In this document: positions 1 to 64,000 of the stretch, in pieces | Numbering within the stretch: position 1 is the first letter of the stretch | How the letters are laid out: each line of letters begins with the position of its first letter | IMG/VR virus record: IMGVR_UViG_3300032235_000808 | Span: 16,717 to 80,716 of that record | Length of the DNA: 64,000 bases | Source of the DNA: a virus | Lineage: Duplodnaviria; Caudoviricetes | Strand: one strand, 5' to 3' | Made by a program: the position numbers and the translations under genes | Notes under the pieces: model-generated | What the model was told of the DNA's origin: nothing | The model's input: the letters and a program-made list of their open reading frames with translations, nothing else | Database searches by the model: none

Positions 1-894
1 ACCACATGTTGCTCTTGAGCCACCACCACCATCACCAGCACCACCTAATCCATCACTAGAACAGTGTTGAAATGACCCACCCTTACCATAAGCATCTCCA
101 GACCTCCATTCTGCCTGAACAGGACCACCGTTTACTTCACTAGCACCACTACCACCAGTTCCACACCATTGATTATTACCAATATCAGTTTCACAACCTC
201 TAATTCCGGTGTTACCTCCAGGTACCCATGCAATACCTCCTTTTATTAAATTACTATCCCATCCTGAACCACAGTCAAATTGTGCATCTTTACCATGGTT
301 ATATGAACCACCACCTCCACTGGCACTACCACATCCACAAAAATATGCTCTACCTCCATAAAATCCACCAACCCCATCTTGTACACCTAAAGTTCCTACA
401 ATTGCTGGTGCTTGATAGTTTGAACAAGCATCTCTACCTCCTCCACCACCTGAACCACCCTGACCACCTGTTAATGTATATCCACCACCATAACCACCAC
501 CATAGGCTGTTATTTCACCGAAACTTCCTTGTACTTTACTTTCACCACCAGTACCTCCGTGTCCTGGTGAACCTCCATTACCGCCTCCACCTCCACCACC
601 AACTGTGACAGTAATTGTGGTACCTTTTCTTACCGAATATCCACGCGCTTTTACGAATCCACCTGAACCTCCGCCACCTCCACCTTGGAAGCTGGCACCT
701 CTACCACCCCCACCTCCTCCAGCGAGGATATACATGTCAATCGTATAAAAATCACTATAACCCCAAAACTCACTCATTGAATCGGGAGTTCCTTTATTGG
801 CTGATGCACTTAATGTTCTTAATGAACCAGCACCTTCCGCTAATTCGCTTCTTATTTGAGATATCGAAATTGTTGTACTGTTAGGTAATGGCAT
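1..894 (-). CDS. Glycine-rich virion/tail-associated protein (runs off the window; not in ORF track)
   Basis: Manual translation from ATG at 894: MPLPNSTTISISQIRSEL...IDMYILAGGGGGGRGASFQGGGGGGSGG...; open to position 1. Confidence 0.75.
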   Translation of the reverse strand, partial: MPLPNSTTISISQIRSELAEGAGSLRTLSASANKGTPDSMSEFWGYSDFYTIDMYILAGGGGGGRGASFQGGGGGGSGGFVKARGYSVRKGTTITVTVGGGGGGGNGGSPGHGGTGGESKVQGSFGEITAYGGGYGGGYTLTGGQGGSGGGGGRDACSNYQAPAIVGTLGVQDGVGGFYGGRAYFCGCGSASGGGGSYNHGKDAQFDCGSGWDSNLIKGGIAWVPGGNTGIRGCETDIGNNQWCGTGGSGASEVNGGPVQAEWRSGDAYGKGGSFQHCSSDGLGGAGDGGGGSRATCG

Positions 895-916
895 AATATT
901 AATTAATTTTTATCTT

Positions 917-1309
917 TTATTCAATAATACCGTTAGAGTAATATTCTACAGTTAATAAATGGTTGTATACTTGTTCTTCAAGTGACAATGCGTTTTCAGA
1001 TTTGTCAAGATTAAATACAACATCCATATTAGTTATTTTTTCCAAATTAGGATAATTACTTATTTTTCCTGTATGATTACCGGTCAATAATCCTATCGGT
1101 GCTTCATTATTATCTTTGGCAATTTTACTTTGATAAACCAAAATAAATGGGTTTATATAATGACCCGCTTTCCAAAAAATATCTTTTGCGGTACTATTAA
1201 CATCTTCATCATTTGCCCTTATAAATTCATCATATTCCATAAACACATAATATGCGTTATCATATGATGTTATATTATTTAATGAATTATATATATTTGT
1301 TAATCCCAT
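917..1309 (-). CDS. Hypothetical phage protein
   Basis: 130 aa ORF preceded by TATTTAT motif (1329-1335), co-oriented with fibre genes. Confidence 0.7.
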   Translation of the reverse strand: MGLTNIYNSLNNITSYDNAYYVFMEYDEFIRANDEDVNSTAKDIFWKAGHYINPFILVYQSKIAKDNNEAPIGLLTGNHTGKISNYPNLEKITNMDVVFNLDKSENALSLEEQVYNHLLTVEYYSNGIIE

Positions 1310-1339
1310 TTTATTATTAAACTTATATATAAATATCTG

Positions 1340-2875
1340 TTATGAAACTTTTTTAATCATTTCAATTAGTTTTTTATTATCTATAGATGTTTTCAAAGCC
1401 TGTTCCACATTATACTTGTATGTTTCCATCCACTTTAAAAAATCACCGTTTAAATTATAGATTTCGTTTTCTTTTTTAAATATTTCTTTCGATATTAAAT
1501 TATTGTCAAGTCCAACACCAACTTCAATATAACTAATATTTGGAAATGTTTCAACAATATTTCTATCAAAAATATTTGGTGTACGTTCTTTCCAAGTTTT
1601 TAATTTTTTATCTAATGTCTTTGGTATAATTGTACTTTTCTTATAATCTTTCCAAAATGGTGTATCGTCTCTATCCGTTAAATAATGGTAATATAAGAAA
1701 TCTAAAACACTATCATTAAAGTTATTGAAATACTCATTATACTCCTCTCTAAATAAATCGGAAGGATATGTAAAATTCATTTTGGTTAGATATGTTAATT
1801 GGGATATTGCAATCCATATTGATGTGGCTTCAATTGGTTCTGTAAATCCGGCACTTAAACCGACAGATATACAATTTTTAATCCACACATCTTTAAATCT
1901 ACCAGCATTAAAATCAATTACTTTATTAATCTTAATTTCTTTACCAACCATTTCTTCCACCTCTTTCTTAGCTTCATCCACATTGATATAATTCTTATCA
2001 AAAATATATCCACAACCATATCTACTTTGTAATGGTATTTTCCACATCCAACCATATTTCATGGCAATTGCATCTGTGTGTGGTTGTATGATGTCATCTT
2101 CTTTATCTAAGAAGAATGGTATTGCACAATTAACTTTAAGTTGATTCTCATATGATATCCACTCACTCTCATAATGTTTACCGATGATTAATCTTTTAAA
2201 CCCGCTACAATCAAAAACAAAATCAATATTAGATACTGTTATGTCCTCAACTAAATTAATTGAACATATATTTCCGTCATTATCATTTTGAATATCTTTG
2301 ACTGTACCTTCAATTCTTTTTATACCTCTTTGTTCTGCTTTTTTTCTTAAAAATTTTGCCATTAAAGTAGCATCAAAATGATATGAATAACTTACTACCT
2401 TTTTGAATGTGTCATCGATATATAGATAAGGTGACCTATTATTATATGATAATAAATGGGTGATTAATCTGTCATCTAATTTTTCATCGTTTGCTATTAA
2501 ATTTGTAATAGTATAATTTGTTCCATTAGGTGTTAAACCAACTGATGTGACATTTCCTGATTTAACAATTTCCTCAAAATTTAATGATTTATCATCAACA
2601 CCAAAACCATGCATGTATTTTTCACCATTACCTCTCCAATTCTCAAAATTTATACCTAATTTAAATGTGGCATCGGTCTCCTTTATAATTTCTTCTTCAC
2701 TAATTCCTAAATTATAAAGAAAATATGGAAAAATGGGTACTGAACCTTCTCCAGCACCTAAAATACCAATTTCTTCACTTTCAATAAGTGTTATGTTATA
2801 ATCAGGTGCAATTTTGTTTAAATAGAGTGCGGTTAACCAACCAGCGGTACCGCCACCAACAATAACTAATTTCAT
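1340..2875 (-). CDS. Flavin-dependent halogenase (tryptophan halogenase family)
   Basis: GGGTAG FAD motif, GAGEG, ATFKLGI (catalytic Lys region), DCSGF, GWMWKIP (WxWxIP), F-T-EPIEATSI. Confidence 0.9.
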   Translation of the reverse strand: MKLVIVGGGTAGWLTALYLNKIAPDYNITLIESEEIGILGAGEGSVPIFPYFLYNLGISEEEIIKETDATFKLGINFENWRGNGEKYMHGFGVDDKSLNFEEIVKSGNVTSVGLTPNGTNYTITNLIANDEKLDDRLITHLLSYNNRSPYLYIDDTFKKVVSYSYHFDATLMAKFLRKKAEQRGIKRIEGTVKDIQNDNDGNICSINLVEDITVSNIDFVFDCSGFKRLIIGKHYESEWISYENQLKVNCAIPFFLDKEDDIIQPHTDAIAMKYGWMWKIPLQSRYGCGYIFDKNYINVDEAKKEVEEMVGKEIKINKVIDFNAGRFKDVWIKNCISVGLSAGFTEPIEATSIWIAISQLTYLTKMNFTYPSDLFREEYNEYFNNFNDSVLDFLYYHYLTDRDDTPFWKDYKKSTIIPKTLDKKLKTWKERTPNIFDRNIVETFPNISYIEVGVGLDNNLISKEIFKKENEIYNLNGDFLKWMETYKYNVEQALKTSIDNKKLIEMIKKVS

Positions 2876-2912
2876 ATATTAAATTATTTACATAATTTAA
2901 CAAAAAAAATTG

Positions 2913-3269
2913 TTAAATGGAAGGGTTATTGGGTGTTGTAACTGTTGCCCATGGTAATGGTAAGTTATATTCGGTTACAAATTGAACTGAATCATTATCT
3001 ATACGATTTTGAATTTCTGTTTTAAATTCAATAATATCAAGACTATTTTCCAACCATGATATGATAGTTTCTTGATTTATATTACTGTAATCAATAAAAG
3101 ATTCTGTATTTGGGGCCGGTAAATTTAACTTACCCGTAACAAAAGCGTTCACACCATCTTCTCTTGTACCTCTATAAACATATGTTATTGCACTAATAAC
3201 ATCACTCAAACCATCCAACGATTTTTGTGGGTGTAAATTCATAATTTCCCATTGATATATTGTTTCCAT
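2913..3269 (-). CDS. Small tail-fibre-associated phage protein
   Basis: 118 aa directly downstream of the collagen fibre; W...GLSDVI...FIDY...IISWL...LPW pattern resembles small proteins next to phage fibres. Confidence 0.6.
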   Translation of the reverse strand: METIYQWEIMNLHPQKSLDGLSDVISAITYVYRGTREDGVNAFVTGKLNLPAPNTESFIDYSNINQETIISWLENSLDIIEFKTEIQNRIDNDSVQFVTEYNLPLPWATVTTPNNPSI

Positions 3270-3270
3270 A

Positions 3271-6200
3271 TTAGTCTAAACCTACGTGTTTTTTAATTTT
3301 ATTTACTTCTTCAGTTAATTCTTTAATTGCCTCAATTAACAATGGTACAATCTTATCATATTTTACTGTTAAATAATTTTCGCCAGATTTTGAGGTTGTA
3401 ACACCATCTTCCGATGTGTCAAAATCAAATGGTGCTAACGATACTACTTCAGGTAAAATTGATTGTACTTCTTGTGCTGAAACACCGACTTGTAATTTAG
3501 CATCGTTATATCCAAAAGTTTTCGCTAAATCATTATTAACATAGTAAAAACCATTTAATTTGTTAACCTTATCTAACGGATTTTCAATTGGGCCTAAATT
3601 TTCTTTTAATCTTTCATCAGAATAATATGCTGTAATATCACTTGTAGCGGCTATTTGATTTGGAACATAAAAGGCTTTACCATTGTAGACTCTCACCCAA
3701 CTTGTATCTTGCATAAAAATACCACCATCATATGACCCATTGTACCAACCTGTAGCACCTTGACTTCTAAACCAGTTTGGTGCGTAAACCGTATCAAATG
3801 TTGGACCATTGTTGGTATTAACATATTGGTTCATTGCAGACGCATAAACGTTTGATGTACCTGAAGGTCCTGTTGGTCCTTGAGGACCTGTGTTACCATT
3901 TGTACCATTAGTACCTGAAGGTCCTTGTCTACCTTGTGGACCTACGGGACCTATTGGTCCTATTGGTCCTTGTGGACCTGCTCCACCAACGTTACCTGTT
4001 GGACCTGTATTTCCTTGATTACCCTGTGGGCCAGTTGGACCCGTGTTACCTATATTACCCTGTGGACCTACGGGACCTATTGGACCTTGTGGTCCTGTGA
4101 CACCATTGTTACCTGCAGGTCCTGTGTTACCTTGATTACCTTGAGGACCAGTTGGTCCTGTGTTACCTATATTACCCTGAGGACCTATTGGTCCTTGTGG
4201 TCCGGTTGCCCCCACATTTCCTTGGTTACCCTGAGGACCTGTAGCACCATTGTTACCATTATTACCCGCATTACCTTGGGGTCCTGTTGGTCCTGTATTT
4301 CCTTGATTACCTTGAGGTCCCGTGGCACCATTGTTACCATTGTTACCTGCAGGTCCTGTGTTACCTTGGTTACCTTGAGGTCCCGTGGCACCATTGTTAC
4401 CATTATTACCCGATGGTCCTTGTCTACCTTGAGGGCCTACGGGACCGATTGGTCCAATATTACCTTGTGGTCCTATATTACCCTGAGGGCCAGTTGGACC
4501 AGTATTTCCTTGATTACCCTGAGGTCCTGTGGCACCATTGTTACCATTGTTACCTGCAGGTCCTGTATTTCCTTGGTTACCCTGAGGACCTGTTGGACCA
4601 GTATTTCCTTGATTACCCTGAGCACCATTATTACCATTATTACCATTGATACCTGATGGTCCTTGTCTACCTTGAGGGCCTACGGGACCAATTGGTCCAA
4701 TATTACCTTGAGGACCTGTCGCACCAGTATTTCCTTGATTACCTTGAGGGCCTGTTGGTCCTGTATTTCCTTGATTACCTTGAGGACCCGTTGCGCCAGT
4801 ATTTCCTTGGTTACCTTGTGGACCTGTGGCACCTGTATTTCCTTGATTACCTTGGGGACCAGTTGGGCCTGTGTTACCTTGATTTCCTTGTGGTCCTGTT
4901 GGTCCTGTTGGTCCTGTATTTCCTTGATTACCTTGAGCACCGTTGTTACCATTATTACCTGATGGTCCTTGTCTACCTTGTGGACCGACAGGTCCGATTG
5001 GGCCAGTATTTCCCTGATTACCTTGTGGACCTGTCGGTCCTGTATTTCCTTGGTTACCTTGAGGACCTGTTGGTCCAACATTACCTTGAGAACCCACGTT
5101 ACCCTGAGCACCAGTATTTCCTTGATTTCCTTGTGGACCTAAGTTACCAAATGCACCTTGATTTCCTTGCGGACCTGTTAGTCCAGTATTTCCTTGGTTA
5201 CCCTGAGGACCTGTTGGTCCGACATTACCTTGCGGACCTGTGGCTCCTTGATTACCTTGTGTACCCACATTACCTTGAGGACCAAGATTACCAAACGCAC
5301 CTTGATTTCCTTGCGGGCCTGTTGGTCCTGTATTTCCTTGGTTACCTTGAGGACCTGTTGGTCCAACATTACCTTGAGGTCCACTATTTCCTTGATTACC
5401 TTGCGGTCCTGATGGACCTGTGTTTCCTATTGGACCTGTGTTACCCTGATTACCTTGAGGACCTGTTGGTCCTGTGTTACCCTGATTACCTTGTGGTCCA
5501 TTTGGACCTATATTTCCTTGATTTCCTTGAGGTCCTATAACCCCCTGAGCACCCGTTGGTCCTTGTGGTCCTGTTACGTTTGATGAACCACCCGCGGGAC
5601 CTGTTGCACCTTGATTACCTTGATATCCTTGTGGACCTATTGGTCCTGTACCACCTTGGTTACCTTGAAAACCTTGAGGACCGACGTTACCATTTAAACC
5701 GTTAGTACCTGTAGGTCCAGTATTTCCTTGATTACCCTGAGGACCTGTTGGTCCCGTTGTTCCCGCATTTCCTTGATTACCTTGTGGACCAGTTGGTCCC
5801 ACATTACCTTGAGGACCAGTAGCACCTTGATTTCCTTGAGTTCCCGCAGGTCCTGTGTTACCTTGATTACCCTGAGGTCCGGTTAAACCAGTATTACCTT
5901 GATTACCTTGTGGACCAGTTGGTCCAACATTACCTTGTGGGCCGACATTTCCTTGATTTCCTTGTGGTCCTGTTAAACCAGTATTTCCTTGATTACCTTG
6001 AGCACCTGTTGCACCCACATTACCCTGATTACCTTGTGGGCCTGTTGGTCCCACGTTACCTTGGGGTCCTGTTGGTCCTTGTGGACCACCCACTAATAAA
6101 TTTGTGGCAACACCTGCAGCAGTTTCAGTTAAATCAATATACGCACCTCGAGCGGAACCTCCTTGTTCAAAAATTCTTATTTTATTTTGGTAAGAGTCGA

Positions 6201-6390
6201 TTGTTATACCACTACCTGTAAGTGTGGTATTTGTCTCAGGTTTACCTAATAATAATTCTCCACCTTCGTCACCCCCAATTGCGTCTAGTGTTAATTTTCC
6301 ACCAGCACCACCACCAACCGATAAAGAACCGGTAATTACAGAATTATTTTTAGCAATGACACCATTGCGTGCCACAAATTCATTTGCCAT
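3271..6390 (-). CDS. Collagen-like tail fibre with C-terminal peptidase S74-type intramolecular chaperone
   Basis: About 740 aa of Gly-X-Y ([12 protein letters not shown]); then [12 protein letters not shown]; then [11 protein letters not shown]...GVSAQEV...[19 protein letters not shown]. Confidence 0.9.
3865..6087 (-). repeat. Collagen Gly-X-Y coding repeat ([12 protein letters not shown] triplets)
   Basis: 9-nt periodic repeats such as ccttgattacc and ggacctgttgg; boundaries approximate. Confidence 0.9.
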
Positions 6391-6398
6391 ATATTGTT

Positions 6399-6422
6399 AC
6401 TTTAGTTCACTGTCCCTAAAGT
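6399..6422 (-). promoter_or_regulatory. 5' leader hairpin upstream of collagen fibre gene
   Basis: Minus strand ACTTTAG-GGACAGTGAA-CTAAAGT, perfect 7-bp stem, 8 nt before ATG and downstream of TATTTAT motif (6439-6445). Confidence 0.5.
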
Positions 6423-6478
6423 GAGGGTTTATTAATTAATAAATATCGGAAAATACATAATTATCTTAATTCAAAATA

Positions 6479-6730
6479 TTAAATGTTATCTATTGATGAT
6501 GTCCATTCTTCAGTTGATAGTATCTCTAATATTTCTTCATGTGTATATGGTCCTTCTGTATTCTCTAAAGTAGATATAAATGAAGGTTGTTCACCTGACC
6601 ATTTTACAAATGTTTTTGAATTATCAACTGATTTTCTTACAGTTTCTTCTGAGGTTTCTAATACTTGACTAAAATCAACTTTAGAAAGTTCTGTGATTGG
6701 AAAAATGAGGTATTCTCTTGTGCTATACAT
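6479..6730 (-). CDS. Conserved hypothetical phage protein
   Basis: 83 aa, ELSKVDFSQVLETSEETVRKSVD...TFVKW...YTHEEIL; tightly packed in operon. Confidence 0.7.
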   Translation of the reverse strand: MYSTREYLIFPITELSKVDFSQVLETSEETVRKSVDNSKTFVKWSGEQPSFISTLENTEGPYTHEEILEILSTEEWTSSIDNI

Positions 6731-6731
6731 A

Positions 6732-7409
6732 TTATATTAAATTAAATCTTGATTTTAATGCGTTATAGTTTTGAAGTTGTTCCTCTGCAGATAATTGTCT
6801 ATTATACATATAAACCGATACCAATTTTCCTTGAAATCCTCTACCTGGATATCCACTTGCACCTAAATGATATGCAAAGTTAACAGGAAAATTTACACCT
6901 TGATTTGTTCTATATCCACCAAAGATATTCCAACCTGAAACTAATGTATTTGAAACTGTTCCATTTCTATAATATGTTGTAGCCGTTCCACTTGCCCAGT
7001 TATTTTGGTCTCCAGGATTTGATATATTCCAAGGACCGGTACCATTTACATTACCAAATCTTAAACTATTATCTTGTGAAACACTATTAGGGGTATCCGC
7101 AATTAATCCAGATATACCATTAGCTTGAGAATGAGTAAAATCCGGTTGAAATACTATGGTAACATCTAAATAATTTTGACTAATTGTAGAAGAAATATAG
7201 TTTCCATCACCCGCCGTGGCAAAATTAAAATAACTTTTTGGACCATCATTTACAAAAGCCACACTTCCATTTATGGTTCCGTGTGCATTATTTCCTGATA
7301 AATCGTACCATGTTGTTCCATTACCTGGGTATGAATTTTTATCAGTAGCATCTAACGCTAATATTAACCCATTCGTTACTATTTTTCCATTTGCATATTG
7401 TACTGCCAT
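6732..7409 (-). CDS. LamG/concanavalin A-like lectin domain virion protein (paralog 1)
   Basis: IVTNGLILALDA..SYPGNGTTWYDLSGN N-terminus; YNRQLSAEEQLQNYNALKSRF C-terminus. Confidence 0.8.
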   Translation of the reverse strand: MAVQYANGKIVTNGLILALDATDKNSYPGNGTTWYDLSGNNAHGTINGSVAFVNDGPKSYFNFATAGDGNYISSTISQNYLDVTIVFQPDFTHSQANGISGLIADTPNSVSQDNSLRFGNVNGTGPWNISNPGDQNNWASGTATTYYRNGTVSNTLVSGWNIFGGYRTNQGVNFPVNFAYHLGASGYPGRGFQGKLVSVYMYNRQLSAEEQLQNYNALKSRFNLI

Positions 7410-7415
7410 ATATTT

Positions 7416-8111
7416 TTATCTTAATCCAAATCTTGATTTTAATGCGTTATAGTTTTGTTGTACTTCTGTTGCAGATAGTGTTTTGTTGTAAACTTTTGCA
7501 GATGCCATTGAGCCAGAAAACCAACCACTGCCGAAGTTACTTCGACCCATATTTAAACTAGCCGAAGTTACTAAAGGTGATAGGGCCATTGACCCCGCAC
7601 CCATTAATACACCATTCACATAAACACTTGAGGTTTGGTTAGTATAGTTAAAAGTATTAACAAAATGATACCATGAACCTGTAGTAATTGTTCCTCCACC
7701 GATGTCAGTATATGTTGGTGTCCCATAAAATGAAGCGTAAATGTTATTTCCTCTAACAACTATTGAATATGTACCTCCATTAATTGCGGATTGTGCAGAA
7801 TTAATTAAGGTTCCATTTGAACCTGTGGTAAAATTTGCCCAAAATTCGGTAGTAAAACTACTACTAATTAAACTAAAATTTGAATTGGGTAAAGTGTTCA
7901 ATGTAACATAATCATTTGTTCCATCAAATACTATTGTACCTCCTTTAGTTGAGTTATAGGTTGGTCCATTGGTCAATGTCCCATTATTTACCTTCCCACT
8001 AACGTCTTTCCATGTTAAACTACCACTGATATAACTATTTTGGTCACTAGCATCTAAATCTAACACTAAACTTGAATCTCTTACAATATTTGGTCCTGCA
8101 GATATTCCCAT
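7416..8111 (-). CDS. LamG/concanavalin A-like lectin domain virion protein (paralog 2)
   Basis: LVLDLDA...FDGTNDYV...WYHFV...YVNG...VYNKTLSATEVQQNYNALKSRF. Confidence 0.85.
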   Translation of the reverse strand: MGISAGPNIVRDSSLVLDLDASDQNSYISGSLTWKDVSGKVNNGTLTNGPTYNSTKGGTIVFDGTNDYVTLNTLPNSNFSLISSSFTTEFWANFTTGSNGTLINSAQSAINGGTYSIVVRGNNIYASFYGTPTYTDIGGGTITTGSWYHFVNTFNYTNQTSSVYVNGVLMGAGSMALSPLVTSASLNMGRSNFGSGWFSGSMASAKVYNKTLSATEVQQNYNALKSRFGLR

Positions 8112-8112
8112 A

Positions 8113-8808
8113 TTATTTTAAATTAAATCTTGATTTTAATGCGTTATAGTTTTGTAGGATTTCTGTTGCTGATAAAGCACGATTGTAGACTGTAACTTGT
8201 GAGATATTTCCGTTCCAATATTCACCCGGTAAATTAAACTGTGGTGCTTCTAACCCCCACCTACCTAAATTATACACAGTGTTACCAGTAAAAAGGCCAG
8301 TAGCAGTCCTAGAAGATATAAAACTTCCGTTTTGGTATACAGATTGCAGCAGACTTGAATTAAGAGTACATGTTAAATAAGTAAAATTTGCACTAGTATT
8401 AGATAAAGTAGTAACTAAACCACTAGTATATAAGTCAAATCTAAATGATGTTGTGCTAGATACAAATCTAAGATGAATTGATTTGTTGTTAGAAGCTTCA
8501 GTACCAAGAGAAAACACGATTTTATTGGATGAGATATTTCCTGTTTTTAACCAGATACCTATTGTAAATTCACTGTTTGATAGTGAGGTGGCAAGACTCC
8601 CAGATATATAATCATCAACCCCATCAAACACAATACTACCACCATTTGTTGAACTATAAGTTGGCCCATTTGTTAATGTTCCATTATTTCCATTACCACT
8701 CAAATCGTTCCATACCGTTCCGGTACCAGAATAACTATTTCTATCCGCAGCATCTAATGATAATATTAAACCACTTGTTACAATTTTAGGACCATTTCCA
8801 AATGCCAT
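8113..8808 (-). CDS. LamG/concanavalin A-like lectin domain virion protein (paralog 3)
   Basis: Start revised to MAFGNGPKIVTSG (ATG overlaps upstream TAA); FDGVDDY...YNRALSATEILQNYNALKSRF. Confidence 0.85.
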   Translation of the reverse strand: MAFGNGPKIVTSGLILSLDAADRNSYSGTGTVWNDLSGNGNNGTLTNGPTYSSTNGGSIVFDGVDDYISGSLATSLSNSEFTIGIWLKTGNISSNKIVFSLGTEASNNKSIHLRFVSSTTSFRFDLYTSGLVTTLSNTSANFTYLTCTLNSSLLQSVYQNGSFISSRTATGLFTGNTVYNLGRWGLEAPQFNLPGEYWNGNISQVTVYNRALSATEILQNYNALKSRFNLK

Positions 8809-11800
8809 TATAATAGATTTACAAAACTTTTTATTGTCCAACCAGTGGTTGGTAACACAGTAGATAATACAACATTTCCCGTACTTAGTGAAGCGGTTAA
8901 TGCAACGTTGTCTGTTGTTCCAATATCAGTTGTTGAATTTTCTGTATACGTTATTGAATTTCCGTTCCAAACAGCTATTAATTGACCAGCTCTAGCGTTA
9001 GAACCTGATGCCAATGTATAATTGTAAAATACCGATGTAAATGAACTTGTTGCGTTGGTTGATATTGTTTGGGTACCTGAAGCCAATGACGCAATATTTT
9101 GATTTACTAATTGAGATGAACTAAGAATTATTTGATTAGTTACTCTCAAACTACCACTAATATCCGCCTTATATATTGGTGTTTCTGTACCAAAACCAAC
9201 CATTGATTGTGAAACAAATAACGCCTTTTGACCAAATTGTCCTATACGTACTGTATTATCTGAGAATCCTTCCATTAATGGTAGACCCGCAGCAGTATTA
9301 ACTGAGAATAATGAACCTGATAATGAATCATCTATTTGGAATAGACGACCTGAAGTTCCATCCACTGTGAATACACCTGAACCACTACCAATTAACGATG
9401 CCGCAACTCCTGAACTTGATACAAACAATGAACCTGTTATTGCTTCACTACCACTAATGTTAAGTGAACCTGTAACTTTGTGAATGTCAGTAGAAATGTT
9501 ACCAATTGTAACACCGGTTTGATTCACTTGTAATTCGGTTGAACCACCAATCGATACTCCTAAAATACCATTTAATGTTTGACTACCCGATATATTTAAA
9601 GAACCTGTAATTTTGTGAGTGTCAGTAGAAATGTTACCAATTGTAACACCTGTTTGATTAACTTGTAATTCGGTAGAACCTCCAATTGTGACATTTAAAT
9701 TACCAATTAACGTTTGACTACCTGAAATATTAACCGAACCCGTGAATTGATGAGTATCATCTATAGTATCACCAAATTTAGTTGAACCTGATGAGAATGA
9801 TGTGGTTAAATATGTAACAGAAGATGAGACAATAAATTGTTGTGCAATTAAATTACCTTGAACGGTTAAATCTCCCGTTATTGTACCACTACCAATAACA
9901 TTTAATGAACCTGTAAGTGATGATGAACCACTTACGTTTAATGAACCGGTAACAGTTTGATTACCGTTGAATACATTTGACCCAGTTATTGCAAAACCTA
10001 AGTTACTTATTTGTGAACTACCACTTACAATATCTGATGGTATACCTGTTAACCCACTATATATAACTTGTGAAGAACCTGATACTACACCGTCAGAATT
10101 TAATTTATTTTTAATAGTTGTATCAATAGAACTGCTAAATGTATTTAAACTACTTGTTACACCTTCAATTGAATCTAATCTATTGTTTTGTGCTAAATTG
10201 GTTGATGCCACTGATGATGATAATTCACCTATGCTTGAACTTAATGAACTACTAAATGTTGAGTATCCTGTTGTTCCTGTAATTTCAATTTGTGAAGAAC
10301 CTGATACCAATGGTGTTGTTTCCGAAACTATGGTTCCCGTAACTATTAAAGAACCAGTAATAACTTGAGATTGTTTAAAGTGGTTTGAACCTGTTGTTGC
10401 ATAACTACCTGTGACACCTTCAATTGAATTTAGTCTATTGTTTTGTGCTAAATTGATTGATGCTACTGAAGATGATAATTCACCAATACTTGAGCTTAAC
10501 GAACTACTGAATGTTGAATAACCCGTAGTTCCTGTAATTTGAATTTGTGAAGAACCTGATACTAGTGGTGTTGTTTGTGAAACAATGGTTCCTGTTGTTA
10601 AAAAAGAACCAGTAATTTCTGTATTAGAATTTATACTAACGTTTGTACCATTGTCGGTAATATTACTATCTATTAGGTGTTCAATACCGGTCCCTTTTGG
10701 GATTCTATTTTGTGTTAAATAAGTTTCATTTCCTAAATCACCATAAGTCTCGGGTCCCAATAAGAAAACGGACGATGTTACAATCCCTTGGGATTGATGA
10801 ATAAATATAAATTCGTCTTTTTGTGAATCAAACAAAAACGAACCTGAAACTTGTGGATTTGACCCACTATCAACAACCGCCAATCCACCATATCTAACGC
10901 CAGGATTAGATGCGTTAAGTTTAATAATATTGGTTGATATATCTAACTGTGACGATGTAACATAAACAATAGAAGATGAGCCTAATACCGTTAAATCCTG
11001 TGTGATGATAACCGACCCAGAAACGGTTTGACTACCATAAAAAGTATTAGAGCCCGTTGTTGCGTAAGTTAAATCCGTTAATAACGCACCATTACCTTTA
11101 AATGTACCACTAATGATACCACCATCATAAACGTATAGATTACTACCACTGTTTAAGATTAATGAACTATTTTCAGTTAACGCTAATGTTGCATCAAATG
11201 TTGCAGAACCTGAGGAAACAATTAATGAACCTGTAATTTGAGTATTTGAATTAATACTTACAGTCGTTCCATCATCACTTATGTTTGAATCAATTATATG
11301 ATGTTCGTCATCCGCTTTTGGAATACTATTTGTCGTTAATCCATATTCTTGACCTAAAGACCCCGTATTTCTAGGACCCATGATAAATAACGAAGAACTA
11401 TATGTATCATGATTTGGTACAACTTCCACCCATCTATCTTCTAATGTATCCCACGCTAACGATGCGGTTTCATTTACACCCTCATAATCTAAAACTTTTA
11501 TACCACCAAATCTACCTAAAGAACTTGTGGTTGTTACTGTAATCCAGTTATCGTTTACCAATAATGTGGACGCTGTTACATAATTATAATACGCAGTACC
11601 TGAAACGGTTAAGTCACCCACAATAGTTGCCTCACCTGTAACTTTTAATGTACCGGTAATTTCTGTATTAGTGTTAATTCTTAAACCTTCAGTATTTGAA
11701 ATAGAAGCAGTTGCATTACCATCCGCAATTCTTGCCGTATTTAACCCCGTAACACCACTTATTGGTATATTATAAAGTCCAGCACCATTTCCTGTAAATG

Positions 11801-12908
11801 AACCCGATACGGTATTTCCTACTATTGCTCCATTTACTTTTAATGACGCATTTGAACCGGTAATTTCAACACCACCATTTCCAGGTTGAATTATTATTCC
11901 ACCATCAGGTGATTGTATATATGTTTTACCTAAATTATCTCCAATTATATTAAATTTGGTTGCTTCACTTGCCAAAGATATACTACCAGTGAATTGGTGT
12001 GTGTCGTCATTTGAGTTACCAAATTTAGTGGAACCAGATTGAAATAAAACAGACGATGTAACATAATCTGTATGTATTTCTTTTGCGGTGATTGTTCCAT
12101 CAATATAAACATCGGTGTTTACTCTAAATCCATTGGCTTGAGATATTGATGCACTAACATTACCATCATAAATTTTATTTAAGTTAGTTATACCTGATAT
12201 TGGTATGTTAGTTAATCCACTACCATCACCACTAAATAAACCGGTTAACGAACCTGTAAAAGAACCCGTAAAAGAACCTGTCGAGTATGATGATGTAAAT
12301 GAATTAAAATTACTTCTTATACTACCACTTTCAGTTTCTAAAAACCCTAATCTACTAGCAATTGATGATGAAACTAATGTTAAATTTGTTACACCTTCTA
12401 TTGGTATATTTGTTAAAGCGATACCATCACCATTAAATGAACCAGTAAAGGAACCTGTAAATGACCCGGTGGTATATGATGATGTGAATGAATTAAAATT
12501 ACTTCTTATACTACCACTTTCATCTTCTAACGCATCTAATTGTAAGCTAATTGAGCTAGAAAAAAATGGTAATTCTGTAACACCACTAAGTGGTATGTTA
12601 TATAAGCCCGAACCATCACCTTTATATGAACCAGTAAATGATGCAGATTCAAAGTTTGACTGATATGAAGCAGAAAGTTCTAAAAAACTTGAGGATAATA
12701 AATCAATACTTGATGTTAAATTATCATAACCCGTGGTGCCTGTGATAAGAACTTGGGCAGACCCTGAAAATAAACCACCACTATCAAATAGACTTGATGA
12801 ACTAATTGTTTCCCACAATTTTGTATCTCCATCAAAAATTGGTAGATAACCATTTAATGGTGAATTTAAATTAATCTCTACAGGTTTTCTACTTACTAAT
12901 CTTCCCAT
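8808..12908 (-). CDS. Long tail fibre protein with TGS/SGS repeats
   Basis: 1366 aa Ser/Thr/Gly-rich; recurring ITGSL.VSGS and SGSTKFG..DDTHQFTGS; several internal duplications. Confidence 0.75.
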   Translation of the reverse strand: MGRLVSRKPVEINLNSPLNGYLPIFDGDTKLWETISSSSLFDSGGLFSGSAQVLITGTTGYDNLTSSIDLLSSSFLELSASYQSNFESASFTGSYKGDGSGLYNIPLSGVTELPFFSSSISLQLDALEDESGSIRSNFNSFTSSYTTGSFTGSFTGSFNGDGIALTNIPIEGVTNLTLVSSSIASRLGFLETESGSIRSNFNSFTSSYSTGSFTGSFTGSLTGLFSGDGSGLTNIPISGITNLNKIYDGNVSASISQANGFRVNTDVYIDGTITAKEIHTDYVTSSVLFQSGSTKFGNSNDDTHQFTGSISLASEATKFNIIGDNLGKTYIQSPDGGIIIQPGNGGVEITGSNASLKVNGAIVGNTVSGSFTGNGAGLYNIPISGVTGLNTARIADGNATASISNTEGLRINTNTEITGTLKVTGEATIVGDLTVSGTAYYNYVTASTLLVNDNWITVTTTSSLGRFGGIKVLDYEGVNETASLAWDTLEDRWVEVVPNHDTYSSSLFIMGPRNTGSLGQEYGLTTNSIPKADDEHHIIDSNISDDGTTVSINSNTQITGSLIVSSGSATFDATLALTENSSLILNSGSNLYVYDGGIISGTFKGNGALLTDLTYATTGSNTFYGSQTVSGSVIITQDLTVLGSSSIVYVTSSQLDISTNIIKLNASNPGVRYGGLAVVDSGSNPQVSGSFLFDSQKDEFIFIHQSQGIVTSSVFLLGPETYGDLGNETYLTQNRIPKGTGIEHLIDSNITDNGTNVSINSNTEITGSFLTTGTIVSQTTPLVSGSSQIQITGTTGYSTFSSSLSSSIGELSSSVASINLAQNNRLNSIEGVTGSYATTGSNHFKQSQVITGSLIVTGTIVSETTPLVSGSSQIEITGTTGYSTFSSSLSSSIGELSSSVASTNLAQNNRLDSIEGVTSSLNTFSSSIDTTIKNKLNSDGVVSGSSQVIYSGLTGIPSDIVSGSSQISNLGFAITGSNVFNGNQTVTGSLNVSGSSSLTGSLNVIGSGTITGDLTVQGNLIAQQFIVSSSVTYLTTSFSSGSTKFGDTIDDTHQFTGSVNISGSQTLIGNLNVTIGGSTELQVNQTGVTIGNISTDTHKITGSLNISGSQTLNGILGVSIGGSTELQVNQTGVTIGNISTDIHKVTGSLNISGSEAITGSLFVSSSGVAASLIGSGSGVFTVDGTSGRLFQIDDSLSGSLFSVNTAAGLPLMEGFSDNTVRIGQFGQKALFVSQSMVGFGTETPIYKADISGSLRVTNQIILSSSQLVNQNIASLASGTQTISTNATSSFTSVFYNYTLASGSNARAGQLIAVWNGNSITYTENSTTDIGTTDNVALTASLSTGNVVLSTVLPTTGWTIKSFVNLL

Positions 12909-12910
12909 TT

Positions 12911-13264
12911 TTAGTTATTTGCGTTTTCAAGCACGGATAATACTACATCTAATACTCCAGATTCGTTGGTTGTCATTACTAATTTATCATTTCTTTCCAA
13001 TACAAGTTTACCACCAAAAGGATTTAACGATTCTTCAGTTGGTATTGCACCATTATTAAGTAATGTAATTGTGGTGCCCGTATATCCACTTTTTATTATC
13101 CCAACACTAACTCTTTTAGTGGTGGCAGACATATTTGTAACCTGTGCAGATAAAACAATTGTTGAAATGTCCAAATCTTCTTGGTATATGTCATTACTAC
13201 CACTTGTTAATGTTGTGGTAATTAATCGGAATTTATTTAAAGGTAATGAACTAGTAACTGCCAT
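12911..13264 (-). CDS. Small virion structural protein
   Basis: 117 aa, beta-rich, IVLSAQVTN...GKLVLERND; lies between fibre genes. Confidence 0.65.
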   Translation of the reverse strand: MAVTSSLPLNKFRLITTTLTSGSNDIYQEDLDISTIVLSAQVTNMSATTKRVSVGIIKSGYTGTTITLLNNGAIPTEESLNPFGGKLVLERNDKLVMTTNESGVLDVVLSVLENANN

Positions 13265-13290
13265 ATTTTTATTTATTTAAAATTTTTATT

Positions 13291-15462
13291 TTAGGTCTCA
13301 AGTGCTAAATTTATTGGTGTTATTTGTGCAGAAATTGCTTTATTAAACGTTCTACCTTCAATCGTACCCGTTTGTTGTCTAATAACAAAGTCGTTACCTT
13401 GATATTGGTCACCCGTTTCATCACCACCTGTGTAATAAACACGACCACCACTCTCTTGGAATACTCTGATTGTTAAATTAGTTTCTCCAACACCACCTTG
13501 GTTAATTGGTAGTCCTAAAAAGTTAACACCTGAACCCGCATATGAGAAATCATGTGACGTTGATGTAATTAGTGAACCAAATTCGACTAACAAATCTCCA
13601 CCGGCCTCGTCAATAATTACTCTCTGTATGGTATCTTCAACAACATCTAATAATTGACTCACTTTGGTAATTGTCGAAGCACTTATTGAACCAAATAAAT
13701 TATCGGGGTCATCTACAAAATATTCTCTAATGTATTGGTATGCCCTAACAAAGTCATCCGCAATACCCGTATTTCCAGTTGTAATTGGGAAAGAAACGAC
13801 AGCACCCTGTGTAAAACCACTCTGAACAGGTAATGTTTGCGTCTGACCCGTTGTTGTGTCTTGACCAACAAAGAATCCCGACGCTATTTGTGAAACACGT
13901 GCAACTACGGGTGATAATAAATCATCACAGATGGCATCGATTAACAATCCTGAATCCTTAATTGTTGACGCATATATTGTGGAACCGGTATTACTATACG
14001 ATGCCGCATATGTACCATATAATGCCAATTGTGAAATCATATATGTTTGAATATCGGTTTTCTTTGTTGCAATGTATGCCGAAGCAACTGAATCAACGGT
14101 GGTACCCGTAACTAATGTAATATCCGGTTTTACTAATATTCTTAACCCTTTTGAACGTAAACCATAATCACCAAATGTTGTATTTGAGTTTAACAATGAA
14201 GCGTGTCCACCATCAATACAATAAACACCGACTCTACTAAAGTTAGTAAAGAATGATACCATTTGACCGTATCCTCGACCTCTGGCACACATACCAATAC
14301 CATTAAAAGCAACCTGAGTATATGAATCCACAATCATTGATTTAAGTGGACTGTATGGGTCTAAAACGGAGTCATCTATTAACATTCCACCCGGTCCATT
14401 ACCCACCAACGGATTTGCGTTATCAAAATCTAATGGAGTGTAGAACTTATTGAATGGTGTGTTAATTGCTGAACAGTTTTGTACATATGGTGATGTTGAA
14501 ATGTATGCACCCGGTGCAAATGCGAAGAAGAAACCACTTCTTGGGTCTTCTAAATCATCAATTTCACAACCTTCCAATCTTAATCCTTGTGCGTAACAAC
14601 CATTATTCATTAAAAATAGATTATTACCTTTTGTTCCATTAGTAGGTCGTACAACTACAGACCTTAAATCATCACCTAAAAGTGAAACATTACTTACTAA
14701 TGTAATTGGTGCCTCTTCAACATAGTATCCACTTTTAACACGGATACTTGTTCTATAAGGATAAGGATTTGGTGGATTTAATGCGAGTGATGCAGACGCC
14801 GCTTGTGCCGCCACTTTAATTGTTCTAAATGGTGTCGATAATGTTTTTCCATCATTTGAATCACTACCATCTTCACTAACATAAAATACTTTTTCAGTAT
14901 AACCTACGTTAGTTAAATTACTTCCATCACCATAAATTGAACCTGATACCTTTAACGAACCCGTAATTTCTGTTTTAGTGTTTATTCTTAAACCTTCGGT
15001 ATTTGAAATGGAGGCCGTTGCATTACCATCGGCAATTCTTGTTGTATTTAATCCGGTAACTCCACTTATTGGTATATTAATTAATTGACTACCGTCACCT
15101 CTAAATGAACCACTAATGTATCCAGTATCTTGTACATGTAGATTACTACCACTTGTTAATATTAAATCACTATTTTGTGCAATTAAACCAGTATCAATAT
15201 AACCAATTCCATCGGTAACTATCAATGAACCTGTTATTCTTTGAGTACCTTCTAATCTAATACTACCACTAAGATTAATAGAACCTGTATTCGATGCGTT
15301 GGTAATAACTAGTTCTTCAATCGATGTTCCTAATGAACCCGATTTTGCCATGAACGCCTTACCGTCAGTTGTGTTTAATGCTAATTCACCTAATTCAAGA
15401 TTTGAATTTGTTGGTTTTTGACCTGATACACTACTCCTACGCAGTCTAATGATTTGTGCCAT
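13291..15462 (-). CDS. Tail spike/fibre with probable pectin-lyase-like beta-helix
   Basis: N-terminal MAQIIRLRRS...LELGELALNTTDGK fibre anchor; FYVSEDGSDSNDGKTLSTPFRTI; IRVKSGYYVE; LLGDDLRSVVV. Confidence 0.7.
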   Translation of the reverse strand: MAQIIRLRRSSVSGQKPTNSNLELGELALNTTDGKAFMAKSGSLGTSIEELVITNASNTGSINLSGSIRLEGTQRITGSLIVTDGIGYIDTGLIAQNSDLILTSGSNLHVQDTGYISGSFRGDGSQLINIPISGVTGLNTTRIADGNATASISNTEGLRINTKTEITGSLKVSGSIYGDGSNLTNVGYTEKVFYVSEDGSDSNDGKTLSTPFRTIKVAAQAASASLALNPPNPYPYRTSIRVKSGYYVEEAPITLVSNVSLLGDDLRSVVVRPTNGTKGNNLFLMNNGCYAQGLRLEGCEIDDLEDPRSGFFFAFAPGAYISTSPYVQNCSAINTPFNKFYTPLDFDNANPLVGNGPGGMLIDDSVLDPYSPLKSMIVDSYTQVAFNGIGMCARGRGYGQMVSFFTNFSRVGVYCIDGGHASLLNSNTTFGDYGLRSKGLRILVKPDITLVTGTTVDSVASAYIATKKTDIQTYMISQLALYGTYAASYSNTGSTIYASTIKDSGLLIDAICDDLLSPVVARVSQIASGFFVGQDTTTGQTQTLPVQSGFTQGAVVSFPITTGNTGIADDFVRAYQYIREYFVDDPDNLFGSISASTITKVSQLLDVVEDTIQRVIIDEAGGDLLVEFGSLITSTSHDFSYAGSGVNFLGLPINQGGVGETNLTIRVFQESGGRVYYTGGDETGDQYQGNDFVIRQQTGTIEGRTFNKAISAQITPINLALET

Positions 15463-15528
15463 ATATATGGTTCTATTTTATATAAAATCTTGTGATATAT
15501 ATCACATTTAATTTGACCTATATAGGTC
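15459..15528 (-). promoter_or_regulatory. Array of four perfect TATATA-centred palindromes in the spike gene leader
   Basis: CCATATATATGG 15459-70, ATTTTATATAAAAT 15475-88, TGTGATATATATCACA 15491-506, GACCTATATAGGTC 15515-28. Confidence 0.75.
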
Positions 15529-15579
15529 TCTATATAAATACACAAAATTTCTATTTAAATAAATAAAATGTGAAAAAAA

Positions 15580-17790
15580 TTATAAACCGTATGTGGTTTT
15601 AATGGCATTGAAATTTGTGGTAATCTCAGCACTCGATAATGCTCTATTATATACTCTCATTTGGTAAAACACAGGTTGGTTTGCGGTAACTGAACTATTT
15701 AATCTATCGGCAGGTCCAGTTCCCGTATTTACGTGTCTTGCACCAAAGTAAAAATCACCAGTTGCATATCCACCAGCTGGGTTACTAAGTGTTGCCGTTG
15801 AACCGAATTGTGTGCCGTTTAAATATAGAAGTTTACTTGTATTATCAATTACGAAGACCCAATGTCTAATTACATTACTAGCAGTTATTGTTGCATTTGT
15901 TACATTTGCTGTAGGAGAACCCCATGTTATTGTTGTGGAATTTGCCATATATGCAAAATACCCCCTACTAAAACTATAAGCCTCATTACCCCAAATACTA
16001 GCCCAATGTGAATTCGGGTTAAAAGATGCAACAATTTCAATTGTTGAGGTTGCTCCCGTAATATTATATGGAATACTAATATATCCCGTACCTGTAGAAT
16101 CGGTATTATTTAATTTAATACCACCACCATTATTTGAAACATATGATGTTGTACCATTTAATGTTGCATTAAAACCATTACCCGAAGTATCACTCCAAAC
16201 TGTACCCGAACTAGGTGCCGAAGCTAAATTCATAATCAAACCATTCGTCACAATTGCATTTGAACCTGAACTTGGTGTTACTGTTGGTGTAATTGTTGAT
16301 GTTGGTGTAATGGTTGGTGTTATAGTGTTAGTCGGAGTTGGGGTAGGTGTGACAGGTGTTGGTGTGTTTGTTGGGGTCATACTAGGTGATGGTGGTGGTC
16401 CCAATAAACTAACCTTAATGTAACCACTACCAGTATTATATGTATTTAAATTTTCAACAGTATACCCTTCAAATGTTGTTAATGAATTATAGTTACCATC
16501 TGATGTTCCAATATATGAAATACTTCCACTAATATAGGAACCTCCTCCTCCACCACCATCGGATTGTGTTCCACCATTAGAGAAACCAGTACCACCGCCT
16601 GAATATCCACCACCCGCACCTGCGGAAATGATACCATTACCACCTCCACCACCACCGAATCCACCTCGGCTTGATGCGTATGAAGATGGGTCACTCCAAG
16701 AATTGTTTGTACCTCCACCTTTAGAACCGCTAATAAATGAATAACCACCTTCTCCATAGTTTGCAACATAACCAAATGGTTTTGTTAAAGTACCATTACC
16801 ATTCATACCGTGACCATAGAAACCCGCACCCGCACCTCCATCATATGTGTTAGAACCACTATGTGATGTTCCACCATTACCATTTATCCCACCTAAAGAG
16901 CCTCTTCTTGATGTTCCTCCAGTATTTGTTGTTACACCATCTTTACCATAATACGGTCCACCGGCAAATGATGTATAATGACCTGTACCTCCACCACCAC
17001 CTGCAACTATTAACGGTGTTTGTTGTGAACCTGAGATAGCCACGAATGTACCTCCACCACCACCTAAACCTTGGTAACTACCTGATTGATATATATTAAC
17101 ACCACTTGCGTCATAATATTGACCCGCAACCATTGTTAATTTTTGACCTTGTGTAAGTTGGTATCTTGCTTTAACTACGGCACCTCTACCATATGTTTGT
17201 GTTGAACCGACAGCTCTTGCTGCTCTTGAACCTGCAACTTCAAATTCATATGTTGCCGTCTGTGGTACGGTCCAAACTTGATATCCTTGGAACGCTCCTG
17301 TTGTAAATAATGATGTATCTGTTGCCCAAGATGCTGACCCACTATATGCACCAACTAATGATGAATATGTTGGACCCACATCACCTGTTGTATTTGCAGT
17401 TGTAAATGTAAAACCTGTAAAATAATATAATGAACTTTCAATAATCGGTGACGTGGTTACTGTAGGTGTTACAGTTGGGGTGACCGTACTTGAAGGTGTA
17501 TATGTTTGAGTTGATGTTATGGTAGGTGTTACCGTTGCGGTTGGTGTAACACTATTTGTTGGTGTAATTGTGTTAGTAGGTGTAACTGTATTTGTTGGTG
17601 TAATAGTTGTTGTTGGTGTTACTGAATTAGTTGGCGTAATTGTGTTAGTTGGTGTAATAGTTGGAGTGACTGTTTTAGTTGGTGTTGGGGTATTTGTTAA
17701 ATTTTGTGTTGGGGTCGGTGTAGGTGTTGATGGCGGTACAAACGCATCAAGACTACCAACTACAAACCCATTTTTAAAAATTATACCCAT
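15580..17790 (-). CDS. Virion adhesin: Thr-Pro repeats, glycine-rich domain, LamG domain
   Basis: TPTNTI repeats; WTVPQTATYEFEVAG...PLIVAGGGGG glycine-rich (ALK/LTK-like) domain; C-terminal YNRALSSAEI. Confidence 0.75.
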   Translation of the reverse strand: MGIIFKNGFVVGSLDAFVPPSTPTPTPTQNLTNTPTPTKTVTPTITPTNTITPTNSVTPTTTITPTNTVTPTNTITPTNSVTPTATVTPTITSTQTYTPSSTVTPTVTPTVTTSPIIESSLYYFTGFTFTTANTTGDVGPTYSSLVGAYSGSASWATDTSLFTTGAFQGYQVWTVPQTATYEFEVAGSRAARAVGSTQTYGRGAVVKARYQLTQGQKLTMVAGQYYDASGVNIYQSGSYQGLGGGGGTFVAISGSQQTPLIVAGGGGGTGHYTSFAGGPYYGKDGVTTNTGGTSRRGSLGGINGNGGTSHSGSNTYDGGAGAGFYGHGMNGNGTLTKPFGYVANYGEGGYSFISGSKGGGTNNSWSDPSSYASSRGGFGGGGGGNGIISAGAGGGYSGGGTGFSNGGTQSDGGGGGGSYISGSISYIGTSDGNYNSLTTFEGYTVENLNTYNTGSGYIKVSLLGPPPSPSMTPTNTPTPVTPTPTPTNTITPTITPTSTITPTVTPSSGSNAIVTNGLIMNLASAPSSGTVWSDTSGNGFNATLNGTTSYVSNNGGGIKLNNTDSTGTGYISIPYNITGATSTIEIVASFNPNSHWASIWGNEAYSFSRGYFAYMANSTTITWGSPTANVTNATITASNVIRHWVFVIDNTSKLLYLNGTQFGSTATLSNPAGGYATGDFYFGARHVNTGTGPADRLNSSVTANQPVFYQMRVYNRALSSAEITTNFNAIKTTYGL

Positions 17791-17842
17791 TATGTTTATA
17801 AATAGAGAATTTTTTAATTTAAGTAAATTAAAAATTGAACCA

Positions 17843-18763
17843 TTATGCTATTTGAGTAACTGTTACAATTACCGATGGTGTTGCGGGTCTCGATGGAGTT
17901 GATTGTACATCTTTATATTGTAATTGCCCCTGTGCCGTTGTTTTTGACCAATACAATTCTACATAACTTCCAGATGATATTGAAGTTAAGAAGTTTAATG
18001 CTGCCACTTGAAATCCCCCACCACTTACCTTTTCAATAGAGAAATCGGTATTTGAATTAGCAATAGCCGAACCGGTCATAGCAAACCAAACAGAAAAATC
18101 ACACGACTGATTTGCGGTTGTATGCAATTGTGTTGAAAATTGAATGTTATATAATCCCGTATTTTCTACATAAATTCTAGTTGGAACTCCACTACCATTA
18201 TTTCCAACGTACATACCAGATAAATCAGGACTTGGTACTTCCAATTTCATAGGATATGCCGTATCTGCCGAACCACTTTGTGTTTGTAATGAATACCATT
18301 GTCCGTAGTTGAATAATTTATTTCCCCATCGGGTAAATGATGAACCACTAACTACATCAATATCACCATATACATTTAATGAACCCGTTATCCACTGTGA
18401 ACCTGTTAAGTATTGTGAACCTGTTACAATGAATATTGAATTATGGAAATTAGAACTACCACTCACTTCAATACTACCGCTAATTACGGTATTACCCACA
18501 ATTGTATTGGTTCCAGTCATAAGAGTATTACCTACAATTGTGTTACTACCACTCAAATTATGAGTACCTTTAAATGTTGTTGAACCACTTACATTAAATG
18601 AACCGGTTACTACTTGATTACCATGGAACGTGTTGTTACCATCTAATAATGTCTCTTTAGTTACAATATGTGTAGTTGTGTTACTTACATTATTCATTAC
18701 AATGTGAACACCGCTAGTGTCACCTGTGTATAATGGTAATTGGTCTATTTTTCTATTTGACAT
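17843..18763 (-). CDS. Fibre protein with C-terminal C1q/BclA-like beta-sandwich
   Basis: TGS repeats followed by RIYVENTGLYNIQFSTQL...YVELYW. Confidence 0.6.
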   Translation of the reverse strand: MSNRKIDQLPLYTGDTSGVHIVMNNVSNTTTHIVTKETLLDGNNTFHGNQVVTGSFNVSGSTTFKGTHNLSGSNTIVGNTLMTGTNTIVGNTVISGSIEVSGSSNFHNSIFIVTGSQYLTGSQWITGSLNVYGDIDVVSGSSFTRWGNKLFNYGQWYSLQTQSGSADTAYPMKLEVPSPDLSGMYVGNNGSGVPTRIYVENTGLYNIQFSTQLHTTANQSCDFSVWFAMTGSAIANSNTDFSIEKVSGGGFQVAALNFLTSISSGSYVELYWSKTTAQGQLQYKDVQSTPSRPATPSVIVTVTQIA

Positions 18764-18885
18764 TATTCGTTAGGTTGTAATTGTTCATCATCTTGACTTG
18801 TTACTATAACATTATCTTCGGTTAATAGTAATCCATTAACTTCTGTTATTGTTAAAATAAATCCTTCTGTCATTATTATTGCCAT
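18763..18885 (-). CDS. 40-aa small protein (not in ORF track)
   Basis: MAIIMTEGFILTITEVNGLLLTEDNVIVTSQDDEQLQPNE; TATTTAT motif just upstream; stop overlaps next ATG. Confidence 0.6.
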   Translation of the reverse strand: MAIIMTEGFILTITEVNGLLLTEDNVIVTSQDDEQLQPNE

Positions 18886-18920
18886 AACAATAAATACCTT
18901 AGAAAATAGAATTAGTAAAT

Positions 18921-18950
18921 AAAAAAGGAAGGATTTGAATCCTTCCTTTT
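18921..18950. terminator. Intrinsic terminator (bidirectional form)
   Basis: AAAAAAGGAAGGATT-TG-AATCCTTCCTTTT. Confidence 0.85.
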
Positions 18951-18974
18951 AATTAATTACTATTATACTTTAAA

Positions 18975-20642
18975 TTACACATAAGAACCCCCGTCAATCA
19001 CTGTCGAGAATACTAAAGCACCATTTGAATTCTTATAACCTAAAATTCCATCCATAACATCTGTTGTTGATGTTGTTGAAACATATCCTAAAATGTTAGA
19101 TGAATTTCTAAATACAATTGCAGATGAACTTAATGCATTATCAGTACCACCTGAATACGATAATGTTAAATTACCTGTTATTGTAGTATCACCTGTTCCT
19201 GAGTTAACACTAAATTTGTTAGTATTAAGTACCAACGTTGTACCTGAATAAGTTAATAAACTATTACCAATAGTGCCATTTGATGTAGCGATAGGGAATG
19301 TTCCGTCTGTTAAACTTGATTCAGAACCCATTGAACCAGTTGTTACACTAACAATTTTACCTGTGTTTCCGTTACTATATTGAACCAACCAATAATCATT
19401 TGTTGCATCCCATAAGAATGAACCTGATAATCCTGCTGAACCTGAATCATATGCCGATAAACCAGCATATCTATCAAATGGTGTATATGCATTAACTTGA
19501 ATAATATTATCACCAATATTAACTGTATTAGATTCTAAATTAACATTGGTTGCAGTCCCAAAAACTTCTAAATTACCTGATACATATAAATTACCGTTTA
19601 CACTTGTATTATTATCCAAATAAATTCCATTTGTACTATCAATTGTAATCGTTTGTAAATTATCGTCTATTTTTAAATAATTTGTGTCGTCACCAAAGAA
19701 ATTATATGTTGCATTACCTTTGATGTGAATATCAGAAGGTCCTCCCGTATTATAAATTCTAAAATCTCTACTATCGTTTAAATCTGGTTTCAAGTATAAT
19801 GAACCTGTACCTTGAATATTTGTTACTTCAAGTGCACCTGATAAATTTAAATTACCATTATCAAATGTTAATCCACTGTAATTTGTTAATAAACCATTAG
19901 CACCCGCAACAACTAATCTTTTTTCGGTTAAATCTTCTACATACACAGAACCCGATAATATGGTCGTACCACTTACAATTAAATCCCCCGGTAATGAGAT
20001 TGAATTAATAGCAATACTTTCCAAATTAATGTTTTCAATATACGCAGTTCCACTAACATACAAATCATTCCATGCATTATCGGCACTACCTAAATCGAAA
20101 GTATTATTTAACGCCGGAATCAATGATGAACTAATTTCACCATTAATGTTAACAGTATCACCCGTTAAGTTATCACCGATATTGATATTACCTCTTAAAG
20201 TAACATCACCTGTTAATGTGATAGAACCTGTTTGGTAAGTGTTACCGGTCATGTTTAAATCACCATCTAAACCTAAAGTTCCTGTTAATTTATTAATTGT
20301 AAGTCCTGAAATTGTATTTCCTTCAATATTACCTGTTAAATCGATATCACTATTACCATCCTTACTTAAGATGTATAATGTTTTGTTACCTGTAGCGTAA
20401 AAAGGTGTTCCGTCAATTACAGAACCGTAAGAACCAACTGAAATTGTTGGTGCGGTTGAACCTTGAAAAATTTTAGAAACTGGTCTATACGCACCAGCAA
20501 CACCTTCAGATTCACCAATGAACACCATTGGTCCGTTTAGGTCGTTGATGGAACCGGTAGCCATTACAAATTCACCAACCCTTGCGGTAACGTCTTTTAG
20601 AGTACCAATTCCACCTCTTCTGTGTTTAATTATTTGTGCCAT
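18975..20642 (-). CDS. Tail fibre protein
   Basis: MAQIIKHRRG N-terminus related to 13291-15462; GDNIIQVNA..YAGL..YDSGS..GSFLWD module; ends IDGGSY. Confidence 0.7.
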   Translation of the reverse strand: MAQIIKHRRGGIGTLKDVTARVGEFVMATGSINDLNGPMVFIGESEGVAGAYRPVSKIFQGSTAPTISVGSYGSVIDGTPFYATGNKTLYILSKDGNSDIDLTGNIEGNTISGLTINKLTGTLGLDGDLNMTGNTYQTGSITLTGDVTLRGNINIGDNLTGDTVNINGEISSSLIPALNNTFDLGSADNAWNDLYVSGTAYIENINLESIAINSISLPGDLIVSGTTILSGSVYVEDLTEKRLVVAGANGLLTNYSGLTFDNGNLNLSGALEVTNIQGTGSLYLKPDLNDSRDFRIYNTGGPSDIHIKGNATYNFFGDDTNYLKIDDNLQTITIDSTNGIYLDNNTSVNGNLYVSGNLEVFGTATNVNLESNTVNIGDNIIQVNAYTPFDRYAGLSAYDSGSAGLSGSFLWDATNDYWLVQYSNGNTGKIVSVTTGSMGSESSLTDGTFPIATSNGTIGNSLLTYSGTTLVLNTNKFSVNSGTGDTTITGNLTLSYSGGTDNALSSSAIVFRNSSNILGYVSTTSTTDVMDGILGYKNSNGALVFSTVIDGGSYV

Positions 20643-20683
20643 TCTTTGTTGTTTGTTTTATATTATAAATACTTTATTTTTGT

Positions 20684-21499
20684 TTAGAAAAACCCATCCC
20701 CACAGTCAATTATATTCACATTTGTTTTATGTTCTGCCAATATTATATTTTGCATTTTAATCGATGCCGATACTATCTGTGCATTTATTTGGTTTTCAAC
20801 TATACTCATAGCTCCTGAAACTACTAATGATTCCATATTAGGGTTTAAAGTTTGAACCAATGTGGTCATACCCTCAACTCTTAAATTACCTTTAATAGTT
20901 ACCGAACCACTAAGTAACATTGAACCAGTGTCAGTGGTGTTAATGATAACATTTGTACCGTCATCATAAATTCTTGAATCGACTAAAATACCACTACCTG
21001 AAGATTTTTGTATGTAATTTAAATTACCACTACCAGTTTTTTGTAAAACAATTTTTTGTTCAGAACCCGCAGGACCTGCTTTCCAATAATCACCGGTAGA
21101 ATCCCACAATAAAGAACCTGAAATGGTATTTGGCGCAGTTGGGTCTCTTACAATTAGACCACCATTCATTTGACCATTACCGTTTAATTCGATAATGTTG
21201 TCACCTAACTGTATTGTATTTGAATTTATTGAGGTGGTGGTTCCTAAAACTAATAAATTACCCTTTACTGTTAAATTGGACCCTGTGGTTTGAATTGCCT
21301 CTTTTATAGATGCGGAAAATAAATTTAATTCCTCCGTACCCTGAGTGTTTAAGAAATTTGAGAGATTTAAACCAGATACAAATACCTCATCAAAATAACC
21401 ATTTCTTAGAGCTCCACTAGGTGAACCCAAATTTATAATCGAACCTGATGGTACTTCGGCTGTATTAATTTGCAGCCAATTTATCTGTTGTAATGCCAT
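20684..21499 (-). CDS. Tail fibre-related protein
   Basis: LTVKGNLLVLGTTT...GDNIIELN...SGSLLWD module shared with neighbouring fibres. Confidence 0.65.
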   Translation of the reverse strand: MALQQINWLQINTAEVPSGSIINLGSPSGALRNGYFDEVFVSGLNLSNFLNTQGTEELNLFSASIKEAIQTTGSNLTVKGNLLVLGTTTSINSNTIQLGDNIIELNGNGQMNGGLIVRDPTAPNTISGSLLWDSTGDYWKAGPAGSEQKIVLQKTGSGNLNYIQKSSGSGILVDSRIYDDGTNVIINTTDTGSMLLSGSVTIKGNLRVEGMTTLVQTLNPNMESLVVSGAMSIVENQINAQIVSASIKMQNIILAEHKTNVNIIDCGDGFF

Positions 21500-21548
21500 T
21501 AAAAAGTAAAGTCTTTTACATAAATACTTTTATCTTATTTATTGGCAT

Positions 21549-21578
21549 AAAAAAAGGGATAATTTTTATATCCCTTTT
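21549..21578. terminator. Intrinsic terminator after redox genes
   Basis: AAAAAAAGGGATA-ATTTTTA-TATCCCTTTT. Confidence 0.75.
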
Positions 21579-21581
21579 AAA

Positions 21582-21851
21582 TTAAACGTATTTTTTAATA
21601 ATTTCTATACACTCTTCTTTACTATTGAAGTCCCTTTCAGGTACAAAGACCGGTCCTTCGTCTGAACCATTTATTGAAATATATACTGTTGGTAGTGAAT
21701 TATGACCTGTTTGGTTTATAACTTGGTTCCAAATTTCCTCATTATCATCAACAACAATTTCAGTATAATCAATTTCTAATTCAATTAAACTTTTTTTAAG
21801 TTCAACACAATGGCCACAACCATTTAATGTGAAAATAATAATATCGTTCAT
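21582..21851 (-). CDS. Glutaredoxin-like protein
   Basis: CGHC active site, TGHNSLPTVYI cis-Pro motif. Confidence 0.85.
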   Translation of the reverse strand: MNDIIIFTLNGCGHCVELKKSLIELEIDYTEIVVDDNEEIWNQVINQTGHNSLPTVYISINGSDEGPVFVPERDFNSKEECIEIIKKYV

Positions 21852-21853
21852 TA

Positions 21854-22159
21854 TTATAGATTATTTAAAATATTTTTATAGTATGATTCTTCATTCACAC
21901 CAGATGAACGGTCTACTAATTTATCACCATCAAAAATCATAACCGTAGGTACTGAACGAATTCCTGCACTCATTGCATGTTGTTGTTCACTATCCACATC
22001 TATCTTAACAAATTCAATATTTGGGTAATCTCTTTCAAATGATTCTAATCTTGGGATTAGGGTTCTACATGGTCCACACCATTTTGCCCAATAATCCACT
22101 AATACTTTTTTTCCTTGTGATTGTAATTCCTTTACTTGTTCTGCTGTAACGTTTTCCAT
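21854..22159 (-). CDS. trxA: Thioredoxin
   Basis: VDYWAKWCGPC, IRSVPT. Confidence 0.92.
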   Translation of the reverse strand: MENVTAEQVKELQSQGKKVLVDYWAKWCGPCRTLIPRLESFERDYPNIEFVKIDVDSEQQHAMSAGIRSVPTVMIFDGDKLVDRSSGVNEESYYKNILNNL

Positions 22160-22160
22160 T

Positions 22161-23228
22161 TTAAAATCCTAATTTACTTGTTTTTATTGTTTTATGTACT
22201 TCTACATCTATATTATATATATCTGCCAAAGTCATTCCTTCTTTTACTTCGGTATCCTTATTAAGATGTTTTAATAATTTATTTGTATCTTCTACATTTA
22301 ACTTATCAAATTTATGTTCGGCAATTAATCTACCCTTTCTTAATAATGCTTTATCAATATTTTCTTTTCTCATATTGAACGTTGCAATAATTTGAATTGA
22401 TAAACAATCACCCAAAATACCGTCAGTTAAGTTAAGTACATTTGATACTCCGGCAGATGATACATTACCACTTTCTCTATCTCCAATGACACGTTCAGCA
22501 TCTTCAATGATAAGAATTGAATCCTTGTGGTCCATTAAGAACGGAATCATTGATGGGTCGGATAACATTTCAGCCATCGATGGTGGAATGAATAAAATAT
22601 CCTTATCCTCAATTAAACTTGTTAAGTATTTGATATAAGAAGTCTTACCGGTACCGTGTTGTCCATGTAACAATATAATACCTTTATCATTTTTCTTATT
22701 AAGACGACTGATAATTGTTTGATGTACTTCTTTGAACGATTCACCATAGTTTAAATCCAATTCCATTGGTGGGATAAACAAATCATACTCTTCAGTATCC
22801 AAATGTCCGTGTTCACTCTTTACCAAATGAATGTGTGAACGTTTTTTTGTTCTTACAAATGTTTCAATTTGAGTAAAATCTAATTGAATATTTAATTCGT
22901 TATTCTTGACATTATAAAAAAACTCAACATTAACCAAGTTGTCTTTCTTTTTATTGATGTGACCGGTGATTCTTAATAGTATTTGTTTCTCATAGTTGAT
23001 TAACATAGTTTGAGAACCAATTTCAAATCTTCTGTTGGTGGCATTAATTCTCATCTCTTCAACGAACCCGATTCCTTTAAAATATTTTTCAATTTCAGGG
23101 TCGTAGTACTTTGAATCCGTATGTTTAGAAGGTAATGAATCAAAAAATAACACAAACAGTTGTTCTGTTGGCATATCTGAACCATATACGCTATCATAAA
23201 TCGGATAAGATGATGGGAATTTTGTCAT
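22161..23228 (-). CDS. AAA+ ATPase
   Basis: Walker A GQHGTGKT, Walker B ILIIED, LNLTDG, ATFN, IDKALLRKGRL. Confidence 0.88.
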   Translation of the reverse strand: MTKFPSSYPIYDSVYGSDMPTEQLFVLFFDSLPSKHTDSKYYDPEIEKYFKGIGFVEEMRINATNRRFEIGSQTMLINYEKQILLRITGHINKKKDNLVNVEFFYNVKNNELNIQLDFTQIETFVRTKKRSHIHLVKSEHGHLDTEEYDLFIPPMELDLNYGESFKEVHQTIISRLNKKNDKGIILLHGQHGTGKTSYIKYLTSLIEDKDILFIPPSMAEMLSDPSMIPFLMDHKDSILIIEDAERVIGDRESGNVSSAGVSNVLNLTDGILGDCLSIQIIATFNMRKENIDKALLRKGRLIAEHKFDKLNVEDTNKLLKHLNKDTEVKEGMTLADIYNIDVEVHKTIKTSKLGF

Positions 23229-23263
23229 ATCAAAAAATAAGATAAAAATGTGATAAGTTAAAG

Positions 23264-23596
23264 TTACTTAGTGGTTATTTTTTCGTAACCTCTATCATCT
23301 ATGTAGATAATAGTCTCTAATTCGTAATCAAAGGACAAATCCGGTGGTAATTCACTTTCATCCATTTCAGATATTTTCATGGCGATTAGTGTTTTTCTTA
23401 ACAATTCAAATTGAACTTCTGTTAACATAACCTCACCACTATCCTCAAAGTTTTTTTGAGAAATATTACCCAAATATCTAAAAAAAGTGTCCTCATCTAT
23501 CTGTGATAGAAAGTATTCACGAGTTCCTTCGTTTTTACTAAAGAAATTTTTAACTGTCTGAATATAGATGAGAACCTCCGGTGGAAAATCTTCCAT
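23264..23596 (-). CDS. Hypothetical protein
   Basis: 110 aa, translationally coupled to NusG stop. Confidence 0.7.
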   Translation of the reverse strand: MEDFPPEVLIYIQTVKNFFSKNEGTREYFLSQIDEDTFFRYLGNISQKNFEDSGEVMLTEVQFELLRKTLIAMKISEMDESELPPDLSFDYELETIIYIDDRGYEKITTK

Positions 23597-24123
23597 TAAA
23601 TCTTTTGGATTTGATTCATAGTTAATGAAATTGTATTTGGTCTACCAAATATCTTAATTTCAATATCAACCTTATCATCATCTTTTAATTCAGAGACAAC
23701 TCCCTCAAATGTTGCGAATGGTCCATCATTAACAATGATGGTTTCACCAACCTTGTATTTTGTTAATTTGGCATCAACGTGTTTATCCAAGATTTCATCT
23801 TTAAGGATTCTTTTGATATCACTTTCACGTAATTCAATAGGAATTCTATTTCCACCCATTCCCATTACATTCTGTGTTAACGAGATTGTTTTAAGTTGGT
23901 CCTCATTTAATGGTTGGTTGGATTCAAAGTAAAGGTATCCACTATATAGAACCTTTTCTCTAATCATTTTTTTGTTTCTTACCGTTACCTGATGTTTTTC
24001 AGTTGGACAAATGAATCTATTAACATTACCCATTTTACCTAATGAGATTTGTCTATTAAACTCATCGGCCATTTGTCTTTCCTTACCCGGTAAAACTTTT
24101 ACCAAATACCAAGATGTTTTCAT
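23596..24123 (-). CDS. nusG: NusG-family transcription elongation/antitermination factor
   Basis: NGN domain WYLVKVLPGKE...LYSGYLY; KOW VGETIIVNDGPFATFEGVV...IKIFGR. Confidence 0.9.
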   Translation of the reverse strand: MKTSWYLVKVLPGKERQMADEFNRQISLGKMGNVNRFICPTEKHQVTVRNKKMIREKVLYSGYLYFESNQPLNEDQLKTISLTQNVMGMGGNRIPIELRESDIKRILKDEILDKHVDAKLTKYKVGETIIVNDGPFATFEGVVSELKDDDKVDIEIKIFGRPNTISLTMNQIQKI

Positions 24124-24148
24124 AATATTATTTTTTAACAATATACTC

Positions 24149-24991
24149 TTAATAATTCATAATGAGAAGCTCAGTTCCCATATTTTGTGTTCCGTCTTTC
24201 TTAGCGGCAGCTGCCTTAGCGAAATCTTTTTGTTCCCAACGATACTCATCTTTAGGGAACCATTCAGATAATTTAGGAAAGTCATAATATGATAAACTAA
24301 ACTTACCTTGAATGTTCTTAATACAATCAGCCAATCTTGTGTGGTCATTCACATCAAAATCGTGATTAGAATAATAGTTCTCAGTTTTCCAATACGGAGG
24401 GTCCATGTAGAAATATGTCTTAGGAGAATCGTATTGAAGAACTACACTTTGAAAATCCATGTTCTCAACGAATGTGATTCTATCAAAATGTTCACGGAAC
24501 TTTGGATTCTTTAACTTATCCATAAAGATAAGAACTTTACAACGATACTTTCCTTTGTAATCTGTGTATGCTGCAGTTTCAGGTTTAGACCCCGAAAATA
24601 CTTGTGTTAATACATAGACATACTTGCCGGCAATATCGTAGTTAGGTTCATCACCAATCACTAAATTGGGGTCGAATACTTCCTTCTGATATGTTCTAAA
24701 CATTTCACCATATTCCGGTGGTGTTTCTTCCACACCTAATTGTTGACATGGGTATTTTGCAAGTTCATCCCACATCCTATCGTAATCTAATGAACATTTC
24801 ATAAGGTTGGCATTTAATCCATTGAAGTCATTGTATACCACCGTCTTAAGGTTAGGATACTTTGTCAAATCCATGTTAAAAAATACCCAAAACATACCTG
24901 AGAAACCCTCAACATACGTTTCAATGTCTGTAGGTATGAATGGCGTAATCCATTTACCAATACGTGCTTTACCACCAATGTAAGAAATCAT
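24149..24991 (-). CDS. Dam-family (D12 class) DNA adenine methyltransferase
   Basis: Start revised to MISYIGGK; YVEGFSG, VYND, YMDPPY, SLSY, ELLIMNY. Confidence 0.88.
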   Translation of the reverse strand: MISYIGGKARIGKWITPFIPTDIETYVEGFSGMFWVFFNMDLTKYPNLKTVVYNDFNGLNANLMKCSLDYDRMWDELAKYPCQQLGVEETPPEYGEMFRTYQKEVFDPNLVIGDEPNYDIAGKYVYVLTQVFSGSKPETAAYTDYKGKYRCKVLIFMDKLKNPKFREHFDRITFVENMDFQSVVLQYDSPKTYFYMDPPYWKTENYYSNHDFDVNDHTRLADCIKNIQGKFSLSYYDFPKLSEWFPKDEYRWEQKDFAKAAAAKKDGTQNMGTELLIMNY

Positions 24992-25019
24992 GTTATTAAA
25001 TTTTTGATTATTTGTTTGA

Positions 25020-25027
25020 CAAATATA
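25020..25027 (-). promoter_or_regulatory. Bacteroidota-type -7 promoter element TATATTTG
   Basis: Matches TAnnTTTG consensus about 30 nt upstream of MTase ATG. Confidence 0.6.
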
Positions 25028-25087
25028 GATAAAAGAATCGAATAAAAAAATAATTGATAAATATCTTTTTAATGTATATATTGTATT

Positions 25088-25252
25088 ATGGCATGTAAAA
25101 CTTGTAAACAAAAAAACGGGATACCAGATAATATCAAGGAAGATATTATGAATAATGTTGCTAAAACCGGTAAAATAGTTCTTTGGATTATTGGCATTTG
25201 GGGTGCACTTGGATTATTTGGTTTAATATCGTTATTTAGACTATTTCTATGA
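25088..25252 (+). CDS. Small CxxC membrane protein (not in ORF track)
   Basis: MACKTCKQKNG...KIVLWIIGIWGALGLFGLISLFRLFL; ATGA overlap with next gene. Confidence 0.65.
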   Translation: MACKTCKQKNGIPDNIKEDIMNNVAKTGKIVLWIIGIWGALGLFGLISLFRLFL

Positions 25253-25887
25253 AGAATGGAAAATATTTTATAGTTCTTTTCTGTAACAAGAAGAAAGTTA
25301 AAATATTATATAAGTGTATGAAACGTACCACTGTGTATGAGTATTGGCGTGAATTTAGAACAGAAAAGAAACCAAGATACGTAAAACAACAAGGTGGTAA
25401 ACGTAATCGTGAACTAATATATGAGTTAGGTCTCATATTTCCAAACAATAGGTGGGCAACTCAAATATGGGTTAAAGACAGTTTAGGTCGTAATGAGCCG
25501 GCAATCATTGAGGACGACAAGTTTCGCATTAAAGAAATTGTACCATATTGGGAAGAAGAACTCATCTACGATTATTCAATCAAAAAAAGAATCCGTTACC
25601 ATGAAATGATGGAATATATTGAAAGTGTTACCGAGATTGCTCAAATCTTTACACTTAATAATAAGTTATTTGTTCAAGTAGAGGAAGATGTTCGATTATT
25701 TGGTAATAAGAACATCAAAGATGCCGATAGATTACTTGAATTGGTCAAAGAAGACTTATTAAAAAAGAAACGTGGTAACTTTATCTTTGTTAGAGATGTT
25801 ACCACGCATCAAAGGACTTTATTATACAATTTACTTGAATCTAAGGGGTTCAAACGTCAAGAGTTGTTTAGACACTACTCTTATTAA
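25249..25887 (+). CDS. Hypothetical protein (only plus-strand operon)
   Basis: 212 aa ORF with no competing long minus-strand ORF. Confidence 0.75.
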   Translation: MKNGKYFIVLFCNKKKVKILYKCMKRTTVYEYWREFRTEKKPRYVKQQGGKRNRELIYELGLIFPNNRWATQIWVKDSLGRNEPAIIEDDKFRIKEIVPYWEEELIYDYSIKKRIRYHEMMEYIESVTEIAQIFTLNNKLFVQVEEDVRLFGNKNIKDADRLLELVKEDLLKKKRGNFIFVRDVTTHQRTLLYNLLESKGFKRQELFRHYSY

Positions 25888-26101
25888 AAACAATGTCCAC
25901 AAATCCAATTGTTATAGAAAAAGAATCGTCCGGTTTATCCATTTTCCTACCATATTTTTTCTGAATGTGTTCAAATGAATAATTAAATTCATCGTTTGAT
26001 AGTTCCAACACTACGGTATTTGATACTGTTTGTACCGACATCTTTTCGATTAAATCCGATATGATTGCTAATTGATTTAATAAATCACCCTTTCTTTCCA
26101 T
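25868..26101 (-). CDS. Hypothetical protein
   Basis: MERKGDLLNQLAIISDLIEK...; converges on and overlaps the plus-strand gene. Confidence 0.65.
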   Translation of the reverse strand: MERKGDLLNQLAIISDLIEKMSVQTVSNTVVLELSNDEFNYSFEHIQKKYGRKMDKPDDSFSITIGFVDIVFNKSSV

Positions 26102-26291
26102 ATCCAAATATCTGTGCTATTTTTTTAATAAATGTTAATTTTTCTTTAGGTGTTGGTTTTGGGATTATTTCATCCCTTTTAATTTTTTTTATTTCGTCAA
26201 TCATCTTCATCTTGTGACTCAGTATCTCCTTCTCGTCCTTCTTCATCTCCTTCGTCAACCAATCCATACCCTGTTGTAATTTCTTGTCCAT
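26085..26291 (-). CDS. Small basic hypothetical protein
   Basis: 68 aa, overlaps both neighbours. Confidence 0.55.
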   Translation of the reverse strand: MDKKLQQGMDWLTKEMKKDEKEILSHKMKMIDEIKKIKRDEIIPKPTPKEKLTFIKKIAQIFGYGKKG

Positions 26292-26652
26292 AATCAGTTA
26301 ATAAGTTTATGTCTTTTAATTTGTCTAACGATTCCTTTTTAAATAGTTCTTGTAACTCTTTAACTTTCTGTTGGAATAATCTTTGTTTCTCCTCTTCCTC
26401 TTTATTTTGATTGATTATCTCCAAAGCACAAGCAAAAGCGACTTCATAACCTTCTTGTGTTGCGTTTGATATTAATGATAATAATGTGAACCTCTCATTC
26501 TTATCTTGTATTTTCATTTTCAAGGAACGATACGGTTTTGCAATCTCCTCGTATTTCCAAGTTAATGGTAACTTTATATCTAAACTGACATTACTTTCAA
26601 TCTCCCTAAGAGAATGAAAATATGGTCTTAATGATTTTATTGATTCAAACAC
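26197..26652 (-). CDS. Hypothetical coiled-coil protein
   Basis: 151 aa, GTG start, NKEEEEKQRLFQQKVKELQELF. Confidence 0.7.
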   Translation of the reverse strand: MFESIKSLRPYFHSLREIESNVSLDIKLPLTWKYEEIAKPYRSLKMKIQDKNERFTLLSLISNATQEGYEVAFACALEIINQNKEEEEKQRLFQQKVKELQELFKKESLDKLKDINLLTDYGQEITTGYGLVDEGDEEGREGDTESQDEDD

Positions 26653-26656
26653 GTTG

Positions 26657-26836
26657 TTAAATTAAAAAATAAGTTATTATGTATGATAACGATGCCAAAT
26701 AAGATACTTGTTCCAATTTAGTTAGCGTTAGCGGTTTTGGGTCTTCTTCTGTTAGTCTTAATACAAACTCAACAACAAAATGCAATATGTATAAAATACA
26801 TAATACAAATAAAAATAAACTAATCTCTTCCTTCAT
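26657..26836 (-). CDS. Small two-TM membrane protein (not in ORF track)
   Basis: MKEEISLFLFVLCILYILHFVVEFVLRLTEEDPKPLTLTKLEQVSYLASLSYIITYFLI (59 aa) fills the gap exactly. Confidence 0.6.
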   Translation of the reverse strand: MKEEISLFLFVLCILYILHFVVEFVLRLTEEDPKPLTLTKLEQVSYLASLSYIITYFLI

Positions 26837-27008
26837 GTCTTTTTATTTCATCTAAAATTTCCTTACGGAATGTTGCAATAAGTGATTTAACCTCTTGTGC
26901 ATTTTTTCTTGCCCTGATGGAAGCACTGTGATTTCCTTTCACAAAAACTTTCTTAGTATCTACCGATATCTTCTCAACCAGGTCCTTTATTTTTATTAAG
27001 GTTTCCAT
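26820..27008 (-). CDS. Histone H1-like nucleoid protein (Hc1 family)
   Basis: KGNHSASIRARKNAQEVK matches Hc1 GNKAAxxRARK signature. Confidence 0.8.
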   Translation of the reverse strand: METLIKIKDLVEKISVDTKKVFVKGNHSASIRARKNAQEVKSLIATFRKEILDEIKRHEGRD

Positions 27009-27046
27009 ATTATTTTGGTTTTTGATAGCAATATACGGAAAAATAT

Positions 27047-27502
27047 TTACTTTTTCAAGTTTTGTTCTAATAATTTGTAGATTTCTGTTAACATATCAAG
27101 TTCCGACCTTGACTTTTTGTATTTAAAATCGAATAACTTATAAAAGTATTCCGAAATTTTACTTGACTCATTATCTAATTGTACAAAATAATAAGCTTCT
27201 AAAAAGAAATTCCAAAAATATTGGTAATGTTGACCTCTTTCTTTAAAGAATATTTTTTCTTTATTAAAGTTTTCTATTGTTTTATCCCAACACCACGTGA
27301 AATGATTCTTTTGGTCTTCTTCTGTTTGGATTACATCATTACCTAAATAAGTTTCATCAATTAGAGAATGGAATGAATAAATAAAGTCGTAAAAGAGTTC
27401 AATTCTTTCACGACTTATATTATATGCTTTGTACCAAATATCAATTTGATTCTTGTAATTCTCCGAAGTAATAAACTCTAAATAACCTTCTCTATTTTCC
27501 AT
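27047..27502 (-). CDS. Hypothetical protein
   Basis: 151 aa aromatic-rich, TYLG...HFTWCW. Confidence 0.7.
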   Translation of the reverse strand: MENREGYLEFITSENYKNQIDIWYKAYNISRERIELFYDFIYSFHSLIDETYLGNDVIQTEEDQKNHFTWCWDKTIENFNKEKIFFKERGQHYQYFWNFFLEAYYFVQLDNESSKISEYFYKLFDFKYKKSRSELDMLTEIYKLLEQNLKK

Positions 27503-27551
27503 AATCCTACTTACTTACAATATAGGTATAAAAGAAAATAAAAAAAAGAAA

Positions 27552-28799
27552 TTACTGAGTTTTTTTGTTATACCCGTACATCTTTTTCATCTTTTCAATT
27601 TCCTCATTGATAAGATTTGTTTTTAATACTTCAGACTCATTAACCTCTTTTGTAGGTGCTGGGTCTTTTTCATACATTGGAGCCTTCTCTTGTTCTTTTT
27701 CTTTTTTATTTGCTCTGTCTGCTAATTTTTTTCCTGTGTCAGTTGGAATAACGTTTCCAGCGTCGTGTGAATTACCCATTGTAGAATCACCATCTAATGC
27801 TTTCTTTAATCTTGCTTTAAACTCTTCTGATGGTTCGCTATCATAATCTAAATCCAATAATGTACCACCTCTAAAGTTACTTACAAATTCATCTTCTTTT
27901 TCATCATTGTTAACCACAACCTTTTCTCCCTTTTTATTTGCTTCAGGGAATTCAGGATTACTTCCACCCGGTATTTCTAACTGACCTTTGATTTTTTTCT
28001 TTACATCATTTAAGTTAGCATCGTTTTCTTTACCACTTGCAGTACGTACTTTCTTTTGAGTTTCGATACCCGGTACCGCAGCTTCACTAACCATTTTACT
28101 AATTAATGCAACTAACTCAGATTCAGTTAAACGTAAAGTTTTCTTTTTAGATTCCATCATATTACCTGAACACTCTGAGCAAATTCCTTCCTCATTCATC
28201 ATACCACCACACTCATTACAAGTACCTGACATTTCATTCAAATCTTCTTCCATATAGTTACTACCACACTCATAACATTCTTCCTCTTCTTCTTTGGTAT
28301 CTTGTTTTTGACCTTTAAGGATTTTAAAATCTTGTGCGTCAATCTTACCATTATGGTTTTTATCTAATTTCTTTTGTCCTCCGATTAATTCTTCTTTAGT
28401 ATCTGCTTTATTACCATTAAGAATTTTAAAATCTTCACCATCAATTTTACCATTGTGATTCTTATCTAATTTTTTTTGACCACCTTTTAATTCTTCTTTC
28501 ATATCGTTGTTTTCTGTTTCTTCTAATTCTTCACCCATTTTATCTAATTTTTCAATCATATCACCATGAGATTCATAATTTGCTTTCTCAATGATAAATT
28601 GTTTTCCTGGGTGTTCTTTTGCCAATTTATCAACATGTTCTTCAGCTTCTTCTTGTGTGTCACAAGTAACAACAGGTTCACCTTCACATGTTACATGATA
28701 TTTTTCCATCATACCACCGGTAGATTCTTTAAGAATACTTTTCTTAATTTCATCAAAAACGATGCTTTCCATGATTGCGTTTAATTCTTCAACTTTCAT
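27552..28799 (-). CDS. Acidic putative prohead core/internal head protein with two EF-hand-like loops and a Cys cluster
   Basis: Two copies of GGQKKLDKNHNGKID.EDFKIL; CNECGG..CSEC; LRLTESELVALISKMVSE; LINEEIEKMKKM. Confidence 0.55.
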   Translation of the reverse strand: MKVEELNAIMESIVFDEIKKSILKESTGGMMEKYHVTCEGEPVVTCDTQEEAEEHVDKLAKEHPGKQFIIEKANYESHGDMIEKLDKMGEELEETENNDMKEELKGGQKKLDKNHNGKIDGEDFKILNGNKADTKEELIGGQKKLDKNHNGKIDAQDFKILKGQKQDTKEEEEECYECGSNYMEEDLNEMSGTCNECGGMMNEEGICSECSGNMMESKKKTLRLTESELVALISKMVSEAAVPGIETQKKVRTASGKENDANLNDVKKKIKGQLEIPGGSNPEFPEANKKGEKVVVNNDEKEDEFVSNFRGGTLLDLDYDSEPSEEFKARLKKALDGDSTMGNSHDAGNVIPTDTGKKLADRANKKEKEQEKAPMYEKDPAPTKEVNESEVLKTNLINEEIEKMKKMYGYNKKTQ

Positions 28800-28800
28800 A

Positions 28801-30123
28801 CTAAATAAATATCTGTTTTATTTCATTTAATACAATTTTTTGAATTTCATTTTTAGGAATACCCGTATTTTTTGAAACTTCATTAATTGCATCTTGTAAT
28901 TCTTTATCTTCTTTAATAAATTCTAATGCTCCGGTGTTACCTTGATTACAATACGGGAACTTTTTACACTTTTCCTTTATCTTAACAAAAACACCACCGG
29001 GTCCACCCCATTTAGGAAAATTTTTATCTTTAACCGCTCTACCTTTGTAGATACTATCAGGTCCATCAATCTTCAATGGGTCCTTACGTCCACCCTTTGG
29101 TGTTCTACCAAATGCTGGAACATCATATGCTCCTGACGACGACGCATCCATTGCTTCTTCAAGTTCTTCTTCGTTCTCATTTAAATTTGCATTATGTATT
29201 GTATGGATTTTTCTTTTTACCATACTACCAAATGCAGGACCTTCAAATGAACCAGATGAACTTGCATCTGTTTCGTCAATATCTTTTTTACCGGATTTTA
29301 ACCCTGACATTCTTGAAAATTCTTTTTCATTAAACTCCACATTTTCTTTGTGAAATTTATCTTTCATGTTCTTGAACACTTTTTTTCTGTTTTTGGTGTC
29401 TTCAATTTGTTTTAAAATTTCTGCAACACCTATAACCATATCATCATCATGTTCATGAGAATTTTTACCTTCTTCTATTTTGGATAGTTTACTGTAATAT
29501 TTTGGGTCTTCCCATAAATGGTCAAACGCAATTTCTTTTGCCTTATCTTTATCATCGGTATGTTCGGTTTCCACCTTCATTCCCATTTCAAGTTGTTTTT
29601 TTAATGACTTAACCATATCATCTATCTGATAATAGTTTTTTGCATTATGTTTTTTAGCAATTTGAATCAATGATTTATTGTCGGCTAATCCACCCTCTAA
29701 TTTGTTTGATTCGTTCATATTTTCTATTTTGGCAATAAACACTTTAGGACTTACACCAATTGCAGCTGCAGTACTTAATCTTGTGTTACCTGCTATTAAG
29801 ATATATCTATCCCCCAATTTTAATATTAAGGGTCTATTATATTCACCTTTCATAATAGCCTTTGCTAAAATTTTCGGACTGGTCTTATTATACATTTTGG
29901 CAATCTTCATTACCGCATTTGTATCACCTTTTTGGATTTCATTAGATTCGGTGTTCTCTAATTTACCCCATATATCATTTGTTAATGTTTCTTCTTTAGA
30001 ATTGTTGAAAGCATTAACCAATTGTTCTACACTAATTTTGATATTTTCATCACGACTCAAATCTTGAACAGCTCTTTGCAGTTCATCCATTTCACCTTCA
30101 ATATCGGGTCTTTTATTGTTCAT
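28801..30123 (-). CDS. Multidomain protein: ParB/Srx-like N-terminus, DUF5661-like domain, repeated DASSSG modules
   Basis: PLILKLGDRYILIAGNTRL; LEMGMKVETEHTDD..KAKEIAFDHLWEDPKYYSKL; DASSSG....PAFG twice. Confidence 0.6.
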   Translation of the reverse strand: MNNKRPDIEGEMDELQRAVQDLSRDENIKISVEQLVNAFNNSKEETLTNDIWGKLENTESNEIQKGDTNAVMKIAKMYNKTSPKILAKAIMKGEYNRPLILKLGDRYILIAGNTRLSTAAAIGVSPKVFIAKIENMNESNKLEGGLADNKSLIQIAKKHNAKNYYQIDDMVKSLKKQLEMGMKVETEHTDDKDKAKEIAFDHLWEDPKYYSKLSKIEEGKNSHEHDDDMVIGVAEILKQIEDTKNRKKVFKNMKDKFHKENVEFNEKEFSRMSGLKSGKKDIDETDASSSGSFEGPAFGSMVKRKIHTIHNANLNENEEELEEAMDASSSGAYDVPAFGRTPKGGRKDPLKIDGPDSIYKGRAVKDKNFPKWGGPGGVFVKIKEKCKKFPYCNQGNTGALEFIKEDKELQDAINEVSKNTGIPKNEIQKIVLNEIKQIFI

Positions 30124-30362
30124 TATTTAACATTCTTTAATGCACCCTCCCAAAAAGATTTACGTTGCCATAATGTTTTGAACAATTCAACAACAACCTT
30201 AGTAGATAAATCAATTATTTTATCGTCAATATTTTTTGTACCCAATTCTTTTTGAACCATTTTAATTACTTGGCTATGTGCTTGAGTAGTATCCAAGAAA
30301 TCTTTAATTTCTTTTCTGGTGATTCTTTCGATTTCTCTTTTATCTTCGTTACTAAGTGCCAT
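30123..30362 (-). CDS. Hypothetical protein
   Basis: 79 aa, coupled; LFKTLWQRKSFW. Confidence 0.7.
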   Translation of the reverse strand: MALSNEDKREIERITRKEIKDFLDTTQAHSQVIKMVQKELGTKNIDDKIIDLSTKVVVELFKTLWQRKSFWEGALKNVK

Positions 30363-30363
30363 T

Positions 30364-30873
30364 TTAGTTATTATTTCTTTGACTAATTATTGGTTCCATT
30401 GAACTTTTAAACACTTCGTTAAACTTAGCTAACTTCTCTAACGTGTTTGCAACGTTTTGTTCTAATTTTAACATATCCGCAATAACATATACACCACCAT
30501 CTTTACCGGCAATAAAAACAAATTTCATATCTTCATCCGTTAATTTACCATCTAATCTAATTTGGTCGGGAAATATAGAAAATCCAGGTTCGAAGTTTAC
30601 TATTTGTGAAACTTGTTGTTTGAAATTATCAATGATACCTGAAATTTCTTTCTTTTGTTCATCCATTAATTTCATATCGGCATCATCTTGTGAATTCATT
30701 TTAACGTCAACATCATTCACAACAAGAATATCATCTTTCATGCTTTGTTGTGGTTGAGGCTCATCTTGTGCCATTTCAACTTGTTCTCTTAAAATTTTAT
30801 TCGAAGCGGTTGATTCATTGAGTTTCCTCATCATGTTCAACATTTTCTTATCAAAGTCGTAACTATTTTTCAT
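30364..30873 (-). CDS. Hypothetical (possible head-associated) protein
   Basis: 169 aa; KKMLNMMRKLNES...ILREQ N-terminus. Confidence 0.65.
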   Translation of the reverse strand: MKNSYDFDKKMLNMMRKLNESTASNKILREQVEMAQDEPQPQQSMKDDILVVNDVDVKMNSQDDADMKLMDEQKKEISGIIDNFKQQVSQIVNFEPGFSIFPDQIRLDGKLTDEDMKFVFIAGKDGGVYVIADMLKLEQNVANTLEKLAKFNEVFKSSMEPIISQRNNN

Positions 30874-30874
30874 T

Positions 30875-31480
30875 TTATCTTGGATTGCTAAAGAATACCC
30901 TAAAATTAAAAGAAGGGTTTATATCAGTATAAATACTTTCAAAATTAGATTTGCATACAATTCCGTTGAAATTAGATGCTTTTTCTAAGTATCCTTGTGA
31001 TGGTACCGTTTGTTTATATATGTCATGTTTTTCACATAACATCTCACAGAGTTCTGCAAGTGAATTTAATTGTGTTTCACCGTACTTATCCCAAAAATAA
31101 TAGTTTCTCCAATTACGTATATGTGGTTCGGACCTATATGGGTCTCCAATCCAATTATGTAATATACCGGTGATTGTGTTTTTATTTAACCAACCCAAAT
31201 TTTCAATGGCAATTTTTATTTGCTTTCTATCAACCTTAGGGTCGTCAAATGTATTTGAACTGTAGTCGGTGTCGTATAGTTGATAAACCATACCTAGCTT
31301 AGAAACAACAAAATGGGGTACGTCTTCGTACTTCCCATTTTTGCGATACTTTATCTTGTTAATAAAATCATCTACACGTCTTCGTGTATCATAAAGTAAA
31401 ATCTGAGTTTTTTTAGATTTTCTTTTATGTATGTTAAGTTGTTTGGTATCTAATGTTTCGACATTAAAGATTTCTAACAT
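30875..31480 (-). CDS. Amidase_2/PGRP-like protein, apparently catalytically degenerate
   Basis: QILLYDT, PHFVVSKLGMVYQL, IAIENLG, QLNSLAELC, GIVCKSNF, TDINP follow the amidase fold but His ligand positions appear replaced; start revised to MLEIF. Confidence 0.65.
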   Translation of the reverse strand: MLEIFNVETLDTKQLNIHKRKSKKTQILLYDTRRRVDDFINKIKYRKNGKYEDVPHFVVSKLGMVYQLYDTDYSSNTFDDPKVDRKQIKIAIENLGWLNKNTITGILHNWIGDPYRSEPHIRNWRNYYFWDKYGETQLNSLAELCEMLCEKHDIYKQTVPSQGYLEKASNFNGIVCKSNFESIYTDINPSFNFRVFFSNPR

Positions 31481-31582
31481 TTTATCATTTTTTATCGTCA
31501 ACTTCCCAATATATGTTCTTATATCCTGCTGAATTTGACGTTTCCTCCCGGTGGTTTTCTATTATTTCTTCGGATGGTTCTG

Positions 31583-32842
31583 TTATTTTTTTTTTTCGTC
31601 AATTGCTTCATCAACAATATCTAACATTTTATCTAATTCTTTGGAGTCCGTTTGATAAATTGGTTCATCATCTTTATCAATTGGGTCGACACCCACATCC
31701 CAAGCTTCATCAACTTCAGGTATCTCATCTTCATCCATCGAATACATTTGTTCTATTTTTTCATTCTCTATTTTTTCTAAAAGTTCAATAGCATTTAAAT
31801 AAGGTTCGGGTGAAGATTCTTCTAACGCCTCTAATCTTTCGATTTCATTGAATTCGGCAATTGCTTGGTCAATTTCTTCGTCAGTAAAATTTAATTCAAT
31901 GTCATCATTAAAAACATCAACAGTCTTAGATTCTTCTAAAATTTTTTCTTCATATATCTCCTCTTCGTCCTCATCATCGACTTCAATATCTTTCAATCTA
32001 TATTCACTGTTTGCTAATGCTCCAACAGGGTCCTCACTATTATCCTCATATCCACGTATTTCATTTTGAATTTCTCCAATTTTTTTCATACGTTCGGCAA
32101 TTCTTTTGAATTCAATTTTTTGTGCTCGTTCTAATATTTCTTCATCACTTAAAGTTTCTTCATCTTTTAATGATGCTTTTTGAATTTTTTCATATTCATC
32201 ATGTGCATTTACTAAAGCCTCATTTGGTTTTGGTGGATTTAATAAATGTTTTTCCAATATCGCTAAATCTTCTTCAGAAAATCTAACTCTTGAAATCTCT
32301 CCTATTAAATCAGATGCATCTATTTTTGTTGGTTCTTCTTCCTCTTTTTTATCGTCAACAATAACTTCAACTTGTCTTTCCGTCTCACTGAATTTTACTA
32401 ACATATGAAGGAATGATAATGATATTAGTGGTAACATACCACCTGAGAAGAACGCCAGAAATCGTTTGTGTCCTATGAAGTCCGTAGGCTCAACTCCTGT
32501 TATCTCTAACAATGGTGATACGAGCTCAACCCAAGATTTAAACGAACTGGCGGTTACATCAATGAATGAATAGGCAAAGAATATATTACCGATAAATTGT
32601 ATTAATGTAACAATACCAAATGGAAAATAAATTTTCTTTCCCATATTTGCAGAAATTGCCGCAAGTGCTGATAACGCAGCAATCTCAATACCTACCGATA
32701 GATAGATTGCCCACGTAAAAGGATTTGATATTCCATACCATTGGGTTACGTGTGATATTGAAACCACTGCTACCGTAATGATAGGTATTAAAAACGCTAA
32801 TATAATTATCGTTTTGTAATTGTTATGAAACCAAACTTTCAT
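31583..32842 (-). CDS. Membrane protein (about 4 TM) with long acidic tail; possible -1 frameshift extension to 31485
   Basis: Hydrophobic helices in first 150 aa; ends EKKK on an A11 run. Confidence 0.75.
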   Translation of the reverse strand: MKVWFHNNYKTIIILAFLIPIITVAVVSISHVTQWYGISNPFTWAIYLSVGIEIAALSALAAISANMGKKIYFPFGIVTLIQFIGNIFFAYSFIDVTASSFKSWVELVSPLLEITGVEPTDFIGHKRFLAFFSGGMLPLISLSFLHMLVKFSETERQVEVIVDDKKEEEEPTKIDASDLIGEISRVRFSEEDLAILEKHLLNPPKPNEALVNAHDEYEKIQKASLKDEETLSDEEILERAQKIEFKRIAERMKKIGEIQNEIRGYEDNSEDPVGALANSEYRLKDIEVDDEDEEEIYEEKILEESKTVDVFNDDIELNFTDEEIDQAIAEFNEIERLEALEESSPEPYLNAIELLEKIENEKIEQMYSMDEDEIPEVDEAWDVGVDPIDKDDEPIYQTDSKELDKMLDIVDEAIDEKKK

Positions 32843-33108
32843 TATTTGTTAGATTCTAATTTTTTTATTTCTTCGTCAATCTGTGTTTGTCTTTGAACAT
32901 CTAAAATTTTTCTATCAGATGCTTGGATTGAACGTTTCTCGGATTTTAATCCTTCGATTTGCATTTGTTTATTTAAACGGCCTTCTAATTCGGTCATTTC
33001 TTTTCTAACCTTAGTTATTTCTCTTGTGTCACCACAACTTTTTAAAAAACCTAATAATGATATCACTAATACAATCATAGTGAATTTTTCTTCGATAAAT
33101 TTTTTCAT
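32842..33108 (-). CDS. Membrane-anchored coiled-coil protein (possible lipoprotein)
   Basis: Hydrophobic stretch then LKSCG, then coiled coil. Confidence 0.6.
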   Translation of the reverse strand: MKKFIEEKFTMIVLVISLLGFLKSCGDTREITKVRKEMTELEGRLNKQMQIEGLKSEKRSIQASDRKILDVQRQTQIDEEIKKLESNK

Positions 33109-33110
33109 GT

Positions 33111-33920
33111 CTATAAATAGTTTAATAGATTGAAACTCTCGTTTCTTAATTTCTTTATTGCCTTGTCTCTCAACTGTCTAATACGCTCTTTGGTACATCC
33201 AAACTCGTCACCTAAGTCGTCTAAGTTACATTCAATACCGTTTAATCCGTAATATTTCTCGATAATAACTTTTTCTCTATCATCAAGTACGTTTAACATT
33301 TGAGCCACACGTTTTTTAATTTCTTCAGGAGTATTGAATATTTCTTCGGGATTCCCTGCGTCCTTGTTTGGTATTAAATCAATCAATTGGTCGCCATCTT
33401 CATTGATTTCCTTAAACAATCCAACACAATATGGTAATGTAGTTGTATTGTCATTATTATTATCAATGTGGAACTTATCAATTTTATTTGTTTCGTTCTT
33501 CTTATTCTTTTGAGCCTCTTGAACTAAGTTAGATGGTAGTCTAATTGTTCTTGCATTATCATTTAATGAAGCCATGATAGCTTGTTTAACCCACCACACC
33601 GCATATGATATGAATTTTAAACCACTCTTAGGGTCGAAACGTTCTGTTGCTTTGATTAATCCGATATTACCTTCTGATATTAAATCTAACAAGTCTAAAC
33701 CCTGTCCTTGATACATTTTGGCAACAGAAATAACAAATCTTAGGTTACCTAATACAAGTTCTTCTAATAATTTATCCTTTTCTTTCTTGGTTGTGTTAGA
33801 ATCAAGTAACGATTTGAATATTTCGTCTTGTCTTTGATGACTTACGATAGGTATTTTACGAATGTCTTTTATATACTGATTTATTTCATCTGTACTGATA
33901 AGAACGGCAGGTTTTCTCAT
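33111..33920 (-). CDS. RNA polymerase sigma-70 family factor (RpoD/RpoS-like, no region 1.1)
   Basis: NLRFVISVAKMYQ, DLISEGNIGLIKA.ERFD, KFISYAVWW, ARTIRLP, TKERIRQLRDKAIKKLR. Confidence 0.93.
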   Translation of the reverse strand: MRKPAVLISTDEINQYIKDIRKIPIVSHQRQDEIFKSLLDSNTTKKEKDKLLEELVLGNLRFVISVAKMYQGQGLDLLDLISEGNIGLIKATERFDPKSGLKFISYAVWWVKQAIMASLNDNARTIRLPSNLVQEAQKNKKNETNKIDKFHIDNNNDNTTTLPYCVGLFKEINEDGDQLIDLIPNKDAGNPEEIFNTPEEIKKRVAQMLNVLDDREKVIIEKYYGLNGIECNLDDLGDEFGCTKERIRQLRDKAIKKLRNESFNLLNYL

Positions 33921-33960
33921 AAATTTATGGTATTATATTATACAATATAACTAAAAAGTC

Positions 33961-34404
33961 TTAGTTTTCAAAATTATCTAAGAACTTTTTTTCTTCGGAG
34001 GTAAGACTATCCATTCCGGTCTTTTCAATCTTTTCCAATAAATCATCTAATTCGAACACTTGTGATGATTCGGGTTTTGCGTACTCTAAATTCATAAACT
34101 TTGCGTTAGACGGCTTGTAAATGAAATCTTTTATTTGTTGTGGAACATGTGCACTAACTAAATTACTTCTGTCAAATATAAAATAAAACCTAACACTATC
34201 ATTTTTTAGAACATCAAACATATCTTTAGATAACTTTTGTAATTCACTATCTGAATCAAATATTACTATAATATTTTGAGAATTTTCAATCACGTATCTA
34301 ACAGATTTAACACAATCCATTTCACCAATGACATCCATGCAAAAATATTCTATATCTTCGTGGTCTTCAAACATCCCGAAAATAAATAAAATAAAGGTAT
34401 TCAT
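33961..34404 (-). CDS. Hypothetical protein with C-terminal DUF6576-like motif
   Basis: LDDLLEKIEKTGMDSLTSEEKKFL. Confidence 0.6.
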   Translation of the reverse strand: MNTFILFIFGMFEDHEDIEYFCMDVIGEMDCVKSVRYVIENSQNIIVIFDSDSELQKLSKDMFDVLKNDSVRFYFIFDRSNLVSAHVPQQIKDFIYKPSNAKFMNLEYAKPESSQVFELDDLLEKIEKTGMDSLTSEEKKFLDNFEN

Positions 34405-34408
34405 AAAA

Positions 34409-35065
34409 TTACTTTTTAAGTTTTATTTTCCAATACATACCAAATCCAACATATGGTGACATTTTGTTACCGGTTGGTGTGTTACTATTGGCAACTCCAA
34501 GATTTAATTGAACTAACTTATCTCTCTTAGTTTTTAGTATTAAACCGGCAGATACGTTACTAACAACATCTTCTTTGTTAAATCCACCATTGAATCCCCA
34601 ATATACTTGGTTCTTTGGTAATTCTTTTACTATTGTTGTTTCTTTAACAGTTCTTTCTTTTAGATATGCATTCCATTTTCTACCCAATACTTTATTCTTA
34701 TAAATTGTATCGGTAATTGAAATCATACCTAAATCATTATCTAATTTTAATGAATCTTTATAAACAACTTTCTTATAAAAATCTCTAAGAATTGTTAGGG
34801 TATCCACTTTTGTTAATACAGGAACCTCGACATTCTTTTCAACAACGGTTTCGTGATAAATGTCATCACCTTTAACGTACTTTGTTTTATAATGGTCTAC
34901 AACAAATGTATCAACCTTACGGCTTAACAGTTCGTATTTTTTACCGTTAACTTTAATAGTTTCACCGGGAATGTCACCACCTTTATCTGTGAAGTAGTAA
35001 TAGGCTACAATACATGCTAATATGATTAGGACTATTGTTTTGATATCAAGTTTGAAAGTATTCAT
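34409..35065 (-). CDS. Membrane-anchored protein (possibly spanin-like)
   Basis: N-terminal TM, DT-rich stalk, beta-strand C-terminus ending YVGFGMYWKI. Confidence 0.55.
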   Translation of the reverse strand: MNTFKLDIKTIVLIILACIVAYYYFTDKGGDIPGETIKVNGKKYELLSRKVDTFVVDHYKTKYVKGDDIYHETVVEKNVEVPVLTKVDTLTILRDFYKKVVYKDSLKLDNDLGMISITDTIYKNKVLGRKWNAYLKERTVKETTIVKELPKNQVYWGFNGGFNKEDVVSNVSAGLILKTKRDKLVQLNLGVANSNTPTGNKMSPYVGFGMYWKIKLKK

Positions 35066-35093
35066 TATATCTATTTTATATATAAATATAATG

Positions 35094-35115
35094 AAGGGGA
35101 CTTTTGTCCCCTTTT
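35094..35115. terminator. Hairpin/terminator after clpP
   Basis: AAGGGGAC-TTTT-GTCCCCTTTT. Confidence 0.6.
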
Positions 35116-35116
35116 A

Positions 35117-35788
35117 TTATTTCTTCTTAACTATCTCGTCAATGATACCGTAAGCCAAAGCTTCGTCAGCACCTAACCATAAATCTCGACTTGCATCGTT
35201 CTTAACCGTTTCAGCATCTTTACCACAGTATCCACCTAACAATTCAAATAATGTATTGTTAATTTTTTCCCACTCAATCATAGTGATACGAGCATCTTGG
35301 ATATTACCACCGGCACCTCCTGATGATTGGTGTAACATTGTACGAGAGAAACGTAATGAACCACGTTTACCTTTTGTACCTGCACCCAATAAAACAGAAC
35401 CCATAGATGCTGCCATACCTGTGTTAATTGTACGAATGTCTGAACCAATGTAATCCATAACATCAACCATTGATAAACCCGACTTCACACTTCCTCCTGG
35501 TGAGTCGATATGCATCGTGATGTCCGTACTATCCAAACTGTCTAAGAACATTAATTGTGCTTGAACTATGGTGGACATATGGTCATTTACCTCACCGGCC
35601 ACCCATATAATTCTTTCCATCATCAAACGTGAGAACACATCCATTACAGTTACATTCATACTTCTTTCTTCAAGAATATATGGTGTCATACTGTTTTCAA
35701 TGTTTGTGTTGAATCTGTGTAAATCTAACGAACTGATTTTGTGGTCTTTAGCGTATAGACCAAAACTATTTAATTCTTTCGGTGTCAT
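35117..35788 (-). CDS. clpP: ATP-dependent Clp protease proteolytic subunit
   Basis: MDVFSRLMMERII, DSPGGSV, AASMG (Ser), MLHQ (His), RDLWL (Asp). Confidence 0.95.
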   Translation of the reverse strand: MTPKELNSFGLYAKDHKISSLDLHRFNTNIENSMTPYILEERSMNVTVMDVFSRLMMERIIWVAGEVNDHMSTIVQAQLMFLDSLDSTDITMHIDSPGGSVKSGLSMVDVMDYIGSDIRTINTGMAASMGSVLLGAGTKGKRGSLRFSRTMLHQSSGGAGGNIQDARITMIEWEKINNTLFELLGGYCGKDAETVKNDASRDLWLGADEALAYGIIDEIVKKK

Positions 35789-35807
35789 ATATTTATTATT
35801 TAGGTAA

Positions 35808-35815
35808 CAAAGATA
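35808..35815 (-). promoter_or_regulatory. Bacteroidota-type -7 promoter element TATCTTTG
   Basis: TAnnTTTG about 20 nt upstream of clpP ATG. Confidence 0.6.
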
Positions 35816-35830
35816 GTAAAAAATTTCAGA

Positions 35831-38182
35831 CTACGAAATTTTTGTTGTGATAAAATCAATTGATGAAACATTCTCATCTTTCTTAATCATAATAAGATTA
35901 TCTGACCAGTTACGAATCAATGGATTATGAGAAATAACGATAATATGTTCAAAGTAGTTTTTAATCTTCTTAAAAAATTCACCAACCATTTCAAGGTTTT
36001 CATCCGCAATTTTGCCAAAGACTTCATCCATTACAACGATATTAGGCTTTGGTAATGATGAGATTTTGGTCAACACACTACGAAGTGCTAATGACGAAAT
36101 TGTTCTTTCATAACCTGAACCGGCATTAAGAGGTTTTGCAATTCGTGATTCATTGTCAATCATAATAAACTCAACCTCATTCTTATCGTTGATATTCATC
36201 TCCAAAATGAAATGACAACTATCAACCAATAAACGATATAGTTCTTGGTTAATTAACGGAACCATATTTTTAAGTATAACTTTTGAAATACCATTCTTAC
36301 CATAAACTGTAAGGTATACTTTAAACACTTGCATTAATTCTTCCTCCGATTTAATTTTCTTGATTAAATCTTCGTTCACACCAATCTTTTCTTTCATATT
36401 GGTGATGTTGTTCTTATGTTTCTCAGTATTTGTACCGTTTAAACGAATGTCAGCGTTTGCCGTTTCAATTTTGGTTCTAATACCAACAACCTCTGCATCG
36501 ATTTTACGATTATCCTCAAGTTTCTTCTTGTTGTTCTCGTAATTGTCTAACTTTAATTGTTTTGCATCAATTTCAACTTGTTTTTGTTCAACCTCCAATT
36601 CATAACGAGCTTGGATTAACTTATTTCTTTCATAAGCATCGAACTCATCTTTCAAACTTTTAAATGACTTATTCTTTTCTTCTAAATCATCTTGTTTGAT
36701 TTTACGTTCTACACGTTTGTTTTTTAATGATTCAATAAGTTCTTTAATCTTATTAATCTCATCAGTATGGTCAACATCTTCAAGTGCTCTATTACATGTT
36801 GGACATATAGAACCTTCCTCAAATTGTTTGATGAGTTTTTCGTTTCTTGCAATTGCATCAACATCTAATTTATCCTCAACCAATAACGAGTTAATTTCTT
36901 TTTTAATTAACTCATGTTCTTCTTCTAAATAATATTGAGATGGTTCTACAACGTTTACATTATTGGCGTTGGTTCTACTCGATGATTGTTTAGTTTTTAA
37001 ATCCTTAATATCATTCTCAAGTTGATTTGGATTGGTATTAATTAGTTCGGTATCAATATTATTGTTTCTTGACCCGAGTAATTCATCTCTCCTATCCTCT
37101 AAACCTTTTAATGCTTTAGTATGTACATCTAGTTCATCAGCTAAAATAATTAGCTGTTCTTCTGAATTAGCTATACTATCACTATAAGTTTGATTGTCGA
37201 TTTCTAACTGAGCAATGTTGTGAGTATTTGAAATTAATTTCTTACTCCAATCATTATAGATACCTTTAGCAACCTCTTCTTTTAATTTAAGAGACTCTAA
37301 TCCCATGAACTTAGTCAATATCTGTCCACGAGCGGTTGGCTTCGACTCAATCAATTCCTCGAGGTTATAACCGGTAGTTAAGATAGTTGACAAGAAGTCT
37401 TCCTCAGTACCAATAGCCGATTCAATAAACGCTTCGGTTTCTCTACGTTGTTCACCGGCCAAATTCTCTATTGTACCGTCTTCCTTACGTTTGTAAAACT
37501 CTAACTTATTGGTAACCGTATAATCACCTGACTTTGATTTCTTTCTTAATGTTTTTCTTTCAATAACATAATCACCACCATCGATTGTAATTTCACCGGT
37601 TACACTAACCTCATCCTTATCTGTGAATCGATTAAAGATTTCTGCATTGGTTTTGGTCTTAGTCGTTGAGTTAAAGAATAAGAACATTAATAGGTCTACG
37701 GTTGAAGTAGATTTCCCACCAAAGTTTTTAGGTGTGGACTCAACAACTGATATTCCATCCAAATTAGTAAAGTCAATAACATTATTATCCCCGAAAGATA
37801 AAAAATTAGAAAACTCGACTTTTTTGATGAACCATTTGTTGTACCGTACTTTATTTTCATTTTGTTTTTCAATTTCTCCATTAACTCTATTATCTAATCT
37901 ATCAATAAGTTCCCATTTAGTAGACATCTTGTTTTCATCCATGAATTCCTTCATCAATGTTTTTTGATATTGACTATCTAAAATGTTATCTGAAACTTCT
38001 AATGATTGTAATCGAGTATTTTGTACATTAGTTAAAGTCTTGGTAATGATTTGTACACTGGCTCCATTATACTTGTTCTGAAAGTATGTCTTTACTCTCT
38101 TGATTTTTTCTGGCGTGAAGTTCTCTTGCACGTCTTGCCATGTTACTTTTACGAATGGATTCGATGTTTTTGTGATACTCAT
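35831..38182 (-). CDS. sbcC: SbcC/Rad50-like ATPase (gp46-like) with N-terminal extension
   Basis: FSNFLSFG, Walker A NFGGKST, Zn hook CPTC, signature GSGYE, Walker B VVMDE, ISH; first ATG at 38182. Confidence 0.92.
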   Translation of the reverse strand: MSITKTSNPFVKVTWQDVQENFTPEKIKRVKTYFQNKYNGASVQIITKTLTNVQNTRLQSLEVSDNILDSQYQKTLMKEFMDENKMSTKWELIDRLDNRVNGEIEKQNENKVRYNKWFIKKVEFSNFLSFGDNNVIDFTNLDGISVVESTPKNFGGKSTSTVDLLMFLFFNSTTKTKTNAEIFNRFTDKDEVSVTGEITIDGGDYVIERKTLRKKSKSGDYTVTNKLEFYKRKEDGTIENLAGEQRRETEAFIESAIGTEEDFLSTILTTGYNLEELIESKPTARGQILTKFMGLESLKLKEEVAKGIYNDWSKKLISNTHNIAQLEIDNQTYSDSIANSEEQLIILADELDVHTKALKGLEDRRDELLGSRNNNIDTELINTNPNQLENDIKDLKTKQSSSRTNANNVNVVEPSQYYLEEEHELIKKEINSLLVEDKLDVDAIARNEKLIKQFEEGSICPTCNRALEDVDHTDEINKIKELIESLKNKRVERKIKQDDLEEKNKSFKSLKDEFDAYERNKLIQARYELEVEQKQVEIDAKQLKLDNYENNKKKLEDNRKIDAEVVGIRTKIETANADIRLNGTNTEKHKNNITNMKEKIGVNEDLIKKIKSEEELMQVFKVYLTVYGKNGISKVILKNMVPLINQELYRLLVDSCHFILEMNINDKNEVEFIMIDNESRIAKPLNAGSGYERTISSLALRSVLTKISSLPKPNIVVMDEVFGKIADENLEMVGEFFKKIKNYFEHIIVISHNPLIRNWSDNLIMIKKDENVSSIDFITTKIS

Positions 38183-38813
38183 TGTATTCTTTTGTATATT
38201 TTTCAATTAGTTTTTCATATTTTTCGGTACCTATATTATAAGAATAGTCAGGAAGATATATACCTTTTTCATTTTTGTTAAACAAATCAACATCACCTAT
38301 TTTAAAACATAACCAATGTTCGGGTCTACCTGCGGTTACAGTATTTGTTTTCCATAGACCTCTTACTAATTTATTTAAATCTCGTACTACACTAAAATTA
38401 ATATGCCAAAATTGTGTAAAATTACTATTAAACCTTGAAAATGTGTTAAATTCATAATCAGGTTCATAATGAATATATGGATTTCCATTTTTATCAAAAC
38501 ATGGAAATGATGGATAAGCGTATTTTTCTTTCCTTTCTTGTGGAATGTTATAAGTTGGAAATGGTAACGTAAATTGATTAAAATTTATACATGGTTGTTC
38601 CAAATAATGTCCAACCCATTTACCCGCTTCATTTTCATTCCCACCTCTTCTATCGGTATGAATAGTATCTATTCCCTTATGATTTGGATTTCGTATTAAA
38701 TTATATCCGTGTGTCTGTTTTAAGGCAACTTTTGACTCGATAGTTACCGGTCTATCATAAAATGACACCGCTTCGTCGGTACCTCTATAATTTCCTGTTA
38801 AATTTACTGCCAT
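38067..38813 (-). CDS. Putative PD-(D/E)XK-like endonuclease overlapping sbcC
   Basis: ATG at 38813 just after upstream stop; NPNHKGID...GNENEAGKW resembles a D...ExE nuclease core (weak). Confidence 0.45.
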   Translation of the reverse strand: MAVNLTGNYRGTDEAVSFYDRPVTIESKVALKQTHGYNLIRNPNHKGIDTIHTDRRGGNENEAGKWVGHYLEQPCINFNQFTLPFPTYNIPQERKEKYAYPSFPCFDKNGNPYIHYEPDYEFNTFSRFNSNFTQFWHINFSVVRDLNKLVRGLWKTNTVTAGRPEHWLCFKIGDVDLFNKNEKGIYLPDYSYNIGTEKYEKLIEKYTKEYNEYHKNIESIRKSNMARRARELHARKNQESKDILSEQV

Positions 38814-38814
38814 T

Positions 38815-39126
38815 TTATTTGATTCTACTCTCTTCGAAAAATTCAACGATAGCGTTAACCATCCAAACTGCTCCGGCGGTAAACATCCCATCAAAAAATA
38901 TAGTAGGCATCATAGGTAACTCAATATAAGTATTTACTAATCCACCTAAAATCAATGACATAAAGAAACCAACCCAAGTTCCTGTACATAATGTACATGA
39001 TATTAAGTCACCAAAAAACTTTGAGTGTTTCTTTATAAAATTACGAGCCTTTTCAAAAATAGACCCCCAAACAAGGATGGAGGTCATTCCATAACCTGCC
39101 AAAATCCAAAAAATAATTAATTCCAT
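38815..39126 (-). CDS. DUF1360-like CxxC membrane protein
   Basis: TM helices with GDLISCTLCTGTWVG. Confidence 0.7.
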   Translation of the reverse strand: MELIIFWILAGYGMTSILVWGSIFEKARNFIKKHSKFFGDLISCTLCTGTWVGFFMSLILGGLVNTYIELPMMPTIFFDGMFTAGAVWMVNAIVEFFEESRIK

Positions 39127-39162
39127 ATTGAAATATAGATAAAAAAAATGAATTAAAAAAAT

Positions 39163-39915
39163 CTATTCGTCATAAAGTGAATTTAAATTACTATTTTTCA
39201 TATACTTGGCTCTATTAATTTTACCAAGACTTTCTGTAATAGCATCCAATTCTTTTTGTAATTGTTCATTTAGTCCTTTTAAACGAATAATCTCAGTTTC
39301 GTCTATTTTAACGATTTCCTTTATAACTTCAACTGGTACTTCTTTGATTACCTCCCTGATAATTTCAACGGGAACTTCTTTGATAATCTCCTTAATAACT
39401 TCAATCGGAACCTCTTTAATCACCTCAACCGGTACTTCTTTGATAATCTCAACAGGTACCTCTTTTACAATTGTTTTAGTTTTTGATTTACCCTGAATTT
39501 CTTTTATTACCTCAACCTCGATAGGAACTTCTTTAATGATTTCCTTAACGACTTCTATTTCAATAGGAACTTCTTTTATTATTTCCTTAATTACTTCGAT
39601 TTCAATGGGGACTTCTTTGATGACTTCCTTAATAACCTCGACCTGTACTTCTCTAATAACTTCCCTAATAACCTCAACTGGTACTTCCACAAGCTTCTCA
39701 ACTGTGACTTCAACGATTTTTTCGACTTCTTTGATGATTTCTTTTTCAATTGTTACCTCCTTTCCTTTAATGTGTGATGGAGTCTCACCATATTTTAATA
39801 AAGTGAAACCTCGGTTAAATGTTTCTTTAGCTTTCTTATCTACGTCTTGAATGTTATTTAATTCACAATATTGTATGAATTCTTTATCCAAGGTTAAGGT
39901 GTACTTCTTTACCAT
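39163..39915 (-). CDS. Protein with EVIKEVP(I/V) repeats
   Basis: About 150 aa of KEVPVEVIKE-type repeats followed by a coiled coil. Confidence 0.75.
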   Translation of the reverse strand: MVKKYTLTLDKEFIQYCELNNIQDVDKKAKETFNRGFTLLKYGETPSHIKGKEVTIEKEIIKEVEKIVEVTVEKLVEVPVEVIREVIREVQVEVIKEVIKEVPIEIEVIKEIIKEVPIEIEVVKEIIKEVPIEVEVIKEIQGKSKTKTIVKEVPVEIIKEVPVEVIKEVPIEVIKEIIKEVPVEIIREVIKEVPVEVIKEIVKIDETEIIRLKGLNEQLQKELDAITESLGKINRAKYMKNSNLNSLYDE

Positions 39916-40702
39916 CCTCTATATCGGTTATATCTTTTATTTCAAAATGGAGAAATGGTTGTTCATTTGGTAAATCGTGAAATGTATATCCATCAATCTC
40001 TACATTATATATACCATAACCATGATGTTTCACCGTCTCACCAAAATTTTGTTGAATAAGACTTCCCGGCATTACCGCCTTTCCACCTTCAGGTAATGTA
40101 AATGTTTGTCTCTTATGAATGTCACCACATAATAATAAATCCAAACCAACAAAGTTTAATCTATCATAAGCATCTTCAAACTCAAATCCCATATCCGTAG
40201 ATAATCCTTGAATTGGTCCGTGGAATAAACCTACATGAAATTTACCTTCTTCCTTCTCGTACTCAGGTTTTACATTATGTTGATACAATGAATAAACAAC
40301 CCAATTGATATTCTCGTCAGGATATACACCACTATCTTTATAATATGTGATTGGTTCATCATATAATAGTTCAACAATTGGTGTGATGCTATCTAAACGT
40401 TGTGTATTGTTCTCTAAGAAGTCGTGGTTACCCGGTATGATAACAACCCTACCAAACTCACCTAATTGTTTTAGGAACCAACTTGTTAACATCAATTGTT
40501 CATTGGAGATATTAATTTTTTGATGTGCAATATCACCGGCAACAACAATACGAATGTTTCCCCAACCAAGACCTTCATCCACCCAACCTTTATATTGGAC
40601 TTTTAGTTCTTCAATTAATCTTTCAAATTGTTTTTTATACAATTCATGATATTGAAATGTTCTAATATGAATATCGGCAATGTGTACTATTCTTTTTATC
40701 AT
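39884..40702 (-). CDS. sbcD: SbcD/Mre11-like metallophosphoesterase nuclease (gp47-like), short
   Basis: HIADIH, AGDIAH, PGNHD, FHG, GDIHK, PGSLIQQNFGE. Confidence 0.9.
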   Translation of the reverse strand: MIKRIVHIADIHIRTFQYHELYKKQFERLIEELKVQYKGWVDEGLGWGNIRIVVAGDIAHQKINISNEQLMLTSWFLKQLGEFGRVVIIPGNHDFLENNTQRLDSITPIVELLYDEPITYYKDSGVYPDENINWVVYSLYQHNVKPEYEKEEGKFHVGLFHGPIQGLSTDMGFEFEDAYDRLNFVGLDLLLCGDIHKRQTFTLPEGGKAVMPGSLIQQNFGETVKHHGYGIYNVEIDGYTFHDLPNEQPFLHFEIKDITDIEDGKEVHLNLG

Positions 40703-41556
40703 CGTTTTAAATATTTTTTTAAATCCATAGTTAAGATTGTGTCACTTATTTCTTTTGGTACTCTGAATTCTTCAAATGTACCATTTTCCTTTAAAAGAAC
40801 AATAACACTACCCATTAATTTTGTTTTATCAAATTTGGTACCTTGTAACATTTTTAAAATCAATCTACCGTATAGTGGTAATTGTAAGTAATAGTGACCC
40901 AAGGCATTATCATGATAATTACCAAATGGTGGATACAATCTACCAGTGTAATATTGAACTTCAAAGTTCTTTGGTTTATTAGTTTTCCAATCTGTGATAA
41001 CTAAACCATAATCAGTTTTTTGTCTGTTCATCATCAACCATACCTTATCGGGTTGACCGGTATATCCTTCTTCAGGGTCACCTAATACCATTTCGGTATC
41101 TAATAATACTCCACCACGTTCCAACATTAAATCAAGAAACTCTTTACCTGCACCAATCATCGCATCACTCTTACGTTGTTGTTCCTCATTGATATCAAAT
41201 ATTGGTTGTCTCACATTTTTGTAGTTACCAAATCTATCAATGGTATCGGTTTCTAATTCAAAGTGAACACGACTACCCATATTAGTTGATAAATCACCAG
41301 CTTGTTTCCATTCCGCTAACAATTCTTTTGCACCTTCAGGGTCACCTTTACACATCTGTAATGCCTTACCTTCTGAATCAAAGTGTTTATGGAACTTGGA
41401 TATTAGTCTTGAAACTGACGGGAAATTACTTTTAATTTCACCGTTAAGGTCTCTCATATAATAAATGTGGTCTTCCTCAATAAAGGACAACTCTAATTGT
41501 TTCCTTTTTTCCTCCAACGCATCTCTCATCTCTAACGAGATATCATATAAATTCAT
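40699..41556 (-). CDS. PD-(D/E)XK exonuclease (Cas4/RecB-like)
   Basis: PSVS, GSRVH, TEM, GQPDKV, TDWKT, YYLQLPLY. Confidence 0.82.
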   Translation of the reverse strand: MNLYDISLEMRDALEEKRKQLELSFIEEDHIYYMRDLNGEIKSNFPSVSRLISKFHKHFDSEGKALQMCKGDPEGAKELLAEWKQAGDLSTNMGSRVHFELETDTIDRFGNYKNVRQPIFDINEEQQRKSDAMIGAGKEFLDLMLERGGVLLDTEMVLGDPEEGYTGQPDKVWLMMNRQKTDYGLVITDWKTNKPKNFEVQYYTGRLYPPFGNYHDNALGHYYLQLPLYGRLILKMLQGTKFDKTKLMGSVIVLLKENGTFEEFRVPKEISDTILTMDLKKYLKR

Positions 41557-41557
41557 A

Positions 41558-42502
41558 TTAATCTAATTTAATTTCTTTATAACCACTTAAATCACCAGCC
41601 AAATCTGCAATGTCCTTATCTCCCTCCAATTTAATGATGTTAACTCGACCCATTAACTTACCACAATTAATTCTATGATAAAGTCTTTCAGCATCGTTCC
41701 ACGCATCAGGGTCCAAGACAATAGTGAGTTCCCCCTTTGCATCATCGTATAACTTATAAAAAAGGTGGTCTGACATAAATTTACCCAACATTGGTATTGA
41801 GTTGGGGATAAATATGCTATCGAAAGCACCTTCAACGATGTATATTTTTTCATTCCATTTAACTAATTTCTCATTGAAAATAATAATCTCCTTTTGTACC
41901 TCGGGATTTTTATACTTCAATTTAGTGTATGATAGGTATGACCTTGCAATAAAATAATTTAAATAACCTTCCTCATTGTAAGATGGAATAATAATTCTAT
42001 TTGCAAAGTCTCCTTCGTAACAGAATCCAATGTTATATCTCTCTAACATTTCATCTGTAATATTTCTTTTCTTAATATAAGCCCACGCTTGTTTGAATTG
42101 TGATGTTAACCTCAATCCTCGACTTGCATCTTTAAATAAGATAAACTCCTTTGGTAATTTTACATTTTTATAGACTCGTTTTGGTGCTTCACCATCCTCA
42201 TCAGGTCTCAATATGATATACTTCTTGAGTTGTTTAGGATTACCGTGTTGTTTTATTAACTTATATAACGTACCATGAGTTCCATGGGTTTCAGAACATG
42301 ACCAGCATTTAAAAACACTCTCTTTGTAGTTTATTTCAAGATTTCCTTTACCATCTCCGTGGTCAAGTTCCTTAATATCATATGAACAAACGGGACAATC
42401 AAAAGATATTTGTCCTTTGTAATCGTTGTGGAGTTTAGGTTCCCCTAAAATGTCCTCAAGGATATCAATTACCGGTGAATAATCTACTTTTTGGTCAGTC
42501 AT
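41558..42502 (-). CDS. DNA primase (Zn finger plus TOPRIM)
   Basis: CPVC...CWSC, RIIIPSY, KYKNP, IVEGAFD, LDPDA, KDIAD. Confidence 0.88.
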   Translation of the reverse strand: MTDQKVDYSPVIDILEDILGEPKLHNDYKGQISFDCPVCSYDIKELDHGDGKGNLEINYKESVFKCWSCSETHGTHGTLYKLIKQHGNPKQLKKYIILRPDEDGEAPKRVYKNVKLPKEFILFKDASRGLRLTSQFKQAWAYIKKRNITDEMLERYNIGFCYEGDFANRIIIPSYNEEGYLNYFIARSYLSYTKLKYKNPEVQKEIIIFNEKLVKWNEKIYIVEGAFDSIFIPNSIPMLGKFMSDHLFYKLYDDAKGELTIVLDPDAWNDAERLYHRINCGKLMGRVNIIKLEGDKDIADLAGDLSGYKEIKLD

Positions 42503-42546
42503 ACTCGAAAGGTATGAAAAATATTCGGTAAAAAAAAATTAAGCAT

Positions 42547-42617
42547 AAAAAAAGAGAGTCGAACACCACCCCGACTCTCTACCAACCAAGAATGTATTAC
42601 TACATTCCCGACCTACA
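42547..42617 (-). ncRNA. Candidate small structured RNA (GNRA hairpin plus terminator hairpin)
   Basis: TATTTAT motif at 42621-27, then GAATGTA-GTAA-TACATTC, then AGAGAGTCGG..TTCGACTCTCT-T tract; no plausible protein-coding ORF. Confidence 0.55.
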
Positions 42618-42654
42618 TTAATAAATATAAACAAAATAATTTGAAAAACAAAGC

Positions 42655-43269
42655 CTACTTCGTATTTTTTTCAGTTTCTTTTATCATATTTACATATCCT
42701 ATCACACAACATGCAGCATCCGCCATGTCGTAGTTCTCTTTCTTTAAATTACCTGTCTTTCCATATAACCAACTGATATCAGGACAAACCTCATTAACGT
42801 GTTCCCAAATTACATGTTTCTTATCTATATCTTTTGGGTATCCGCCAAATAAAACATTGCGACCTTTGTCATTTGGACCAACCAAATCAGGGAAAGCGTA
42901 CTTTCTCGAATTATATGTTGAGATGAATGTTGGTAAGATTCCTAATGCGTCATAACATACTTTAAGAATTAAAGTGTTGTAACGTAACAATGTACCAATT
43001 GTGTAAATGTTATTAGATTGAAGTAATGGCTCTTCTATAATGACACGGGTAATACCCATTCCTTTATATTTTTCGATGTGTGTTTTAAACGCATCTGCCT
43101 TTTTAATTAATTCTTCGATTTTATCTTCAGGTTGTGGTTTAATTTTTGGTGAAAAGTGTGTTAACTCCAATAATTTTGACCCTGAAATATCAAATAACGC
43201 AAAACCAATTGTTTTGGTACTAATATCTAAACCAAGAATTTTAGCCGACTCAAGTATTTTTTTATTCAT
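42655..43269 (-). CDS. RuvC-like Holliday junction resolvase
   Basis: ILGLDISTKTIG, VIIEEP, DMADA. Confidence 0.8.
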   Translation of the reverse strand: MNKKILESAKILGLDISTKTIGFALFDISGSKLLELTHFSPKIKPQPEDKIEELIKKADAFKTHIEKYKGMGITRVIIEEPLLQSNNIYTIGTLLRYNTLILKVCYDALGILPTFISTYNSRKYAFPDLVGPNDKGRNVLFGGYPKDIDKKHVIWEHVNEVCPDISWLYGKTGNLKKENYDMADAACCVIGYVNMIKETEKNTK

Positions 43270-43308
43270 GTAAACTATAATAAATAATTTAACATGAATT
43301 GTAAAGTC

Positions 43309-45267
43309 TTAGAAATCTAACTGTACATCAAAACTACCTTGGTTTCGGTCATAAGGTTCAGACATCTTTCCCATAATTAATGTTTCTTTGTTTGAATTTA
43401 ACAATGCAACTTCAGTAATCATAATACTTTCGGACGTATGTGTTGGGTTTTGTGATGTGATAAATTTATCTGATGGTAAATTTATTCTAAAATTTAATTG
43501 TTCAATTTCTGTTCCTCTTACCACATTAATACTACCAGGGAATGGTTGTTCCTCACCAAAATAAGGACCTGATGTTGTGGTTAAATAATCATTCTGAATG
43601 TAATTTCCTAAATAAAAGGCACCAGTATTTAATGCTTCCGAATATTCGGTTTCATTTATTGTAAAAACATGTTCCGTTAATGCCGAAGAGGTTATTAAAC
43701 TATTTCCATTTAAATATACCGTTTGGTCGTGCATTAACCACGCATCCGAATCTGGCAATTCACCGTTATCGGTTATTTGAAATAATAAATAAAGTTTATC
43801 TGCAATTGGCCCGTTTATTGTGTTACCTGTTGATGATTGTAAATAAAAAAGGTCCTCACCACCAAATCTAACAGTAACACCGAGTGGTGTTGTGGAACCG
43901 GTTACTTTTGTATAATAATTACAAGGTATACCATTTTTATTAATATCATGTGAATAAGATAACATATATGTCATCCACATTGTTTTTCCTGTTGTTAATT
44001 CAGTAATAGGGTCATAACTTACAATTGTATTTACCTTAGGTGCCGGTAATGTGTATTTTCTATTTGATTTATAATCTAACGCAGCAACAATTTCTTCATC
44101 ATCAAATATTATTACTTGTTGGTTGTAGAACACTTTACCCACTCTAATATTTTGTTCATCAAGTAAATCTCTATATTTTAAAACAAATCTTGAGTTATAT
44201 GATGAAACTATTTCTTTATCGGTGGAGTCCATATGAAACGATGCACCAACTGTTGTTCCGGTGTTTCTATGATACATTAAGAATGGTGTGTGTACTTGAA
44301 AGTATTCTTCATCCGATAAATCATTAGCATTTGGACTCGTATATCCTGTACTTGTACTTATATGGTCATCATATTTAAAAAATCTATTAGGGTCAATGTT
44401 ATCACCATTTTTAGAGTAGTGAATTACCGCAATTACTTTTTGTTCTTCCGGTGTGATTGTAATTAATTCTCCAAAACTATTTGTAATTGTTGTGCCGGTA
44501 TTGTATGTTTGTCCATCTGATGATTTATAACCAAAAAATTCTTTGGTGCCAACAAACTTGTTACTCGTATACCCCGTAATATTTCTATCTCCACTTTCTA
44601 ATCCGGTCAATTTTTTATCCCAAACAACATTTAATGTCCATGGATTATGTTGGTCGGTTGTTTCTGTTGGAATTGGGTTTTCAAATTCTTTATCATTATT
44701 AATTAATACAACATTCGTACTTGGCATTACCGGTACATTTCTATCTAAAGTAATTGATGTTGAACCTGTAGCAGTAACTTTAAAAATATAACTATTTGTT
44801 TGTCCTGTTATTGTATCATCATCTAATTTAGATGCATTAAGTGCTAACGTAACAAAACTACCAACCGGATATTCTGAACCATCAACAACCGTTAATGTAT
44901 CGCTATCACCTATAAATGAACTAATAGTTTCATAATGTGATTTAATAACAAAATCATCACCAAATGAACCTGATACAAATCCTGCTGGTCCCATAACATT
45001 TGAACATTCCACCACTTCTCTTAATGAAACAGGAATACCATATGGTGTACCACCATCAACATATAATAAAGGATATTTTACATTACCATAATCATCAAAT
45101 GGTGCCATTACCATTTGACCGGTGGTTGAATCCGTGTATGAATATTCTGAATCTCCCACTGCGAAGTGTGTAATCACAAAATTACCATTTGCAATACTTT
45201 CTCTACCCTTTTGCGTAAGTCTTGTGGCGATTGTAAACCCTCTATAATTTGTATCTAAAAAACTCAT
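43309..45267 (-). CDS. Baseplate/tail-fibre anchor protein
   Basis: RLTQKGR...ITHFAVGD N-terminus and ITEVALLN...MGKMSEP C-terminus, like tail-collar/fibre anchor domains. Confidence 0.55.
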   Translation of the reverse strand: MSFLDTNYRGFTIATRLTQKGRESIANGNFVITHFAVGDSEYSYTDSTTGQMVMAPFDDYGNVKYPLLYVDGGTPYGIPVSLREVVECSNVMGPAGFVSGSFGDDFVIKSHYETISSFIGDSDTLTVVDGSEYPVGSFVTLALNASKLDDDTITGQTNSYIFKVTATGSTSITLDRNVPVMPSTNVVLINNDKEFENPIPTETTDQHNPWTLNVVWDKKLTGLESGDRNITGYTSNKFVGTKEFFGYKSSDGQTYNTGTTITNSFGELITITPEEQKVIAVIHYSKNGDNIDPNRFFKYDDHISTSTGYTSPNANDLSDEEYFQVHTPFLMYHRNTGTTVGASFHMDSTDKEIVSSYNSRFVLKYRDLLDEQNIRVGKVFYNQQVIIFDDEEIVAALDYKSNRKYTLPAPKVNTIVSYDPITELTTGKTMWMTYMLSYSHDINKNGIPCNYYTKVTGSTTPLGVTVRFGGEDLFYLQSSTGNTINGPIADKLYLLFQITDNGELPDSDAWLMHDQTVYLNGNSLITSSALTEHVFTINETEYSEALNTGAFYLGNYIQNDYLTTTSGPYFGEEQPFPGSINVVRGTEIEQLNFRINLPSDKFITSQNPTHTSESIMITEVALLNSNKETLIMGKMSEPYDRNQGSFDVQLDF

Positions 45268-45292
45268 ATATTATAAATATTAATTTATTTAA

Positions 45293-47695
45293 TTAGCACT
45301 CTGAATTTAAATTAGAATCTCCACCATAATTTGGTCTTAAATAACGATATTTTGACCTATTAAACATGGTATTCTTTATTAATACACCACCTGTCCATAA
45401 AGTAGTTGCCGGAACAAATTGTTCAATAACTTTAACCCAATATGGTGACATCTTTTTAATGTATTCAATTAATGATGTATATTTAAATGGTGTTATGTCA
45501 GTATTATTTATATAATCTCTATAAATCTCATCTAAAATTACATAACTTCTTTCGAATTTATTAGAGTTACTATTTACTAAAACATTTTTTAATCCATTAT
45601 CTAAAAACTCCGCGAATGTTATTCCCGTTTGTGGTGGCATTGTACCAAATGTTAATTCCAAGTTCGATGATTGTCTCCAAATATCATATTCAATTGTTTG
45701 TGATGGTGAAAGATGTACGCTTAAATTTTTTCTATTTAATGTGAAAATATCTAAATTATTGACAATACTTACTTTTTTATTGTCAATTCTCGACATTAAG
45801 CTATAACCATAATCTAAACCTTGAAACGTTCTAAAACTATCAAAATAATCCTCACCGTATGTGAATGGTTTATTCATTGTTTTAGTATATTTTGTTCTAC
45901 CAGTCAATACAGAATTATCATAATCAATAACCAATGGTGACCTATGTTGTAATGTTACATCATACCATCCTGAACCTTTTTGAAAAAATACACTACCATC
46001 ACTACTTGTGGCATTTTTTGGTACACCATTCTCATCAATTGGATAGTCACTTCTTATTAATGTTGTACCTGATGTTGGTGTCATACCCGTGTTGTAGGAT
46101 ATGAAAGTACTACCTGACATTGTTACACCGGTAATAATAGGTCCCATTTCAATCCCGTTGATATAGTTGTATAAATCGAAATTGACTTTTAAATCGGTAA
46201 TATCCCCAACTGTCACTAATGTAGTTGCCTCAGTTGGTACTGATGTTATGTCATAAACATATTCATCTATCTTAATCATTGGTTCGGGGGCACCCAAGAA
46301 TTTTAAAAAGAATTCTAAAGCTTTACGTGTACCTTTTGACTTATATAATTGTGCGAGATTAATTAAGATTCTTCTGTAAAATTCATATTCAGATTCTACT
46401 AAATTCTTTCCAACAGGAACACCTAAGTAATTACTATCTTGTCTTGTGTATAGAATATCATTTAAACTTTTCTCATCAAAAAGATTTACGGTATCGAGTC
46501 CCAAGTTTTGTGATAAATTTTTTAATAAGATATCTGGTATATTACTAATACCATCATAACTCACATGTCTCATGTAAGCAATGTTGTCAATATATTTTTT
46601 TACACTATCAAAACTTTGTCCATATAGTTGGAAAACCGATTCTGCTCTTTTGTCTTCCGTATCAAATTCAAATAATTGTGGTGATGTTAAAAATCTAACA
46701 ATTAAATTGGATTTATAATCGTCAATCTCATCTGATAAGTCATAAAGTTTTTGAACATATTGGTCAAACTCAATACCAATGATTTGTGGATTCCACCCAT
46801 CTTTTGATACCGGCCAAGTTGCGTCAACACCAATTAAATCAGTTGCACTTTCATCAAAACTATCTCTTGGTACTCTAAAAGATGCTGTGTAAATTGGATT
46901 TGATTCTCTATTAAGTAATAATTCCTCAAGGTCATCTAAACTTTTAAAGAACTCTTCAATAATACTATCATTTGGTTTGATTAAGAAATCAACATTAACA
47001 TCTGTATTTCCACTAAATAAATTACCATCCACCTCGAATGATGATATAAAGTTATTATCGAAAGTTGGCTCTGTATAATTCGTTATATTATATGAAATAC
47101 CACTATAAACAATTACATAATTCTTATATGATGAATAAAAATTTCTAATTTCATTATCCGTTTCAGCTAACGTATTACTATTTGGTTTTGTTAATACAAT
47201 ATCAAACGGGTTATATAAAATTGATTGCTGAGAGTCGAAATATGTTGTATCAGTATCACCACTATAACTAATATTTTCCGCAGTGTAATTTGTGGTTCTA
47301 ATTACTGTCGTACTATCTGCTAATAATGATGCTGGAAACTTGCTAACAATTCTACCGATTGATATATTGACTCTTTCTTTTAATGAACCGAATAAAGACC
47401 TACCAGCATCTTTTCTTGATGGTCTAAACTTAATAGTATCAGTTGTTGTTTTTGATGTATTTGTTTTTGGTGCATTAGTTTCTTCCTTTAATGTATCTAA
47501 TGTTAAAAAATCAGAAAAAGGTGATGTAGAAAAACTTTTACTATCTTTTTCAGGTGTCGCCCTATCAAGTACAAAGTTAGTATTAGTCAATTGACTACTA
47601 CCGTCAGTTATTTGATTACCAACTAAACTGTCGCTAAAAGTTTGTGCACCATTGGCTGCTTGACTTGGAACTTTATATTTTACTACTTTTGCCAT
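45293..47695 (-). CDS. Baseplate wedge-like protein (P2 gpI-type motif)
   Basis: IPDILLKNLSQNLG...LYKSKGTRKALEFFLKFLG. Confidence 0.65.
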   Translation of the reverse strand: MAKVVKYKVPSQAANGAQTFSDSLVGNQITDGSSQLTNTNFVLDRATPEKDSKSFSTSPFSDFLTLDTLKEETNAPKTNTSKTTTDTIKFRPSRKDAGRSLFGSLKERVNISIGRIVSKFPASLLADSTTVIRTTNYTAENISYSGDTDTTYFDSQQSILYNPFDIVLTKPNSNTLAETDNEIRNFYSSYKNYVIVYSGISYNITNYTEPTFDNNFISSFEVDGNLFSGNTDVNVDFLIKPNDSIIEEFFKSLDDLEELLLNRESNPIYTASFRVPRDSFDESATDLIGVDATWPVSKDGWNPQIIGIEFDQYVQKLYDLSDEIDDYKSNLIVRFLTSPQLFEFDTEDKRAESVFQLYGQSFDSVKKYIDNIAYMRHVSYDGISNIPDILLKNLSQNLGLDTVNLFDEKSLNDILYTRQDSNYLGVPVGKNLVESEYEFYRRILINLAQLYKSKGTRKALEFFLKFLGAPEPMIKIDEYVYDITSVPTEATTLVTVGDITDLKVNFDLYNYINGIEMGPIITGVTMSGSTFISYNTGMTPTSGTTLIRSDYPIDENGVPKNATSSDGSVFFQKGSGWYDVTLQHRSPLVIDYDNSVLTGRTKYTKTMNKPFTYGEDYFDSFRTFQGLDYGYSLMSRIDNKKVSIVNNLDIFTLNRKNLSVHLSPSQTIEYDIWRQSSNLELTFGTMPPQTGITFAEFLDNGLKNVLVNSNSNKFERSYVILDEIYRDYINNTDITPFKYTSLIEYIKKMSPYWVKVIEQFVPATTLWTGGVLIKNTMFNRSKYRYLRPNYGGDSNLNSEC

Positions 47696-48618
47696 TATAC
47701 GTTAGTAATGTTATCTAATCCTAATGTTTCATCAATATCCGTTCTTTCTTCACGAACCTCATATAGCGTCTCACTAAATTCGTCTTTAATTTCGTAAAGA
47801 TTGTATTGTTTGTAAATTTCATTATTCTCATCGTAGATTGTGTAGATACCCGGTGTAATCACTTTAGTTTGATTACCGTACAATGCGTGTGCCAATGTAC
47901 TTGCATCATGTTCTACCATATCAATCTCAATAGTTGTTGGATTAACAAACGTATTGGTTAATATAATCTTTTGTCCTGGTTGTCCAATAAATGGGATAAC
48001 GTTTGGTCTTGTTGATGGTGATGACGAGGGTGTTATCGTCATGAATATTAAATTTGTTACTTGGTCAGTATATTGATATCTAATGGCTTTATCCGTTGTA
48101 TTGGATAAATTAGATGTTATTGGTTGACAATAAAATGATGATGTTACAACTCTATAAAAGTTTGGTATTTTTGTGGCATTATCAGTTGTATTAATATATT
48201 CAACACGATAACCAACCATTCCTTGTGGTGTAAATTTATTTCTATCTTCCGTAGGTACATTTGATGTATCAATTATTAATCCTCTTACAGATGGAAGTGA
48301 GGCTAAAACACCGCAATCTGTAATTGTGGTTCTAATTTGCTTTGGTCTAACATGTAATGTATAAATTCCTAATTCAGAAAAATCATCTGCACTTAATTTT
48401 AAATTATATAAACCACCTAATATCTCAGCATTTGGTGCCGATGCGTCATCTGTTGTATCTGAATTGTGGTAAACAGGTGTCAAAACATCTGTTGATATTA
48501 ATTTTTTAAGTGTAACCGGAGTTGTTGACGTTCTATTAGATGTATAATGATAATATATCTCAACATCTGCTGGGGATACGTCTGCCGGTCTAACTATACC
48601 ATATGAACCTACTGCCAT
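47695..48618 (-). CDS. Putative virion structural protein
   Basis: 307 aa, TATTTAT motif upstream, coupled to wedge gene. Confidence 0.6.
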   Translation of the reverse strand: MAVGSYGIVRPADVSPADVEIYYHYTSNRTSTTPVTLKKLISTDVLTPVYHNSDTTDDASAPNAEILGGLYNLKLSADDFSELGIYTLHVRPKQIRTTITDCGVLASLPSVRGLIIDTSNVPTEDRNKFTPQGMVGYRVEYINTTDNATKIPNFYRVVTSSFYCQPITSNLSNTTDKAIRYQYTDQVTNLIFMTITPSSSPSTRPNVIPFIGQPGQKIILTNTFVNPTTIEIDMVEHDASTLAHALYGNQTKVITPGIYTIYDENNEIYKQYNLYEIKDEFSETLYEVREERTDIDETLGLDNITNV

Positions 48619-48645
48619 TTCTTTTTTATTTAATAAATATAAATC

Positions 48646-49161
48646 TTATTGTTTTTTCACTTTAAAATAAGCATTTCCATATACACTTAATTCTCCCATG
48701 TTATCAATTTCACCCAATCTTAAATTCATTTCCATCACACCCTGTTTTCCACGTTCAACAAAAATATCCGAATATATTTTTGGTTCATCAACAAATCCTA
48801 AAAAATGTTCATTACGAGATAATACCTCAAATATTATTTCTTCTTTTGTAAACCCAACAGTATTTCCTGTTAATACAGTGTAACCTTCGGGATAATCAAC
48901 ATAATAAACACCATCAATTGTGTAACCGGTTGTGTTTGTTTCACCATCAACATTAGTTGCTATTGTGTAACCATCACCACCATATTTTTTGTATTCGGAT
49001 AATTTACTCAATCCAATGGCGTTATAATAAGTAATACCGGTAAAATTTGTGTCACCGGTATATGCCGTATAATCTAAATCATTTTGATAACCTTGTGTGT
49101 ACCCCGTTTCGGGAGTTACATATGGTAATGTAAATGTTAGTGAACCTGAACCAAGTAGCAT
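48646..49161 (-). CDS. Putative virion structural protein
   Basis: 171 aa; EPKIYSDIFVERGKQGV...LGEIDNMGEL. Confidence 0.6.
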   Translation of the reverse strand: MLLGSGSLTFTLPYVTPETGYTQGYQNDLDYTAYTGDTNFTGITYYNAIGLSKLSEYKKYGGDGYTIATNVDGETNTTGYTIDGVYYVDYPEGYTVLTGNTVGFTKEEIIFEVLSRNEHFLGFVDEPKIYSDIFVERGKQGVMEMNLRLGEIDNMGELSVYGNAYFKVKKQ

Positions 49162-49240
49162 AATTATTAATGTATTCTAGTAAATATCTTTAGAATACTT
49201 TTGGATTAATATAATGAATAAATTGGTGTAAATAAATCTT

Positions 49241-49831
49241 TTAAATTGTATCGCACTCAATAAATTCAAGTTCTACCTTTTTATTGATGGTTGGTGATGT
49301 TGTGGTAATATTAAAGGTAAAATTGTATTCACCTTTACCCAATATTATCTTGTCGTTACCTGAAGTTGTTGTTGATACGGTAATACTTGATGGGATTGGG
49401 GTTGGTGCGTCATCCACCGATGTCACTGTTAATGTACTTGATACGTTAACACTATCAAGGTCACCATTTGTTACAGTTAATTTTAGTACAGGACTACCAT
49501 TTGCACCAATTAAATCCGAAACATAACTTGTATAACAAACATCGGTAGATTGAAATGTAATAAAAGAATCACCACATTTTATTTGATAAAATGTAAAACC
49601 ATTAACTAATTGTTGATGTGTTAAATCTGATTTTAAAATAGTATATTCTGGACCAATATTTAAAACGTCAACCTTACCTGAACTTGTAACACCTGTCGTG
49701 CTCAACAATGTGGCAGTATTTCCAGAGTTAAAGGTAAATCCTGAAGAATCATAATGTTCCAAAGTCGCAACAAATGGACCAATAACATTATGGGGGATAT
49801 TTTTATATTTTGCTTTTATATTAACTGCCAT
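49241..49831 (-). CDS. Putative virion structural protein
   Basis: 196 aa Thr/Ser-rich, TATTTAT motif upstream. Confidence 0.55.
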   Translation of the reverse strand: MAVNIKAKYKNIPHNVIGPFVATLEHYDSSGFTFNSGNTATLLSTTGVTSSGKVDVLNIGPEYTILKSDLTHQQLVNGFTFYQIKCGDSFITFQSTDVCYTSYVSDLIGANGSPVLKLTVTNGDLDSVNVSSTLTVTSVDDAPTPIPSSITVSTTTSGNDKIILGKGEYNFTFNITTTSPTINKKVELEFIECDTI

Positions 49832-49843
49832 ATCTTATAAATA

Positions 49844-52800
49844 TTACATTGTAAATATGTCTCCATATGTTTGACTACAACCGTTATTATCGGTAACTTT
49901 AACATAATAGTATCCAGGTGCAATACTATTAAATGTCACATTTGATGCGTCATATAATGTGTCAACCAAACTACCTCCGCCAATTTCATATGGTGCCGCA
50001 TAATCTCTATATAATTCAAAAGTTTTAGAACCCGAAGCTCCACCTGAAACAGACGCGTATATTTGGTCAAATGCAGTTTTTTGTGCAAATAATCCAAGAG
50101 CTGTTGGTTGTGTTACTGTTACGTTAAAAGTGACCTCTCTAAGAGCTGAATCTCTGACGTAGACAATATAATTACCTGCAGGTAAGTTAGAATAATTAGT
50201 TGACGATGTCCAATTTGAGTATGTTGTATAAACGCTATTTAATTTTGTTTGATAAGTTCCACCAAAACCACCGCTTATACCAGTTACCACTATCGAACCA
50301 TTTGACCCACCGTTACAAGATACGTTTGTTACTGTATTTGTTGCCACAATTGCTGCCGGTGTTCTTGTCATAGTTGGTGTTGGCGTTGGCGTTTTTGTTG
50401 ATGTACTTGTTGGTGTTTGTGATGGGGTAACATAACAATTAATTGTTACAAAATAAGTCGTTGATACGTTACCAAAAGTATCTCTTGCTTTTAAATAATA
50501 AAGTCCATCATTTAAACTACTAAATAGGTAAGGCGAACTATTGTATGAAAACCAAGACCCGCCATCATCAATTGTTAATTCATACGTTCCACCATTTCCA
50601 CCTGTTACTGAATTAACTGAAATTATACCAGATGTATTTGTTGTTCCAGCACAACTTGTTGTATATGATACGTTGATTGCTGGATATGTTGATGTATCAT
50701 TTATAGTTACAACACTTGATGTTGCAACAATACTTCCGCTAACACTACCTGTTCTAACGTACACAAAGAATGTTTCAGAACCTTCGGTTACTTGGTCCGC
50801 AGTAATTGAAACACTAAAACTACCCGTGTTACTATTAATTGTAAAGCTACCACTTGTTGAACCAAAATCAATAGACGATGATGAACCGTTAGTGTTTATT
50901 GTCCAATAAAGTGTAGTTCCATTTCCAACACGAGAAGTATTAACGTTAAATGTTAATGAAGAACCCTCATTAATATTTGAAAATGCCGGTGCCACAGAGT
51001 ATGTTGGTAACGGTGTTGATGTTGGTGTAATCGATGGTGTTTTTGTTTGTGTGGGTGTAATTGTACTAGTTGGGGTGTTACTTGGTGTTTTTGTTTGTGT
51101 TGGCGTAATTGTATTAGTTGGTGTGATAGTATTTGTAGGAGTGTTACTTGGCGTCTTTGTTTGTGTAGGTGTAATTGTTTGTGTAGGCGTAATTGTATTA
51201 GTAGGAGTGTTAGATGGTGTCTTTGTTTGTGTAGGCGTAATTGTTTGTGTAGGCGTAATTGTATTAGTAGGAGTGTTAGATGGTGTCTTTGTTTGTGTAG
51301 GCGTAATTGTATTAGTTGGCGTTACAGTATTAGTAGGAGTATTAGACGGTGTCTTTGTTTGTGTTGGTGTTATTGTATTAGTTGGCGTTACAGTATTAGT
51401 AGGAGTATTAGATGGTGTTTTTGTTTGTGTAGGTGTAATTGTTTGTGTTGGAGTCACACTTGGTGTTGGTGTATTAGTTGGTGTTATAGTATTAGTCGGT
51501 GTTATAGTGTTAGTTGGAGTTACACTTGGTGTAATTGTTTGTGTTGGAGTAATTGTTTGTGTAGGTGTTGTGGTTGGTGTAGGTGAAATACATGGTGCAG
51601 TTGCGGTAATTTGAGCATTACCACTAACATTAGTGATTGTTAATACATCACCACTACCATCCCCTTTTCTAATATAGAATGTAGAAACTCCTGTAGTACC
51701 TAAAGTTGTGTTTAATTCTGCTATAGTCCATGTGTCAGTTCCATTTGGTGATTGATATAAAACTTCATTTAATTCCAATGGTTGGTCAGCATCATAAATT
51801 AAAATTTGTGTACTTGGTGAATAACAAATAGAATAAGAATCGGTTGAGATATAATAATATACTCCGTCTAATGGATTAGATGTAGATGGTGTTACTGTAG
51901 CGGTTGGGGTAACTGTACTTGTTGGTGTAATAGTATTAGTTGGTGTGATAGTATTTGTTGGCGTGTTACTTGGTGTTTTTGTTTGTGTTGGTGTTATAGT
52001 TTTTGTTGGTGTAATTGTTTGTGTAGGCGTAATTGTATTAGTTGGGGTAATAGTATTAGTTGGTGTAATAGTATTTGTAGGTGTCTGTGTTGGTGTTGGT
52101 GTTGTAGTATTAGTAGGTGTGGTTGTATTTGTAGGTGTAACTGTTGATGTTGGAGTATTGGTTGGGTATGGTGTAGTTGCAACAGTAGATTCCGCAGTAA
52201 TAACAAACGATTCACCCTCATTAAGTGTTAAACCAGTTGCATTTGGTAAGTCGGTAGGATTATATGGATTAACTGCGCTATATTCATAAACTGTAGTTAA
52301 TGTGTTACCACTATCCGCAACTTGTACTTTTAAGTATAATTGTGAGCTATCTGTGTTTCCTGTCCATCCAATATCAAATGTTTCACCAACAAAGTCCGTA
52401 ATACTATATTTAAACGCTCCCGTTGTTGAGTTGAACTTAAATATGTCAGTTGCATTAGCAAAAATTGCCAACGTATTTGCATTTGTGTCTACTGTAACCG
52501 AACCTTGTAATGCACTACATTGAGGGAATTGCTCGTAGAACGACATATTGTTACTGAAAACAGAACCAAGATTTGTTGCTATTGTATTACCCGATATATC
52601 ATATAAATCAAGATAAATTGTTGTATGTGTTGTTAATGGATTTTCTGCGTCATAATTATCGGTATCTGGTCTAAACTCAAAATATGCGTTTTCTGGGTCA
52701 TCGGCATTAAACAAGTAAAGTACATCATCGTAGCTATTTACACAACTACCAGAGTAGTACGAACCTAAAGGTATTGGGAACTCGTTGTCAATATTAATAT

Positions 52801-55396
52801 CACCTCTAATAGTTGTTCCACCACTTGGGTCTAAGTATCCAACTACACAATTAACTGACAATCCAATGTATGCCGCAACATCTATAGTTGTACATCCCGT
52901 ATTAACTATGTTAAATGTACTACCACTATATGTTACAGTGGCACAGTTTTCAAATGTTCCGTATTCTGTTGGTGTTACATAATATGTAAATGTTGCAAAT
53001 TGTTTTGTTAAGTTATATGCGGAATATAGTGAACCATAAGGACCCGGGTCAGAAATTGGTACATATTCAGTTGTCAATAGACTAAATGGTGGGTGGGTTG
53101 AATCATCACAATTATTTGGTAAAAAACTATTACCCGCATATAATCCAAGTCTAGAATTTAATTTAATAGTAAAATTATCTGTTGTTTGGTTCCATTCAAG
53201 AATTTCATAACTTGAATCCAACATAAATGAAGAATTGGTATATACTAAACCATTTGGACCAGTGGAATTCGATAATTCCAAGAAATCAGGTAAGGTATCT
53301 TTAATTATAACATATGAACTTGGTGGTAATGCTCTATCGGATGATATTGAAAGTTCAAAACGAGCAGAAAAATCTTTAATTGGTAAATCTATTAATGTTT
53401 TAGTAATTGTAAGTTCCGGTGTATCAATAGTATAAGTTAATGTATCAGTTGTTGTCACATTACCATACTTAACAGTTGCAACATTATTGTATTCACCAAA
53501 AATTTTATGTCTGACAGTAAAACCTAAAGTGTAATTATCGAGATTAGAAATTCTTTGGTGTAAAGCATATTCTATTGTATTTCCTGTACAAGTAATACCG
53601 GCAACTGTATTATTTCCACCACCATTTGTACCATCACAACCTTGATACCAATATGATACGTCGGTACCAAATATTCCTAAAAATTCTTGACCGATTAACT
53701 CGTCATTATATTTTATGTAATTAAACTCGATTAACTCATATATGTCAGTATCAATAATATTTTTTAATATTACATCACAATATGTTTGTCCTGTTGAACC
53801 TGCAGCTAACTTTACGTCAACTTCAATAATATTTTCAGTATTATAATCATACGCTCTTCTTTCAATTAAAGTATCAACAACCGAATACGGTAATGTTGAA
53901 CCTGAACAGAAGTCAATTAAATGTGAAATAGGTACAACAGTTTGTGTAATATCAAATGTAAGTGGTGTTAAGTCGGATGTATGTGAACCACTATAATTTG
54001 TACCTAAATTAGTTGCGGTAGCTGTTAATGTTACACTATCCCATGTTTGTGGTTTTACAACAAATCCAAGAGTATAAGTGTGTCCATCACCAATTGGTTT
54101 ACGTAGTGTATATCTTATGGTGTTAAGTGTACAACCACCGGTTGTTCGTCTTCCATCACAACCATTTGTCTCATCATAATAATCATCAACAGGATAATCG
54201 ATAAAATTTCCATCATATAAAATATATTGGAATGGGTCTCTATCATTTGGTAAAACATAACCACTTGGTATTGTTAATGTTAGAGTTGTGTTACCAACAG
54301 TACATGATTCATTACCGCTAATGACAACTTCCATTATACTTTCTTTACAATATTCTAATGTTGACGAAGTATAACCCGTTACCAAATCATTATCATAATC
54401 ATAGTAAAAATATTTGTCAGTTGGGTAAACAGTAGTAGTTAAGGCCGGCTGGTCGAATGTTAACGTATCCGAATCCGAAACTATTTGTGACCCGTACTGT
54501 GCGGTACCTGTAACTGTAATTGCTCCATATGTATTTGGTAACACATTAAATCCTACTGTGTAATAATGACCTCTACCAATTTCTTTATATAGTTCAAGTT
54601 TTATAGTACCATACGTACATCCAAAACTTGTACCACTTATAATACCGTTACAACCATCATACCAATCGGTTACCGGTGGTCCAAAAATTCCACCACCAAC
54701 AGCTTGTCCATCATAGTAAACATAATTATACCCCCCATGTGTATATCCACTTGGTATTGGAATTTCAATATATGTTGTACCAACAGTGTAACCTTTAGTT
54801 GTTGTTATGTCAAATGTATACATAAATTGTTCACCACAGTAATTTACATTTGAGGTGTCAAAATTAACCGCCAATACAGGTACTTGAGTGGGTGTCATTG
54901 TAGGTGTTAATGTCTTGGTTGGTGTTACTGTTGGTGTAATAGTTTTGGTTGGTGTAATAGTGTTTGTTGGTGTAATTGTATTAGTTGGGGTGATAGTTGG
55001 TGTAATAGTGTTTGTTGGTGTAATTGATGGGGTAATGGTATTTGTTGGTGTGTTAGTTGGAGTATCGGTAATAGTTGGTGTAATTGATGGTGTAACCGTA
55101 TTTGATGGCGTGATGGATGGTGTGATAGTAAATGTGGGCGTTGTGGTTGGCGTAGGGGTATTAAATAACAATGTTTCGGAACTATTACAACCTATATTAA
55201 ATATTATAATTGATGTTGTATTATCAGGTACGGAAATACTAATTCCCGTTGAAACCGTTTCATAATTTAAATTTTCTGCAGGTGTATTTGATGAAATTAA
55301 AAGGGCGATGTTATTTGACCCAATAGAATCATAATAAACGGTATACGGTCCGACTGATGCTCCTGAAGTTAATTTTATGTTATAATATAATGCCAT
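49844..55396 (-). CDS. Giant adhesin-like virion protein: DUF11-like repeats, Thr-Pro stalks, Calx-beta-like domain, SprB-like repeats
   Basis: LTITKT..VIIKDTLP; INEGSSLTF...ADQVTEGSETF; VSCNGGSNGSI...NLPAGNYIVYVRD; YYVKVTDNNGC. Confidence 0.75.
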   Translation of the reverse strand: MALYYNIKLTSGASVGPYTVYYDSIGSNNIALLISSNTPAENLNYETVSTGISISVPDNTTSIIIFNIGCNSSETLLFNTPTPTTTPTFTITPSITPSNTVTPSITPTITDTPTNTPTNTITPSITPTNTITPTITPTNTITPTNTITPTKTITPTVTPTKTLTPTMTPTQVPVLAVNFDTSNVNYCGEQFMYTFDITTTKGYTVGTTYIEIPIPSGYTHGGYNYVYYDGQAVGGGIFGPPVTDWYDGCNGIISGTSFGCTYGTIKLELYKEIGRGHYYTVGFNVLPNTYGAITVTGTAQYGSQIVSDSDTLTFDQPALTTTVYPTDKYFYYDYDNDLVTGYTSSTLEYCKESIMEVVISGNESCTVGNTTLTLTIPSGYVLPNDRDPFQYILYDGNFIDYPVDDYYDETNGCDGRRTTGGCTLNTIRYTLRKPIGDGHTYTLGFVVKPQTWDSVTLTATATNLGTNYSGSHTSDLTPLTFDITQTVVPISHLIDFCSGSTLPYSVVDTLIERRAYDYNTENIIEVDVKLAAGSTGQTYCDVILKNIIDTDIYELIEFNYIKYNDELIGQEFLGIFGTDVSYWYQGCDGTNGGGNNTVAGITCTGNTIEYALHQRISNLDNYTLGFTVRHKIFGEYNNVATVKYGNVTTTDTLTYTIDTPELTITKTLIDLPIKDFSARFELSISSDRALPPSSYVIIKDTLPDFLELSNSTGPNGLVYTNSSFMLDSSYEILEWNQTTDNFTIKLNSRLGLYAGNSFLPNNCDDSTHPPFSLLTTEYVPISDPGPYGSLYSAYNLTKQFATFTYYVTPTEYGTFENCATVTYSGSTFNIVNTGCTTIDVAAYIGLSVNCVVGYLDPSGGTTIRGDINIDNEFPIPLGSYYSGSCVNSYDDVLYLFNADDPENAYFEFRPDTDNYDAENPLTTHTTIYLDLYDISGNTIATNLGSVFSNNMSFYEQFPQCSALQGSVTVDTNANTLAIFANATDIFKFNSTTGAFKYSITDFVGETFDIGWTGNTDSSQLYLKVQVADSGNTLTTVYEYSAVNPYNPTDLPNATGLTLNEGESFVITAESTVATTPYPTNTPTSTVTPTNTTTPTNTTTPTPTQTPTNTITPTNTITPTNTITPTQTITPTKTITPTQTKTPSNTPTNTITPTNTITPTSTVTPTATVTPSTSNPLDGVYYYISTDSYSICYSPSTQILIYDADQPLELNEVLYQSPNGTDTWTIAELNTTLGTTGVSTFYIRKGDGSGDVLTITNVSGNAQITATAPCISPTPTTTPTQTITPTQTITPSVTPTNTITPTNTITPTNTPTPSVTPTQTITPTQTKTPSNTPTNTVTPTNTITPTQTKTPSNTPTNTVTPTNTITPTQTKTPSNTPTNTITPTQTITPTQTKTPSNTPTNTITPTQTITPTQTKTPSNTPTNTITPTNTITPTQTKTPSNTPTSTITPTQTKTPSITPTSTPLPTYSVAPAFSNINEGSSLTFNVNTSRVGNGTTLYWTINTNGSSSSIDFGSTSGSFTINSNTGSFSVSITADQVTEGSETFFVYVRTGSVSGSIVATSSVVTINDTSTYPAINVSYTTSCAGTTNTSGIISVNSVTGGNGGTYELTIDDGGSWFSYNSSPYLFSSLNDGLYYLKARDTFGNVSTTYFVTINCYVTPSQTPTSTSTKTPTPTPTMTRTPAAIVATNTVTNVSCNGGSNGSIVVTGISGGFGGTYQTKLNSVYTTYSNWTSSTNYSNLPAGNYIVYVRDSALREVTFNVTVTQPTALGLFAQKTAFDQIYASVSGGASGSKTFELYRDYAAPYEIGGGSLVDTLYDASNVTFNSIAPGYYYVKVTDNNGCSQTYGDIFTM

Positions 55397-55401
55397 CTAT
55401 A

Positions 55402-58400
55402 TTAAATAAGGTTTGTATAAGTAAAAGTATTATTAGTTTTATTGTAAACAAATGTTGCAACTCTTTGGAAAACACCGTTCGAAGCAGTTACACGTGTAAC
55501 ATTTGATGTGTCCACTTCAACAATATCATTTGGATGTGACGTAACAGGAGCAAAATCAACTCCACCCGTGTTACTTGGTGATATATCAATTAATGAATTA
55601 ATCTTAATTCCTTTTGTAAATCTAATTCCAATATCGCCAGATGAACCATCTGTTCTTTTTCCAAATAAATCAAATTCAAAAACATTAACATTTGGGTAAT
55701 TTTGTTTTAATAATGCGATATTAATACCGAATCTATAGAATCCTGAAGTTGACTTACCAAAAGGTGATAATAAATAACTATATGATACCGGTACAACAGT
55801 TGACGGTAATCTTCTATTAGATTTAGTTGTTGATATAGAAACAAACTGATTAAATTCAGATGTTGATGATGTTGACTGTACTAACTTCATTTCAGTAACA
55901 CCTGAACTTACAAAAACATCAATTAATGCACTACCAACTGTAGTACTTGATGGTGGTTGTACTGTAATTTGGTTAATTTCAAAATTAGCCTCACAATCAA
56001 TACAGTTAAGTATACCATTATCATCTGTTAATGAGATATTAGTTTCGGTTGAATAACATGAACCGTCACACACTGAACTGTAGTTACAATTAACATATCT
56101 AATTGGGAAAAATACCACATTATTTTGATTAGTACCTGCCGCAATTGTTAATTCATAGGTGATGGTATCGGGTCCACTACTTCCAAAATCCTGTATATCA
56201 GTATAATCATATGTATATGTAAATGTAATGTCAATTGGTGCATTATATGGTGAACCATCAAGATGTTTTAATGTAATTGTATGGGTTTCAACAGTGTCAA
56301 AATATGAACCACTACATCCTTGTTGATATGTGATATCAATTGTTTCAGTGTAACACATATCAAAAAACACCTGTGTACCCGAAGGTGTAACAGTAACGGT
56401 TGGTGTTACAGTATTTGTTGGTGTTATTGACGGTGTGACCGTATTTGTTGGTGTTATTGTACTTGTTGGTGTTACAGTTGGGGTCTTAGTATTGGTAGGT
56501 GTAACAGTATTTGTTGGCGTTACTGTGTTTGTAGGTGTAATACTATTTGTTGGTGTAATAGTGTTAGTTGGTGTTACCGTATTTGTAGGTGTAATAGTGT
56601 TAGTTGGAGTTACTGTCGGTGTTTCTGTATTTGTAGGCGTAATACTATTTGTTGGTGTAATAGTGTTTGTTGGTGTAATAGTGTTAGTTGGAGTTACTGT
56701 ATTTGTAGGCGTGATTGATGCAGTTACGGTTGGTGTAACAGTACTAGTTGGTGTGGTGGTTGGTGATGAACCAGGTGATGATGTAATTGATGGTGTTGGC
56801 GTATTTGTTGGTGTGTTTGTTGGTGTTTCAGTTACAGTTGGCGTAATAGTATTAGTTGGTGTGGTTGTATTGGTTGGTGTGGTTGTATTGGTTGGTGTAA
56901 TAGTATTAGTTGGTGTACTTGTATTTGTAGGAGTAACCGTAGGTGTTTCGGTTACGGTTGGCGTAATAGTATTAGTTGGTGTGATTGTGTTTGTTGGTGT
57001 ATTTGTTGGTGTTTCGGTTACAGTTGGTGTAATAGTATTGGTTGGGGTAACCGTAGGTGTTTCGGTTGTACTTGGCGTAATTGTATTAGTTGGTGTGACA
57101 GTATTCGTAGGAGTAACCGTAGGTGTTTCGGTTACAGTTGGTGTAATAGTATTAGTTGGTGTGACAGTATTGGTAGGTGTGGTTGTATTGGTTGGGGTAA
57201 TTGTGTTTGTTGGTGTATTCGTGGGTGTTTCTGTAACACTCGGAGTAAGAGTATTTGTTGGGGTTACAGTTTGAGTAATTGTATTGGTTGGGGTCACCGT
57301 ATTTGTTGGTGTCTCGGTAACCGTTGTTGTAATTGTATTTGTTGGAGTTACAGTCGGTGTCTCGGTAACTGTTGGCGTAATTGTATTGGTTGGTGTAATA
57401 GTATTAGTAGGAGTAATAGTATTAGTAGGAGTAATAGTATTAGTAGGAGTATTTGTTGGTGTTTCAGTAATAGTAGGTGTAACACTTGGCGTAATCGTAT
57501 TGGTTGGTGTAACCGTAGGTGTTTCGGTTACAGTTGGTGTAATAGTATTAGTTGGTGTTACTGTACTTGTTGGTGTTTCAGTTGTGCTTGGTGTAATTGT
57601 ATTAGTTGGCGTTACTGTGTTTGTAGGTGTGTTTGATACGGTCACACTTGGTGTAATAGTGTTAGTTGGTGTTACCGTATTTGTAGGTGTTATCGTATTT
57701 GTAGGTGTTATAGATGAGCTTATAGCCGGTGTTACCGTATTTGTAGGTGTGTTTGTTGCAGTTACAGTTGGTGTAGGTGTTTGTGATGTTGGCGTTGGTG
57801 TTGGTGTAACACTTTTAGTTGGTGTATTTGATGGTGTGGTAGTTTTAGTTGGTGTATTTGATGGTGTAGTAGTTTTTGTAGGTGTGATACTTGGTGTAAC
57901 ACTTTTAGTTGGTGTATTTGATGGTGTGGTGGTTTTTGTTGGGGTATTCGTTGGAGTAACACTTGGTGTAATTGTTTTTGTTGGGGTTACAGTACGTGTA
58001 GGTGTAATTGTTTGTGTAATACTTGGAGTAATCGTAACTGTTGGTGTTACAGTTGGTGTAACAGTTGGCGTAGCTGTTGGTGTAGCTGTTGATGTTGCGG
58101 TTGGGGTTTGAGTTAACGCGTTTGGACAATGAAGATTAAAATTCCATAATGTTTCAGGGTCAACACTTGCGTTTACAACAATTTTTACCGTATTATCAAC
58201 GGAAGTAGTACCCGTTATCATAATACTATTAACACCCGTACCCGTATATGTTCCAATTAAATTACTTATAGGATAATAAATTTGGAAAGAATCATTAATT
58301 GTATATGCGTCGTATTCAAATATTGCCTCACCCGGATATATGTTACAATTTATAAAATAGGTTTGTCCAGCACCAGGTCCTCCATAGACAGGTACATCAC

Positions 58401-59769
58401 ACAGATAATCTCTTGTTGGTGTAACCGTTGGTGTTTGAGTTTTTGTTGGTGTATGAGTTGGTGTAACGGACTTAGTAGGAGTATGGGTTGGTGTCACACT
58501 AACTGTTGGGGTTGGTGTAGGTGTACTTGTAGGTGTTGGAGTTTGTGTGAGTGGAATAATACATCCAACCATAAACGACCACAATGTTTCAATCTCACCG
58601 TTGTCTACAGGGTTGATAACAACTTTCATCGTATCTGATGTTCCGTCAACTGTTAATGTATGTGTTGACACTCCCGCCATTGATGTAAATCCTGTTAAAT
58701 ATGTATCTACAGGATAGTAAATATCAAACGAATCTGCGATTGTACCACCAGTGAAACTAAATACCGTTGTACCAGGACTGTTACCAACATTAATGTAATT
58801 TTCTAACGGTTCAGTTGAGTAACCACCAGAGTAAAGAACATTACATTCAGTACCTTCAACAATTGGTATGATATCAATATTGATTTCAAACGCACAAAGT
58901 ATTGTAGGTGTCATTGTAGGTGTAGGTGTTTGTGTTGGCTCCATAGTCATTGTTGGAGTCATTGTTGGAGTCACACTTGGCGTTGGTGTGTTTGTTGGTC
59001 TTAATGTTCTTGTTGGTGTTGGTGTTACCGTATTTGTAGGTGTAGCTGTGGCCGTTATAGATGGAGTCACAGTATTTGTTGGTGTCATTGTAGGTGTTAG
59101 TGTTGGTGTTGGGGTAATAATATCATCACAAACAACTGTCACATCTTTAGACAAACTATTATTTGTCCAAGGTGATAATAATTTAATTGTAATAGTATAT
59201 GCACCTTCCGTATTGTAGTTTTTAACCACTTTATGGCAATCAACACCAGAACAAACACCCTCAACACCAATTGAGGAAGTAGTTCCATCTCCCCAATCTA
59301 TAGTAAAATTAATTTCACCCACAGCGGCAATACCACTTAAATTAGTTGTATTGATAACAGTAACTTTATTACAATCAATATCGTAAATAAAGTTTGCATT
59401 AATTTGATTTTGTGCTGACTCCACACCAACACCACCATCGAATGCTGACATAACACCATATTCGTCAGCGGTAGATTCTAAAAATAGTGGTAATTGTTGG
59501 TCATCGTAAATTTGAGAATTAATTTGTGAAGTTGTTCCGGTAATTAAATTCCATAAACCACTTGTTGGTTCGCCCCATTTGTAGTAACCACTACCTTCTG
59601 TACCACCTGAAATGTTATAAACGACTAAACCAACACTAACTTGACTATCAGTTAAACCAGACCAATCAATAAGATTATCATTAGCGTCATACCATGTTTG
59701 ACCAGTCAATGAGACTAGTCTAACATCAGCAATGTTTTTACGTCTAAGGGTATACTTATTTTTCTTCAT
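55402..59769 (-). CDS. Giant virion protein with PKD domain and long Thr-Pro repeat stalk
   Basis: FTIDWGDGT...YNTEGAYTITI; about 570 aa of TPTNT(I/V)/TPTVTE. Confidence 0.75.
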   Translation of the reverse strand: MKKNKYTLRRKNIADVRLVSLTGQTWYDANDNLIDWSGLTDSQVSVGLVVYNISGGTEGSGYYKWGEPTSGLWNLITGTTSQINSQIYDDQQLPLFLESTADEYGVMSAFDGGVGVESAQNQINANFIYDIDCNKVTVINTTNLSGIAAVGEINFTIDWGDGTTSSIGVEGVCSGVDCHKVVKNYNTEGAYTITIKLLSPWTNNSLSKDVTVVCDDIITPTPTLTPTMTPTNTVTPSITATATPTNTVTPTPTRTLRPTNTPTPSVTPTMTPTMTMEPTQTPTPTMTPTILCAFEINIDIIPIVEGTECNVLYSGGYSTEPLENYINVGNSPGTTVFSFTGGTIADSFDIYYPVDTYLTGFTSMAGVSTHTLTVDGTSDTMKVVINPVDNGEIETLWSFMVGCIIPLTQTPTPTSTPTPTPTVSVTPTHTPTKSVTPTHTPTKTQTPTVTPTRDYLCDVPVYGGPGAGQTYFINCNIYPGEAIFEYDAYTINDSFQIYYPISNLIGTYTGTGVNSIMITGTTSVDNTVKIVVNASVDPETLWNFNLHCPNALTQTPTATSTATPTATPTVTPTVTPTVTITPSITQTITPTRTVTPTKTITPSVTPTNTPTKTTTPSNTPTKSVTPSITPTKTTTPSNTPTKTTTPSNTPTKSVTPTPTPTSQTPTPTVTATNTPTNTVTPAISSSITPTNTITPTNTVTPTNTITPSVTVSNTPTNTVTPTNTITPSTTETPTSTVTPTNTITPTVTETPTVTPTNTITPSVTPTITETPTNTPTNTITPTNTITPTNTITPTNTITPTVTETPTVTPTNTITTTVTETPTNTVTPTNTITQTVTPTNTLTPSVTETPTNTPTNTITPTNTTTPTNTVTPTNTITPTVTETPTVTPTNTVTPTNTITPSTTETPTVTPTNTITPTVTETPTNTPTNTITPTNTITPTVTETPTVTPTNTSTPTNTITPTNTTTPTNTTTPTNTITPTVTETPTNTPTNTPTPSITSSPGSSPTTTPTSTVTPTVTASITPTNTVTPTNTITPTNTITPTNSITPTNTETPTVTPTNTITPTNTVTPTNTITPTNSITPTNTVTPTNTVTPTNTKTPTVTPTSTITPTNTVTPSITPTNTVTPTVTVTPSGTQVFFDMCYTETIDITYQQGCSGSYFDTVETHTITLKHLDGSPYNAPIDITFTYTYDYTDIQDFGSSGPDTITYELTIAAGTNQNNVVFFPIRYVNCNYSSVCDGSCYSTETNISLTDDNGILNCIDCEANFEINQITVQPPSSTTVGSALIDVFVSSGVTEMKLVQSTSSTSEFNQFVSISTTKSNRRLPSTVVPVSYSYLLSPFGKSTSGFYRFGINIALLKQNYPNVNVFEFDLFGKRTDGSSGDIGIRFTKGIKINSLIDISPSNTGGVDFAPVTSHPNDIVEVDTSNVTRVTASNGVFQRVATFVYNKTNNTFTYTNLI
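56380..58110 (-). repeat. Thr-Pro hexapeptide coding repeat (mostly 18-nt units)
   Basis: Units such as gttggtgtaatagtatta; related tracts near 16270-16400, 17450-17730, 51010-51590, 51880-52190, 54885-55160 (approximate). Confidence 0.9.
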
Positions 59770-59783
59770 CTATATTACTATAA

Positions 59784-60596
59784 CTATCGTTTTTCGTAAA
59801 ATTTAATCGCATTATCCATACCTTTTCCAACTAAATTATCTTCAGTTGTCGTTCCACCCGAATATTGATAAACTTTATATGAATAATTTGTCTTATCTAT
59901 ATCGATTTTATAGTACATGTCTCTTTCTTCGACAAGTTGTTGGTCAATTGTTAATCCGGTGGTAGTAAAATCTAAAATAGAACCGTCCAACGCATTCATG
60001 AACTTTGCAGTCATAAAAAATGTGTTACCACTTAATGTTGAATCACTTAAAACCGTATCATCTTGAAACCAAAATAGATACATGTTTTCTTTGTTTTTAT
60101 AATTCGAACCCATAAACACCGGAATATGGATATTTTCTCTAAGTGTATTATAATAAAATTTTTCACCTAAGGGTAGTGATAAATTTTTTGAAAAAACCAA
60201 TTTTCTATTTACCCTTGTTGGTGGTTCGTTATTAGGAGTCTTGAAGAATTCCAATCTAAAATAACTTTCTGAAGAAACTTTGGTCATTAAAGCATTATCT
60301 TTTGGTTTTATTCCTACCAAACTATAATCCAAACCATTTGTATATGTGTTACCTGAATCAATAAAATAAAACTTATACCAAATATCACATTGCATGTCGT
60401 CACTATTTCCTGTTAAGCCACTATATGATTTGTGGATATATCTAACTGTTTCATAATTGTCGATTGGATTAATTATTGTGGATAAAACCTCTTCTTCAAA
60501 TATATCCATACCTTCTTCCCAACCTAAATTTGTTTGAAAGTCATTTTGTTGATTGAGAATAATATTATAATCACCAGATTTTCTTAAAATTTCCAT
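59784..60596 (-). CDS. Putative virion structural protein
   Basis: 270 aa; IINPIDNYETVRY; SYFRLEFFKTP. Confidence 0.6.
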   Translation of the reverse strand: MEILRKSGDYNIILNQQNDFQTNLGWEEGMDIFEEEVLSTIINPIDNYETVRYIHKSYSGLTGNSDDMQCDIWYKFYFIDSGNTYTNGLDYSLVGIKPKDNALMTKVSSESYFRLEFFKTPNNEPPTRVNRKLVFSKNLSLPLGEKFYYNTLRENIHIPVFMGSNYKNKENMYLFWFQDDTVLSDSTLSGNTFFMTAKFMNALDGSILDFTTTGLTIDQQLVEERDMYYKIDIDKTNYSYKVYQYSGGTTTEDNLVGKGMDNAIKFYEKR

Positions 60597-62344
60597 TAAC
60601 AGATTAAATTGTTTGTATTTGTTCTTGAATTGAAACTAGCAACTCCATTTTGTTTATTGGTATAGTATCTTTCGTTTCTTAAATAAAGATTGATTTCATT
60701 TTTTATGTAATGTATGTTATTTACATATGGGAAGTTTGTTCCAATTCCATCCGGGTCAATATATCCATGTGTATATAAATCTCTCCATCTCCAAACATTT
60801 TCATCAGAATCATAAACCGTATTTTCCGGTAGATTATAGATTTGATTTGTTTTGGCAGTCTCCAAATATGGTGATAGTTCTCTCAATTTAACCCTATGAT
60901 GTGCCTGATAATAAAGACCTATTGGGTTTGTTTCAGTTGCTCCAGAATATATGGTATCATCAGTTTGTCCATAATCAAATAATTCGGTTGGATTATAAAT
61001 TTTATGGAATGTACCACTAATCACTCTTTCTTTTAATTCTTTTTTATTATACTCCACAAAATCACCAACCAATTCGCTACCGATTGGTAACTCGACACCC
61101 GAAGTAAACGTATATCCCGATTTAGTAAATGTTCTACCACTAAGATTGGTTTCTTTAGATATGTCACCATCAAAATGTTCGTCAATCCACGAATCGTGAA
61201 AATTAAATTTGTAACCTACTTTTGGTGGGTAATCAAAATAACCGTTTCCGTTTCTAAAAATCGTGGTAACAAAAACTTCCGTTGGTGTAAATCCTAAATT
61301 GTTTTTTATTCCACTTAATGTTAATGGTTCCTTAAAATCAAAAAGGACTGACTCGGGTCTATTTCTTTCAACAAGAATGTCATTATCTCCGTTACTATTT
61401 TCAAGAATTATTTTTCTTTCATGTTCAAATATTGGATTTTCAAACCCGACATTGTCTAAAATATAATCACCGGTATCACTTAGTGTTTTATGTTTTCTTA
61501 CATAATATGTTGATGTGGAACCGGCCACATTATTTCTATCTAAACATCTTTTACCTGTAACAATTAAAGCACCACTTAATGTGTTAGCATCATCCATAGT
61601 AAACTGTGATTTATTAAGTACAATCACATAATTTTCTGAATCGAATATTTCATTTCCAATGCTATTAACATAGTATGGTTTATTGTTTATTACAACATAC
61701 TCACCAGCACTTAAACCGTGTGGTACGGGACTTGTTAATGTAAACGTTTTGGTGTTACCCGTAACTCTAAATGGTATTCCGTCACCGGCAGTGAATTCAT
61801 GAGTTGTTCCTCCACTTAAAGAATATTTCATTGGATATTGAGTGTCTCCCGTATATGCATAACTCAAATAAATGTTCCAATTTTGATATGGGGCATTCAT
61901 TGCGGTAATTGTTGTATGGTCAGTTGAACCAACATAATTTGTAATCGGGTTATATTCCACACCCAAAGTATTTCCCGTTGGGATAACTGTGACTTCTCTA
62001 TATAAGTCTCTTCTTAAAAATGCAAACTCATCGTAAGGAATAAAACCGGTAAAATCATTATTACTACCATCTCCAACCAAATAAAGTCTTTCTTTAAGAT
62101 AATCATATTCGGTATTACCACTATACATGTTACGAAATATCATATTCATTTTACCGAATATCTTATAGTTTACGCTTTTGTTTCTTTCATCGTCGTATAA
62201 TTTCGCAATGTCTAATATAATATCCCTTTCACCAACCCTTAATAAGGATTCGGATGTCTCAAGATTTAACTTAATTGATAATTCTTGTTCATCCGCATTC
62301 GCGTATCTTTTACTTGGTAATATTATTTCTTTTTTCTCTTCCAT
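60596..62344 (-). CDS. Putative baseplate/structural protein
   Basis: 582 aa; LTSPVPHGLSAGEYV; WRWRDLYTHGYID. Confidence 0.6.
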   Translation of the reverse strand: MEEKKEIILPSKRYANADEQELSIKLNLETSESLLRVGERDIILDIAKLYDDERNKSVNYKIFGKMNMIFRNMYSGNTEYDYLKERLYLVGDGSNNDFTGFIPYDEFAFLRRDLYREVTVIPTGNTLGVEYNPITNYVGSTDHTTITAMNAPYQNWNIYLSYAYTGDTQYPMKYSLSGGTTHEFTAGDGIPFRVTGNTKTFTLTSPVPHGLSAGEYVVINNKPYYVNSIGNEIFDSENYVIVLNKSQFTMDDANTLSGALIVTGKRCLDRNNVAGSTSTYYVRKHKTLSDTGDYILDNVGFENPIFEHERKIILENSNGDNDILVERNRPESVLFDFKEPLTLSGIKNNLGFTPTEVFVTTIFRNGNGYFDYPPKVGYKFNFHDSWIDEHFDGDISKETNLSGRTFTKSGYTFTSGVELPIGSELVGDFVEYNKKELKERVISGTFHKIYNPTELFDYGQTDDTIYSGATETNPIGLYYQAHHRVKLRELSPYLETAKTNQIYNLPENTVYDSDENVWRWRDLYTHGYIDPDGIGTNFPYVNNIHYIKNEINLYLRNERYYTNKQNGVASFNSRTNTNNLIC

Positions 62345-63132
62345 TATTCAGCAGATGGGAATGCACCTAAAGGCCCAAATCTTTTTACAAATTTATCAAC
62401 CGCAGTTTTACCCGGTTTCAATCCAAAATAATATAGATACGGAGTTGACAATATTTGTCTTGTTCCGCTATAGTTTCTCGATGTTGGTGATAAAATATAA
62501 TCAACGGTGTTATCCCAATCTGATATATTCCAATTTCCACTATCACCAACTCTTGTATATAATTTACCCACCGTTGCACCACTCAACGTTCCATCACCGG
62601 CAACAATGTAAAGGAAAGTAAAACCCTCTTCTTGGTTATTATAATTTGTATGACTACCATCAATATCGTACACTAAATTATCATATTCATTATAATTAAA
62701 ATGTTCAACGTTAAATGTAGATGGAACTAATGGATTTACAATTGCATTTAATTTAATGGTATCACCACTATAATTTTTAGTCATTGGTAATAAAAGATAT
62801 TTGTGTGTTGGGTCACCATTATAATTGTAATTGTATGTCATACCTTGTAATGGTTGCGCTTGGATTCTATCCTGTGTAAAAGATGTTGTTGGGTAATACC
62901 ACGCTTGGTTAACACCTGTACCGAATCCGGTACCATTTTTGTTCCATAAATAAAATGGAACAATCTGTGAAGATTCTGTTAATCTACCAGGTTCATTTAA
63001 ACAAGCCCTAACACGATATCCATCATTTTCATCTAACTTTAATTGTACGGGTAGTGGACCATTTGACCCACCGGTATCATCCTTAAAAAATTCAGTATAA
63101 ACATCAGGGTCCAAAAGTGCTGGGTTATACAT
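62344..63132 (-). CDS. Structural protein, probably C-terminal part of the gene split at TAG 63136-38
   Basis: In frame with upstream ORF; ends STPYLYYFGLKPGKTAVDKF. Confidence 0.6.
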   Translation of the reverse strand: MYNPALLDPDVYTEFFKDDTGGSNGPLPVQLKLDENDGYRVRACLNEPGRLTESSQIVPFYLWNKNGTGFGTGVNQAWYYPTTSFTQDRIQAQPLQGMTYNYNYNGDPTHKYLLLPMTKNYSGDTIKLNAIVNPLVPSTFNVEHFNYNEYDNLVYDIDGSHTNYNNQEEGFTFLYIVAGDGTLSGATVGKLYTRVGDSGNWNISDWDNTVDYILSPTSRNYSGTRQILSTPYLYYFGLKPGKTAVDKFVKRFGPLGAFPSAE

Positions 63133-63135
63133 TTC

Positions 63136-64000
63136 CTACTTTTTACTTAATAAATCAAAACCATCAATACCCGCTTCACTATTTATTGACATTAATTGTA
63201 ATATATCACCATTTAAAACTTGACCTCTCATTTTAAGTGGTAATCTTGTATCAAACCCATTGTTTCTAAAGAATGCATATATATCACCCGTAACTGATGG
63301 ACTTGCAACATCCAACTTGTAGTTGATGTATAAACCTAAGATACCTCTTATGTCTTGATACGATGTGGCTCCAATATTTCTCACCACAGAACAGTTCGGG
63401 TCTAAGTTAGGGTCAATACATATCTCTTTAATAAACTCGTCTCTAGGACCTAAATCTACAAGTGTGGTTGGGTGTGCCAACGTTCCCCTTGCCGACGCAA
63501 ATTGATTGGTGATTGGATTAAACCATGATGAACGATAATAGAATCTCTTATCAGGGTTTGTTAACGTTCCGGCCTTAAAATATACCAAATCTTCGCAATA
63601 TGATGTTGAATATACACTAAGGTCTAAATTCTGTTCATCATCCCAAACAACTCTTGATTTAAATGGAAAGAAATATAATGAACCCGATAACCAATTATCT
63701 AAGAATGAATAGTTTACTAAACCTTCACAGAACAATTTACCTACCAATTTTCTTCTACAGTATTCGTCGATGGCAGCAATATTTGCTTCCCAGTTACTGG
63801 TGTCGGCAGCCGGTATAATTGTAAATAAACCATTTCTAATTTCAGAATAACCTGACCATGTTTCACATGTTTTACACCAGTTTCCTTTAGATTTATAGAT
63901 TACTTGACCGGCAGGATTTTTACCACCACTACAACTAAAACCTGTTGTTCTGGTAATAGTCTTTAAATCGTCATATTTTTTATTAAACCCATTTACACAA
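63136..64000 (-). CDS. Structural protein (5' end beyond the window)
   Basis: Frame open to window end (..WCKTCETWSGYSEIRNG..); NWLSGSLYFF, FYYRSS, HPTTLVDLGPRD. Confidence 0.7.
   Translation of the reverse strand, partial: CVNGFNKKYDDLKTITRTTGFSCSGGKNPAGQVIYKSKGNWCKTCETWSGYSEIRNGLFTIIPAADTSNWEANIAAIDEYCRRKLVGKLFCEGLVNYSFLDNWLSGSLYFFPFKSRVVWDDEQNLDLSVYSTSYCEDLVYFKAGTLTNPDKRFYYRSSWFNPITNQFASARGTLAHPTTLVDLGPRDEFIKEICIDPNLDPNCSVVRNIGATSYQDIRGILGLYINYKLDVASPSVTGDIYAFFRNNGFDTRLPLKMRGQVLNGDILQLMSINSEAGIDGFDLLSKK

Follow-up and report, generated by a model that had tools for sequence, protein, structure and literature searches.

What does a row of short palindromes do in front of a phage tail-fibre gene? 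In the DNA analyzed here (the window, 64,000 nt ending at the last position of an 80,716-bp IMG/VR phage genome), sequence reading and an exhaustive palindrome scan agree on a tight cluster of four perfect TATATA-centred palindromes (15459–15528) in the minus-strand leader of such a gene. A first-pass annotation had described the cluster and had read it as a multi-hairpin translational operator or a multi-site DNA operator. It had also placed the start codon in the last palindrome, which is where it lies: the ATG (15462–15460) falls within 15459–15470 and opens the minus-strand ORF 13291..15462, MAQIIRLRRS. In the order of transcription, the features of the locus are as follows.

15555–15564, minus strand: AT-rich upstream box ATTTATTTAA, about 13–15 nt 5' of the TATTTATA box and shared by the leaders of most relatives; possibly a -35-like or UP-like element
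15533–15540, minus strand: TATTTATA box, predicted and probably a phage late-type promoter element (-10-like), 4 nt upstream of hairpin 1
15515–15528, minus strand: GACCTATATAGGTC, hairpin 1, at the predicted mRNA 5' end; stem GACCU/AGGUC, loop AUAU, core UAUAUA, -6.2 kcal/mol
15491–15506, minus strand: TGTGATATATATCACA, hairpin 2; stem UGUGAU/AUCACA, loop AUAU, -4.9 kcal/mol
15475–15488, minus strand: ATTTTATATAAAAT, palindrome 3, seen in the window only, where it replaces the purine-rich (GGAG/GAGGG) box of the relatives
15459–15470, minus strand: CCATATATATGG, start-codon hairpin; stem CCAU/AUGG, loop AUAU, AUG in the 3' arm, -2.3 kcal/mol
13291–15462, minus strand: gene of a 723-aa tail fibre or spike, putatively the regulated one; it matches PHROG tail-fibre families (E 5e-45), and its N-terminal domain (MAQIIRLRRSSVSGQKPTN...) is conserved

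Across the entire 80,716 bp of the genome there are 33 perfect palindromes of at least 12 nt, and no second cluster was found; the four in the leader span 70 nt. A genome-wide search for stem-core-stem elements returned 18, compared with 12.6 ± 4.2 in shuffled sequence, that is, no enrichment beyond the leader. The region is TA-rich, and one of the four palindromes (palindrome 3) is neither conserved nor stable, which is what chance palindromes in AT-rich intergenic DNA would look like. Shuffling, a check proposed in the first-pass annotation, nevertheless makes four palindromes a rare outcome at this composition: when the 127-nt leader was shuffled, at least four centres with a half-length of at least 6 occurred 31 times in 30,000 Markov-1 and 10 times in 30,000 mononucleotide shuffles, and both tests are conservative because the TA-rich composition of the leader was kept and overlapping centres within TA runs were counted. 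Together with the conservation and covariation over 61 distinct leaders and in cultured cyanophages described below, this makes a chance origin of the cluster extremely improbable.

Within the same phage the arrangement is confined to this gene. The paralogous gene MAQIIKHRRG (18975..20642), for which the absence of such a leader had been noted, indeed shows the TATTTATA box but no hairpin in its leader of 41 nt, and other late genes likewise have short leaders without hairpins. A megablast of the 5-kb region against cultured phages gave no match. Four sequencing runs were compared with the region, all in the form of assembled contigs, which carry no information on transcript start, strand or level. 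The one metatranscriptome run among the results, containing 5% of the sampled words, yielded two contigs of <95% identity, which cover the coding region of relatives only and do not extend over the leader. Two giant ORFs of the window phage match only phrog_15511, to which no function is assigned there.

The N-terminal domain of the fibre was located in 80 IMG/VR loci, and 61 distinct leaders were compared. At least two hairpins consisting of a TAnATA core within a stem of 3 or more pairs occur between -90 and +12 in 57 out of 61 leaders. In the usual order, the promoter-like TATTTAT box comes first and is followed by hairpin 1 (at the predicted +1), by hairpin 2 and, at the AUG, by a weak hairpin. 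The alignment holds 46 rows (45 distinct for hairpins 1 and 2) and 14 stem pairs; 98.1% of the 630 cells are paired, compared with 23–45% in slid controls, double changes are found at seven out of 14 stem pairs, and the TAnATA cores of both hairpins are invariant in 45 out of 45 distinct rows. The covariation score (0.218, compared with 0.108 in shuffles) was reached by none of 500 shuffles, a control that ignores phylogeny, and RNAalifold predicts hairpins 1 and 2 unaided. Hairpin 1 is paired in 100% of cells, with double changes at three out of five pairs and 10 G-U wobble cells on the sense strand (GU 9, UG 1); hairpin 2 is paired in 99.6%, again with double changes at three out of five pairs, one of which is GC in 32 rows and AU in 13. 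The AUG hairpin is paired in 93.9% of cells. Its outer pair is CG in 31 rows and AU in four, the latter being ACA...TGT with TCA as codon 2, so that the 5' arm changes together with codon 2; in 10 further rows, where codon 2 is AGT, the outer pair is open. Distant relatives show a second register, GCCGT-TAnATA-ATGGC, in which the AUG again lies in the 3' arm, and distant relatives and cyanophages carry stems unrelated to those of the window (GGG/CCC, ACACT/AGTGT, CAGCAG/CTGCTG, TGGTGG/CCACCA). The orthologous leaders therefore carry the hairpins and covary, and the pattern of different stems on a constant loop, first noticed within this one leader, holds among relatives for three out of four elements, with compensatory stem changes. 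A chance origin of hairpins 1 and 2 and the AUG hairpin is refuted by this conservation and covariation and by the 41 out of 41 loci of the DNA-only search reported below.

Two parts of the original description need revision. The apex is fixed, as proposed, but the loop is AnAU closed by a U-A pair rather than a constant UAUA: in 159 elements the third core position is T in 90, C in 49, A in 15 and G in five, and the DNA is thus perfectly palindromic only when n = T. The element was also taken to consist of four hairpins, of which three are conserved. Palindrome 3 was found in one out of 61 distinct leaders, that of this phage; folded by itself it has 0 kcal/mol, it forms solely at the tip of a longer helix specific to this phage, and 48 out of 61 leaders have the purine-rich box in its place. 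On this distribution, palindrome 3 is a lineage-specific addition. The Rfam 15 covariance models gave no match up to E = 10 in positions 15300–15700 of the window, and in 11 related and cyanophage loci they gave five matches up to E = 1, all outside the leader and far below gathering scores.

The same alignment bears on whether the element acts as RNA or as DNA. A DNA-level element, in which a DNA-binding regulator or the late transcription machinery recognizes sense-strand hairpins or cruciforms beside the late promoter (e.g., multiple operator sites, or TAnATA motifs that resemble a -10 box and induce promoter-proximal pausing), would fit the perfect, spacer-free palindromes of this phage and the position of the elements right next to the promoter box; the core of the T4-like cyanophage late promoter, TAAATA, is itself a TAnATA, and GATAAATA occurs within hairpin 1 of S-CAM9 and S-PRM1. 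Dimeric operators on double-stranded DNA have conserved symmetric half-sites and a tolerant centre, and the leaders display the reverse, with arms that vary with compensation around a fixed centre. Read on the sense strand, 11 cells are G-U and one is A-C, and core variation is one-sided, affecting position 3 in 69 elements and taking the mirror form in five. These asymmetries exclude a symmetric double-stranded site and point to a sense-strand RNA, although strand asymmetry alone is no proof of RNA, as G-T wobbles are also tolerated in single-stranded DNA hairpins. In addition, n is A in just 15 out of 159 elements, the TATTTATA box of the window family contains no TAnATA, and the last element overlaps the AUG and varies together with codon 2, which a transcriptional site need not do. 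The multi-site double-stranded DNA operator offered in the first-pass annotation is thus disfavoured, and action at the DNA level in any form is considered quite unlikely.

Specificity for one gene is pronounced. Elements with a stem of at least 4 number 85 in 5,700 nt of leaders, compared with three on the sense and one on the antisense strand in 174,669 nt of flanking sequence. A search of IMG/VR with the DNA of hairpins 1 and 2 only returned 41 loci, and a M[ASG]Q..KLRRS gene follows in 41 out of 41. The N-terminal domain is present in 86 cultured-phage records (<60% identity), and hairpins are present at eight out of 14 cultured-phage loci examined. A matching architecture is found in cultured cyanophages including P-SSM2, S-CAM9 and S-CBS2, in a single copy per genome and always before the fibre gene, so that the range extends from uncultured freshwater phages of 50–335 kb to cultured marine cyanophages. 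In seven cultured cyanophages hairpin 2 takes the form GG-TAnATA-CC.

TATTTAT is kept in 46 out of 46 aligned leaders, and copies of the TATTTATA box are intergenic in eight out of 10 cases on the sense strand compared with none out of three on the antisense strand, where intergenic DNA makes up only 4.6% of the genome. Hairpin 1 begins 4–6 nt past this box in the window family. The T4-like cyanophages have a late-type box of the form (C)TAAATA(A/G) in place of TATTTATA, and six of them carry hairpin 1, which starts about 5–6 nt past the late-promoter-like box in five (RN05-S, DSL-LC03, S-CAM9, S-8S55, and S-PRM1) and 3 nt past it in P-SSM2. To judge from this comparison, the hairpin array is independent of promoter type and phage family. 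In most relatives a terminator-like hairpin with a T run precedes the TATTTATA box; no terminator-like site was found in 15300–15800 of the window, and none of the four palindromes is followed by the T run of an intrinsic terminator.

The leader is always inherited together with the N-terminal domain, and the remainder of the fibre differs. Two loci (L004 and L005) that share the C-terminal part of the fibre but not this N-terminus lack the hairpins, and in a third (L027) the junction falls inside hairpin 2. This pattern would also be expected of a recombination or mobility cassette, in which promoter, stem-loops and N-terminal coding block serve as a homology anchor for swaps of fibre modules. 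The PeSLs of T4-type phages, as described in the part of PMC4122927 used here, are comparable in joining a promoter to a stem-loop at the boundary of variable modules: they combine a sigma-70-like early or Mot-type middle promoter consensus with a stem-loop, termed a terminator in the title of that paper, lie preferentially in hyperplastic regions and are tied to modular shuffling. On the same partial description they differ from the present element, which forms a single cluster per genome rather than many copies, follows a late-type box and keeps its loop fixed. Homologous recombination moreover needs sequence identity and not compensatory stems around a fixed loop, and a role primarily as a cassette appears very unlikely.

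Candidate partners of the element were sought among the proteins encoded nearby and shared between phages. A conserved neighbouring 117-aa protein (12911..13264) was rejected as a binding factor since it accompanies the C-terminal part of the fibre even where the hairpins are missing (L004 and L005); it is a jellyroll protein (pLDDT 89) and in Foldseek matches Ena pilin, the nucleoplasmin core and fibre or knob proteins of phages best. A tblastn comparison of 76 window-genome proteins with S-CAM9 and DSL-LC03 (E < 1e-3) revealed no small shared candidate regulator and no RegA-like protein common to the window phage and these two cyanophages; what all three have in common is limited to fibre parts, a primase and an SbcC-like nuclease. 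By sequence, no solved structure is related to the N-terminal domain. Its residues R8, R9 and K16 are also kept in homologous domains that lack hairpins and are therefore no evidence for RNA binding.

The lack of a shared candidate regulator in this comparison is compatible with an RNA that works through structure only, with hairpin 1 as a 5'-terminal stabilizer and the AUG hairpin damping initiation or adding a dependence on temperature or ions, such that fibre output is kept low. Stem-loops at the 5' terminus stabilize mRNAs such as E. coli ompA, and the distance of hairpin 1 from the promoter box (4–6 nt, and about 5–6 nt in most cyanophages) would suit such a role. The AUG is mostly predicted to be paired in relatives (P(unpaired) about 0.05–0.25), which fits as well. 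The start codon of the window gene had been called buried; an AUG hairpin is indeed conserved in two registers, but its thermodynamic burial is ordinary, ranking 22 out of 74 genes in this genome and forming no outlier. Structure of this kind leaves unexplained why three separate hairpins all have an invariant six-base apex, UAnAUA, despite changing stems. AnAU loops are not of the stable tetraloop types, a 3-bp GG-UAnAUA-CC hairpin is retained across cyanophages, and the other late genes of the phage do without hairpins in their short leaders. Structure without a reader is accordingly possible but rather unlikely. In several MFE folds the 5' arm of hairpin 1 pairs over a long range with codons 8–9 (CGU AGG), a pairing that accommodates stem variants through wobbles only.

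We favour, with moderate confidence and from sequence comparison, the reading that what appears as palindromes in the DNA is a conserved RNA element that acts in cis within the 5' leader of the fibre gene and is read at its loops by a trans-acting factor that controls translation. The hairpin set, lying between the late-type promoter box and the start codon, would probably control the amount of fibre protein and perhaps also mRNA stability. Transcription would start a few bases past the late-type promoter box, the +1 position being placed by T4 late-promoter geometry. The array that follows is shown by covariation: hairpin 1, hairpin 2 and a weak hairpin with the AUG in its 3' arm, all with the same apex, an AnAU tetraloop closed by a U-A pair, on freely varying stems. 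Because the loops are constant, not intrinsically stable, and tied to one gene per genome, they probably serve as recognition sites for a trans-acting factor, most likely a protein. The stable upstream hairpins 1 and 2 may serve as high-affinity sites and the marginal AUG hairpin as the regulated site, whose occupancy would set initiation on the fibre mRNA. Protection of the mRNA against 5'-end-dependent decay may be a further role of hairpin 1, given its place at the predicted 5' end. In this phage, palindrome 3, in place of the purine-rich spacer, may allow the AUG region to pair with the 5' half of hairpin 2, giving an alternative, tighter occlusion.

The factor could be the fibre itself. 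In an autogenous operator, unassembled fibre, or its basic N-terminal domain acting in cis while still nascent, would bind to the UAnAUA loops, stop initiation and co-evolve with the array. This would explain why the leader is passed on with the N-terminal domain in phages of unrelated families, with different promoter types and hosts, and why no other shared candidate protein was found (only fibre parts, nuclease and primase being common); we regard it as a tentative and, on balance, unlikely identification.

Several known systems resemble parts of this putative loop-read leader operator. The coat-protein operators of the ssRNA phages MS2, PP7 and Qbeta are start-codon hairpins with a variable stem and a sequence-specific loop, and their occupancy blocks initiation; the AUG in the 3' arm of a CCAU-AnAU-AUGG hairpin, in two registers, is similar, but here the genome is an 80.7-kb dsDNA, the hairpins number three (four in this phage), the U-A-closed AnAU loop has no bulged A, and there is no sequence relation. 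Leaders targeted by CsrA/RsmA contain several hairpins with a shared GGA loop motif, with upstream high-affinity sites and a weak regulated site, and the three conserved sites described here, the last overlapping the initiation region and containing the AUG, are arranged likewise; the loop motif is UAnAUA instead of GGA (AnAU in 45 out of 45 distinct rows), and one gene rather than a regulon is concerned. The translational operators of T4 (RegA sites, gene 32, gene 43) and the structured initiation regions of its genes 25 and 38 share post-transcriptional control at the initiation region, in some cases autogenous, and hairpins in the initiation regions of late structural genes, but differ in sequence and architecture, and the present element also occurs in phages that are not T4-like. 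Lambda nut boxB with N, and HK022 put, are promoter-proximal RNA hairpins that act on elongation; they too are small hairpins transcribed right after a phage promoter, with conserved loops and covarying stems, whereas the fibre leaders have neither a boxA-like element nor a GNRA-like pentaloop, the last hairpin overlaps the AUG, and no downstream terminator logic is evident. The N4-type hairpin promoters, read by the virion RNA polymerase upstream of early genes, have a stem of 5–7 bp and a 3-nt loop, unlike the 4-nt loops before a late structural gene found here.

Tail fibres set host range and, to our knowledge, the control of their synthesis is almost unstudied outside T4. A literature search found no description of the hairpin motif. 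The words "tail" and "hairpin" are absent from the main text of PMC10690425, which catalogues 10,006 candidate structured RNAs, with IMG/VR included, and whose supplementary tables may list the motif among unnamed candidates. By sequence, the element thus appears to be an RNA motif that has not been named and that is specific to a single family of fibre genes. In metagenomic phage contigs it provides a practical marker for the point where the fibre gene, and with it a late transcription unit, begins, and it is directly testable in the cultured phages P-SSM2, S-CAM9 and S-CBS2. If the autogenous reading is true, fibre synthesis would be coupled to assembly, and if a loop-reading factor of any kind exists, protein and RNA would form a new recognition pair, and late genes of ecologically dominant phages would be subject to a new layer of control.

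The contig is a single sequence of 80,716 bp (33% G+C), of which the window spans 16717-80716, and nearly all ORFs of the window lie on the minus strand. The four palindromes occupy the 117-nt gap that separates the minus-strand ORFs 15580..17790 and 13291..15462, and re-reading the sequence together with a palindrome scan reproduced the coordinates and sequences of the first-pass annotation exactly. In minus-strand order, the features are:

15580..17790, minus: upstream ORF, 736 aa, Pro/Thr-rich linkers
first in the gap, minus: AT-rich box, ATTTATTTAA
after the AT-rich box, minus: promoter-like box, TGTATTTATA
15515-15528, minus: hairpin 1 palindrome, GACCTATATAGGTC, 4 nt after TGTATTTATA
15491-15506, minus: hairpin 2 palindrome, TGTGATATATATCACA, 8 nt after GACCTATATAGGTC
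15475-15488, minus: palindrome 3, ATTTTATATAAAAT, 2 nt after TGTGATATATATCACA
15459-15470, minus: AUG-hairpin palindrome, CCATATATATGG, 4 nt after ATTTTATATAAAAT; its ATG is the start codon
13291..15462, minus: fibre ORF, 723 aa, MAQIIRLRRS start, matching PHROG tail-fibre families (E = 5e-45)
12911-13264, minus: 117-aa protein, directly 3' of the fibre gene

The genome contains 33 perfect palindromes of at least 12 nt, four of them inside these 70 nt, and no second cluster was found elsewhere in the genome. The group is rarely produced by chance: at least four palindrome centres occurred in 31 out of 30,000 Markov-1 and 10 out of 30,000 mononucleotide shuffles of the 127-nt leader. The shuffles kept the leader's own TA-rich composition, and the figures are conservative because centres that overlap within TA runs each counted as one. 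Outside the leader, stem-TAnATA-stem elements were not enriched genome-wide (18 on both strands vs. 12.6 ± 4.2 in shuffles).

No cultured phage close at the DNA level was found. A whole-protein search of IMG/VR returned 6 loci and one with an alignment of the first 65 residues returned 80 loci (contigs of 4–335 kb), giving 81 leaders with that of the window, 61 of them distinct. One architecture is common to the leaders, often preceded by a terminator-like hairpin and a T run. An invariant TATTTAT box is followed 4–6 nt downstream by hairpin 1 (GACC-TAnATA-GGTC; variants GATC, GACT, and AACC), then by hairpin 2 (GTGG-TAnATA-CCAC; variants GTGA..TCAC, TTGG..CCAA, TAG..CTA, and, in distant relatives, GGG..CCC), a purine-rich box (GGAG or GAGGG; 48 out of 61 distinct leaders) and the ATG-containing hairpin CCA-TAnATA-TGG. 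Counting stems of at least 3 pairs in the region −90 to +12, the 61 distinct leaders carry no element in 1 case, one in 3, two in 19, three in 34, and four in 4. Palindrome 3 has no counterpart in any relative and occupies the position of the purine-rich box. In the locus L027 (1371-1500) the part from the 3' half of hairpin 2 through the spacer to the AUG hairpin is retained, all sequence upstream being unrelated and coding-like, which gives an apparent recombination junction within hairpin 2.

The covariation around a fixed loop that would be expected of a selected structure was recovered in an alignment of 46 out of 61 distinct leaders, which left out L027 (foreign upstream half) and 14 poorly aligning distant leaders. 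For the three-hairpin structure 98.1% of 630 cells pair, against 23–45% when the partners are moved by 1–3 columns, and both sides have changed in 7 out of 14 pairs. The covariation score of 0.218 (0.108 ± 0.008 in shuffles) was reached by none of 500 shuffles, a comparison that ignores phylogeny. Hairpins 1 and 2 were predicted unaided by RNAalifold, and distant relatives and cyanophages combine the same core with quite different stems. The cells without Watson–Crick pairs comprise 11 G-U, 1 A-C, 9 A-A, and 2 A-G, and variation in the core is confined to position 3 (T 90, C 49, A 15, G 5), which yields 69 non-palindromic cores compared with only 5 elements of the mirror form TATnTA (n not A). 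The excess of G-U over A-C and this one-sided core variation indicate that the element is strand-specific. Since the core varies at its third position only, the constant part, on the sense strand, is an AnAU loop with a closing U-A pair; a perfect DNA palindrome arises only where n = T, which is true four times in this phage.

The outer pair of the AUG hairpin tracks codon 2: GCN goes with the arms CCA...TGG and TCA with ACA...TGT (4 rows). With AGT the outer pair is broken (10 rows), and here the UG of the start codon has a GAUUUA upstream as its predicted partner. Distant relatives use another register (GCCGT-TAnATA-ATGGC or CCAT-TAGATA-ATGG), so two registers place the AUG in a 3' arm below a UAnAUA apex. 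Predicted stabilities are −6.2 (hairpin 1), −4.9 (hairpin 2), 0.0 (palindrome 3), and −2.3 kcal/mol (AUG hairpin), and −19.7 kcal/mol (z = −2.2) is predicted for the full leader of the window. The presence of TATATA in all four cores makes an alternative fold possible in this phage: in the minimum-free-energy prediction (15430-15532, minus strand) GUGAUAUAUAU, from the 5' half of hairpin 2, is paired with AUAUAUAUGGCAC in the start region, and palindrome 3 forms the tip. In this window-specific fold the AUG would be occluded to a greater degree than in the small conserved hairpin. The proposal that the start codon is buried stands in part: the AUG does lie inside a conserved hairpin, but its predicted pairing is ordinary (rank 22 of 74 genes; median P(unpaired) 0.39), so that burying is a weak argument alone and conservation the strong one.

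The hairpins are confined to one gene. Among the relatives' loci, 85 elements with stems of at least 4 pairs fall in 5,700 nt of leaders, and the remaining 174,669 nt contain just 3 on the sense and 1 on the antisense strand. A DNA-only pattern of hairpin 1 plus hairpin 2 retrieved 41 IMG/VR loci, all 41 with an M[ASG]Q[IT][VL]KLRRS gene start within ~30 nt downstream. The paralogue MAQIIKHRRG (24% identity to the fibre gene product in the N-terminal part) does have a hairpin-less leader, with a TATTTATA box. Two relatives' fibres (L004 and L005) share the C-terminal part without this N-terminus and lack the hairpins, and L003 has a diverged copy of the N-terminus and carries them; these comparisons fit the gene specificity.

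Ten sense-strand copies of TATTTATA, which reads as the T4 late motif TATAAATA on the opposite strand, are present in the genome. Eight are intergenic (4.6% of the genome is intergenic; minus-strand sites 15533-15540, 17797-17804, 20664-20671, 35081-35088, 45272-45279, 49836-49843, and 1328-1335 among them) and lie 4–70 nt 5' of start codons, mostly of structural genes; none of the three copies on the other strand is intergenic. TATTTATA is probably the late-type promoter of the phage. At three genes it stands only 4–6 nt from the ATG, which would imply leaderless or near-leaderless mRNAs. Shine–Dalgarno-like 4-mers are avoided before the genes of this genome (1/74 vs. 11/74 in an in-ORF control; 19/197 vs. 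24/197 ORFs in the relatives L130-L170), and in the fibre leaders a GGAG/GAGG box separates hairpin 2 from the AUG (48/61), so the fibre gene is nearly the sole gene with such a box. In the window phage palindrome 3 replaces it.

A tblastn search with the N-terminal 65 residues found 86 phage records, none reaching 60% identity, and leaders were inspected in 14. Hairpins are present in eight: P-SSM2 (AGCAG-TATATA-CTGCT and GG-TACATA-CC), S-CAM9 (CCGA-TAAATA-TCGG and GG-TAGATA-CC), DSL-LC02 (first hairpin of 8 pairs, two G-U), S-8S55, S-PRM1, DSL-LC03, RN05-S, and the siphovirus S-CBS2. They are absent from five (Limnohabitans DC31, Vibrio 1.208.B, Ralstonia PY059YO380, S-SKS1, and Sf-CH8), and P-HM2 has merely one TAAATA, within the upstream ORF. 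In five out of six T4-like cyanophages with hairpin 1, it starts ~5–6 nt past a (C)TAAATA(A/G) box (3 nt in P-SSM2), which resembles the cyanophage late promoter consensus. The hairpins are thus kept where the promoter is of another type. Across five whole cyanophage genomes, 11 separate sites match GGTANATACC; six lie in these leaders, and the other five have neither a partner hairpin nor this fibre gene behind them. When S-CAM9 and DSL-LC03 were scanned over their full genomes, no second array turned up.

The 117-aa protein keeps its position in the relatives L001-L005 and in cyanophage S-CAM9 (27047-27382 of KU686205.1). Its confident model (pLDDT 89) has a jellyroll fold, with an Ena pilin, the nucleoplasmin core and phage fibre/knob proteins as best Foldseek matches; a role as fibre accessory or tip protein is probable. 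The protein was rejected as a loop-reading factor, being a jellyroll structural protein that tracks the fibre C-terminus and not the hairpins. The upstream protein has long Pro/Thr-rich (TPT) linkers on both sides of a Gly-rich domain, and some relatives (L029, L032) keep its end (…TTYGL stop) ahead of the leader. Elsewhere, three minus-strand paralogues (window 1340-2875; G000:C1:11541-13046 and G000:C1:14272-15801, outside the window numbering) match a PHROG family annotated as tryptophan halogenase (E = 1e-99 to 1e-112), and the adjacent giant minus-strand ORFs 49844-55396 and 55402-59769 (1850 and 1455 aa) match only phrog_15511, of unknown function. Near-identical or related DNA to 13291-17790 (0.20–0.92 of sampled words) occurs in freshwater and lake-water metagenome runs X1-X17 of several studies, consistent with a freshwater phage.

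The first-pass annotation knew of no named element of this form; Rfam gave no match and the literature searches turned up no description. PMC10690425, which catalogues 10,006 candidate structured RNAs of viruses and covers IMG/VR, mentions neither tail genes nor hairpins in its main text, and its supplements may list the motif unnamed. The multi-site leaders of CsrA targets and the start-codon operators of MS2 and PP7 work alike in architecture, but the array is a member of neither. The proteins common to the window phage and both cyanophage genomes tested (fibre parts, an SbcC-like nuclease, and a primase) gave no candidate factor. A putative reader could be a host factor, a diverged phage factor or, as the boldest of the three options, the N-terminal domain of the fibre itself, against which hairpin-less homologues retain the same basic residues.

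The array lies between the promoter-like box and the AUG, which it includes. Comparison of the leaders establishes, at the level of sequence, a conserved strand-specific hairpin array with a fixed apex on one gene only, in kind a putative cis-regulatory leader hairpin operator. It would act as RNA, with its loops read by a putative factor and hairpin 1 perhaps adding 5'-end protection, and the outcome would be control of translation initiation.

What the first reader, a model, noticed from the sequence alone, without database searches (positions are those of the whole stretch)
42547..42627. Stand-alone ~70-nt structured RNA between RuvC-like gene and primase
Seen (minus strand): TATTTAT motif, then GGTCGGGAATGTA-GTAA-TACATTCTTGGTT (7 perfect bp, extendable to 13 with G-U pairs, GNRA tetraloop), then AGAGAGTCGGG-GTGGTG-TTCGACTCTCT and a T run. 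The segment is GC-richer than other intergenic DNA, the G-U pairs fix the strand, and it has no plausible protein-coding ORF. Primase has its own promoter-like element downstream (TACCTTTCG). Inference: a self-contained late transcription unit producing a small RNA, such as a regulatory sRNA, decoy/anti-defence RNA or packaging RNA.
Basis: partly seen in the sequence, partly recalled or inferred. Interest (0 to 1): 0.72.

Follow-up and report, generated by a model that had tools for sequence, protein, structure and literature searches.

The report
Conserved small RNA in jumbo phages
A roughly 70-base, two-hairpin RNA with its own promoter-like boxes and terminator sits between the resolvase and primase genes of a family of very large phages; it matches no curated RNA family and its job is still unknown.

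Summary
Window 42547-42614 (- strand) folds into two hairpins followed by a U run (dG -30.4 kcal/mol, z -5.1). The same architecture lies upstream of the primase gene in all 29 related phage contigs found through the primase. A pattern scan gave 75 more loci, 47 distinct sequences.

Covariation is strong: 98% of cells pair, 17 of 22 pairs show changes on both sides, and 0 of 500 shuffles reach the observed score. Wobble pairs make up 22% of cells, which fixes the gene-sense strand.

Conserved -35-like and -10-like boxes precede the RNA. Metabolic genes are inserted on either side of it in some relatives, so it is a separable unit.

It occurs once per genome, including three 95-100% complete records of 316-336 kb. 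It matches nothing in Rfam and nothing in the cellular genomes searched.

The most conserved feature is a UGGUG motif in the terminator loop, present in 80 of 80 loci.

Best reading: an independently transcribed small RNA that acts in trans. Its target is unknown and expression could not be tested.

The parts
42647..42652 (-). -35-like box (TTTGTT here; ATTTTAC(A/T) in most relatives), 17 nt upstream of the -10-like box and directly after the ruvC stop codon
   Evidence: Read. The box and its spacing are conserved in most of the 48 distinct upstream stretches printed.
   Evidence: TATTTAT is enriched in intergenic DNA on the sense strand: 14 copies in 4,186 intergenic bases against 12 in 59,814 coding bases.
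42547..42614 (-). Predicted small RNA of about 68 nt (5' end inferred, not mapped)
   Evidence: Covariance model R1 scores 82.8 bits at 42545-42615, and this is the only strong match in the window. Fold z-score -5.1.
42584..42613 (-). Hairpin 1: 13 pairs with a GUAA loop. The G-U-rich base and the following GUUGG are conserved in sequence; the apical stem and loop vary with compensation.
   Evidence: helix 1: 12 pairs, 7 with changes on both sides, 98.4% of cells paired.
42581..42588 (-). Conserved G/U-rich stretch UUGGUUGG(U), spanning the 3' base of hairpin 1 and the linker
   Evidence: GTTGG is invariant in the 16 distinct sequences found through the primase.
42553..42580 (-). Hairpin 2: a G+C-rich stem of 10-11 pairs forming an intrinsic terminator. 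The stem sequence varies freely but the loop is conserved.
   Evidence: terminator scan; helix 2: all 10 pairs change on both sides, 97.4% of cells paired.
42564..42571 (-). Conserved apical loop GGUGGUGU, with core UGGUG
   Evidence: GTGGTGT is invariant in the primase-found set. A [T/C]GGTG motif sits in the terminator loop in 80 of 80 primase-selected loci.
42547..42552 (-). U run after hairpin 2
42506..42514 (-). Promoter-like box before the primase gene (TACCTTTCG here; TATATT-type box 6-10 nt before the ATG in most relatives)
42655..43269 (-). Upstream neighbour: RuvC-like Holliday-junction resolvase gene (204 aa)
   Evidence: phrog_159, E 3e-06. Found within 1,500 nt upstream of the RNA in 74 of 76 loci; the other two had short flanks.
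41558..42502 (-). Downstream neighbour: DnaG-type primase gene (314 aa)
   Evidence: phrog_47, E 1.4e-40 and PF08275. Downstream of the RNA in 76 of 76 loci.

Best explanation
This is a gene for a small structured RNA of about 68-75 nt, specific to one clade of jumbo phages with genomes of about 316-336 kb. Their host is probably in Bacteroidota; that is an inference from the lack of Shine-Dalgarno sequences and the nearest primase relatives.

Proposed working (steps 1 and 3 are inferred; the structure in step 2 is supported by covariation, but termination itself was not tested):
1. Transcription starts at the RNA's own -35-like and -10-like boxes, which lie directly after the ruvC stop codon.
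2. The transcript folds into hairpin 1 and hairpin 2 and ends at the U run of hairpin 2.
3. The released RNA acts in trans through the parts that never change: the UGGUG-containing apical loop of the terminator hairpin, the G/U-rich GUUGG linker, and the G-U-rich base of hairpin 1. These parts bind either a C/A-rich RNA site or a protein.

The variable stems act only as scaffolds that present these elements. Transcripts that read through from ruvC end at the same terminator, so the layout resembles 3'-UTR-derived small RNAs that carry an internal promoter.
For: Structure.
- Two helices are supported in 47 distinct sequences: 98.0% of cells pair, 17 of 22 pairs change on both sides, and the covariation score is 0.784 against 0.216 in shuffles (0 of 500 reach it). 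Slid controls pair at 40-53%.
- In the independent primase-found set, 15 of 22 pairs show compensatory changes.
- Summing the G-U and U-G counts gives 229 of 1,027 cells as wobble pairs. These would be A-C mismatches on the other strand.

Own transcription signals.
- The conserved boxes are ATTTTAC(A/T), 17 nt, TATATT, then 7-9 nt to the RNA.
- In one divergent group the same ~21-nt box is duplicated before the RNA and before the primase gene.
- The terminator is a strong hairpin plus a U run.

Autonomy.
- A 274-aa UDP-glucose-dehydrogenase-like gene or a 68-aa ORF lies between ruvC and the RNA in some relatives. A 407-aa aminotransferase gene lies between the RNA and the primase gene in another. 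The RNA unit is intact in all of them.

No alternative pairing.
- Adding the 5' strand of hairpin 2 to hairpin 1 gains only -0.9 kcal/mol on average. That strand stays fully unpaired in 23 of 47 sequences.

Other points.
- The loop is conserved in 80 of 80 primase-selected loci, whereas ordinary terminators elsewhere in the window have other loops.
- It is not coding.
- There is one copy per genome.
Against: - No transcript data exist, so the 5' end and a discrete RNA species are inferred only (one search lists no RNA run).
- No conserved target was found among the translation-start regions of three phage genomes.
- Pairing with the primase start region is not conserved.
- The element always stays in the ruvC-primase interval, which also fits a cis role at an operon boundary.
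- In the more divergent relatives, hairpin 1's conserved base is replaced by an unrelated hairpin and only the terminator loop motif persists. Part of the proposed 'functional surface' is therefore clade-specific.
Confidence: 0.55

Rival explanations
1. The element acts in cis at an operon boundary. It forms the 3' end of the ruvC transcript: hairpin 1 stabilises the mRNA and hairpin 2 terminates it. The conserved loop and G/U-rich stretch are a binding site for a phage or host factor that tunes termination or read-through into the primase-exonuclease-SbcD operon. This would be a factor-dependent terminator, loosely comparable to nut-site and terminator arrangements in lambdoid phages (that comparison is recalled, not tested).
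For: No terminator separates the ruvC stop codon from the element, so ruvC transcripts must run into it. The primase gene or an inserted gene follows within 26-51 nt of the model match. The downstream genes are tightly packed, as in an operon. The conserved terminator loop would suit a loop-binding factor.
Against: The conserved -35-like and -10-like boxes immediately upstream are unexplained if only ruvC transcripts matter. A separate promoter-like box precedes the primase gene. The unit survives gene insertions on both sides. Hairpin 1's apical loop, the usual protein-binding site of nut-type hairpins, is not conserved.
Confidence: 0.25
2. The element is a riboswitch or attenuator leader for the primase gene. 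The upstream boxes would be the primase promoter, and a ligand or factor would decide whether the terminator forms.
For: The order is promoter-like boxes, a structured RNA, a terminator and then a gene. Conserved nucleotides inside a terminator hairpin have a precedent in terminator-embedded aptamers (recalled, not tested).
Against: No competing antiterminator pairing exists. Hairpins 1 and 2 covary independently. A second promoter-like box lies before the primase ATG. In L040 an aminotransferase gene separates the RNA from the primase gene. No riboswitch family in Rfam matches at E up to 10.
Confidence: 0.07
3. The element works at the DNA level. Hairpins extruded in single-stranded DNA, or an R-loop from the short G-rich transcript, would serve as a replication origin or a primase-loading site next to the primase gene.
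For: It lies in the replication and recombination module next to a DnaG-type primase gene. The sense strand is G-rich, with 22 G against 8 C. An A+T-rich stretch follows it.
Against: The base of hairpin 1 consists almost entirely of G-U pairs plus a G-A mismatch, which would be unstable as DNA. There are no iterons. Cumulative GC skew shows no turn at 42.5 kb. The U run and promoter-like boxes fit transcription better.
Confidence: 0.05
4. The region encodes a small protein (the 31-aa TTG frame at 42539-42634).
For: The open frame is listed.
Against: Homologue lengths fall in all three classes modulo 3. Four of 47 have stops in every sense frame, and no frame is open in all of them. The substitutions are compensatory for base-pairing.
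Confidence: 0.01

Closest known systems
3'-UTR-derived bacterial small RNAs with an internal promoter (the DapZ and MicL type; named from recall)
   Same: The RNA gene sits directly after a stop codon, has its own promoter-like boxes inside or after the upstream gene's 3' end, and shares the mRNA's intrinsic terminator.
   Different: This one is phage-encoded, its host clade is unknown, and no chaperone, seed or target has been identified. The conserved single-stranded part lies in the terminator loop rather than at the 5' end.
Intrinsic (Rho-independent) terminators
   Same: Hairpin 2 is a G+C-rich stem of 10-11 pairs followed by a run of 6-9 U.
   Different: The loop is 6-8 nt long and conserved in sequence (UGGUG) across the whole clade. 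It is preceded by a second conserved hairpin with a G-U-rich base.
Rfam McaS/IsrA (RF00115), the best Rfam match
   Same: Both have two hairpins, the second being a terminator with a G-rich loop.
   Different: The score is 22.1 bits against a gathering score of 42 (E 0.32), and only the terminator aligns. It is not a member.
Candidate structured RNAs catalogued from IMG/VR (PMC10690425)
   Same: That survey mined intergenic regions of IMG/VR phage contigs and reports 8,495 novel candidates with a median length of 65 nt, 1,241 of them with a terminator (passages seen).
   Different: The main text does not contain 'primase' or 'jumbo'.

Membership tests
Intrinsic terminator | G+C-rich hairpin immediately followed by a U run on the transcribed strand | tested here: met
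   (11 pairs, 5 G-C, then TTTTTTT), and 80 of 80 related loci.
Intrinsic terminator | Actually stops RNA polymerase | not testable with these tools
   No transcript data.
Independent small-RNA gene | Own promoter | tested here: met
   Met at the sequence level only. Conserved -35-like and -10-like boxes keep their spacing while the spacer between them varies. Promoter activity was not tested.
Independent small-RNA gene | Discrete transcript of the predicted size | not testable with these tools
   No RNA run holds this phage.
Independent small-RNA gene | Conserved structure with covariation and no coding frame | tested here: met
Base-pairing regulatory small RNA | Conserved complementary target site | tested here: inconclusive
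   No target is conserved among the start regions of 74, 374 and 400 ORFs in three phage genomes. Host targets could not be searched because the host is unknown.
Riboswitch / transcription attenuator | Alternative (antiterminator) pairing that competes with the terminator | tested here: not met
   mean gain of -0.9 kcal/mol, and the 5' strand of hairpin 2 is unpaired in 23 of 47 sequences.
Riboswitch / transcription attenuator | Match to a known aptamer class | tested here: not met
   No riboswitch family appears among the 5 Rfam matches at E up to 10, and there are no gathering-level hits in the window.
Rfam McaS (RF00115) | Score at or above the gathering cut-off of 42 bits | tested here: not met
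   22.1 bits.
tRNA / tmRNA | Cloverleaf or tRNA-like domain detected by ARAGORN | tested here: not met
   0 genes in the window and in G000. ARAGORN does find tRNAs and a tmRNA elsewhere in relatives.
RNA anti-CRISPR (CRISPR-repeat mimic) | Sequence and structure resemble the host's CRISPR repeat | tested here: inconclusive
   The host is unknown. No real match was found in 37 pattern hits from 185,579 species genomes or in 5 + 151 Bacteroidota genomes. No repeat library was compared.

The most novel reading that the evidence does not exclude
The invariant UGGUG loop, and the UGGU repeats of the linker, may pair with the CACCA-3' ends shared by many tRNAs and by tmRNA. The RNA would then be a phage-encoded small RNA that senses, shields or sequesters uncharged tRNA or tmRNA 3' ends. 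That would be a free-standing, trans-acting counterpart of the UGGN bulge of T-box leaders or the GGU loop of RNase P (both recalled, not tested). Relatives of this phage carry 23 tRNA genes and a tmRNA gene whose 3' end reads CACCA.
Probability: 0.05. Interest if true: 0.85.

Novelty: new member of a known kind. Interest (0 to 1): 0.55.

Why it matters
Small RNAs encoded by phages are known mainly from a few model phages of Proteobacteria. Almost nothing is known about them in jumbo phages or in phages of Bacteroidota-like hosts, which lack the usual chaperones and Shine-Dalgarno-based translation.

This is a clean case. The RNA is single-copy, its structure is strongly supported by covariation, and it has a clear transcription-unit anatomy. 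Its loop is invariant in all 80 primase-selected loci examined here, which were drawn from 536 primase relatives found in IMG/VR contigs.

That gives an exact mutational target (UGGUG) and a ready covariance model for finding the RNA in metatranscriptomes. If the partner is a host defence or translation component, it would show how very large phages use RNA to take over a host. If the element is only a regulated terminator, it marks the switch point of the replication operon.

Tried and rejected
- Rfam at E up to 10 on 42000-43200, and at gathering level on the whole window, gave only noise; the best match was McaS at 22.1 bits.
- ARAGORN found no tRNA or tmRNA in the window.
- blastn of 41500-43400 against 50,697 phage records found no match. 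By protein, the nearest cultured phage is Flavobacterium phage immuto, with a primase only 34% identical. It has just a plain terminator before its primase gene and no model match.
- Cellular homologues:
  - The exact-pattern scan of genome contigs gave 37 stretches, the best scoring 21 bits.
  - Model R1 on 5 + 151 Bacteroidota genomes gave a best score of 30.6 bits. That hit is an ordinary terminator between convergent genes that happens to have a GGUGGUG loop.
  - These genomes are a sample, so the motif is 'not found in those searched', not 'absent'.
- The perfect complement of the loop (ACACCACC) occurs 8 times in the window, against 2.3 expected. Only one copy is on the sense strand, and it lies inside an ORF.
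- Pairing of the loop with the primase start region occurs in a few relatives (such as AACACCAC in L117) but is absent in most. Rejected.
- Target search over start regions (-35 to +25):
  - One ORF (G000 4071-4796) has an 11-pair match to the linker. The match is kept in G161 but lost in G001.
  - Among 208 ortholog pairs, the best joint hit is the 3' half of another terminator.
  - No conserved target was found.
- A resemblance of GACGGGA and GUUGG to the 5' region of tmRNA (recalled) appears in the tmRNA of G161 but not of G001. Dropped.
- The loop differs at one position from the complement of the 16S rRNA 3' tail of Bacteroidota (recalled, not checked). The mismatching U is invariant and the match shrinks to 5 nt in divergent relatives. 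Judged weak.
- No iterons were found around the element.
- Expression: no RNA holder is listed for this phage, and read laying was not used.
- Whether this clade is the 'moraphage' lineage of PMC12619734 (abstract and passages seen) was not tested.

Full report
**1. The observation**

On the - strand the interval between the RuvC-like ORF (42655-43269) and the primase ORF (41558-42502) reads as follows:
- TATATTTAT at 42629-42621;
- hairpin 1 at 42613-42584 (13 pairs counting G-U pairs, GUAA loop);
- GGU;
- hairpin 2 at 42580-42553 (11 pairs, loop GUGGUG);
- seven T, ending at 42547.

The - strand folds at -30.4 kcal/mol, against -16.8 +/- 2.7 for shuffles (z -5.1). The + strand reaches only -19.3 kcal/mol. 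The terminator scan lists hairpin 2 first in 36-50 kb, with the most pairs of any hit. The segment has 44% G+C against 26% for the window's intergenic DNA. The neighbouring genes are a RuvC-like resolvase (phrog_159) and a DnaG-type primase (phrog_47, E 1.4e-40; PF08275).

**2. Conservation and structure**

Searching IMG/VR with the primase protein gave 29 loci at 69-95% identity. All 29 carry the same architecture upstream of the primase gene:
- a TATATTTAT-type box;
- 7-10 nt;
- (A/G)GACGGGA;
- a variable hairpin;
- UUnGUUGGU;
- a variable G+C-rich hairpin with loop GGUGGUGU;
- a T run.

A strict expression matched 28 of the 29. The last, L004, matched after one position of the box was relaxed. 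Sixteen distinct sequences (A1) gave an RNAalifold consensus of 22 pairs, 15 of them with compensatory changes.

A covariance model (R1) finds one strong match in the window, at 82.8 bits. The next match scores 20.5 bits and lies inside an ORF.

Of those 80, 75 match R1 at 52-90 bits. The other five are chance pattern hits scoring 17.4 bits or less.

On the resulting 47 distinct sequences:
- 98.0% of cells form standard pairs;
- 17 of 22 pairs change on both sides;
- the covariation score is 0.784 against 0.216 +/- 0.012 in shuffles (0 of 500 reach it);
- sliding the partners by 1-3 columns drops pairing to 40-53%.

This alignment was fitted to the model, and the pattern forced the conserved motifs. 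Neither constrains the stems.

Summing the G-U and U-G counts gives 229 of 1,027 cells as wobble pairs. These would be A-C mismatches on the opposite strand, so the folded strand is the gene-sense strand. Three G-U pairs and a G-A (or G-G) mismatch at the base of hairpin 1 are nearly invariant. In the window's own sub-clade the mismatch is replaced by a C-G pair.

No reading frame is conserved.

**3. An unbiased view of what is conserved**

A profile of 11 primases (A3) found 536 relatives, of which the best 80 were kept (63-95% identity).
- R1 matches 62 of the 80 at 47 bits or more, 13 weakly (20-32 bits) and 5 not at all.
- All 80 nevertheless have a hairpin ending in a T run, with [U/C]GGUG in its loop, within 260 nt upstream of the primase gene.
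- In the divergent ones printed, a different hairpin replaces hairpin 1 and the GACGGGA / GUUGG motifs are lost.

The deepest conserved feature is therefore a terminator hairpin that presents UGGUG. The G-U-rich base of hairpin 1 and the linker are specific to the main clade.

**4. Transcription-unit anatomy**

The upstream boxes.
- The ruvC stop codon is followed at once by a -35-like box: ATTTTAC(A/T) in most relatives, TTTGTT in the window.
- Next come a 17-nt spacer of variable sequence and a -10-like TATATT box.
- The RNA's conserved 5' end follows 7-9 nt later.
- In one divergent group the same ~21-nt box occurs before both the RNA and the primase gene.

TATTTAT in the window.
- On the sense strand it occurs 26 times: 14 in the 4,186 intergenic bases and 12 in the 59,814 coding bases. 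It occurs 5 times on the other strand.
- It precedes tail-fibre and virion genes, among others.

The primase box.
- Most relatives have a TATATT-type box 6-10 nt before the primase ATG.
- The window has TACCTTTCG there.

Neighbours and insertions.
- The primase gene lies downstream in 76 of 76 loci. RuvC lies upstream in 74 of 76; the other two have short flanks.
- A 274-aa UDP-glucose/GDP-mannose-dehydrogenase-like gene (the L051 group and L117; an unannotated gene also replaces ruvC upstream in L028) or a 68-aa ORF (the L053 group) lies between ruvC and the RNA.
- A 407-aa class-III aminotransferase gene lies between the RNA and the primase gene in L040.
- The RNA unit is intact in every case.

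The unit is thus separable from both neighbours. Because no terminator precedes its promoter-like boxes, ruvC read-through transcripts must also end at hairpin 2.

**5. Where it occurs**

The window lies in a virus record of 80,716 bases that CheckV rates 24% complete. Related records of 323,865 (97% complete), 335,630 (100%) and 316,007 (95%) bases each carry exactly one copy. This is therefore a jumbo-phage clade.

Nothing similar is in the 50,697 GenBank phage records at the DNA level. The nearest cultured primase (34% identity) belongs to Flavobacterium phage immuto, which lacks the motif.

No true match was found among the 37 pattern hits in 185,579 species genomes or in 5 + 151 Bacteroidota genomes searched with R1.

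A Bacteroidota host is inferred, not shown. The inference rests on the absence of Shine-Dalgarno sequences before the window's genes and on the nearest primase relatives.

**6. How it most likely works**

*Shown by covariation or direct sequence comparison:*
- the two-hairpin fold on the sense strand;
- the terminator anatomy;
- the conserved promoter-like boxes;
- modular autonomy from both neighbours;
- single copy per genome;
- restriction to phages among the sequences searched;
- an invariant loop.

*Inferred:* the unit makes a discrete RNA of about 70 nt that acts in trans through its invariant single-stranded G/U-rich elements.

I put 0.55 on this reading.

An attenuator or riboswitch is unlikely (0.07). 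No alternative pairing competes with the terminator: the mean gain is -0.9 kcal/mol, and the 5' strand of hairpin 2 stays unpaired in 23 of 47 sequences.

A purely cis role, as a factor-tuned terminator at the ruvC / primase-operon boundary, remains a serious rival (0.25). A DNA-level role is disfavoured by the wobble-rich helix base, the lack of iterons and the flat skew trend.

I could not identify the partner.
- The primase start region is not consistently complementary.
- No target is conserved among the start regions of three phage genomes.
- Host targets cannot be searched without a host.

**7. Comparison with what is known**

There is no Rfam family. The best match, McaS, scores 22.1 bits against a cut-off of 42, and only the terminator aligns. 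It is not a tRNA or tmRNA.

In layout it resembles 3'-UTR-derived small RNAs with an internal promoter (recalled).

The IMG/VR-wide survey PMC10690425 reports 8,495 unnamed candidate structured RNAs, 1,241 of them with terminators (passages seen). The main text of that paper does not contain 'primase' or 'jumbo'.

Three literature searches found no description of this RNA. They covered jumbo phage and small RNA, structured RNA in phage metagenomes, and jumbo phages of freshwater Bacteroidota.

A recently described aquatic jumbo-phage lineage with predicted Bacteroidota hosts (PMC12619734; abstract and passages seen) may or may not be this clade. I did not test this.

**8. Verdict**

This is a real, strongly supported structured RNA family that matches no curated RNA family. 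It has the anatomy of an independent small-RNA gene and is specific to one clade of jumbo phages. Its function is unknown.

Novelty: a new member of a known kind (phage-encoded small RNAs). Interest: 0.55.

Noticed in passing
G001 110464-120304 (loci L284-L285); G161 86275-91590 (locus L300): Complete relatives of this phage carry a cluster of 23 tRNA genes plus a tmRNA gene (G001), or 4 tRNA genes plus a tmRNA gene (G161). The 80.7-kb record that holds the window has none. The tmRNA 3' end is gene-encoded as CACCA in G001; in G161 ARAGORN's span stops at CCACC.
   Followed up: partly
window, sense (-) strand, intergenic regions such as 1310-1339, 15463-15579, 17791-17842, 20643-20683, 35066-35116: The motif (A/G)TATTTAT(A/T) recurs 5-25 nt before many start codons, including tail-fibre genes. 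It is about 17-fold denser in intergenic than in coding DNA and is strand-specific. It is probably the phage's main promoter element; which polymerase or sigma factor reads it is unknown.
   Followed up: partly
window 42503-42514 and the primase starts of relatives: The -10-like box lies only 6-10 nt before the primase ATG in most relatives. This suggests a leaderless or nearly leaderless primase mRNA.
   Followed up: no
L117 4858-5682; L040 12218-13441; L053 7249-7455: Metabolic 'moron' genes are inserted on either side of the RNA unit in some relatives: a UDP-glucose/GDP-mannose-dehydrogenase-like gene, a class-III aminotransferase gene and a 68-aa ORF with no family.
   Followed up: partly
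L273, about 170 nt upstream of the primase gene: This variant keeps hairpin 1 and GGUUGGU, but CAACCAACC follows directly. That is a perfect complement of the linker. An extra hairpin then precedes the terminator, whose loop reads ACGGUGUAA.
   Followed up: no
G000 4071-4796 (outside the window) and G161 249989-250720: The start of a 241-243-aa gene (MITNQDF...) has 11 contiguous pairs with the RNA's linker in G000 and 9 in G161. The ortholog in G001 starts differently and does not pair.
   Followed up: yes
window 49844-59769: Two very large ORFs (1,850 and 1,455 aa) have no Pfam match. They lie in the only stretch of the window with strongly positive GC skew on the + strand.
   Followed up: partly
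window 3271-6390: A 1,039-aa tail-fibre protein with many collagen-like repeat matches explains the local rise in G+C to 48% at 4001-6000.
   Followed up: no
window 25112-26196: This is the only long gap in the - strand gene chain. It holds the single sizeable + strand ORF, 25249-25887 (212 aa).
   Followed up: no
L277 1501-1579: A Bacteroidota chromosome has an ordinary terminator between convergent genes whose loop also reads GGUGGUG (30.6 bits to R1). It is judged a chance resemblance.
   Followed up: yes
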